From Candidatus Kuenenia stuttgartensis (GTDB lineage Bacteria; Planctomycetota; Brocadiia; Brocadiales; Brocadiaceae): DNA of 32,000 nt. The stretch spans positions 150,001 to 182,000 of the forward strand of contig NZ_LT934425.1 of the NCBI RefSeq assembly GCF_900232105.1, given 5' to 3'. Positions within the stretch are counted from its first letter, which is position 1, and every line of letters starts with the position of its first letter. Made by a program: the position numbers and the translations under genes. Positions 1-32,000 of this stretch are shown here, piece by piece. The notes under the pieces were generated by a model that saw nothing but the letters and a program-made list of their open reading frames with translations, was not told where the DNA came from and searched no databases.

Positions 1-836
1 ATAAAAATATTGAACATAGTGATGGATACATCATTTCAAAAAAGGAGCTTTATAAAAAAATAGAAGAAACTTTAGCATTAGGCGGTAAGCAGATACTCAT
101 GCAAGGGGGACTGCACCCAGCGCTAAAGATAGATTTTTATACTGATTTATTACTCTCCATTAAGAAAAACTTCGATATACACATACACGCCTTTTCTCCT
201 CCGGAGATAATGCATTTTTCCCATCTAAATACCCTACCAATGCCGGAAGTGATACGTATATTAAAAGAAGCGGGGCTTGATTCCATTCCAGGCGGCGGCG
301 CTGAAATATTGACGGATCGTTGCAGAAAAATCATAAGCCCAAATAAATGTTCTGCGCGGGAATGGCTGGACGTGATGCAATCTGCCCATGAACAGGGCAT
401 GAAAACGACTGCTACAATGATGTTTGGCCATATCGAAACTACGGAAGAACGCATCGAACATTTTGAAAAAATCCGGCAGCTCCAGGATAAAACAGGCGGG
501 TTTACCGCCTTTATCGCATGGACATTTCAACCGAAAAACACACAATTGGAAAACGCTCTTTCCGGCAGTCATGATTATTTAAAAACCTTAGCCATTTCCC
601 GGCTGTATCTTGATAACATTGAGAATATCCAGGCATCATGGGTCACACAAGGCGCTAAAATAGCGCAACTCTCTTTAAAATTCGGTGCGAATGACATGGG
701 GAGCACAATGATTGAGGAAAATGTTGTGAAGGCAGCGGGAGTAAGTTATACCATGGAAAAAGAGGAAATTGAATTTTTGATAAACGACGCCGGCTACCAG
801 GCGAAACAGCGCGATTTATATTATACCCTCGTGTAA
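1..836 (+). CDS. Radical SAM menaquinone-biosynthesis enzyme of the futalosine pathway (MqnC/MqnE family), 3' part; 5' end lies upstream of the window
   Basis: Frame +3 is open from base 3 (KNIEHSDGYIISKKELYKKIEETLALGGKQILMQGGLHP...), so the ATG at 99 is internal. Segments QGGLHP, HIHAFSPPEI, GGGAEIL, MMFGHIET..EERIEH and NDMGSTMIEENV match my memory of the CofH/MqnC/MqnE radical SAM branch. I cannot separate MqnC from MqnE by eye. Confidence 0.8.
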   Translation, partial: KNIEHSDGYIISKKELYKKIEETLALGGKQILMQGGLHPALKIDFYTDLLLSIKKNFDIHIHAFSPPEIMHFSHLNTLPMPEVIRILKEAGLDSIPGGGAEILTDRCRKIISPNKCSAREWLDVMQSAHEQGMKTTATMMFGHIETTEERIEHFEKIRQLQDKTGGFTAFIAWTFQPKNTQLENALSGSHDYLKTLAISRLYLDNIENIQASWVTQGAKIAQLSLKFGANDMGSTMIEENVVKAAGVSYTMEKEEIEFLINDAGYQAKQRDLYYTLV

Positions 837-937
837 ATCCATTGTCTTCCGAATAAGAGAGAGAATTATGTGGGATGGGTCAAAGCCTGTGTCCCGAGCA
901 TGCCGAATGGACGAAGCAGACCCATCAGTAACATTTC

Positions 938-1046
938 TATACTGTAAGAGTTCACAAACAGGGATTTCTAAAATTAGATTTAACTTTTGTTGACATAGAT
1001 AGTTATAGCATTTCTGAAATCACATTTTGTGAACCCTTTGAGTATA
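938..1046 (+). mobile_element. MITE-like 109-bp element, copy A
   Basis: Terminal inverted repeats TATACTGTAAGAGTTCACAAA / TTTGTGAACCCTTTGAGTATA (18/21 complementary) and no coding capacity. A second copy lies at 4417-4525 in the same orientation (99/109 identical by hand alignment). If the element proper is 940-1044, it is flanked by TA on both sides, as for IS630/Tc1-mariner-type MITEs (inference). Confidence 0.7.
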
Positions 1047-1047
1047 T

Positions 1048-1998
1048 CTATGCTGAAATATTACAAATATTTTGTATGAAGGAAACCCTTTCTTCCAAAG
1101 TGTTTAGTTCTTTGTAGCGTTGCTCAACGATTTTCAGACGCGGCAATAATCCTGCGCAATTGGCGATTTGGATGTTGAGACCCGGACGCGCATTCAATTC
1201 TAAGAGCATAGGCCCCTTGTCTCTGTCAATAACAATATCTATTCCCTGATAACCTAATCCTGTGAGTTGGTAACACCGTGCGGCCAGGTTCAATAAATTC
1301 TCCCAGTTTGGGATCTTTATGCCGGTTATTTCAATACCTGTATCCGGGTGTTCCGTAATAATATCATTAAACCATACCCCTGTAGTGGTGATACCTGTTG
1401 CTATATCAATACCAACGCCTATTGCACCCTGATGCAAATTTGCTTTGCCATTCGATAAATGTGTTGGCAGGCGCATCATTGACATAACCGGCACTCCGAG
1501 AAAAACAATAATGCGAATATCAGGCATTCCCTGATAGGTAAGGTCTCTGAAAAATGGGGCAAGCTGCACCGTATATTCTACGAACGCCCTATCGGTATGT
1601 CCTCCTATACTATATACGCCGCTAAGAATCTCTAAAATGTGATTTTCAAGGAACTCTTCACTAACGATCGTCCTTCCCAGGGTTCGATATCCTTTCTTAG
1701 AATGGCCGGTGATAACGATTATGCCATTTCCACTGCTCCCATGGGCAGGTTTAATAACGAATGTGGAATGTTTTTTGAGAATGGCATGTATATCCCGTGC
1801 CTGATGGTTTACTGCTACAACGGCATACAATTCGGGGACGTTAATGCCCGCCTGTATTGCAAGTTTCTTGGTAAGTAATTTGTCATCCACAAGCGGGTAT
1901 AGGCACCGCTTATTATACTTTGAGATATAATCGATATTACGGCGATTAATTCCAACAATTCCTAATTTATGCAATTGTTTTATGAGTTTTGGAATCAT
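1048..1998 (-). CDS. RimK-related ATP-grasp ligase ('alpha-L-glutamate ligase-like' family)
   Basis: 316-aa ORF with ATP-grasp hallmarks (FVIKPAHGSSGNGI, LLELNARPG). It resembles the RimK-related family that co-occurs with the two upstream gene types. Its ATG overlaps the stop of the 7TM gene (TAATG at 1996-2000). Confidence 0.8.
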   Translation of the reverse strand: MIPKLIKQLHKLGIVGINRRNIDYISKYNKRCLYPLVDDKLLTKKLAIQAGINVPELYAVVAVNHQARDIHAILKKHSTFVIKPAHGSSGNGIIVITGHSKKGYRTLGRTIVSEEFLENHILEILSGVYSIGGHTDRAFVEYTVQLAPFFRDLTYQGMPDIRIIVFLGVPVMSMMRLPTHLSNGKANLHQGAIGVGIDIATGITTTGVWFNDIITEHPDTGIEITGIKIPNWENLLNLAARCYQLTGLGYQGIDIVIDRDKGPMLLELNARPGLNIQIANCAGLLPRLKIVEQRYKELNTLEERVSFIQNICNISA

Positions 1999-3575
1999 TA
2001 TTTTATCTTATTAAACTCCTTAAAACGGAATAACTCTACTAACCTGTACCCTTTATACCTGCCCAAAAGCATGGCGATTGCCAGTATCTGCAAAAGCATC
2101 TCCGGATATACGAATATTAAGTGTCTGCTATATTTGTTAAACATAAAAAAGTATACAATGGAAGCGGCGATTAAACTTCCCACACATTGTTGCAATGCGG
2201 CTTTAGACCCCCGTTCCTCCCACGTAATGGTCATTCGTTCTATCGTCATAGTGAGAATGACTATTGGGAATATTGAGATGGAGAGTCCTATCTCAATATG
2301 AAGTTTGTAGAATAAAATATCGAATATCCCGATGAATATAATAATGATAATAAGTAAGGATGCGAGACGGGATACCATCAGGAGCCTGAAATTCTCAAGA
2401 TACAAACGCACAGCCATTCCAATCGCAACCAGTATGCTAAATAATATAATACCTGAAATTAAATGTGTTTCCCTGAAAGACAGAGCGATAAGCACAGGCA
2501 TAAAAGTGCCAAATGTCTCAATACCAATAACATTTCGCAGGATAACCAAAAATAAAACGCCAATAGGAATGAGCAGCAACAGATGATAAACTGCCTGAAA
2601 ATGGAGCGGCAAGCTGAATAAAGAAAAATTTAATAAATACGGGTTCATTGTTTCCGCCCTTTTTATAGCGGCATTGATAGCATCCTCTTCCTGAAGACCT
2701 ACAGAAATATTTGTTTTCAGATTTTTCCCGCCGGATAACTGTACTAATGGTTTTGTTCCCCTCCACCAGTCCAGATAGTTCCCGGAAATTAATGATGTTC
2801 CTGAAACCGGATCGTAACCCGTCCACTTCCCGCCACTATACACTTCTATGCACCTTTCTATTTTCGCATCGTTTGTTCTGGTGGTTACTTTAATACCATT
2901 TACTACCCTGGCAGGAATGCCTGCAAGAGCAAGCAATTGAACCGCTAATTCTACCTTTTTATCCACAGAAACTTCTTTGTCCAAAAGAATCGCAACGTTT
3001 TCATCTGGCGGTTGGGCATTCAGAAGCTTGAATAATTTCATCACAAAAGAATCAGTATCTGCTGATTTTCTCAGGATTTCAACAAGAAGGGCGTTGGCTG
3101 CTGACCGATTAGGTTCCAAAAATTCAGGAACTTCCCATTCAAGAGGGGGTGCGCTATCCGGAGGATTTCTTAATTTTACTTTATTCACCTGGATGCGGTA
3201 GAGAAGCACCTGACGCTTACTTGCCTCGTGAATAGCCCATGTTGCGCTCCGGTTAATGTTGTCGGTAGAAGTGGTTATACCATAAGACCTCGAGACAAAA
3301 TTTTCAGATGAAATAATAAAGTTTCTTGAATATCCGGGCAAGAATAACACCACCTTTGCCGGTTCGTTCTGTGCATCAAAGGAAACATGAACTTCAATAT
3401 TCCAAAAATTAGCCTTTTCCTCCGGGACTATAGGAAAACCAAATACAAAATATTTATAGGCGATCAAACCACAGCTTATGAGTAAGAGGCTGAAGATAAA
3501 AAAGTAAAAATGTGTTCTATTCATCGCCGAAAACACTCTCGCATTTTGGTTCTTTGGAATAGGTGGAGGATACAT
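1998..3575 (-). CDS. Membrane protein: N-terminal anchor, inactive transglutaminase-like exported domain, C-terminal ~7-TM bundle
   Basis: 525-aa ORF. One N-terminal helix (FYFFIFSLLLISCGLIAYKYFVFGF) is followed by a ~300-aa soluble domain. That domain has a transglutaminase-core-like scaffold (LALAGIPARVVNG ... EVYSGGKWTGYDPVSG) but no Cys/His at the catalytic positions. Multiple hydrophobic helices run from LHFQAVYHLLLLIPIGVLFLVIL to LLQILAIAMLLG. An alternative start at ATG 3524 (MNRTHFYFF) is possible. Confidence 0.75.
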   Translation of the reverse strand: MYPPPIPKNQNARVFSAMNRTHFYFFIFSLLLISCGLIAYKYFVFGFPIVPEEKANFWNIEVHVSFDAQNEPAKVVLFLPGYSRNFIISSENFVSRSYGITTSTDNINRSATWAIHEASKRQVLLYRIQVNKVKLRNPPDSAPPLEWEVPEFLEPNRSAANALLVEILRKSADTDSFVMKLFKLLNAQPPDENVAILLDKEVSVDKKVELAVQLLALAGIPARVVNGIKVTTRTNDAKIERCIEVYSGGKWTGYDPVSGTSLISGNYLDWWRGTKPLVQLSGGKNLKTNISVGLQEEDAINAAIKRAETMNPYLLNFSLFSLPLHFQAVYHLLLLIPIGVLFLVILRNVIGIETFGTFMPVLIALSFRETHLISGIILFSILVAIGMAVRLYLENFRLLMVSRLASLLIIIIIFIGIFDILFYKLHIEIGLSISIFPIVILTMTIERMTITWEERGSKAALQQCVGSLIAASIVYFFMFNKYSRHLIFVYPEMLLQILAIAMLLGRYKGYRLVELFRFKEFNKIK

Positions 3576-4170
3576 CTATGAAAAAATCGTCCAGCAAAAA
3601 ATTTCTCCCTATAAGCATCTGATACATAAACCGTGTCCTGTTTGAAAGAGTTACTTCAACCTCCTTATAAATACCTCCTATGCAAATGCCAAGTTTAATA
3701 ACGGGGCGTTTTTCTGACGGCATTCCTATACGCTTTACTGTTGCTGTGCGTATGACCCTTTCCTCAATATTCAACTTTTCTCCTTTTTCATTTATCAATT
3801 CAAATTTCACCCATTTTTCACCATCCCGCTCAAATAAGGTATAAACAGGGGCATTTATGGAACAGGTTTTGGCGCCGGTATCTACTTTTGCTTTTAAAAC
3901 AATGTTCCCGGGGAAAACAAGAATCTTCTCTACCCGGCCCAAAATTTCTTTACTTTTTGCATCTGCCAACGAATGGAATGCAAAAACCAAAAATAAACTG
4001 GCTATAATAAATATGCTTTTAGTTTTATACAATAATAAATGGGAAACAAATCTTTGTAGAAATCCGGCAGTAGCTATTTCACAAGCCCGAAAAGGGGGAA
4101 ACATAGATTTTATCATTGAAATAATGCCTCCAGAGCAATTGAATCTAAAAAAGAAATGTGAATTGTCCAT
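3517..4170 (-). CDS. Retropepsin-like aspartic protease of the family annotated 'putative ATP-dependent zinc protease' (RimK-associated)
   Basis: D-T-G-A signature in KVDTGAKTCSI. The hydrophobic signal/anchor is KSIFIIASLFLVFAFHSLADA. The start is uncertain: ATG 4170 (AAGGA 6 nt upstream), ATG 4116 (GGAGG 10 nt upstream), or TTG 4032, which would give a canonical signal peptide (MYKTKSIFII...). The 3' end overlaps the next gene. Confidence 0.75.
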   Translation of the reverse strand: MDNSHFFFRFNCSGGIISMIKSMFPPFRACEIATAGFLQRFVSHLLLYKTKSIFIIASLFLVFAFHSLADAKSKEILGRVEKILVFPGNIVLKAKVDTGAKTCSINAPVYTLFERDGEKWVKFELINEKGEKLNIEERVIRTATVKRIGMPSEKRPVIKLGICIGGIYKEVEVTLSNRTRFMYQMLIGRNFLLDDFFIDVSSTYSKEPKCESVFGDE

Positions 4171-4343
4171 AATAGTTCCTTAAATTACACTAAAAATCAT
4201 TTGCAATACGAATACTGTGCTTCATTGTTTGACCTTTTTTCTGTTTTTCTTCACTGACAGGCATTAAATAATCATTACCGTTAGGTGAAAATGGTAAATA
4301 CAAAGTATCACAGTATTTATAAAACATAAAAATAACATAGGCT

Positions 4344-4373
4344 ATTTTAAAAAGAACGTGCCGTTAATGTCAA
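4344..4373 (-). promoter_or_regulatory. Candidate sigma-70-type promoter for the three-gene cassette
   Basis: On the minus strand: TTGACA (4373-4368), an 18-nt spacer, then TAAAAT (4349-4344). It lies ~175 nt upstream of the first ATG of the protease ORF. Prediction by consensus only; the promoter rules of this organism are unknown to me. Confidence 0.3.
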
Positions 4374-4416
4374 ATGCTTATTTATTACGGTGATGACAGA
4401 AAAGTATCAGGCAATA

Positions 4417-4525
4417 TATACTGTAAGAGTTCACAAATATTGATTTTTGAAATTAGATTTAACTTCTGTTGACATAAATAGTTATAGCATTCCTGAAATC
4501 ACATTTTGTGAACTCCTTGAGTATA
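4417..4525 (+). mobile_element. MITE-like 109-bp element, copy B
   Basis: Same element as 938-1046 with the same TIRs (TATACTGTAAGAGTTCACAAA ... TTTGTGAACTCCTTGAGTATA), in the same orientation, again flanked by TA. Confidence 0.7.
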
Positions 4526-4617
4526 AGTATCACAAATCCGGCCTGACCCTTTAATTTAGAGGCGTTGCAGATAAAGTTGCCGGGATTATAGGGCAGTCAC
4601 GAAAAAAACTTGCTTTG

Positions 4618-4661
4618 TGCCGTAAAAGCCAATAAATATAAGGCTTTTACGGCATTTTTTT
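4618..4661 (+). terminator. Rho-independent terminator-like hairpin with no obvious upstream gene
   Basis: TGCCGTAAAAGCC (4618-4630), an 11-nt loop, GGCTTTTACGGCA (4642-4654, perfect 13-bp stem), followed directly by TTTTTTT (4655-4661). Confidence 0.6.
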
Positions 4662-4934
4662 AAATTGGTGTGAACATCCGTTTGATAGTATGCTTAGTGT
4701 AGGGGCGAAGCATCGATATTTCGGTCTCTATGCCGAGATTATGAACGGGCATTGGGTGAGCATGGATTTATTCAGAGGGGGTTTAACCGGCGCAGGAAAT
4801 TTAAGAAAAGGAAGACTTCTCTATGGGAGGGATTAATAGCTCTCAGCCTCCGTACCGGCCGCAGCGCCCGGCAACCGGTTATCGGGGTACGGCCCAACCG
4901 ATGCCTGCGCGAATATTATAACAAAAGGAAAACC

Positions 4935-5267
4935 ATGTTTCAAATAAAAGTTGACGATTCAGGGGTGGTAAAACTCCTGGGCGAATTAAAGCAGAGAACC
5001 TCAAATCTAAATCCGACCATGCAGGTTATTGGCGAACTTGTAAAAACTTCGGTCAAGAGAAACTTTGAGGTGGGCGGGCGGTATTCCATGGAAGGAAGTT
5101 GGGCGGGAGGATCAAAAACATGGTTGCCACTAAGCGCCGCAACCCTTTTTAGCGGCAGAAAGAGCAAATATATAACGAGGAAAGGCTCATACCGGAAAGG
5201 GGTGGAAGAAAAGCTTAAAAAATTGGAATTTTTCAAAAAAAACAAATTGTTACAAATTTTCAATTAA
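4935..5267 (+). CDS. Phage virion morphogenesis / tail-completion family protein (Mu gpG / P2 gpS-like), probably a 3'-truncated remnant
   Basis: MFQIKVDDSGVVKLLGELKQRTSNLNPTMQVIGELVKTSVKRNFEVGGRYS..WLPLSAATL follows the pattern I remember for this family. An AAGGAAAA RBS precedes ATG 4935. The family's C-terminal half is absent (the ORF ends ..NKLLQIFN*). There are no other phage genes nearby. The upstream 61 codons of the tracked ORF (4752-4934) look non-coding. Confidence 0.55.
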   Translation: MFQIKVDDSGVVKLLGELKQRTSNLNPTMQVIGELVKTSVKRNFEVGGRYSMEGSWAGGSKTWLPLSAATLFSGRKSKYITRKGSYRKGVEEKLKKLEFFKKNKLLQIFN

Positions 5268-5353
5268 AAATAAGGGTGGCATTGACAAACTTTGTTTGTT
5301 CGTGTTGAACCAGACATTATGACGACGGTTTTTTATAATGTAAGAGGGTCAGA

Positions 5354-6273
5354 ATGAAAGCGAAAATATCAGTCATTGATGACGAAGAAAGCATACAGAG
5401 TATACCTTCAGGGAATTTCTCTCAGATGAAGGGTATGACGTTGATACTGTTGAGAATTATAAGGATGCGTTGTCAGCTTTGAAAAAAACAAACTACGATG
5501 TGGTATTTACCGATATTGTCTTAAAGGGGAAAACGGGTATAGAGATTCCTGAAGCTATCAGACGTAAAAATATGAACTGTTAGGTTATTATTATTACCGC
5601 CGCTCCGGAAATTGAAAGCACCACATCAGCGGTGAGGCTTGGCGCCTTCAATTATATTCCTAAGCCTGTAACGCAGGAGCAACTGTTAAATATTACGAAG
5701 AAAGCGTTAGAGAAAAAGATAGCGCTTGATAGAAAAAAACAATTATTTCAATATGAAGGCCGTACTCAGAAGCGTAAATGATGCGATAATTATCATGAAC
5801 AAAGACCTGACCATATTATAAGCAAACGATTTGGCCATTAGAATATGTGATCTGGCCGATAGTGCAAAAGGCAGGAAATTTATCACATATACTGAACATT
5901 GTAGCGGAAAATGCCTTCTATCGATTGCAAAAACTTTGAGAAATAAGCAAACAAAAGAAATGTTCTATGTGCAATGTCAGAAAAGCAGCAATATGAATCA
6001 AATAGTTAATGTTACGACTTCTCCGCTTCTTAACGAAAAAGGCGCTATTATCGGGATAGTACTGGTGGTAAAAGACAAATCCGTATCAGAAGAAACAGCA
6101 AATAATAGCCACATTGAATCAAATAAATTTCATCGTAGTTATCAGCAGATCAGAAAAAATGCAATCGGTTTTTAGCGACTATTAAAAATCTGGCAGATGT
6201 GCAAACACTACCGCGTTAATCACCGGAGAAAGCGGTACCGGCAAAGAATTTGGTCGCTGAAACGATCCATGAG
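5354..6273 (+). pseudogene. Degraded sigma-54-dependent response regulator (NtrC family: REC-PAS-AAA+), frameshifted, with in-frame stops and 3'-truncated
   Basis: Reading across frames gives three recognisable parts. REC: MKAKISVIDDEESIQS | FREFLSDEGYDVDTVENYKDALSALKKTNYDVVFTDIVLKGKTGIEI..NC*VIIITAAPEIESTTSAVRLGAFNYIPKPVTQEQLL. PAS-like: MKAVLRSVNDAIIIMNKDLTIL*ANDLAIRICDL...VTTSPLLNEKGAIIGIVLVVKD. AAA+ start: ISRSEKMQSVFS | IKNLADVQT | TTALITGESGTGKEF | VAETIHE. In-frame stops are TAG 5581-5583 and TAA 5819-5821, with at least 4 frame changes. The sequence ends just after Walker A. Confidence 0.8.
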
Positions 6274-6500
6274 GTTGGTATTTACATACACCTGCAAGGC
6301 GCTACATTAATCCCAAAATAGCCCTTGTATTTTACGGCAAATGGCAGATTCTTTCCATAAGCGTCCTGCGCATCCTGAAATGCATAGTTCATAAATAAAT
6401 AATTGTCGTAACAGTTCACCCCTTCAGGATTGTACCGGTATTTGAAAAGGGACTACCCCCTAATCCTTTCCTAAGAGGGAACTTGCCAAATTCCCATACA

Positions 6501-7004
6501 TCATATATATTTTGTCAATTCTTTCAGCGATTTACGATGAGTAGGGTCAGGCATAATTTCAGGATAACCAAGCGGCGTAAACGCAACAGGTTCAATGCCG
6601 GGCGGAAGATGAAGGACTGATTTTACGACAGATATCTTAAAAGCGGCAACCCAGCAAGTAGCCAGTCCCTCTTCTGTGGCGGCAAGGATGAGATGGTCCA
6701 TCGCTATTGCGGCGTCTATATCCGCATAATTTTTTCCGTCACCTCGTTTCCACGCTACTTCCGGAATACTGCATACGCCAATTATCACAGGGGCGGTGTA
6801 AAACCATTCTTCGCTATACGCTTCTTTCAGTTGTTTTTTCACATTCTCATTCTTAATCACAAAGAAGCATACCGGTTGGCGGTTGGCGGCGCTTGGCGCA
6901 TTTCTTGCCGCCTCCAGTATTCGTTCCAGTTTTTCTTCAGGAACAGACTCTTTCTTGTAAGAACGCACACTCCGTCTTTCTTTCATAATATTGTATATAT
7001 TCAT
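6501..7004 (-). CDS. Nitroreductase family protein
   Basis: 167-aa ORF. RRSVRSYKKESVPEEKLERILEAARNAPSAANRQP is the typical nitroreductase N-terminal signature. Confidence 0.85.
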   Translation of the reverse strand: MNIYNIMKERRSVRSYKKESVPEEKLERILEAARNAPSAANRQPVCFFVIKNENVKKQLKEAYSEEWFYTAPVIIGVCSIPEVAWKRGDGKNYADIDAAIAMDHLILAATEEGLATCWVAAFKISVVKSVLHLPPGIEPVAFTPLGYPEIMPDPTHRKSLKELTKYI

Positions 7005-7015
7005 TTGCTATCCCC

Positions 7016-7702
7016 TTAAAAAGTAACCATTTTCCACTGATTCGCCCTGGCATACAACCAAAGCATAGGACTTGCGTTTACCGCTACCGGGTATCCCACT
7101 ATACGCAAAAATTTTACATCCACATATGCGTTGCCAAAACCATAGGAAGATGAAAGATCCAAACTATATTCTGAAACAAGGCGTTCAATAATCTTCACCT
7201 TCCCACCGCAGTAAGAATGGATGCCGTCAATCTCACCGGTAATCCTGCCTTCATTGTCAACGGCAAGTTTAGTCCCTATCCCAATATCGGCATTGCAAAC
7301 TTTTGTAAAGCATTCTACCATTGGACTCAGCGTACCTGATAGTAAAATGATCAGATATCCTTCATTTTTCAGTCTCTTTATTTCCTGTAACGCATATTCC
7401 GATATATGCGGCAATATTCGCTTATGAAAACATTCGTCTATATTGCCAATAATGTTTTCATAATCATTATTCTTTAGATAGTATTTATTCTTTCTGAAAG
7501 ACAGCCCCTTTAAACTGAAACATTTCCGGAGAAAAGCTGCGGCAAAACGCAACAGACTACTGAAATTTATTACCCTCTTTTCCAGAAGATAATAAAATAA
7601 AACCCTTTCGGAGGAAATACCCTTAATTATTGTTCCGTCGATATCAAAAATAGCTGCTTTTCTCACGCGCAGGATTTTACTTATTGAATATGTTTCTTTC
7701 AA
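7016..7702 (-). CDS. HAD superfamily hydrolase, subfamily IB (phosphoserine-phosphatase-like)
   Basis: AAIFDIDGTII (DxDxT motif I), LLSGTLSPMV (motif II region), GFGNAYVDVKFL (motif IV-like). Confidence 0.75.
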   Translation of the reverse strand: MKETYSISKILRVRKAAIFDIDGTIIKGISSERVLFYYLLEKRVINFSSLLRFAAAFLRKCFSLKGLSFRKNKYYLKNNDYENIIGNIDECFHKRILPHISEYALQEIKRLKNEGYLIILLSGTLSPMVECFTKVCNADIGIGTKLAVDNEGRITGEIDGIHSYCGGKVKIIERLVSEYSLDLSSSYGFGNAYVDVKFLRIVGYPVAVNASPMLWLYARANQWKMVTF

Positions 7703-7726
7703 TAAAAAAAACTATAAGGGTGCTTT

Positions 7727-8143
7727 CTAACGAAGCAACATCAGCCCCCCTAAAATTAACAGCATACCCATAACTTTGGAAAAGGTAACCTCCTCTCCCA
7801 AAAAAATACAACCAAAAAAAAAGGTAAACAACGGGGCGCTGCTGGTAATAGGAACAACTTTTGAAATTTCCCCCGTTTTAATTGCCTTAAAAAATATCAC
7901 CTGTGCTATAAAACCCGCCAAAAGACCTGCAAGCACAAGGCAGCAAATGGACTTGATTCCCATCCTCCCGACGGCTGACAGATTTGAAGTAAACAACACG
8001 ATAATAATAACACCAATGACTACGCCCGAACTTCGCACTATATAAGCCGTCATAGGTTCAACAGAAGAAAGCCCTACCTTTTCTAAAAAAGCAACGGTAC
8101 CCCAGAGAATAGCGGTAATAATTGCAAGATAATATGGCGCCAT
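7727..8143 (-). CDS. Small EamA/DMT-family membrane transporter (single EamA domain)
   Basis: 138-aa ORF, four to five hydrophobic helices, EamA-like pattern (ILWGTVAFLEK ... PLFTFFFGCIFLGEEVTFSKVMGMLLILGGLMLL). Confidence 0.7.
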   Translation of the reverse strand: MAPYYLAIITAILWGTVAFLEKVGLSSVEPMTAYIVRSSGVVIGVIIIVLFTSNLSAVGRMGIKSICCLVLAGLLAGFIAQVIFFKAIKTGEISKVVPITSSAPLFTFFFGCIFLGEEVTFSKVMGMLLILGGLMLLR

Positions 8144-8183
8144 ATTGCCTTACCTCGAATAGTTGTTCTGAATGCTGAATAGT

Positions 8184-8256
8184 GTAGAGGCGAAGCATTT
8201 GCTATAGATTGTCATAAATGCGTTCATACCCAAACGGGCAAATGCTTCGCCCCTAC
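8184..8256. repeat. REP/REPIN-like GTAG-headed long hairpin
   Basis: GTAGAGGCGAAGCATTTGC (8184-8202) pairs with GCAAATGCTTCGCCCCTAC (8238-8256): 19-bp arms, 1 mismatch, 35-nt loop. A diverged partial copy (GTAGGGGCGAAGCAT...TATGAACG) lies at 4698-4750. Confidence 0.7.
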
Positions 8257-8320
8257 GTGCATTGTTTGCAGATTAAAACTTTATATGATTCTTGTGAAAC
8301 GGACAATGAAATTCTCCAGA

Positions 8321-8422
8321 TACAGTCGGCAATAGGCAATCGGCAATCTACAGTCGGCAGTCGGCAAATTGCAGATTGATGACTGGGGATTGGAGACCGG
8401 AGATTGGATATTGGAGACTGGT
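8321..8422 (+). repeat. Short-period tandem-motif tract (GTCGGCA / CAATC units followed by ATTGGAGAC-type units)
   Basis: TACAGTCGGCAATAGGCAATCGGCAATCTACAGTCGGCAGTCGGCAAATTGCAGATTGATGACTGGGGATTGGAGACCGGAGATTGGATATTGGAGACTGG. Its core recurs at 13731-13776 and 28236-28280. Confidence 0.8.
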
Positions 8423-8642
8423 GCCTGAGGGCAGTCGTTATTTCCCGGCAAAATGAAGCTTTTATCCGCACCGCCATGCACTTTTAACCCCGTATGATGC
8501 ATGGTGTTACGTCCTATTACGTTTCAGCCTGATAGCTTTATATGCCTTGATTTGCCGCAATACTTTTGTTACCATTTACCATTTATAAAATTATTTGTAA
8601 AATGATTTTTTTTAAACCGTAAGCAGAGGTTTACCAATAAAG

Positions 8643-9611
8643 GTGCTGGATTTGTGCAAATATATCATCGGCGTGGATTTAGGCGGCACTAATTTAAAAG
8701 CCGGCATTGTTGGGCGGGATGGCAACATTTTGTATCAATTTTCAATAAAAACGAACGCCCATGCGGAATCACAGGTAATTTCCCATCAAATATGTGAACT
8801 TATCGCCGGAATAATAAAAAATGTCCGCATTGAGAAGTCCGATATTCTTGGTATAGGGCTTGGTTCTCCCGGACTTATTGATAAAAAAGGCGAGACTATT
8901 TTGTTTTCACCAAATTTATCCAAATGGCGTGATATCCCCATTAAAAAAATTATATCCGATACATTTGGTTTGCCCTGCATCCTGGAAAATGATGCAAATG
9001 CAGCCGCCTGGGGAGAAAAATGGGTAGGGGCCGGGAAAGACGTCAGTTCATTGGTAATGTTAACGCTGGGTACGGGAATCGGTGGCGGCATTATCCTGGA
9101 TAATAAGTTGTGGCGGGGAATAAATAATACTGCCGGAGAAATAGGCCATATGTCGATACAAACAGACGGCCCTCTGTGTAATTGCGGCAATTATGGATGT
9201 ATTGAGGTGTATGCATCCGCGCCTGGCATGGTAAGACGATTCAGGGAGTTATTGGAAAGCGGCAAGGCTTCATTATTAAAAAAGGATGAGGAAATTACCG
9301 CTAAGAGGATCAATGAAGCTGCCGTACAGGGAGATGGTGCATCGTTGAGTATCATTGAAGAAACAGGACGCTATCTCGGCATTGCTATCGTTAATATCAT
9401 ACACATATTGAATCCCGGGGCTGTTGTATTGTCAGGTGGCCTGATTGGTTCTGGAGAATTGTTAATGCGTCCGGTTAAACGGACAATAGAAGAAAGGGTT
9501 TTAAAGGCATCATATAAGGATACGAAAATACTATTTTCACAACTTGGTACTGATGCGGGAATAATAGGAGCTGCCGGATGTCTACTGAAAGAATTAGAAA
9601 TTTCTGCATAA
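8643..9611 (+). CDS. glk: ROK-family glucokinase
   Basis: IIGVDLGGTNLKAGIV N-terminus, ENDANAAAWGE, and the ROK zinc motif GHMSIQTDGPLCNCGNYGCIEVYAS. The start is either GTG 8643 or TTG 8652 (AGGTG 6 nt upstream). Confidence 0.85.
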   Translation: MLDLCKYIIGVDLGGTNLKAGIVGRDGNILYQFSIKTNAHAESQVISHQICELIAGIIKNVRIEKSDILGIGLGSPGLIDKKGETILFSPNLSKWRDIPIKKIISDTFGLPCILENDANAAAWGEKWVGAGKDVSSLVMLTLGTGIGGGIILDNKLWRGINNTAGEIGHMSIQTDGPLCNCGNYGCIEVYASAPGMVRRFRELLESGKASLLKKDEEITAKRINEAAVQGDGASLSIIEETGRYLGIAIVNIIHILNPGAVVLSGGLIGSGELLMRPVKRTIEERVLKASYKDTKILFSQLGTDAGIIGAAGCLLKELEISA

Positions 9612-11380
9612 TTGCACATATCGATCACGGAAAGTCAACCCTGGCAGACCGCCTTCTGGAAAGGACGCAGGCGATATCTACGAGAGAATTCCGGAATCAG
9701 ATGCTTGATGATATGGATTTGGAACGTGAACGCGGCATTACCATAAAGGCAAGTGCGGTGGCATTGACGCTCAGGCGCGGGGAAACAGAGTATAATTTAA
9801 ACCTCATCGATACCCCGGGCCATGTTGATTTTAGCTATGAAGTATCGAGAAGTCTGGGTTCATGCGAAGGGGCTTTGCTGCTGGTGGACGCCTCGCAGGG
9901 TGTGGAGGCGCAGACAGTCGCCAATACCTACCTTGCAATGGAACATGATCTGGTAATTATCCCTGTGGTAAGTAAAATTGATTTGCCGCAGTCACGCCCT
10001 TATGAGGTATTAGCTGAAATGGAAAAGACCCTGGGCATTAGCTCTGAAGAGGCATTAATGGTGAGCGCAAAGAGCGGAGAAGGCGTTGATCAGATTTTTG
10101 ACGCTATTATTAAATATATCCCACCGCCAAAAGGCGATCCCAGTGGGCCGCTGCGGGCGTTAATTTTCGATTCGGAGTATGATGCGTACAGGGGCGTCAT
10201 TATTTATCTGCGTGTCTTTGACGGATCGTTAAAAGTGGGCGATGAAATATTCATGATAAAAACACGGCGTTCGTTTAAGGTGGAAGAGGTCGGCGTCTTT
10301 AAACCAAAAATGGCACCCAAAAACGGACTGTTTACCGGTGAAGTAGGATATTGCATTGCCAATATTAAGTCCATTCACGATGTTAAAGTAGGCGATACTG
10401 TCACCTTAAACAAGGAAAAAGCGGAAAAACCGTTAACAGGCTACCGGCAGCCAATACCAATGGTCTATTGCGGTATCTATCCTGTGGACAATGCTGATTT
10501 TAAAGTGCTTCGTGAGGCACTGGAACGTTTAAGCCTGAACGATTCTTCCTTCAGCTTTATCCCTGAAACTTCTCAGGCGTTGGGATTCGGTTTCCGGTGC
10601 GGATTTCTCGGGCTTTTACATATGGATATCGTTCAGGAACGTCTGGAACGGGAAAGTCATATCAATATAGTGCAGACGGCGCCTAACGTAACCTATGAAA
10701 TTTTAAAAACAAATAAAGAAGTAATCAGAGTCGATAATCCTGAAAGTGTTCCTCCGGTAAATGAAATAGATGAATTTCGCGAACCAATGGTGCGGTCAAG
10801 TTTTGTCTTGCCTACAGAATATTTAGGCGCTATCATGCAACTTGCTGAAGCAAGAAGGGGCAGATACAAAAGCACTGAATATTTAAGTGAAAAACGTGCG
10901 ATTCTTGTATACGAACTGCCCTTAGCGGAAATCATTTTTGATTTTTTTGATAAAATGAAATCAGCCACAAGAGGCTATGGAACATTGGATTACGACTTAA
11001 TAGGATACGAATCTGCCGATCTTGTAAAATTAGATATCCTGGTTGGCGGGAAAAGAGTAGACGCCCTTTCAACCATAGTACACAAAAAGGATGCAGAGGT
11101 CAGAGGAAGAAAACAGGTGAAGAAGTTAAAAAAAGAGATTTCCAGACACCTGTTTGAAGTGGTACTGCAGGCAGCTATCGGGAGCAGGGTAATTGCCAGG
11201 GAGACCATTAAACCTATTGCTAAAAATGTTACGGCCAAATGTTACGGCGGAGATATTACGAGAAAAAGGAAACTTCTTGAAAAACAGAAAGAAGGGAAAA
11301 AACGTATGAAATCGGTGGGAAACGTGGAAATACCCCAGAAAGCATTCTTGTCCGTACTGTCGATTGATGATGATGAATAA
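9578..11380 (+). CDS. lepA: Elongation factor 4 (LepA)
   Basis: 600 aa with IRNFCIIAHIDHGKSTLADRLLE, DTPGHVDF, the LepA-specific C-terminal domain, and ..AKCYGGDITRKRKLLEKQKEGKKRMK. Overlaps the glk 3' end by 34 nt. Confidence 0.97.
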   Translation: MSTERIRNFCIIAHIDHGKSTLADRLLERTQAISTREFRNQMLDDMDLERERGITIKASAVALTLRRGETEYNLNLIDTPGHVDFSYEVSRSLGSCEGALLLVDASQGVEAQTVANTYLAMEHDLVIIPVVSKIDLPQSRPYEVLAEMEKTLGISSEEALMVSAKSGEGVDQIFDAIIKYIPPPKGDPSGPLRALIFDSEYDAYRGVIIYLRVFDGSLKVGDEIFMIKTRRSFKVEEVGVFKPKMAPKNGLFTGEVGYCIANIKSIHDVKVGDTVTLNKEKAEKPLTGYRQPIPMVYCGIYPVDNADFKVLREALERLSLNDSSFSFIPETSQALGFGFRCGFLGLLHMDIVQERLERESHINIVQTAPNVTYEILKTNKEVIRVDNPESVPPVNEIDEFREPMVRSSFVLPTEYLGAIMQLAEARRGRYKSTEYLSEKRAILVYELPLAEIIFDFFDKMKSATRGYGTLDYDLIGYESADLVKLDILVGGKRVDALSTIVHKKDAEVRGRKQVKKLKKEISRHLFEVVLQAAIGSRVIARETIKPIAKNVTAKCYGGDITRKRKLLEKQKEGKKRMKSVGNVEIPQKAFLSVLSIDDDE

Positions 11381-12899
11381 AAAAGGGTGGTTTGTGTTCA
11401 AAAATAAGGAAAACACTAAAAAGACAGATTTGCCGGATAAAAAGAAAAAGCGTAAACATAAGTTACGCGAAAATATAGAATCAATAGCCATAGCGGTGGC
11501 ATTGGCATTCGCTATCCGTTATTTTGTCGTAGAAGCATTTAAAATTCCAACAGGATCGATGGCGCCTACTCTGTTGGGTGTGCATAAGGACGTCAGTTGC
11601 CCTAACTGTAACTGGAGTTTCTATGCCGACCGCCAAAGCGAGACCGCTACCTGCCCCAATTGCCAATTTGAAATAAATACCTCTCTTTACTGCACTGCAT
11701 GCAATGGCAAGATCCGATACAACTGGCCCCCCTGGCTATGGAGAAAAGGCACATGCCCCGCTTGCCAAACAAAAATAGCATGGAAGGATTTGTCAAACCG
11801 GGTCACGCATGGCGGTAACAGAATACTGGTAAATAAATTCTGGTATACATTTACCAAACCGAAACGCTGGGACGTCATGGTCTTTGTCTATCCGTTCTAT
11901 GATATAAAATGTAAAAACTGTTCGGTTCTGATACCTGATGTAAAATGGCGTGACAGTTTATCCTGTCCGCGGTGTGGTTCTACAAAATTTTCAAAAAAGA
12001 AGAAGAATTATATTAAACGGCTGATTGGATTGCCGGGTGAAAAGCTGCAGATCGTAAATGGTGATATTTATATAAACGACAAAATACAAAGAAAACCTGA
12101 AAAAGCACAGAATGCGTTATGGATGCCTGTTTATAACGGTAATTACACCATACATGAAGAAGTGGTTCCTACCTGGATAATAGACAATGAATTTTGGAAT
12201 GTCACTGAGAAATCACTGTCATTGAATAATCTGAATAAAGATAATTCCGGGACGTCGCTGGTTACTTTTGGGCAACAAATATCCGATCAGAACGGTTACA
12301 ATAACCGTTCCGGAGAAAATGAAGTGGGAGACATCAAAATAAGCCTTAACGTTACTCCGGCAAAAGGGTCGCATCGATTGGAATTTGTTCTTGAAAAAAA
12401 TGAAGAGGTCTTTTCCGCCAGTATTCCCATCGAAGATATCGCAAACAAGTGTACTCTTTCGAGATCAAATAATGTTGTAGTGGAAAAAGATTTTCATTTA
12501 ACCGTCAACCAGACACATAAGATAGAATTTTCCAATGTAGATCATATCGTATCGCTTAAAGTAAATGACGTTAATGTATTTTCATTCGACTATTATAACG
12601 GGAGTATCCCCGCGTTCCGCCCATTTGACTCAAGCAAGGTGCGTTTTGGCGGGACGAACGCAAAGGTGAAGTATGACAATATTCAAATATATCACGACAT
12701 TTATTATACACGCCTTTCGGACGATACCTATGGCACTTCCCAGCCAATTCAATTGAAGGAAAAAGATTATTTTGTATTAGGGGATAACAGCAGAAACAGT
12801 AACGATAGCCGCGTGTGGAAGTTTGTTCCAGAAAAGAATGTTATAGGGAAGGCATTTTTTGTATTCTGGCCATTAGAAAACATCAACTTTATTAAATAG
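11364..12899 (+). CDS. lepB: Signal peptidase I (S26) with three inserted Cys4 zinc-ribbon-like modules and a long box D-E insertion
   Basis: TM anchor IAIAVALAFAIRYFVV; catalytic Ser box IPTGSMAPTL; GNRILVNKFWY; catalytic Lys box YIKRLIGLPGEKLQI; YFVLGDNSRNSNDSRVW. Six CxxC motifs lie between residues 79 and 204. Four consecutive ATGs at 11364-11375 overlap the lepA stop. Confidence 0.9.
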   Translation: MMMMNKKGWFVFKNKENTKKTDLPDKKKKRKHKLRENIESIAIAVALAFAIRYFVVEAFKIPTGSMAPTLLGVHKDVSCPNCNWSFYADRQSETATCPNCQFEINTSLYCTACNGKIRYNWPPWLWRKGTCPACQTKIAWKDLSNRVTHGGNRILVNKFWYTFTKPKRWDVMVFVYPFYDIKCKNCSVLIPDVKWRDSLSCPRCGSTKFSKKKKNYIKRLIGLPGEKLQIVNGDIYINDKIQRKPEKAQNALWMPVYNGNYTIHEEVVPTWIIDNEFWNVTEKSLSLNNLNKDNSGTSLVTFGQQISDQNGYNNRSGENEVGDIKISLNVTPAKGSHRLEFVLEKNEEVFSASIPIEDIANKCTLSRSNNVVVEKDFHLTVNQTHKIEFSNVDHIVSLKVNDVNVFSFDYYNGSIPAFRPFDSSKVRFGGTNAKVKYDNIQIYHDIYYTRLSDDTYGTSQPIQLKEKDYFVLGDNSRNSNDSRVWKFVPEKNVIGKAFFVFWPLENINFIK

Positions 12900-12901
12900 A
12901 T

Positions 12902-13720
12902 ATGAACTTACTCCGAACAGAAGGGCTAACAAAATCTTTCGGTAAACGCACTGTTGTAAACAATGTCAGTTTCGAAATAAACAGAGGCGAGATAGTCGGA
13001 TTGCTTGGCCAAAACGGGGCAGGGAAAAGCACCTCTTTCAATATGGTTATTGGAATTATTCGCCCAGATAGCGGAAGGGTAATATTTCAAGGCGAAGACG
13101 TTACCCATATGCCTATATATTTACGGGCGCGTAAAGGCATGGGATATTTATGCCAGGAACCGTCTGTTTTCCAGCGTTTAACGGTGGAAGAAAATATTCT
13201 GGCGATCCTGGAAACCCACAGATACAATTCTCATGAAAAATACAAATTACTTGTCGATTTGCTTACCGAATTCAATTTGAAATCGCTTTCAAAACATAAG
13301 GCATTTACCCTTTCCGGCGGAGAAAGAAGGCGTCTTGAAATTGCGCGGGCGCTTGCAAGCTCTCCTTCCATGATTTTGCTGGACGAACCCTTCACCGGCG
13401 TGGATCCTATTGCGGTAAATGAGGTGCAGGAAATCGTTTTAAAACTCCGAGATAAGGGCATCGGCATTCTTATTACCGACCACAATGTCCGGGAGGCGCT
13501 GAGCATTACCTCTCATTCATATATTATCAGCGAAGGCGAGGTTGTCGCAAAAGGCACAACACAGGAAATATTAAATAATCCGGTCGCACGCCAGTCTTAT
13601 CTCGGTGATAATTTCCCGAACAGTGAACATCGGTTAGCCGATTTCGATTATCAGCACAGGAAAACATCAACAAATAAAAAGAAAAAACCCATTGTTCGAA
13701 AAGACGCCATTATAAAATAG
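12902..13720 (+). CDS. lptB: LPS export ABC transporter ATP-binding protein LptB (with basic C-terminal extension)
   Basis: Walker A GQNGAGKST, signature LSGGERRRLEIARAL, Walker B ILLDEPFTGVDP, and the LptB-like tail NNPVARQSYLGDNF. Confidence 0.85.
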   Translation: MNLLRTEGLTKSFGKRTVVNNVSFEINRGEIVGLLGQNGAGKSTSFNMVIGIIRPDSGRVIFQGEDVTHMPIYLRARKGMGYLCQEPSVFQRLTVEENILAILETHRYNSHEKYKLLVDLLTEFNLKSLSKHKAFTLSGGERRRLEIARALASSPSMILLDEPFTGVDPIAVNEVQEIVLKLRDKGIGILITDHNVREALSITSHSYIISEGEVVAKGTTQEILNNPVARQSYLGDNFPNSEHRLADFDYQHRKTSTNKKKKPIVRKDAIIK

Positions 13721-13730
13721 TGTCTTAAGC

Positions 13731-13776
13731 AGTAGGCAATTCTACAGTCTACAATCTACAGTCGGCAATCGGTAGT
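13731..13776 (+). repeat. Copy of the GGCAATCTACAGTCGGCAA short-motif tract
   Basis: AGTAGGCAATTCTACAGTCTACAATCTACAGTCGGCAATCGGTAG shares CAATCTACAGTCGGCAA (17 nt) with 8344-8360 and 28242-28258, on the same strand. Confidence 0.7.
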
Positions 13777-13809
13777 TAATGAAGGACTAAGGATGAAAGA
13801 CCACTTAAT

Positions 13810-14556
13810 ATGAATAGCATAAAAAGTTATTTACGTAACGTTTATATCATCTTTCTCTCAGCCGTGTCTGCATTGTTTTTTCTGGGTGGGTGCGCCACTC
13901 AAAAAGAAAAAACGGAAATTCCATTGCTTAAAGAAAAGCCGGTAGCTTCTGAAGAACCACAAAAGGCGATGACTACCTATACGATTATGAAAGGGGATAC
14001 ATTGTGGCGTATTTCAAAAAATTACGGTGTGTCGGTCGAGTCAATTGTGGCGGCAAATCAAATAAAAGATATACGGGATTTAAAGATAGGACAGAAAATT
14101 ACTATTCCTTCGAACAATGTTTCCTATACATATAGCAACCCAACAGTAAGCGCAATGCCGTCTCAAAACCGGGTAGTTTCTTCAAAAGGTTTTATCTGGC
14201 CCGTAAAAGGGGATATCGTATCGCATTTTAATCAAACAAGAAACGGCAAAAAGTTTATGGGTATAAGTATACAACCCCATTCAAGACAAGAAATCGTTGC
14301 GGCAAAAAAAGGAACGGTAGAAGCAGTTTCCGGTTCGGACAATAATTTTTATGTGGTCGTAATCAAACATGATGGGGAAGTAAGAACTTTATACGGCGTC
14401 CATTGCATACCAATTGTCAGCGAGGGAAACTATATTGAACAAGGGCAGACAATTGCCACTTTTGATCCCCTCACAAAGGAAAGCAGCACAAAAGAAATTC
14501 ACTTTAAAATATATGTAAAAGATAAACCTGTTAACCCTGTCTCTTATTTACCTTAA
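13810..14556 (+). CDS. LysM + degenerate M23/LytM-domain lipoprotein (NlpD/EnvC-like)
   Basis: Lipobox FLGGC. LysM domain: YTIMKGDTLWRISKNYGVSVESIVAANQIKDIRDLKIGQKITIP. The C-terminal LytM fold has KFMGISIQ in place of HxGxD and EIHFKIY in place of HLHFE. Confidence 0.8.
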   Translation: MNSIKSYLRNVYIIFLSAVSALFFLGGCATQKEKTEIPLLKEKPVASEEPQKAMTTYTIMKGDTLWRISKNYGVSVESIVAANQIKDIRDLKIGQKITIPSNNVSYTYSNPTVSAMPSQNRVVSSKGFIWPVKGDIVSHFNQTRNGKKFMGISIQPHSRQEIVAAKKGTVEAVSGSDNNFYVVVIKHDGEVRTLYGVHCIPIVSEGNYIEQGQTIATFDPLTKESSTKEIHFKIYVKDKPVNPVSYLP

Positions 14557-14572
14557 TAATGGAGAAAGCAGT

Positions 14573-14791
14573 ATGCCCGTATATGAATTTAAATGCAATA
14601 AATGCAACATAACATTTGAGGAATATTTTAAAAGCACCTCTGAACAAAAAATGCTATTCTGCCCTTCCTGCCGAAGCGAACACGTTGAAAAAATATTTTC
14701 CGTTTTTGGAGCCTCAGGAACAGGCAACGGCAATCCTGCCCCCGCAGGAAACAAGGCGGGCGGCGGTTGTGGTTGTTGTGCAATGGGCTAA
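14573..14791 (+). CDS. FmdB-family zinc-ribbon protein (CxxC-CxxC) with Gly/Cys-rich tail
   Basis: MPVYEFKCNKCNITFE...FCPSCRSEHVEKIFS is the family signature. GGAG RBS 9 nt upstream. Confidence 0.8.
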   Translation: MPVYEFKCNKCNITFEEYFKSTSEQKMLFCPSCRSEHVEKIFSVFGASGTGNGNPAPAGNKAGGGCGCCAMG

Positions 14792-14838
14792 TGAGCCTTT
14801 TCCGGCGCTTCGCCACTGCATCTGTTGATAATGTTAAT

Positions 14839-14870
14839 GTAGAGACGCATTGCATGCGTCTCTTTGTTTT
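14839..14870 (+). terminator. Hairpin plus T-rich tail downstream of the FmdB-like gene (also a GTAG-headed REP-like unit)
   Basis: GT-AGAGACGCAT-TGC-ATGCGTCTCT (10-bp stem, 14841-14863) followed by TTGTTTTG. Confidence 0.5.
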
Positions 14871-14898
14871 GTAAACATTTTCATTACGCATAGCAGTT

Positions 14899-14924
14899 TC
14901 CAGACGCATACAATGCGTCTCTGC
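14899..14924 (-). repeat. Inverted second copy of the AGAGACGCATTG.ATGCGTCT palindrome (REPIN-like doublet partner)
   Basis: The reverse complement of CCAGACGCATACAATGCGTCTCTGC is GCAGAGACGCATTGTATGCGTCTGG. This nearly matches 14839-14863 in opposite orientation, 37 nt away. Confidence 0.65.
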
Positions 14925-15172
14925 AAAATATCGAAAATTCCTAAACTGGCAGCACCGGAACCAAACAAGCACGAGATAAGAAATACGAAATACGAAAAAG
15001 GAACCACAGATTGCACAGATTAAAAAATTAATCACAAACTTAACAATGACTAATTCAGAACATATTTCAGATTTCACAATTAAATATTTTGCAAAAAAAC
15101 ACGCACTGACGAATGGAAGTGTGCAAAGAAATTACTGATAAGGTAAATGTTAAAATAAAGGATTTTTGAATT

Positions 15173-15658
15173 ATGAAAAATATATGGGCGCCATGGCGTG
15201 TGACGTATATTAAGAACGCGTCTGAAAAAGAGGCATGTTTTTTATGCGAAGCGTACAACGGCAGTTCGGAAGAAGAAAAACATATCGTATGCCGCGGCGA
15301 GCAATGTTTTTGCATTCTGAATAAATATCCCTATAACAGCGGACACCTTATGGTTGTCCCAAACAGGCATGTGGCAGATATCACCGAACTTGCCGATAGT
15401 GAATTATTGGAGATAATGAAGATGGCGGGCAAGATGCAAAAACACCTTTCATCGCTTATGAAACCCGATGGTTTTAATATAGGCATTAACCTGGGAAAAT
15501 CAGCCGGCGCGGGGTTGCCAGGCCATATACATTTGCATATAGTACCAAGATGGAACGGCGATACGAATTTTATGCCGGTCTTTTCAGACGTAAAGATCAT
15601 ATCTCAGTCATTGGAATATATTGCTGCGGAACTTAAAAAAAGCATTTCGGGTGGGTAA
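15173..15658 (+). CDS. HIT-family nucleotide hydrolase/transferase (Ap4A phosphorylase / GalT-like branch)
   Basis: NKYPYNSGHLMVVPNRH and the histidine triad GHIHLHIVPRW. Confidence 0.85.
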   Translation: MKNIWAPWRVTYIKNASEKEACFLCEAYNGSSEEEKHIVCRGEQCFCILNKYPYNSGHLMVVPNRHVADITELADSELLEIMKMAGKMQKHLSSLMKPDGFNIGINLGKSAGAGLPGHIHLHIVPRWNGDTNFMPVFSDVKIISQSLEYIAAELKKSISGG

Positions 15659-15659
15659 A

Positions 15660-16340
15660 GTGAAAGTATCGGGCATCCTGGTTGGCGCCGGACTTGGGTT
15701 ACGTATGGGAGGGGATGTAAAAAAACCTTTCATTCAGATCAACGATAAACCGGTATTCCTTCATACAATAGACCGGTTTTCACAATGCAGCCTGATTAGC
15801 GAAATTGTTCTGATTGTCGGAGAACCGGAGATAAATGTTGTTCTGGATACGTGGCGGGATTCGCTGAATGCATACAATATAAAAAAAATCGTTCCGGGAG
15901 GAAAAAGAAGACAGGACAGCGTGTTTAACGGTTTGTGCAATGTCGATGCGGATACGGAAATAGTGCTTATCCATGATCTGGTACGGCCGCTTGTAAAAAA
16001 AGAACATATAGAAGCGGTGGTTTACAAGACAAGGGAATATAAAGCTGCAATCCTCGCCGCGCCAATGAAAGCAACAGTAAAAGAAGTAAATGATGATTTA
16101 TCAATAAAGAAGACTATTCCCAGAAACAAGCTATGGATGGCCCAGACCCCCCAGGGGTTTGAGAAAACGTTGATTATTAACGTATTTCGTCAATTTCAGC
16201 ACACCGGTAGAGAATTTACCGATGACGCACAAATGGTGGAGGAGGCCGGCCACCCCGTATATATTGTTCCCGGTTCTGATGAAAATATAAAAATCACTAC
16301 CCCTGATGATATACGTATTGCAAAGGCATTGTTAAAATAG
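15660..16340 (+). CDS. ispD: 2-C-methyl-D-erythritol 4-phosphate cytidylyltransferase
   Basis: GILVGAGLGLRMGGDVKKPF, GGKRRQDSV, IHDLVRP, QTPQGF and ENIKITTPDD motifs. The GTG at 15660 (GGGTGG upstream, directly after the HIT stop) is preferred over the tracked TTG at 15621. Confidence 0.9.
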   Translation: MKVSGILVGAGLGLRMGGDVKKPFIQINDKPVFLHTIDRFSQCSLISEIVLIVGEPEINVVLDTWRDSLNAYNIKKIVPGGKRRQDSVFNGLCNVDADTEIVLIHDLVRPLVKKEHIEAVVYKTREYKAAILAAPMKATVKEVNDDLSIKKTIPRNKLWMAQTPQGFEKTLIINVFRQFQHTGREFTDDAQMVEEAGHPVYIVPGSDENIKITTPDDIRIAKALLK

Positions 16341-16391
16341 GCTGTGTTTATCCAACGGCATTCATTTTTACTTTTTCAAAAATCTAAATAC

Positions 16392-17066
16392 ATGAAAAAA
16401 TATTGTCTCCTCTGTATCATTATTCTTTGCCTGCCAGTTTTTTCCTGCGCCAACAAGGAACGCATAACCTCTGATAGTTTTAAAAACTATGAAGGGTCTC
16501 ATGCGTTTACCACGGAATTGCTGAGAACTGATTTTGCGCTGCAGAAAAGGGTTTTAATAACCCTTGAGAAGGCAATAATGCTCATGGAAGACAATGTTGA
16601 TTCCGTCAGCAAAGAAACATTTGAAAAGAGTATAGAGGTTATAAGTTATTTTTTTGATATTTGCCATATTGAAAAAGAAAACGAAATACTTTTTCCATTT
16701 GTCAAAAATATACAAGGCGGTATGGAAAAGAAAGATTTTCTGGGGCGGCTATTAATGGAACATATATCGGCGAGAGACCGGAAAAGGGCTTTATCAGATG
16801 CAGTGAAAGGAATATCTTTAGGCAAAAAGGCGAGAAAGACTATCAAAAAAGCTGGTTACAGGTATATCAAATATGTAAAAAAGCACCTCCAAACAGAGGA
16901 AAAGGCTCTTTTCCCATGGATAGATACACTACTATCTCACGATGACCAGTTAGCACTGATAGAACGGTTAAATGCGGTTGAAGAGAAATATATCAGTAAC
17001 GGACTGCATGAAAAATATTTCATAATGGTGGAGACCCTTGAAAAACAATTAGGGATATTACCATGA
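16392..17066 (+). CDS. Lipoprotein with hemerythrin-like (HHE cation-binding) domain
   Basis: Signal plus lipobox MKKYCLLCIIILCLPVFSCANK begins at ATG 16392. Repeated H/E motifs (HIEKENEILFPFV, LLMEHISARD, HLQTEEKALFPWI) are typical of hemerythrin-like domains. The family call is from memory. Confidence 0.5.
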   Translation: MKKYCLLCIIILCLPVFSCANKERITSDSFKNYEGSHAFTTELLRTDFALQKRVLITLEKAIMLMEDNVDSVSKETFEKSIEVISYFFDICHIEKENEILFPFVKNIQGGMEKKDFLGRLLMEHISARDRKRALSDAVKGISLGKKARKTIKKAGYRYIKYVKKHLQTEEKALFPWIDTLLSHDDQLALIERLNAVEEKYISNGLHEKYFIMVETLEKQLGILP

Positions 17067-17095
17067 ATACGATTTTAGGATTTTAAATCGTAAAT

Positions 17096-17179
17096 CTCCG
17101 CGGGTTAAGGTTGCAAACCTGAGCCCGCCGGGAGTTGATGGACAGTAGTATGTAGTACGACGAGGTTCGTCGCACTACA
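17096..17179. repeat. Two adjacent palindromic repeat units (GCGGGTTAAGGTTGCAAACC family; GTAG-headed TGTAGTACGACGAGGTTCGTCGCACTACA)
   Basis: 17151-17179 forms a 13-bp stem (1 mismatch); a degenerate copy lies at 23210-23237. The 17096-17134 unit shares its GCGGGTT(A/C)AGGTTTG(C/T)AACC core with 23460, 23735 and 28343, and with 24037 in reverse. Confidence 0.65.
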
Positions 17180-17265
17180 AATGACAATTTCCCATGTTCG
17201 TTTATGTAGGTTTTACTTTTCTCTTGTTTATTTTTTTTTTACTTTTTTAACATATGGAGTTTGTT

Positions 17266-17952
17266 ATGGAAAAATACGCACTAATTATTTTTGTTTGTAT
17301 GAATTTTTTAATAACCAGCGGCGCTTTTGCACAGCAGGGACAAAAGGTGACTGTAGCCGAAATATTGGGAGAAAGGAAAGAGTATTATTTTGACAACGAC
17401 GAGTTATCCAACACGCCTAAGGGATTTTTTGAAGCCCTTACCGGCAACGGCAAAAAGGGACAATGGAGGGTGCTGAAAGTGCAGCACTCACCTTCTTCAG
17501 ACAATGTAGTTGTACAGACAAAAACGGATAAGACTGCTAAGCGTTTCCCTTTGCTGATGGTAGAGTATATCGATTATAAAGACGCCATGGCATATGTAAA
17601 ATTTCGCGCTGAAGGTGGAGAGATAGACCAGGCGGCAGGACTGGTCTTCAGGTATAAGGATAATCAAAACTATTATGTGTTAAGCGCCAATGCATTGAAA
17701 AACAATGTGCATTTATATAAAGTGTCAAATGGACAGCAAAAATTGCTCGGAGAAAAAAATATGCCCGTATCCTCAAACGAGTGGCATTTGTTAAAAGTTG
17801 TTTATGACGGGAAAAAGATACGCTGTTTTTTTGAAAATGCAATGGTAATTGAAGTTTTAGACGATACGTTTTCTTCCGGCGGCATAGGGCTTTGGACAAA
17901 ATCCGATTCGTATGTATTGTTTGACGACCTCGTAATACAAGAAAATTCCTGA
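17266..17952 (+). CDS. Secreted concanavalin-A-like lectin/glucanase-fold protein (LamG / DUF1080-like)
   Basis: Signal peptide MEKYALIIFVCMNFLITSGAFAQQ, with GGAG 7 nt upstream of ATG 17266 (the tracked ORF starts at 17254). Pattern AGLVFRYKDNQNYYVL ... WHLLKVVYDGKKIRCFFENAMV ... GGIGLWTKSDSYVLFDDLVI. Confidence 0.6.
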   Translation: MEKYALIIFVCMNFLITSGAFAQQGQKVTVAEILGERKEYYFDNDELSNTPKGFFEALTGNGKKGQWRVLKVQHSPSSDNVVVQTKTDKTAKRFPLLMVEYIDYKDAMAYVKFRAEGGEIDQAAGLVFRYKDNQNYYVLSANALKNNVHLYKVSNGQQKLLGEKNMPVSSNEWHLLKVVYDGKKIRCFFENAMVIEVLDDTFSSGGIGLWTKSDSYVLFDDLVIQENS

Positions 17953-18055
17953 CCCAACTACACAGAAAGATTAACGCAGTTCCGCACTCTGAAATTGAGT
18001 CGATTGATGAAGATATTTCAATATGAATATTTGTTGCCAAAGGATGTAAATAGTA

Positions 18056-19489
18056 ATGGAAAAATATGAACAGGAACGTTTTACAAAGCTGCAGAAATTG
18101 AGGGATAAAGGCGTCGATCCGTTTGGCGGACGATACGACAACGTACAATCAATACAAACGATCCTTGAGGGTTTCGCGCCTGACCGTGATGATATTAAGG
18201 CTAAGGCTGCCGGCCGCATCATGACGATGCGGCCACACGGGAAAACGGTATTTTTGGATATACGTGACCGTACGGGCAAAATACAGGTGTATATAAAGCG
18301 CGATAAAGTAGGAGAAGATACATTCGAAATCTCCCATTTACTCGACCTTGGTGATATTTTAGGCGTAGAAGGCACTCTTTTCAAAACGAGAACGGGAGAA
18401 ATTACGATCTTTGCGGACAATATCACCCTCTTATCAAAATCACTGCTTAACCCCCCTGAAAAATGGCACGGGCTGAAAGATATTGAACTCAGACACAGAC
18501 AGCGGTATGTTGATTTGTTTACAAATCAGGATGTTATGCAAACATTTTTAAAACGCATACAGATTATCAATCACATACGCGCATTTTTGAATGAGAGGGA
18601 TTTTGTGGAAGTGGAAACACCCATGATGCAACCAATACCCGGCGGAGCGGTGGCAAGGCCCTTTATTACCCACCATAATGCCCTGGATATTGATTTGTAT
18701 TTAAGAATCGCACCTGAACTGTATTTGAAAAGACTGCTGGTGGGCGGCATGGAAAGGGTATATGAAATTAACCGCAATTTCAGAAATGAAGGCATTTCCA
18801 CACGCCACAACCCTGAATTCACAATGATGGAATTATACCAGGCATACAGTGACTATAACGGCATGATGGAATTGACGGAAGAGCTGATCACCTCGCTGGC
18901 AATGAAAATACAGGGGAAATATGAACTCTCCTTCGGCGAAATAACGGTCAATATGACGCCCCCATGGCGACGCGCTACTTTCTGTGAACTTCTGAAAGAA
19001 CACAGCGGCATATCATACGACGATGAAGAAGGGTTAATAAGAAAATCAAAGGAATCAGGCTTAGAGACAAACGGTATCAGCAGGGACAACATCGCCAATA
19101 CCCTTTTTGAGGAACTGGTTGAAAAAACGCTGGTAAACCCCACCTTTGTGCTGGATTATCCCACTTCAATCTGCCCTTTGACAAAAACGTGTGCGCACGA
19201 CCCTCGTTTTGCCCAAAGGTTTGAATTGTACATCGCATCTATGGAAGTGGCAAATTCCTATTCGGAACTTAATGATTCGATAGAACAGGACAGAAGACTT
19301 CATGAACAAATTGGCACAGAAACAGATATTACCGGAAAGATTGATGAAGATTTTTTAACCGCCCTTAAATACGGAATGCCACCGGCAGGCGGTCTTGGGA
19401 TAGGCATCGACAGGCTTATTATGCTGCTCACCAATAACGTTTCCATCAGAGAAGTTATCTTGTTTCCGCTGCTAAAACCGAAGCAATAG
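18056..19489 (+). CDS. lysS: Lysine--tRNA ligase (class II)
   Basis: 477 aa. N-terminal OB anticodon-binding domain ([27 protein letters not shown]). Class II motifs: [66 protein letters not shown]. Confidence 0.97.
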
Positions 19490-19597
19490 AGAAGTACGAG
19501 GTACAGCTTGTCCTTGCGAGCATCTCCGCTTGTCATTGCGAGGGCCTTTTCCGAAGCAATCTTTTTTATAATGCCAGATTCAATCAAGGTAATTGTA

Positions 19598-19646
19598 ATG
19601 GATAAATTATACTCCGTTTACATAATGACGAATAAAAATAATAAAA
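19598..19646 (+). pseudogene. Possible N-terminal stub of a small GIY-YIG nuclease-family gene cut by the ISL3 insertion
   Basis: ATG GAT AAA TTA TAC TCC GTT TAC ATA ATG ACG AAT AAA AAT AAT AAA translates to MDKLYSVYIMTNKNNK. This resembles the Y.VYI.TNK.N N-terminus I associate with that family. It abuts the ISL3 left IR at 19647. Only 16 codons, so weak. Confidence 0.25.
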
Positions 19647-19755
19647 GGTCTTCTCCCTACTGAGTGAGTAAAAATGAGCGAAAAAAGTCTTGCGACCCGC
19701 AATTAGAGGGAGTTTTCAGCTTGTTTTAGCGTCTAAAAATGTGATATAAAATCGC

Positions 19756-20216
19756 ATGAGAAAAAAACGATCACTTTATGATGCATATCAGTTTTGTAGT
19801 TTTAAACCACAACACAAGGTATCAGGCGTTTTTGGCGACTCCAATGCCATGGTAATAAAGCTTACCCGACAGGGAAAAAAACCGTCTGCGGTAACTGCGG
19901 TAAAGTATACCGAACCATCTATGACCGCAAGAATAGGCGAGTGCGTGATCTTTCCAGCGGCAACAGGCGTGTATACCTTGAACTTGAGATTCGTCGGGTT
20001 TTCTGTATTTGCTGCAACAAGGCGAAGCAAGAGAAGCTGAAGTTCCTTGCGGATAATCCTTTCTACACCAAGCGCTTTGCCTTCTATGTCGGCAAGAGAT
20101 GCAGTACCCAGGCGATTAAATACGCTGCCGCAGAATTGCACCTGGACTGGAAAACTGTCAAGGAACTCGAAAAGCAGTACATGCGGGAGAAACTCCGCCG
20201 TGCCGGGAATCCAGGT
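19756..20216 (+). pseudogene. ISL3-family transposase, N-terminal fragment (zinc-finger/HTH part), also frameshifted at an A7 run
   Basis: Frame 1 MRKKRSLYDAYQF...VIKLTRQGKK switches at A7 (19875-19881) to frame 3: VCGNCGKVYRTIYDRKNRRVRDLSSGNRRVYLELEIRRVFCICCNKAKQEKLKFLADNPFYTKRFAFYVGKRC...YMREKLRRAGNPG. It is then broken by the insertion at 20217. Confidence 0.85.
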
Positions 20217-20616
20217 GGGTGCATTCACGATTTTTTGCAAAAAAACAATCAGTAGGGGTTAACAGTAACGTAGAGACAGGTTTCAAACCTGTCTTTTACC
20301 AGGAGCATTTCCGATTTTTTGTAACCGTTTGTGTGATTGGGGCAAAACAACGCTGCAAGGGATGTGGCAAGCCTGTCCCCCGCTGGCGGGGGATTAAGGG
20401 GGTGGAATTGTCTGCGGAGGAAATCTGGGCGGTTTATAACATGAATAGCCATAAATTTTTCTTCTCATTCCTACGTTCTGCGGGAATGCATGTCACGAAA
20501 CAGGATAAAATTGTCCATTTGACCAGTCTGCGGAGCGTGGGAAAGAGGGTCAAATTTGTTTTAATAATAAAGGGGTAGTTGAATCGATGGAGAAATCCAG
20601 TCCACCCCCTGCACCC

Positions 20617-22000
20617 CATAAGCGCTAACTTGTTTTATTGACAAATTTTATTCATCATGGTATTTTTATGTTAATTATCCCGCTAATCACTCTATAGGAG
20701 GATAAAGCCATGATGAGAGAAGATTGGGATCTTCTAAGAACTTTCTTCCCAAACGATTGGAAAAGTTTAGCCGTTGATACAAATGCTTTAAAAGGCTTGC
20801 GCAAGGATAAATCTGAAGAAAAGCTTCTTCGAACATTATTAATTCATTTAGGATGTGGCTATTCATTGCGTGAAACAGTAGTTCGAGCCAAGCGTGCTAA
20901 CTTAGCAGATTTATCCGATGTTGCCTTATTAAAGCGATTAAAAAAGAGCAAAGAATGGCTATATAAATTATGTTTATCTTTATTCCGTGAGCGTGGCCTC
21001 CAAATTAATAAACGGAATAATTTTCATCTTCGCTTATTTGATGCAACAACAGTAAAGGAACCTGGGAAAACAGGAAGTCTTTGGCGCATTCATTATAGTA
21101 TTGAGGTTCCTTCATTATCTTGCGATTTCTTTAAACTTACGGGAACTGAAGGAGAAGGCACAGGAGAATCTTTTCGGCAGTTTCCGATGAAAAAAGATGA
21201 TTATATTATAGCTGACAGAGGTTACTGTACTGGCCAAGGAATTCATCATGCAACAAGGAAAGGCGCTTATCTTAGCGTTAGAGTTAATTCGCAATCTCTA
21301 CGGATATTCGGCGAAGAAAAGAAACCCTTTCCTTTATTGAAAGAAATCCAATATTTAAAAAGACCCCTTGCTATAAAATCATGGAACGTTTTTATTCCAA
21401 ACGTTGATAATACTGAATATGTCAAAGGTCGTCTTTGTATAATACACAAAACAGAAGAAGCCATTAAAATAGCTCATAAAAAACTTAAAAGACATGCAAG
21501 CAAAAAGGGCATTGAACTAAAACCGGAGACCCTTATTTATGCCAAGTACGTAATAGTATTCACAACGTTTCCTGAAAATCAATTTACCGCTTTTGATATC
21601 TTAGAATGGTATCGAGTTCGATGGCAAATTGAACTGGTCTTTAAAAGATTTAAACAAATAGCACAATTTGGACACTTACCTAAATACGATGATGATAGCT
21701 CAAAAGCTTGGCTTTATGGCAAACTATTCGTTGCTCTTTTGACAGAAAAACTAATAGATTTTGCTACGTCTTTTTCCCCCTGGGGATACTTCATTGTCAA
21801 GCAAGAAGACTAAAAGCAAATGGCGTGAATTTGCTTTTATGCCTAATCAAGTAAAACGGGCTATAGAACCAGCGTTATCATTACAGGAAGTTCTTAAGTG
21901 CTGGAATGACATTGCTTGTTCTTTAGCAGAAAATACAAGAATCCGAAAAACACAGATATCAAAATACTTCGAGCATACCTAAAACAAGTTAGCGCTTATG
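20617..22000 (+). mobile_element. IS4-family insertion sequence (1384 bp)
   Basis: Perfect 21-bp terminal IRs: CATAAGCGCTAACTTGTTTTA (20617-20637) and TAAAACAAGTTAGCGCTTATG (21980-22000). An 11-bp direct target duplication CCCCTGCACCC lies at 20606-20616 and 22001-22011. Encodes a DDE transposase. Confidence 0.9.
20710..21813 (+). CDS. IS4-family DDE transposase (C-terminus apparently continues in frame +2 to 21982)
   Basis: The Y-2-R-3-E-6-K signature is exact in YRVRWQIELVFKRFK. DDE region: RLFDATTV, IIADRGY. The frame +2 ORF (..SLSSKKTKSKWREFAF...KYFEHT*) ends at 21982, inside the right IR. Confidence 0.85.
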   Translation: MMREDWDLLRTFFPNDWKSLAVDTNALKGLRKDKSEEKLLRTLLIHLGCGYSLRETVVRAKRANLADLSDVALLKRLKKSKEWLYKLCLSLFRERGLQINKRNNFHLRLFDATTVKEPGKTGSLWRIHYSIEVPSLSCDFFKLTGTEGEGTGESFRQFPMKKDDYIIADRGYCTGQGIHHATRKGAYLSVRVNSQSLRIFGEEKKPFPLLKEIQYLKRPLAIKSWNVFIPNVDNTEYVKGRLCIIHKTEEAIKIAHKKLKRHASKKGIELKPETLIYAKYVIVFTTFPENQFTAFDILEWYRVRWQIELVFKRFKQIAQFGHLPKYDDDSSKAWLYGKLFVALLTEKLIDFATSFSPWGYFIVKQED

Positions 22001-22040
22001 CCCCTGCACCCCCGCCAGCGGGGGACATAGTTTGAACAAC

Positions 22041-22190
22041 AGGCGCATTCCCGATTTTTGGTTAACTAATTGTACATTGTAACACAAGCATCCTGCTTGT
22101 GGCATTTTACCCTCAAACAGGAAACTTGTGTTACTATTCCTTTCCCTCTCCCCGCTAATGGCATTTTTACAAAAAATCGGGAATGCTCCC
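22041..22190. repeat. ~150-bp MITE-like unit bounded by the same 25-nt end motif
   Basis: AGGCGCATTCCCGATTTTTGGTTA (22041-22064, +) and TTTACAAAAAATCGGGAATGCTCCC (22166-22190, inverted). A further + copy lies at 20302-20324. Confidence 0.55.
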
Positions 22191-22336
22191 CTTTTACCGC
22201 TTGAAAATGACAGAAACAACCCTGACAGGGTTCCAAACCCTGTCAGGGTTAATCAAACAAGATGTTTGCGATACAATACCTGTCAACCAACAGGCATGTG
22301 CGAATATTTACAAAAAATCGGGAATGCACCCTGAAC

Positions 22337-23104
22337 AATCCTGGTCCAAAGGTAATCGGTATTGATGAAATTTCTATTCGTAAAGGTCACCGTTACCGTA
22401 TCATAGTAAGCGACCTTGAGAGGAAGCGGGTGATTTGGTTTGGCGGCAAAGACCGTTCAGAAGATAGCATGAATCTATTCTGTGAAGAACTGGGGCTTCA
22501 AAAAATCAGGGAAATACGGCTTGCAGTTATGGACATGTGGAAGGCTTTTGAAAACTCCATCCGCCATCATGCACCGCAAGCTGCCACACTCTACGATAAG
22601 TCTCATGTCATGAAGCATCTGCACGAGGAATTAGACAAAGTGAGAAAGAGCGAATATGCCAGACTGACTGGCAAAGACCGTAAGTTTATTAAAGGCCAGA
22701 AATACACGCGGCTCTCCCATCGTGAGAATCTCACGACTGACGGGAGAAAAGCATTAAAGATACTTCTGACTGCCAACAGGCGGCTGAACACTGCCTATAT
22801 CATCAAAGAGACATTCGGGCAGTTATGGAGCTATACGTCAGAGGCCTGGGCCAGAAAGTTTTTTGATAACTGGAAGACCTCGATAAAGTGGCAACGGCTT
22901 AAACCATATGAGAAGTTTGCAGAACTGGTCGAACGCCACTGGGATGGCATTGCCGCCTTCTGCAAACCAGAGAATAAGGTTTCGCTCGGATTTGTCGAAG
23001 GTCTGAATAACAAAATCAGGGTAATTCAACGTCGGGCTTATAGCCTACGAGATGAAGAATATCTCCTGCTCAAAATCTTGACCTGCATGCTCCCTGATAT
23101 CTAA
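22337..23104 (+). pseudogene. ISL3-family transposase, C-terminal DDE fragment
   Basis: NPGPKVIGIDEISIRKGHRYRIIVSDLERKRVIWFGGKDRS...AVMDMWKAFENSI...GFVEGLNNKIRVIQRRAYSLRDEEYLLLKILT is typical of the ISL3 DDE domain. It resumes the reading frame broken at 20216. Confidence 0.85.
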
Positions 23105-23468
23105 TTCAATACAAAAATGGCTCATTTTTACCCACTCGATAGGGAGAAGACCCAGTATAATCATTCATTAAAAAATTTAAATTTAGAGAGCTTCGCATCA
23201 TATATTTTTTGTAGTGCGACGATGTTAGTCGCATTGCTTTAAATCAGGCGGAGTTTTAAAAGACGAAAATCCAACGGCATTTATTTTTTCATACAGGAAT
23301 TTCCGCATGGCAGTAATCGTATCAAAGGAGACAGGAGGAAACTCCCGCCACCTCGGGAAATATATTTATACCATACCAACTGATGTTATGTAAGTGGGTA
23401 AACAATTTTGGCAGGTCATTTTCTGCGTATATTTCAAACAGGCGGAGCTATTACTATTTGCGGGTTAA

Positions 23469-24037
23469 GGTTTGCAACCCAATGTCATTAAGTTAAGCAA
23501 CCTGCCAGAAAAGTCCCCCTTAAAAAAGGGGGATAAAGGGGGTTGTTTTTAATCAAATATCCTTAACTTAATTATATTGGTTTGCAACATGAACCAAACG
23601 TTTTATACTTTCAAGATCTGTCTTCTATTGGCAGAACAACTGACAAATAAATTCCAGATTCAAAACAGGGATTTTGTGGTTTGGGCATTAGAATTTTACC
23701 GCAGTACATGGCCCCATTATCCGCATAAACTTATGGGTTCAGGTTACAAACCAATGTCATTAAGTTAAGAATTATTGTAACACTTTGGTTTAAAAAAAAC
23801 GTATTACCGATAAGCTCCGTAGGAGCAACCTGTTTGTAGTAGATAGGATACCATAACAGATATTAGCTCCGTCAGGAGCGGCCTGTCTTCCTGTCAATCA
23901 TATACAGGCCGCTCCTGACGGAGCTATTTACCTGTTGAATTTTATTGCGCTACAAACAGACCGCCCCTAAAGGGGCTACATTGTTTTTTAGGCTCTTCAG
24001 GCAGGTTGCTTAACTTAATGACATTGGGTTACAAGCC
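23469..24037. repeat. ~570-bp non-coding segment bounded by 38-bp inverted repeats, with internal copies of the same end motif
   Basis: GGTTTGCAACCCAATGTCATTAAGTTAAGCAACCTGCC (23469-23506) matches the reverse complement of 24000-24037 (GGCTTGTAACCCAATGTCATTAAGTTAAGCAACCTGCC) at 36/38. The 17-mer AATGTCATTAAGTTAAG also occurs at 23753-23769 (+), and in degenerate form at 23562-23578 (-). Confidence 0.75.
23865..23927. repeat. Perfect 23-bp-stem hairpin at the centre of a ~163-bp imperfect palindrome
   Basis: TAGCTCCGTCAGGAGCGGCCTGT (23865-23887), a 17-nt loop, then ACAGGCCGCTCCTGACGGAGCTA (23905-23927). The outer pairing is CTGTTTGTAG (23830-23839) with CTACAAACAG (23950-23959). Small hairpins GCTCCGTAGGAGC (23814-23826) and GCCCCTAAAGGGGC (23963-23976) flank these. 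Confidence 0.85.
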
Positions 24038-24183
24038 CGAACCAGCCGGGAGTGTGTAAAACACCCCTAAACCTGGCAAGGGGGATGATTCGTTAAATCG
24101 TTTCAACCACTTAACCACTTCACCATTTGACTATTCGACTATTTGACCACTTAACTATTCCATAAAGCAAAAAGGAAGAAACA

Positions 24184-26340
24184 ATGGATTTGGATACAAA
24201 CACAAACAAAACGGCGCAGGAACTTTCTCTTTCTGCAAAGCAGGTAAGCGCAGTAATAGCCCTTTTGGATGAGGGGAATACGGTGCCTTTTATTGCGAGG
24301 TACCGGAAAGAAATGACCGGTAGCCTGGATGAGGTGGCGATATTGGCAATAAGAGACAGGATAACCCAATTGCGTGAACTGGATAAACGAAGAGAAACTA
24401 TTTTAAATTCATTGACAAAGCAGGAAAAACGCACACCTGAATTAGAAAAGGCGGTGAAAGAAGCAGAAACCCTAACGGCGCTTGAGGATATTTATCTGCC
24501 TTACAAGCCAAAGAGGAAAACGAGAGCAACTGCCGCAAGGGAAAAAGGGCTGGAACCATTCGCGAAACTGATTTTTGAACAGAAAGAGTTTGATGTGCGT
24601 GCCGAAGCTGCCAGTTATATTGATGCGGAGAAGGGGGTAACGACAGAAGAAGAAGCATTGCAGGGAGCCAGAGACATCATTGCCGAATGGGTCAATGAGG
24701 ATGCGGATACCCGAAAGGCAATGAGGGAACTGTTCCTTAAGGAAGGTATTCTTACCTCAGAAGTGATAAAAGGAAAAGAAGAGGATGCGCAAAAATATAA
24801 GGATTATTTTGAGTGGAAGGAACCTGTCGCTTCCGTTCCTTCACACAGGATGCTTGCCATGCGCAGGGGAGAAAAAGAGCAGTTTCTCTTGCTGAGCATA
24901 GCGCCCCCGCAAGAGATGGCAATCGATCTTTTAAAACGCAAATACCTTGTTTCGAAAAACGAGATATCGGCACAGGTAGAACTAGCCCTAACGGATGCGT
25001 ACAAAAGGTTGCTGAGCCTCAGCATGGAAACCGAGATACGGCTGAACGCCAAGAAGGAAGCAGATGAAGAGGCGATACAGGTGTTTGCAAAAAATCTCAG
25101 ACAATTATTACTGGCATCCCCGCTGGGACAGAAAAACATCCTCGCCATAGACCCCGGTTTCCGCACCGGATGCAAGGTGGTATGTCTGGATAGACAGGGC
25201 AAGCTGCTCCATAATGAAACAATCTTTCCGCATGAGCCGCAAAAGAAGATTGCTGAATCGGCTTCAGCGCTGCAAAACCTTTGCAAAAAATTTGCGATTG
25301 AAGCAATCGCGATAGGAAACGGCACGGCGGGTAGAGAAACGGAACGTTTTGTAAAAGGCATAGATTTGCCCGGCGGTATTATTACCGTGATGGTAAATGA
25401 AAGCGGGGCGTCCATATATTCTGCCAGCGATATTGCCAGGGAGGAATTCCCTGATTATGATATAACCGTTCGCGGTGCGGTATCCATTGGCAGAAGGCTG
25501 TCTGACCCCTTGTCAGAATTGGTAAAAATAGAGCCCAAATCCATTGGTGTGGGACAGTATCAGCACGATGTTGACCAAACGGCTCTCCGGCAGTCACTCG
25601 ATGATGTAGTGATGAGCTGCGTGAATTCTGTGGGTGTGGAACTGAATACGGCAAGCAGTGAATTGCTTTCATATGTTTCCGGACTCGGACAGCAACTGGC
25701 AAAAAAGATTGTTGAATACAGAAACGAACATGGACCCTTCCGTAGCAGGAGGGAACTGGTTGAAGTGCCGAGGCTAGGTGATAAGGCGTTTGAACAGGCG
25801 GCAGGGTTCCTGAGGATAAGGAACGGCGAAAATCTTCTGGACGCCAGCGCAGTGCATCCGGAAAGTTATTATATTGTTGAAAAAATGGCGGAAAATTTGA
25901 ATTGCGGCGTAGAAGATCTCATGAAAAACCCTGCGCTTCGCAACAAAATCGACCTGAAGAAATACGTGACTGAAGAAACAGGTCTGCCAACGCTCAATGA
26001 TATTCTCAGTGAGTTGGATAAACCAGGACGTGACCCAAGGGAAAAGTTCGAGGCTTTTTCTTTTCAGGATGACATTAATGCAGTAGAAGATCTGGAAACA
26101 GGGATGACATTACCGGGGATTGTCACAAATATTACCAATTTTGGGGCATTTGTAGATATAGGGGTTCATCAGGACGGGCTGGTGCACATCAGCAATATGG
26201 CGGATAAATATGTTAAAAACCCTGCAGACGTTGTCAGCGTTCATCAAAAAGTAATGGTGACAGTAATCGAGGTGGATATTGGAAGAAAGCGGATCTCGCT
26301 TTCAATGAAGAGTGACCCGTTCGGGAAAGAAAGAAAATAA
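24184..26340 (+). CDS. tex: Tex-family transcription accessory protein (YqgF/HhH/S1 RNA-binding)
   Basis: 718 aa. VSAVIALLDEGNTVPFIARYRKEMTGSLDEV N-terminus, YqgF-like ILAIDPGFRTGCKV, and a C-terminal S1 domain GIVTNITNFGAFVDIGVHQDGLVHIS. Confidence 0.93.
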   Translation: MDLDTNTNKTAQELSLSAKQVSAVIALLDEGNTVPFIARYRKEMTGSLDEVAILAIRDRITQLRELDKRRETILNSLTKQEKRTPELEKAVKEAETLTALEDIYLPYKPKRKTRATAAREKGLEPFAKLIFEQKEFDVRAEAASYIDAEKGVTTEEEALQGARDIIAEWVNEDADTRKAMRELFLKEGILTSEVIKGKEEDAQKYKDYFEWKEPVASVPSHRMLAMRRGEKEQFLLLSIAPPQEMAIDLLKRKYLVSKNEISAQVELALTDAYKRLLSLSMETEIRLNAKKEADEEAIQVFAKNLRQLLLASPLGQKNILAIDPGFRTGCKVVCLDRQGKLLHNETIFPHEPQKKIAESASALQNLCKKFAIEAIAIGNGTAGRETERFVKGIDLPGGIITVMVNESGASIYSASDIAREEFPDYDITVRGAVSIGRRLSDPLSELVKIEPKSIGVGQYQHDVDQTALRQSLDDVVMSCVNSVGVELNTASSELLSYVSGLGQQLAKKIVEYRNEHGPFRSRRELVEVPRLGDKAFEQAAGFLRIRNGENLLDASAVHPESYYIVEKMAENLNCGVEDLMKNPALRNKIDLKKYVTEETGLPTLNDILSELDKPGRDPREKFEAFSFQDDINAVEDLETGMTLPGIVTNITNFGAFVDIGVHQDGLVHISNMADKYVKNPADVVSVHQKVMVTVIEVDIGRKRISLSMKSDPFGKERK

Positions 26341-26349
26341 TGGGGATTG

Positions 26350-27933
26350 TCACGATGTTTTCCGCAAAATTTTACCGTTTTTAATGCCGGAGTGTTTACC
26401 CTTCTGCACGGTAACGTTTCCATTTACAATTACATATTCAACTCCAACCGAATATTGATGAGGGTTTGCAAAGGTACTCTTGTCAGTAATTGTTTCCGGA
26501 TTAAAGATTGTTATGTCGGCAAAATATCCTTCTTTTATGAAACCCCGCCGGTCTAATCCCACCTTTTGAGCCGGGATACCCGTCATTTTCCAGATCGCCT
26601 CTTCTATCGAAAAAAGCTTTTTTTCTCTGTAAAATGTCCCCAATACCCTGGAAAACGTCCCATAACTTCGCGGATGAGGGTTGCCATCAGCAAGTACACC
26701 CTCGCCGGAGCGGGTGGAACTATCGGAACCCACGCATACAAAATCCCAACTCAATATGCTTTCCAGATTTTTTTCAGACATATTAAACAAAAAAATATCC
26801 ACCCTGGTATCCTCTTCTATCAGAAGATCTAACACCTCCTCCAGCGGAGGCTTCTTCTGTATCGCAGCAATTTCTGCAATAGATTTCCCCACCATCCACC
26901 TGTTTTTCTGAGTAGAAACAGATGAAATCACTATATCTGACCAAAATGGAGACTCATCAGTTTTTGACATCTCTCCAGCAATGCGCTTTCTTACCGCACG
27001 GTCTCTTAATCTTTGTATTTGATCTTCTGTGCCTCCATCGTATACCCAGGCAGGCAAAATGACATCGAGGTCCGTCGCTGCTGCTGTATAGGGATAGCGA
27101 TCACAGGTAACATTCACCCCTTCGTTTATTGCATACGCTATCAATGCCTTTACCTTCTCCAATTTGTGCCAATTTTCCTGTCCCATTGTCTTAATATGCG
27201 ATATCTGCACATTAACGCCGGTCTCTTCCGCCACCTTTATCGCTTCAGCAATGGCATTTTCCAGGTCATCGCCTTCATTTCGTATATGGGTGGCATAGAG
27301 TCCGCCATATTCTTTCACTCTATTGCACATTGTTACCAGTTCATCAAATTCCGCATAACAGCCCGGCGGATAGACCAGGCCGCTGGACATGCCAAAAGCG
27401 CCGGCTTTCATAGCTTCTTCCAGGTACTTGCACATTACCGATAATTCATCCTTAGTGGCAGCCCTGCCATCATATCCTAAAGCACACGCTCTGATATTCC
27501 CATGGCCCACAAGAAAAGCCCTGTTGACGGAACTATTTATCCCTTCCGCAACATCAAAAAACCCTTGGGCAGAACGCCATGAGGGAACGATGCCGTATTT
27601 TGACAATCCTTGCCTGCGCCGTTCCAATAATTTTCCCCGCAACGGAAAAGCAGACAACCCACAATTGCCACAAACCTCCGTAGTGACGCCGTCCAGTATT
27701 TTGCTTTCACTTTCCCGGCACGCAAGCCACAGAAAATCGCTATGAGAGTGAATGTCAATGAATCCCGGAGCAACGATCATCCCCTCTGCATCAATTCGTG
27801 TGCAGGTATTACAGGAAATATGATCATCTATTACTTCAATCTTATTTCCCTTTATACCAACGTCCATTTTTTTACCAGGCATTCCGGTACCGTCTATCAA
27901 TAAACCTTTTTCTATTATCAAATCAAGATCCAT
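26350..27933 (-). CDS. N-acyl-D-amino-acid deacylase (D-aminoacylase) family amidohydrolase
   Basis: 527 aa. GLLIDGTG...VGIKGNKI...DAEGMIVAPGFIDIHSHSD metal-binding start, a later ISHIK.., and a C-terminal GYFADITIFNPETI..VEYVIVNG pattern typical of the family. Confidence 0.85.
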   Translation of the reverse strand: MDLDLIIEKGLLIDGTGMPGKKMDVGIKGNKIEVIDDHISCNTCTRIDAEGMIVAPGFIDIHSHSDFLWLACRESESKILDGVTTEVCGNCGLSAFPLRGKLLERRRQGLSKYGIVPSWRSAQGFFDVAEGINSSVNRAFLVGHGNIRACALGYDGRAATKDELSVMCKYLEEAMKAGAFGMSSGLVYPPGCYAEFDELVTMCNRVKEYGGLYATHIRNEGDDLENAIAEAIKVAEETGVNVQISHIKTMGQENWHKLEKVKALIAYAINEGVNVTCDRYPYTAAATDLDVILPAWVYDGGTEDQIQRLRDRAVRKRIAGEMSKTDESPFWSDIVISSVSTQKNRWMVGKSIAEIAAIQKKPPLEEVLDLLIEEDTRVDIFLFNMSEKNLESILSWDFVCVGSDSSTRSGEGVLADGNPHPRSYGTFSRVLGTFYREKKLFSIEEAIWKMTGIPAQKVGLDRRGFIKEGYFADITIFNPETITDKSTFANPHQYSVGVEYVIVNGNVTVQKGKHSGIKNGKILRKTS

Positions 27934-27984
27934 TTTTCGTGTTATCTCTTTTCGTTCTATTCTGTAAACAAGGGGAAAGGGATT

Positions 27985-28179
27985 TTATTCTTCCACTAAT
28001 GAGGATGGTTTATCCAGCCCCAGTACTGTATCTACATCTTTGTGGAGTGAATCGAGGTCTGTCTTGATGGTGTCGATGTGCCTTTTGCAGTGTGTGGATG
28101 AGCAACCGGTAAAATAAGGAAGAGCTGCTATTAAAAAGACTGGCAGAAAGAAGTGTTCTTTAAAAGAATTTCGTTTCAT
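27985..28179 (-). CDS. Small hypothetical lipoprotein
   Basis: 64-aa ORF with signal peptide and lipobox (MKRNSFKEHFFLPVFLIAALPYFTGCSS). No family recognised and the RBS is weak. Confidence 0.5.
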   Translation of the reverse strand: MKRNSFKEHFFLPVFLIAALPYFTGCSSTHCKRHIDTIKTDLDSLHKDVDTVLGLDKPSSLVEE

Positions 28180-28235
28180 GGTTAAATGTCCAAAAAATAA
28201 GTGTTCTTTTTATAAATGTTTCATCCGGCAAAGAA

Positions 28236-28280
28236 AATCGGCAATCTACAGTCGGCAAATTGCAGACAGTGGATTGTAGA
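28236..28280 (+). repeat. Third copy of the AATCGGCAATCTACAGTCGGCA..AATTGCAGA tract
   Basis: AATCGGCAATCTACAGTCGGCAAATTGCAGA is identical to 8338-8375, except that the latter carries one extra GTCGGCA unit. Confidence 0.8.
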
Positions 28281-28324
28281 AATTATTATAAGAACCTCAA
28301 CTTATCGAGAAGTTACATTTTCCT

Positions 28325-28389
28325 GTAGGCAGTGCCTACCCGGCGCGGGTTCAGGTTTGTAACCTGAACCAAACGTTTTATACTTTCAA
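28325..28389. repeat. Two palindromic units plus a 36-nt segment shared with 23579-23614, abutting the rpoN stop codon
   Basis: GTAGGCAGTGCCTAC (28325-28339). GGTTCAGGTTTGTAACCTGAACC (28348-28370, 10-bp stem). GGTTTGTAACCTGAACCAAACGTTTTATACTTTCAA (28354-28389) matches GGTTTGCAACATGAACCAAACGTTTTATACTTTCAA (23579-23614) at 34/36. Confidence 0.75.
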
Positions 28390-28395
28390 TCCAGC

Positions 28396-29853
28396 CTAAT
28401 ATGCTTTTCGCTGTCTTGACGAGGGTATTTTCAGAATACGGCGGTATTTGGTGACCGTTCTCCTGGCTATGTCTACCCCTGAGGCGCCTAATTTATCTGC
28501 AACCTCTTCATCGCTCAATGGGTTTGATTTATCTTCTTTTGCAATAATTTCAATAAGTTTCTGCCGGATAGATTCCCATGATTCCATATTACCGTCGGCA
28601 TTCTGAAAACCTCCTGTGAAGAAAAATTTCATTTCAAAAACGCCCTGCGGGGTTTGGATATATTTATGGGCAATTGCACGGCTCACCGTTGAAACATGGA
28701 CGCCAACAATATCGGCAACGTCCTGCATCTTCAATGTTCGCAGGCGGTGAACTCCTTCATCTAAAAAGCCCTTTTGCATGCTTACAATTTTGCATGCTAC
28801 TTTATATAATGTACTCCTCCGTTGCTCTATGGCATCAACCAGCCATTTAGCAGATTCAATCTTCTTCTGTATATACTGGCGCGTTGAACTATCAATATTG
28901 CTTTCACTCAAGGATTTTCTATAAAAGGAGCTAATATGCAAATGTGGTATATTAGCATTATCAATCAAAAACACCTCATATTCCCCGTCAATTTGTTCTA
29001 CCTTCACTTCAGGGACCACATACGGAATTGTTTCATCGTTAAATACGGAACCGGGTTTTGGGTTTAGTGTACGAATAAATTCTACCTGTTTTTTTATAGT
29101 TTCAAGGCTATATCCTGTTTTCTTTGCTATGGCAGGATATTTTCTTGATTCGATTTCTAATAAATAATTTTGCAGAAGATCCTTTGTTATGTGGTAATTC
29201 GGGTCACGATTGTCTAACTGTAACAGTAAACATTCCTGTAAATTTCTCGCACCGATACCAGGCGGTTCCAATGTCTGTACAATTTCTAACGCCTTTTCAG
29301 CATCCGCCAAAGAAACAGGTTTTTCAAAAGATGAAACTATTTCTTCTAACGAACCTGATAAATACCCGGAGGTATCAACAGAATAAATAATGTTCTCACA
29401 TGCTTCATAAAGATGTTCAGGAACTTCCATAAGCGATAACTGCCCCAGCAGGTAATCATGAAGCGACATTGGTTTGGTGGCAGTATTTTCCAATGCCTCT
29501 TGTTTCTGATCGCGTTCATCAGAAAGGGCACTCTTCCGGATTGTCGTCTTCGAATAATATTCATTCCAATCTTCCGCCATCTCATTATGCCGGTCAACCT
29601 CTGCCTTTTTGGCGTCATCCCATTCGGTTTGAGCAGCATTTTCTCCGGCAATTGAGCTGTCTTCTGAGACAGGGCTATCTTCTTTAGGTTGTTCAACCAC
29701 CTCCTCAAGAACCGGGTTATCCAGCAGCTCTTGCTGTATGCGCTCTGCCAGGGCCAATAACGGAAGCTGGAGTATTTCTATAGACTGAATTATCTGGGGA
29801 GACAACTTCATCTTTTGCTGGAGTTGCGGCAATAAAGAAGACTGCATTTTCAT
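28396..29853 (-). CDS. rpoN: RNA polymerase sigma-54 factor
   Basis: 485 aa. N-terminal region I: LSPQIIQSIEILQLPLLALAERIQQELLDNPVLEE. C-terminal HTH and RpoN box: VADIVGVHVSTVSRA ... ARRTVTKYR. Confidence 0.95.
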   Translation of the reverse strand: MKMQSSLLPQLQQKMKLSPQIIQSIEILQLPLLALAERIQQELLDNPVLEEVVEQPKEDSPVSEDSSIAGENAAQTEWDDAKKAEVDRHNEMAEDWNEYYSKTTIRKSALSDERDQKQEALENTATKPMSLHDYLLGQLSLMEVPEHLYEACENIIYSVDTSGYLSGSLEEIVSSFEKPVSLADAEKALEIVQTLEPPGIGARNLQECLLLQLDNRDPNYHITKDLLQNYLLEIESRKYPAIAKKTGYSLETIKKQVEFIRTLNPKPGSVFNDETIPYVVPEVKVEQIDGEYEVFLIDNANIPHLHISSFYRKSLSESNIDSSTRQYIQKKIESAKWLVDAIEQRRSTLYKVACKIVSMQKGFLDEGVHRLRTLKMQDVADIVGVHVSTVSRAIAHKYIQTPQGVFEMKFFFTGGFQNADGNMESWESIRQKLIEIIAKEDKSNPLSDEEVADKLGASGVDIARRTVTKYRRILKIPSSRQRKAY

Positions 29854-29923
29854 TAAAAATCACCTTCCCAAAAATTAACTATAAATAACTGGTGTTGTGT
29901 TTCAGTAAAAAACATACGTTAAA

Positions 29924-30571
29924 TTAGTTCCTCATCTCATTCCTATCACTGACCGCATCGGCTACAATAGCGGTATTTGCATATTCAAGATAACTGCCCG
30001 TCGGCAACCCGCGGGCAATCCTCGTCACTTTAACGCCAAATGATTGTAATTGTTTATGTATATATACGGCGGTTATATCCCCTTCCATATTCAAATTAGT
30101 GGCAAGTATCACCTCTTTAACGCTGCCGTCTTTTACTCTTTGCAAAAGTCTGCCAATAGTGAGTAAGTCGGGGTCAATACCCTCAAGGGGGGAAATATGT
30201 CCCTGGAGTATATGATAATGACCATTATATTTGCCAGTTTTTTCAATGGTTAGTAAATCTGCGAACTGTTCAACAACGCAAATAATTGAACTATCCCTGC
30301 GTAAATTACTACAAATATGGCATGGGCTATTTTCTGAGACGTTAAAGCAAACAGTACAGATTTTCATATATTTCTTTACATCGCGAATAGCATACGCCAG
30401 CTTCATAGCATCGTCAACCGGCTGTTTTAAAACATAACAGGCTAACCGTTCTGCGGTCTTCTGCCCAATCCCTGGCATTTTCCCAAACTCACTAATAAGG
30501 TTATTCACTGTTTGCGGATAAGTATTCAAAGTACATACCTCTTTAAGATCAATGAACGAATCATCCTCCAA
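29924..30571 (-). CDS. recR: Recombination protein RecR
   Basis: [20 protein letters not shown] HhH, Cys4 zinc finger [16 protein letters not shown], and a Toprim region. A likelier start may be TTG 30529 (AAGAGG upstream), giving ~202 aa. The tracked ATG 30571 overlaps ybaB by 11 nt. Confidence 0.92.
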
Positions 30572-30908
30572 ACATTCCTTGCATGCCTGGAATATTTAGC
30601 CCACCGGTAAATTTTCCCATCTCGGATTGATATAATTCCTGAGATTTTTTCAACGCCTGGGAAACGGCGGAAAGGATAAGATCTTCCAGCATCTGAACAT
30701 CTTCCGGGTCTACCACTTCCGGGTCAATTTTTATAGAAAGGATTTCCTGCTTCCCATTCATGTGTACCGTAATCATACCGCCGCCGGAGGTAGCCTCTAT
30801 TACACGTTCTTTCAAATCCCTCTGTGCATCCTCCATCTGCTTTTGCATTTTTTGCGCCTGCTTCTGCATCTGTTTCATCATTTCTGTCATATTGCCAAAA
30901 CCCTTCAT
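30561..30908 (-). CDS. ybaB: YbaB/EbfC-family nucleoid-associated protein
   Basis: [32 protein letters not shown]...[44 protein letters not shown]. The start at ATG 30908 is preceded by AGGGGGGG; the tracked ORF start at 30950 is probably too long. Confidence 0.9.
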
Positions 30909-30918
30909 GTCACCCCCC

Positions 30919-32000
30919 CTATCGGTTAACTTTAATAACACGACCGTCAAATAATTCTAACGTTTTTTTTACTGCCGGTTCTGAAAACACCGTATCGTTT
31001 ATTTGCTGTGCACCACCATTGTCCAAACTTTGGCTCTGTCTGTTCTCTTCCGGCTCTTCTTTTTCAGATAGTACAAGCTTCAGTTCCATAAACCCCGGCA
31101 CCACTTCTTTCGCACAATTTTCGATAAGTTTTTTTTCTTCCGGTTGCTCCAACCTTTCTTTCTGAAAAAGAAATTTTCTGGGAAATGCAACTACCAATAC
31201 TCCAGCATCGCTGCTTACCAGCCGGCCTTCCTTGAAAAACGCCCAGGTAGATTTTTTCTTTTTCTGAATGCTTTTAAGGATATCCCCCCATACCTCGTTT
31301 TTTTCCATTGCGATACCTGGAGTTATTTTTTCTTCTTTTGCAGGAGGTATCACGTCGCCTTCTTCTATTGATTTTTCCGACACTGTCTGCCGGGCAAACG
31401 ATTCTGCGGGAAGGAGAATAGCACTACCTCTCTTGCCAGGGATATTGTCAACTTGCTCCAGTTTTTCCTCTAATGTCGTTATGCGTTCAATAAGACCAGA
31501 CAATGCGTCGATAGATTCCATCCGGCACAGTTTTATAATGGCCATTTCCGCAGAAATCCGCTGCAGCAAAGAATCCGTTGAACGTATCCTCATCACGGAA
31601 AGCATTTGAATCATATACATCAGTGTATCGCCGGAAAATGATTTTTCAAAGCGCTGAATAAAAGACTCGTCATACTCCGCCCATACTGCTTCCTGGCCGC
31701 AGGACGAAAACACCAAAAGATCTCTTAACCGCAGAAGCAACTGATCAATAAACTCCGCCGGAGTCTTTCCCTCATTCAGAATATCATCCACAATTCTCAG
31801 CGCACCTGAAGTATCTTTGTTCACAAAACACTCAAACATACTATAAATCTTATCATCATCAATATACCCCAGCACATAATTTACATCCGCCGAAGTTACG
31901 TTGTCATCGCAGAAAGAAAAGAGTTGATCAAGCACAGATTGTGAATCCCTTAATCCTCCCTTTGCATATTTTGCAATCGTATGGAGTGCAGCAGACTCTA
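30919..32000 (-). CDS. dnaX: DNA polymerase III subunits gamma/tau, C-terminal part (5' end beyond the window)
   Basis: The minus-strand frame stays open to base 32000 (..[26 protein letters not shown]..), which is the DnaX domain II/III junction motif. It stands in the classical dnaX-ybaB-recR order. Confidence 0.88.

Follow-up and report, generated by a model that had tools for sequence, protein, structure and literature searches.

On the evidence of its sequence, a gene trio in the anammox planctomycete Candidatus Kuenenia stuttgartiensis is the local copy of rloABC, encoding a predicted retropepsin protease, a membrane pseudo-transglutaminase and an ATP-grasp ligase. The trio lies at one end of a 32,000-nucleotide stretch of DNA, the whole of which is referred to below as the window. 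It is a long-resident gene set that has persisted vertically in the Kuenenia lineage, and it probably acts as a three-protein module of cell-envelope homeostasis. The rloABC system received its name in Pseudomonas aeruginosa, in which genetic, structural and biochemical work has characterised it (Lormand et al., mBio 2025, PMC12239564); the PA14 genes are PA14_41690/41710/41730. Open reading frames and sequence inspection confirmed three overlapping minus-strand genes at 1048-4170, and the locus is laid out as follows.

938..1046, minus strand: MITE copy 1, 105 nt long (940-1044), flanked by TA duplications (938-939, 1045-1046)
1048..1998, minus strand: rloC, ATP-grasp gene, 316 aa, annotated 'alpha-L-glutamate ligase-like', product predicted to be cytoplasmic
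1998..3524, minus strand: rloB, predicted inner-membrane 7TM protein, 508 aa from ATG 3524 (longest ORF 1998..3575, 525 aa)
3517..4116, minus strand: rloA, aspartic protease of the retropepsin-like type, predicted to be secreted, 199 aa when started at ATG 4116
Alternative rloA starts, minus strand: ATG 4170 (217 aa; ORF 3517..4170) and TTG 4032 (171 aa), the start codon being ambiguous
4344..4373, minus strand: candidate sigma-70-type operon promoter, TTGACA-18-TAAAAT, 11/12 in a consensus scan
4417..4525, minus strand: MITE copy 2, 105 nt long (4419-4523), flanked by TA duplications (4417-4418, 4524-4525)
4716..6487, no strand assigned: variable gene-poor spacer from the operon to the nitroreductase gene, not part of the system

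The stop codon of rloB (TAA, 2000-1998) and the ATG of rloC (1998-1996) form a TAATG with 1 base in common, and the rloA stop and rloB start overlap by 8 nt (ATGAATAG, 3524-3517), or by 59 nt if the longer rloB ORF is used. Gap and neighbourhood counts were taken from 80 species-representative loci. The gap between the rloB stop and the rloC start was -1 nt in 29 of them, -4 in 11 and -8 in 5, while the rloA/rloB gap, available from 57 loci, was -8 in 18 and -4 in another 18. Because such overlaps recur across the 80 loci, they represent a trait of the family rather than chance. The rloB and rloC genes were adjacent in every locus (80/80), with rloA directly upstream in about 57; the rloBC pair occurred without an adjacent rloA in about 29% of loci, K. 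hertensis among them. The preliminary description of this DNA had read the TAATG at 1996-2000 and the 8- or 59-nt overlap as signs of one operon with coupled expression, and had considered the trio a conserved neighbourhood. Both overlaps are present in the sequence, and their recurrence in the same gene order elsewhere supports a single operon whose expression is probably coupled; the neighbourhood counts support the trio as a conserved neighbourhood. No conserved fourth gene was found within 3 kb of the trio in the census of 80 loci. A gene for an MscS mechanosensitive channel was a neighbour in 8 of the 80, which is compatible with an osmotic role. The candidate promoter lies between MITE copy 2 and rloA, within the block common to the sister species.

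The rloA product matched PF05618 (8.8e-30), and its matches in the PDB were 9G58, 9G59 and 2PMA. In the numbering of the 217-aa ORF, which is used here for all RloA residues, the motif KVDTGAKTCSI is present with KVDTGA at residues 95-100; K95-x-D97-T-G-A is kept, and conservation of the D, G and A reaches 95% or more among 60 homologues. The same level of conservation in these homologues was observed for the aligned basic residues K95, R155 and R178 and for the cysteines C163 and C210, which align with the disulfide cysteines of 9G58. R155 and R178 correspond to R114 and R137 of the P. aeruginosa protein, in which K46, R114 and R137 coordinate polyglutamate and R92 is less conserved (PMC12239564); the Kuenenia equivalent of R92 is ambiguous, since this position falls within the flap region. 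A hydrophobic segment, KTKSIFIIASLFLVFAFHSLA followed by DA, precedes the domain. This putative export segment, together with a cysteine pair found only in periplasmic orthologues, argues that RloA is secreted. The start at ATG 4116 is preceded by GGAGG at a distance of 10 nt and coincides with the Met at which a Brocadiaceae homologue starts; it leaves an unusually long stretch (about 30 aa) ahead of the hydrophobic segment.

The rloB product contains the domains PF14400 (1.6e-43) and PF14402 (2.8e-91). The 508-aa start is preferred by gene callers and homologues. An AF2 model (pLDDT 79.8), from which the topology was taken, predicted a TM helix at the N-terminus, a periplasmic region made up of a beta-sandwich and an inactive transglutaminase domain, and a multi-helix (7TM) bundle at the C-terminus. 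A Foldseek search matched the ectodomain with the transglutaminase-like structure 3ISR (E=4e-10). The ectodomain shares its fold and a GIPAR-type scaffold motif with 3ISR and the TgpA-type transglutaminases (6G49), and the transglutaminase motifs LALAGIPARVVNG and GKWTGYDPVSG are both present. It differs from these enzymes in its catalytic triad, of which the Asp alone is retained: the Cys-His-Asp columns hold K190, R224 and D238 (508-aa numbering). The Cys column is K or R in 47/47 homologues, and the His column, Arg in Kuenenia, is His in 35 of 47 relatives; the score against PF01841 (20.4) fell below the cutoff of 23. With Cys replaced by Lys and His by Arg, RloB cannot act as a thiol enzyme. 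The Arg/Glu-rich 7TM bundle is invariant. For this domain no significant solved structural relative was found, the best hit being RnfA/NqrD-like at E of about 2, so that any role in transport is a guess.

The ligase RloC scored 446 bits against TIGR02291 (cutoff 314) and matched PF14397, 'Sugar-transfer associated ATP-grasp', at 1.6e-91. The RimK Pfam domain matches part of the protein, and the RimK model TIGR00768 gave 42.7 bits, below its cutoff of 143.4. RloC keeps every column in which conservation among 77 homologues is 95% or higher. The retained residues include K83-P84, the G87/G90/G92 loop, E141, D254/D258, E267-x-N269 and R271, and judging from these the ATP and Mg sites, with the Lys, the Gly loop and the E-x-N of the ATP-grasp fold, are intact. 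The RloC sequence shows no hydrophobic segment. The profile searches thus place the three proteins in the families foreseen in the preliminary description, which had proposed a DTGA retropepsin-like protease behind a signal or anchor helix, a 7TM pseudo-transglutaminase of the topology given above with lost Cys and His, and a cytoplasmic RimK-related ATP-grasp ligase.

That description had also stated that no substrate or phenotype was established, a statement outdated by the published rloABC phenotype (PMC12239564), and NCBIfam now holds models of RloA and RloB. P. aeruginosa RloA cleaves runs of 8 and 10 glutamates (8E and 10E) and not 6E or shorter, and it cuts RpsF-8E in vitro; its polyE-coordinating arginines are required in vivo (PMC12239564). 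Cells that lack all RloA paralogues (triple rloA1-3 deletion) die in hypo-osmotic medium, and deleting rloB or rloC as well rescues them (PMC12239564). Both the cleavage of polyglutamate by RloA and the epistasis of rloB and rloC to rloA loss have been demonstrated in Pseudomonas only. The same study assigned 96% of RloB hits to Proteobacteria (PMC12239564), and no later paper on the RloC product or the role of RloB was found. The Kuenenia locus resembles that of P. aeruginosa in having the same three families in the same order with tight coupling between genes. RloA has the catalytic Asp, the Lys and Arg that bind polyE and the two periplasmic cysteines in common with its Pseudomonas counterpart, and RloB has likewise lost the transglutaminase Cys. 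The locus differs in its anammox planctomycete host, in the Arg at the transglutaminase 'His' position and in the longer N-terminal leader of RloA. In addition, the Kuenenia proteins score below the trusted cutoffs of the NCBIfam RloA, RloA2, RloA3 and RloB models, which are tuned to close Pseudomonas orthologues. RloA gave 106 bits with RloA3 (cutoff 210), 91 with RloA2, 88 with RloA and 57 with RimB, and RloB aligned over its full length with NF052267 at 418 bits (cutoff 900). These sub-cutoff scores indicate that Kuenenia RloA and RloB are full-length homologues, at roughly 30-45% identity, rather than proven equivalogs.

The trio had further been described as a horizontally moving insert, bracketed by MITEs and next to phage and pseudogene debris. 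The MITEs are real. The flanking repeat copies (938-1051 and 4417-4530) are 89-91% identical, and a 21-mer from the repeat is present at two places in the window, where 0 are expected. With 105 nt, terminal inverted repeats of about 21 nt, a TA target duplication, a dispersed distribution and a hairpin, they resemble TA-duplicating MITEs, which we take to be derived from IS630/Tc1-mariner elements; no autonomous partner element was identified for the Kuenenia copies. Copy 1 begins 2 nt past the rloC stop codon and its TIRs pair into a long hairpin (-30.3 kcal/mol, z=-4.6), and copy 2, upstream of the operon, folds at -30.7 kcal/mol (z=-6.2). The debris fared less well. The spacer ORF at 4752-5267 had a marginal phage match alone (phrog_26, E=0.0015) and none by tblastn, so the phage part of the claim is weak; the pseudogene part receives modest support from an AtoS-like PAS-domain fragment at 5831-6175 (E=5e-7, far below cutoff).

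A recently acquired cassette, delimited and perhaps mobilised by these two directly repeated elements, would account for the MITE copies flanking the trio in the same orientation and for the gene-poor, strain-variable spacer adjoining it. It would also suit the patchy occurrence of RloB in Brocadiales, the different context of the trio in a Brocadiaceae MAG, the region downstream of mqnC, which is different in every Brocadiales genome examined, and the fact that the closest outside relatives of RloB (46-50% identity) come from Desulfobacterota, Nitrospirota and Pseudomonadota. In the sister Kuenenia species, however, the trio occupies the same position with the same housekeeping neighbours, nitroreductase-HAD-EamA-ROK-LepA, at 93.6% nucleotide identity. 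At the site of MITE copy 2 it has the uninterrupted GATACT-TA-TATTGCC, a clean TA empty site. Copy 2 is therefore a K. stuttgartiensis-specific insertion that came after the trio. Homology to the sister species stops exactly at 1052, at MITE copy 1, which marks a rearrangement breakpoint rather than the end of an insertion; the spacer 4716..6487 has no counterpart there, 746 unrelated nt standing in its place. The MITE family is dispersed, with further copies (L091, L092) in unrelated flanks, and no copy was found at the trio of the Brocadiaceae MAG (locus L007). A composite mobile element bounded by MITEs was accordingly rejected; the operon lies between the two copies but was not brought in by them. 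RloB and MqnC show 94 and 96% identity, respectively, in the sister species, and 75 and 73% in the Brocadiaceae MAG. The trio has thus diverged in step with the housekeeping genes, which argues against a recent transfer. The GC content of the cassette (0.39-0.41) equals that of its surroundings, and 6/6 other K. stuttgartiensis assemblies are identical at the locus. The recent, MITE-borne version of the cassette is thus largely refuted and very improbable, and any horizontal origin of the trio is ancient.

In the envelope-homeostasis module that we favour, the three genes would share a promoter some 175-230 nt upstream, and their translation would be coupled. Cytoplasmic RloC, as a RimK-related ATP-grasp enzyme, would drive the synthesis of an acidic peptide with ATP, most likely poly-alpha-L-glutamate, either free or on a carrier. 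RloB would couple this product to the periplasmic side, its 7TM bundle and dead transglutaminase domain exporting it, or holding and presenting it. RloA, as a secreted homodimer with a basic substrate channel, would cut runs of at least 8 glutamates and so prevent a build-up of the product. What this study shows directly is which proteins the three genes encode and that these are intact, together with the conserved gene order and overlaps and the vertical persistence in the Kuenenia lineage; the synthesis of polyglutamate by RloC, its export or presentation by RloB and any such action in Kuenenia are inferred.

The Pfam label of PF14397 raises the possibility of a glycan substrate for RloC, and this suggests amidation of glycan or peptidoglycan, in which RloC would add an amino acid to a sugar- or lipid-linked precursor, with RloB as scaffold or flippase and RloA processing a protein partner. 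Such a role would agree with the cell-shape defects and cell-wall antibiotic sensitivity of the Pseudomonas mutants, for which the authors discuss possible peptidoglycan defects (PMC12239564), with the overproduction of membrane vesicles by a Shewanella rloB-like mutant, and with the presence of peptidoglycan in Kuenenia (PMC4432595). We regard it as unlikely. The polyE-coordinating arginines of RloA are conserved and needed in vivo in Pseudomonas, the 80 loci have no conserved glycosyltransferase or other gene of envelope biosynthesis next to the trio, and the top NCBIfam match of the ligase is a glutamate-ligase-like family.

Polyglutamylation and trimming of ribosomal protein S6 in the cytoplasm, as by RimK and RimB, is suggested by the homology of the ligase and protease to these enzymes, by the NCBI name of the protease ('RimK/LysX family protein') and by the cleavage of RpsF-8E. 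The RimABK system (PMC11957791, cited in PMC12239564) likewise combines an ATP-grasp glutamate ligase with a retropepsin-like polyglutamate-trimming protease, but is cytoplasmic, without a 7TM partner, and its protease is without signal sequence and disulfide Cys. In Kuenenia the protease carries a putative export segment, hydrophobic and N-terminal, together with the Cys pair restricted to periplasmic orthologues, an obligatory 7TM partner lies between the two genes, and rimB deletion shows no genetic interaction with rloA mutants (PMC12239564). Together with the scores for TIGR00768 and for the RimB model NF052261 (56.7 bits, cutoff 200), these export features contradict identity with the S6 system, which we consider highly improbable. 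Still harder to credit is a module for anti-phage defence or a toxin with its antidote, an idea prompted by the neighbouring transposons and putative phage debris. The toxicity of losing the protease depends on the presence of rloB and rloC, as for an antidote (PMC12239564), and in the Brocadiaceae MAG the trio has a toxin-antitoxin pair downstream of it. However, none of the three proteins matched a PADLOC defence-system protein model at E<=0.01, the 'phage' ORF is marginal, and the system is chromosomal, syntenic and tied to osmotic and envelope phenotypes.

Within the envelope-homeostasis reading, we tentatively suggest that RloC and RloB form an unrecognised synthase-exporter, which would supply the periplasm with poly-alpha-glutamate to serve as a fixed polyanion or osmolyte, with RloA setting its chain length. 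The conserved polyE-binding protease, the invariant Arg/Glu-rich 7TM bundle, the MscS genes that adjoin some of the loci and the epistasis reported for Pseudomonas fit this possibility. If it is true, poly-alpha-glutamate would be functionally analogous to the osmoregulated periplasmic glucans, the system would be old and common to Pseudomonas, Desulfobacterota, Nitrospirota and the anammox Planctomycetes, and in Kuenenia the synthase-exporter would tune the unusual planctomycetal envelope.

Three minus-strand open reading frames occupy window positions 1048-4170.

1048..1998, minus strand: ATP-grasp ligase gene (rloC), ORF of 316 aa
1998..3575, minus strand: membrane protein gene (rloB), ORF of 525 aa, or 508 aa if started at ATG 3524
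1998-2702, minus strand: 7TM domain of RloB, with many invariant Arg/Glu residues
3517..4170, minus strand: protease gene (rloA), ORF of 217 aa, or 199 aa if started at ATG 4116

On the coding strand, TAATG holds both the rloB stop and the rloC start (overlap of 1 nt), and ATGAATAG holds the rloA stop together with the rloB ATG at 3524, an overlap of 8 nt that becomes 59 nt with the longer rloB ORF. The three packed, overlapping genes of the preliminary description were borne out, and all of the motifs it quoted were found in the sequence. The start of rloA is uncertain, with public records giving 217, 199, 171 and 150 aa. The 199-aa start was favoured because GGAGG sits 10 nt upstream of ATG 4116 and a Brocadiaceae RloA homologue begins at the equivalent Met. 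A start at TTG 4032 is predicted to yield a textbook signal peptide, MYKTKS-IFIIASLFLVFAF-HSLA/DA. Neither the window nor the long leader contained an RNA element known to Rfam.

The exact trio proteins are on record from Candidatus Kuenenia stuttgartiensis (CAJ74522/CAJ74523, KSMBR1_00156, KsCSTR_22480), and window 1-11998 showed 99.96% identity to five other assemblies of this species. In a sixth, GCA_900232175.1, rloA is broken into at least 3 ORFs (stretch L002:7827-8479). This assembly differs from the window by 24 indels in 12 kb, so that the split gene is probably a sequencing or assembly error, and the possibility of a pseudogene was rejected.

The P. aeruginosa counterpart of this operon was named rloABC by Lormand et al. 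(mBio 2025, PMC12239564), with RloA as the retropepsin-like osmotic-stress-tolerance peptidase, RloB as the inactive-transglutaminase 7TM protein and RloC as the ATP-grasp protein. According to this study, RloA orthologues are retropepsins that form dimers, with a basic channel for the substrate and a disulfide specific to the periplasm; RloA cuts glutamate runs of 8-10 and leaves runs of 6 or fewer uncut, and K46, R114 and R137 are important for polyglutamate cleavage (PMC12239564). A P. aeruginosa mutant without any of the three RloA paralogues fails to grow in hypo-osmotic medium and is also defective in biofilm, antibiotic sensitivity and cell shape, and these defects are rescued by deletion of rloB or rloC (PMC12239564). 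We found no later literature on the natural substrate, the RloC product or the role of RloB. The preliminary description had stated that neither a substrate nor a phenotype was established; the part on the phenotype has been overtaken by the 2025 work, while the part on the substrate holds.

Family models agreed with the original annotation of all three genes. RloC scored 446 bits against NCBIfam TIGR02291, 'alpha-L-glutamate ligase-like protein' (curated cutoff 314), and 1.6e-91 against Pfam PF14397, while the RimK family model gave it just 42.7 bits (cutoff 143). Since a phmmer search of RloC against PDB gave no match at E<=1e-3, its ATP-grasp residues were assessed by conservation in 77 homologues; every position at least 95% conserved in these is retained, covering the ATP-grasp Lys-Pro, the Gly-rich loop and the E-x-N metal site. 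The statement that surveys of amidoligases had noted this trio was corroborated only indirectly, by the Pfam family names and by one citing paper.

RloB possesses the domains PF14400 (inactive transglutaminase) and PF14402 (7TM) and aligned over its full length with RloB of NCBIfam, a Pseudomonas-tuned model, scoring 418 bits, below the cutoff of 900. In an AlphaFold2 model (pLDDT 79.8), an N-terminal TM helix, a beta-rich ectodomain at residues 37-281 and a C-terminal helical bundle were predicted, and a Foldseek search with this model matched the ectodomain to the transglutaminase-like structure 3ISR (E=4e-10). Profile alignment to P. aeruginosa TgpA (6G49) placed the catalytic Cys column, in which all 47 homologues have Lys or Arg; the catalytic His column, placed by the transglutaminase HxWxEV motif in the family consensus, is His in 35 of the 47 and Arg in the Kuenenia protein. 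Because both columns are substituted here, the earlier term 'pseudo-transglutaminase' is correct. The 7TM part carries Arg/Glu-rich invariant residues (RN..G...FGTFMP, FRE, TMTIERM, PE, GRY.GYR..E..RF), a pattern which suggests that RloB may act in active transport or binding and not as a passive anchor. When the 7TM domain was modelled alone (AF2, pLDDT 74.7), no significant PDB match was obtained, and hence no transporter family could be assigned; the best structural matches, RnfA, RnfE and NqrD, reached E about 2 and TM 0.4-0.55.

RloA matched Pfam PF05618 (8.8e-30); in NCBIfam, RloA3 was the best model, followed by RloA2, RloA and RimB, with every score below cutoff. The protein aligned with the crystal-structure sequences of RloA, 9G58 and 9G59, and it retains K95-x-D97-T-G-A, R155 (R114 in P. 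aeruginosa), R178 (R137 in P. aeruginosa) and both disulfide cysteines, C163 and C210. An alignment of 60 homologues showed conservation of at least 95% at all of them; the predicted polyE-binding residues of RloA are thus near-universal, which strengthens the idea that its real substrate would be an acidic peptide built by RloC.

A neighbourhood census, in which one genome per species was scanned, returned 80 loci from Desulfobacterota, Nitrospirota, Gamma-, Beta- and Alphaproteobacteria, Bdellovibrionota, Dadabacteria and K. hertensis. The genes rloB and rloC were adjacent in all 80, and rloA lay immediately upstream on the same strand in about 57; it was missing from this position in the Steroidobacter group and K. 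hertensis, among others. The census thus shows rloB-rloC as the invariant core, with a tight translational coupling predicted from its junction. Since stop/start overlaps of -1, -4 or -8 nt predominated at both junctions across the loci, the translational coupling predicted here is a family trait. No conserved fourth or substrate gene was found within 3 kb of the 80 loci, the most widespread family occurring in 17 of them, and therefore a precursor-peptide gene adjoining the trio is unlikely; the large clusters of neighbouring genes reflected synteny within lineages or were spurious ORFs of high GC. In 8 of the 80 loci (L054:168-1307 and seven others among the species-representative stretches L010-L089), rloABC has an MscS-type mechanosensitive channel gene as a neighbour, which fits an osmotic role and the hypo-osmotic phenotype of the operon.

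The surroundings of the trio had been read as those of a horizontally moving, MITE-bounded module, and they contain the following features.

940-1044: MITE copy 1, on the rloC side; 105 nt, terminal inverted repeats of ~21 nt, TA target duplication
4419-4523: MITE copy 2, on the rloA side; 105 nt, terminal inverted repeats of ~21 nt, TA target duplication
4716-6487: gene-poor spacer of 1.8 kb, species-specific; the sister species has 746 unrelated nt instead
4752-5267: ORF in the spacer, with a marginal tail-completion PHROG match only
5831-6175: PAS-domain fragment in the spacer, AtoS-like (E=5e-7)

The flanking repeat is a genuine MITE that folds into a strong hairpin. An exact-match scan of metagenomes for the MITE yielded just 4 stretches, which demonstrates dispersal of the family and gives no copy number; further copies with unrelated flanks lie on metagenome contigs (L091:1550-1658 and L092:2023-2131; also L099:8100-8115). 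No autonomous partner element of this 105-nt family was identified. A phage origin of the spacer ORF is unconfirmed, given the marginal PHROG match and the lack of any phage tblastn match.

The sister species (Kuenenia sp. GCA_039794105.1) has the same gene order, signal peptidase-LepA-ROK-EamA-HAD-nitroreductase-spacer-rloA-rloB-rloC, with nucleotide identities of 96% in the housekeeping genes and 93.6% in window 1052-4418. Where the window has MITE copy 2, the sister has a cleanly empty site with the continuous sequence GATACT-TA-TATTGCC, and its homology ends exactly at the inner edge of copy 1, beyond which rloC is followed by a transposase fragment and V-ATPase genes. These observations establish that the trio was present before either MITE inserted and that its linkage is to the nitroreductase side, and the hypothesis of a mobile insert was rejected. 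In the sister, mqnC is followed by a gene for an 879-aa PAS-GAF-GGDEF-EAL protein (L097:10084-12951), of which the window holds no remnant, and the homology of K. stuttgartiensis stops 30 nt past mqnC (window 866-938). The junction between rloC and mqnC marks a rearrangement breakpoint and not the end of an insertion. An empty site for the whole cassette was not found downstream of mqnC because this junction differs in every genome examined; the informative comparison with the sister is the one on the rloA side. The GC content of the cassette (0.39-0.41) is unremarkable. In addition, RloB and MqnC show 94 and 96% identity to their sister counterparts and 75 and 73% to those of a Brocadiaceae MAG, which holds an intact trio in another gene context; RloB divergence follows that of MqnC, in agreement with a trio that predates the MITEs. 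The synteny with the sister genome and the empty site contradict the mobile-cassette reading, and the locus is a cautionary case in which MITEs and ragged surroundings resembled a mobile island and the sister genome reveals later decoration.

The deeper history of the trio may include horizontal transfer. No RloB orthologue from Brocadia, Jettenia or Scalindua occurred among the matches above 53% identity, though their MqnC orthologues are in the database. K. hertensis (SOET01000019.1; L009/L010) has only a divergent rloB-rloC pair, at another locus downstream of rho. The pair is either a diverged paralogue or was acquired separately, because its RloB is 53% identical to that of the window, whereas the MqnC of K. 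hertensis is 84% identical. In a neighbour-joining tree, built without support values, the four Brocadiales RloB proteins formed one clade nested among Desulfobacterota and Nitrospirota.

Other repeats were observed further along the window. A 42-nt inverted-repeat pair (19638-19679 and 23120-23161) encloses two transposase ORFs.

20710-21813: transposase ORF, DDE_Tnp_1
22262-23104: transposase ORF, ISL3

Window 19638-23161 may be a nested or composite IS. At 23460-24046, inverted repeats of 54 nt with 87% complementarity are separated by 479 nt, and this may be another MITE-like element of larger size. The sister species also has parts of 23579-23752 and 28344-28403, at a non-syntenic locus (L097). 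In the window, heptamers of the CAGTCGG/CAATCGG type form short intergenic arrays at 8310-8378, 13739-13779 and 28236-28276.

The best-supported model of the system is one in which cytoplasmic RloC would build an acidic peptide, with poly-alpha-glutamate as the likeliest product, RloB would export it or present it on the periplasmic face, and periplasmic RloA would cut it; if RloA were absent, the RloBC product would build up and weaken the envelope at low osmolarity. Of this model, polyE cleavage and the epistasis were demonstrated in Pseudomonas, and we infer the remainder, including any operation in Kuenenia. The most far-reaching version, a periplasmic poly-alpha-glutamate synthase-exporter-trimmer system, is put forward as a tentative proposal of rather low probability. 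Amidation of a glycan or of peptidoglycan by the trio is a less probable alternative, and both the Pfam label of the ligase family, 'sugar-transfer associated', and the cell-wall phenotypes speak for it. Modification of S6 in the manner of RimK/RimB fails as an explanation, the tests for membership having been negative, and a defence role for the trio is unsupported.

The novelty claimed at the outset has been superseded by the 2025 characterisation of rloABC (PMC12239564): the Kuenenia trio is not a new kind of system but adds a member from outside the Proteobacteria to one already known. Its public names are 'RimK/LysX family protein' for the aspartic protease, 'UUP1 family membrane protein' and 'hypothetical'. 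A literature search for 'UUP1 family' gave no matches, and both the NCBI name 'RimK/LysX family protein' and the Pfam name 'Zn_protease' are misnomers for a DTGA aspartic protease. The genes behind these uninformative or wrong names can now be assigned to a system that has a name and a known phenotype, and the census widens the range of rloABC past the Proteobacteria to an anammox planctomycete, as well as to Nitrospirota, Bdellovibrionota and Dadabacteria.
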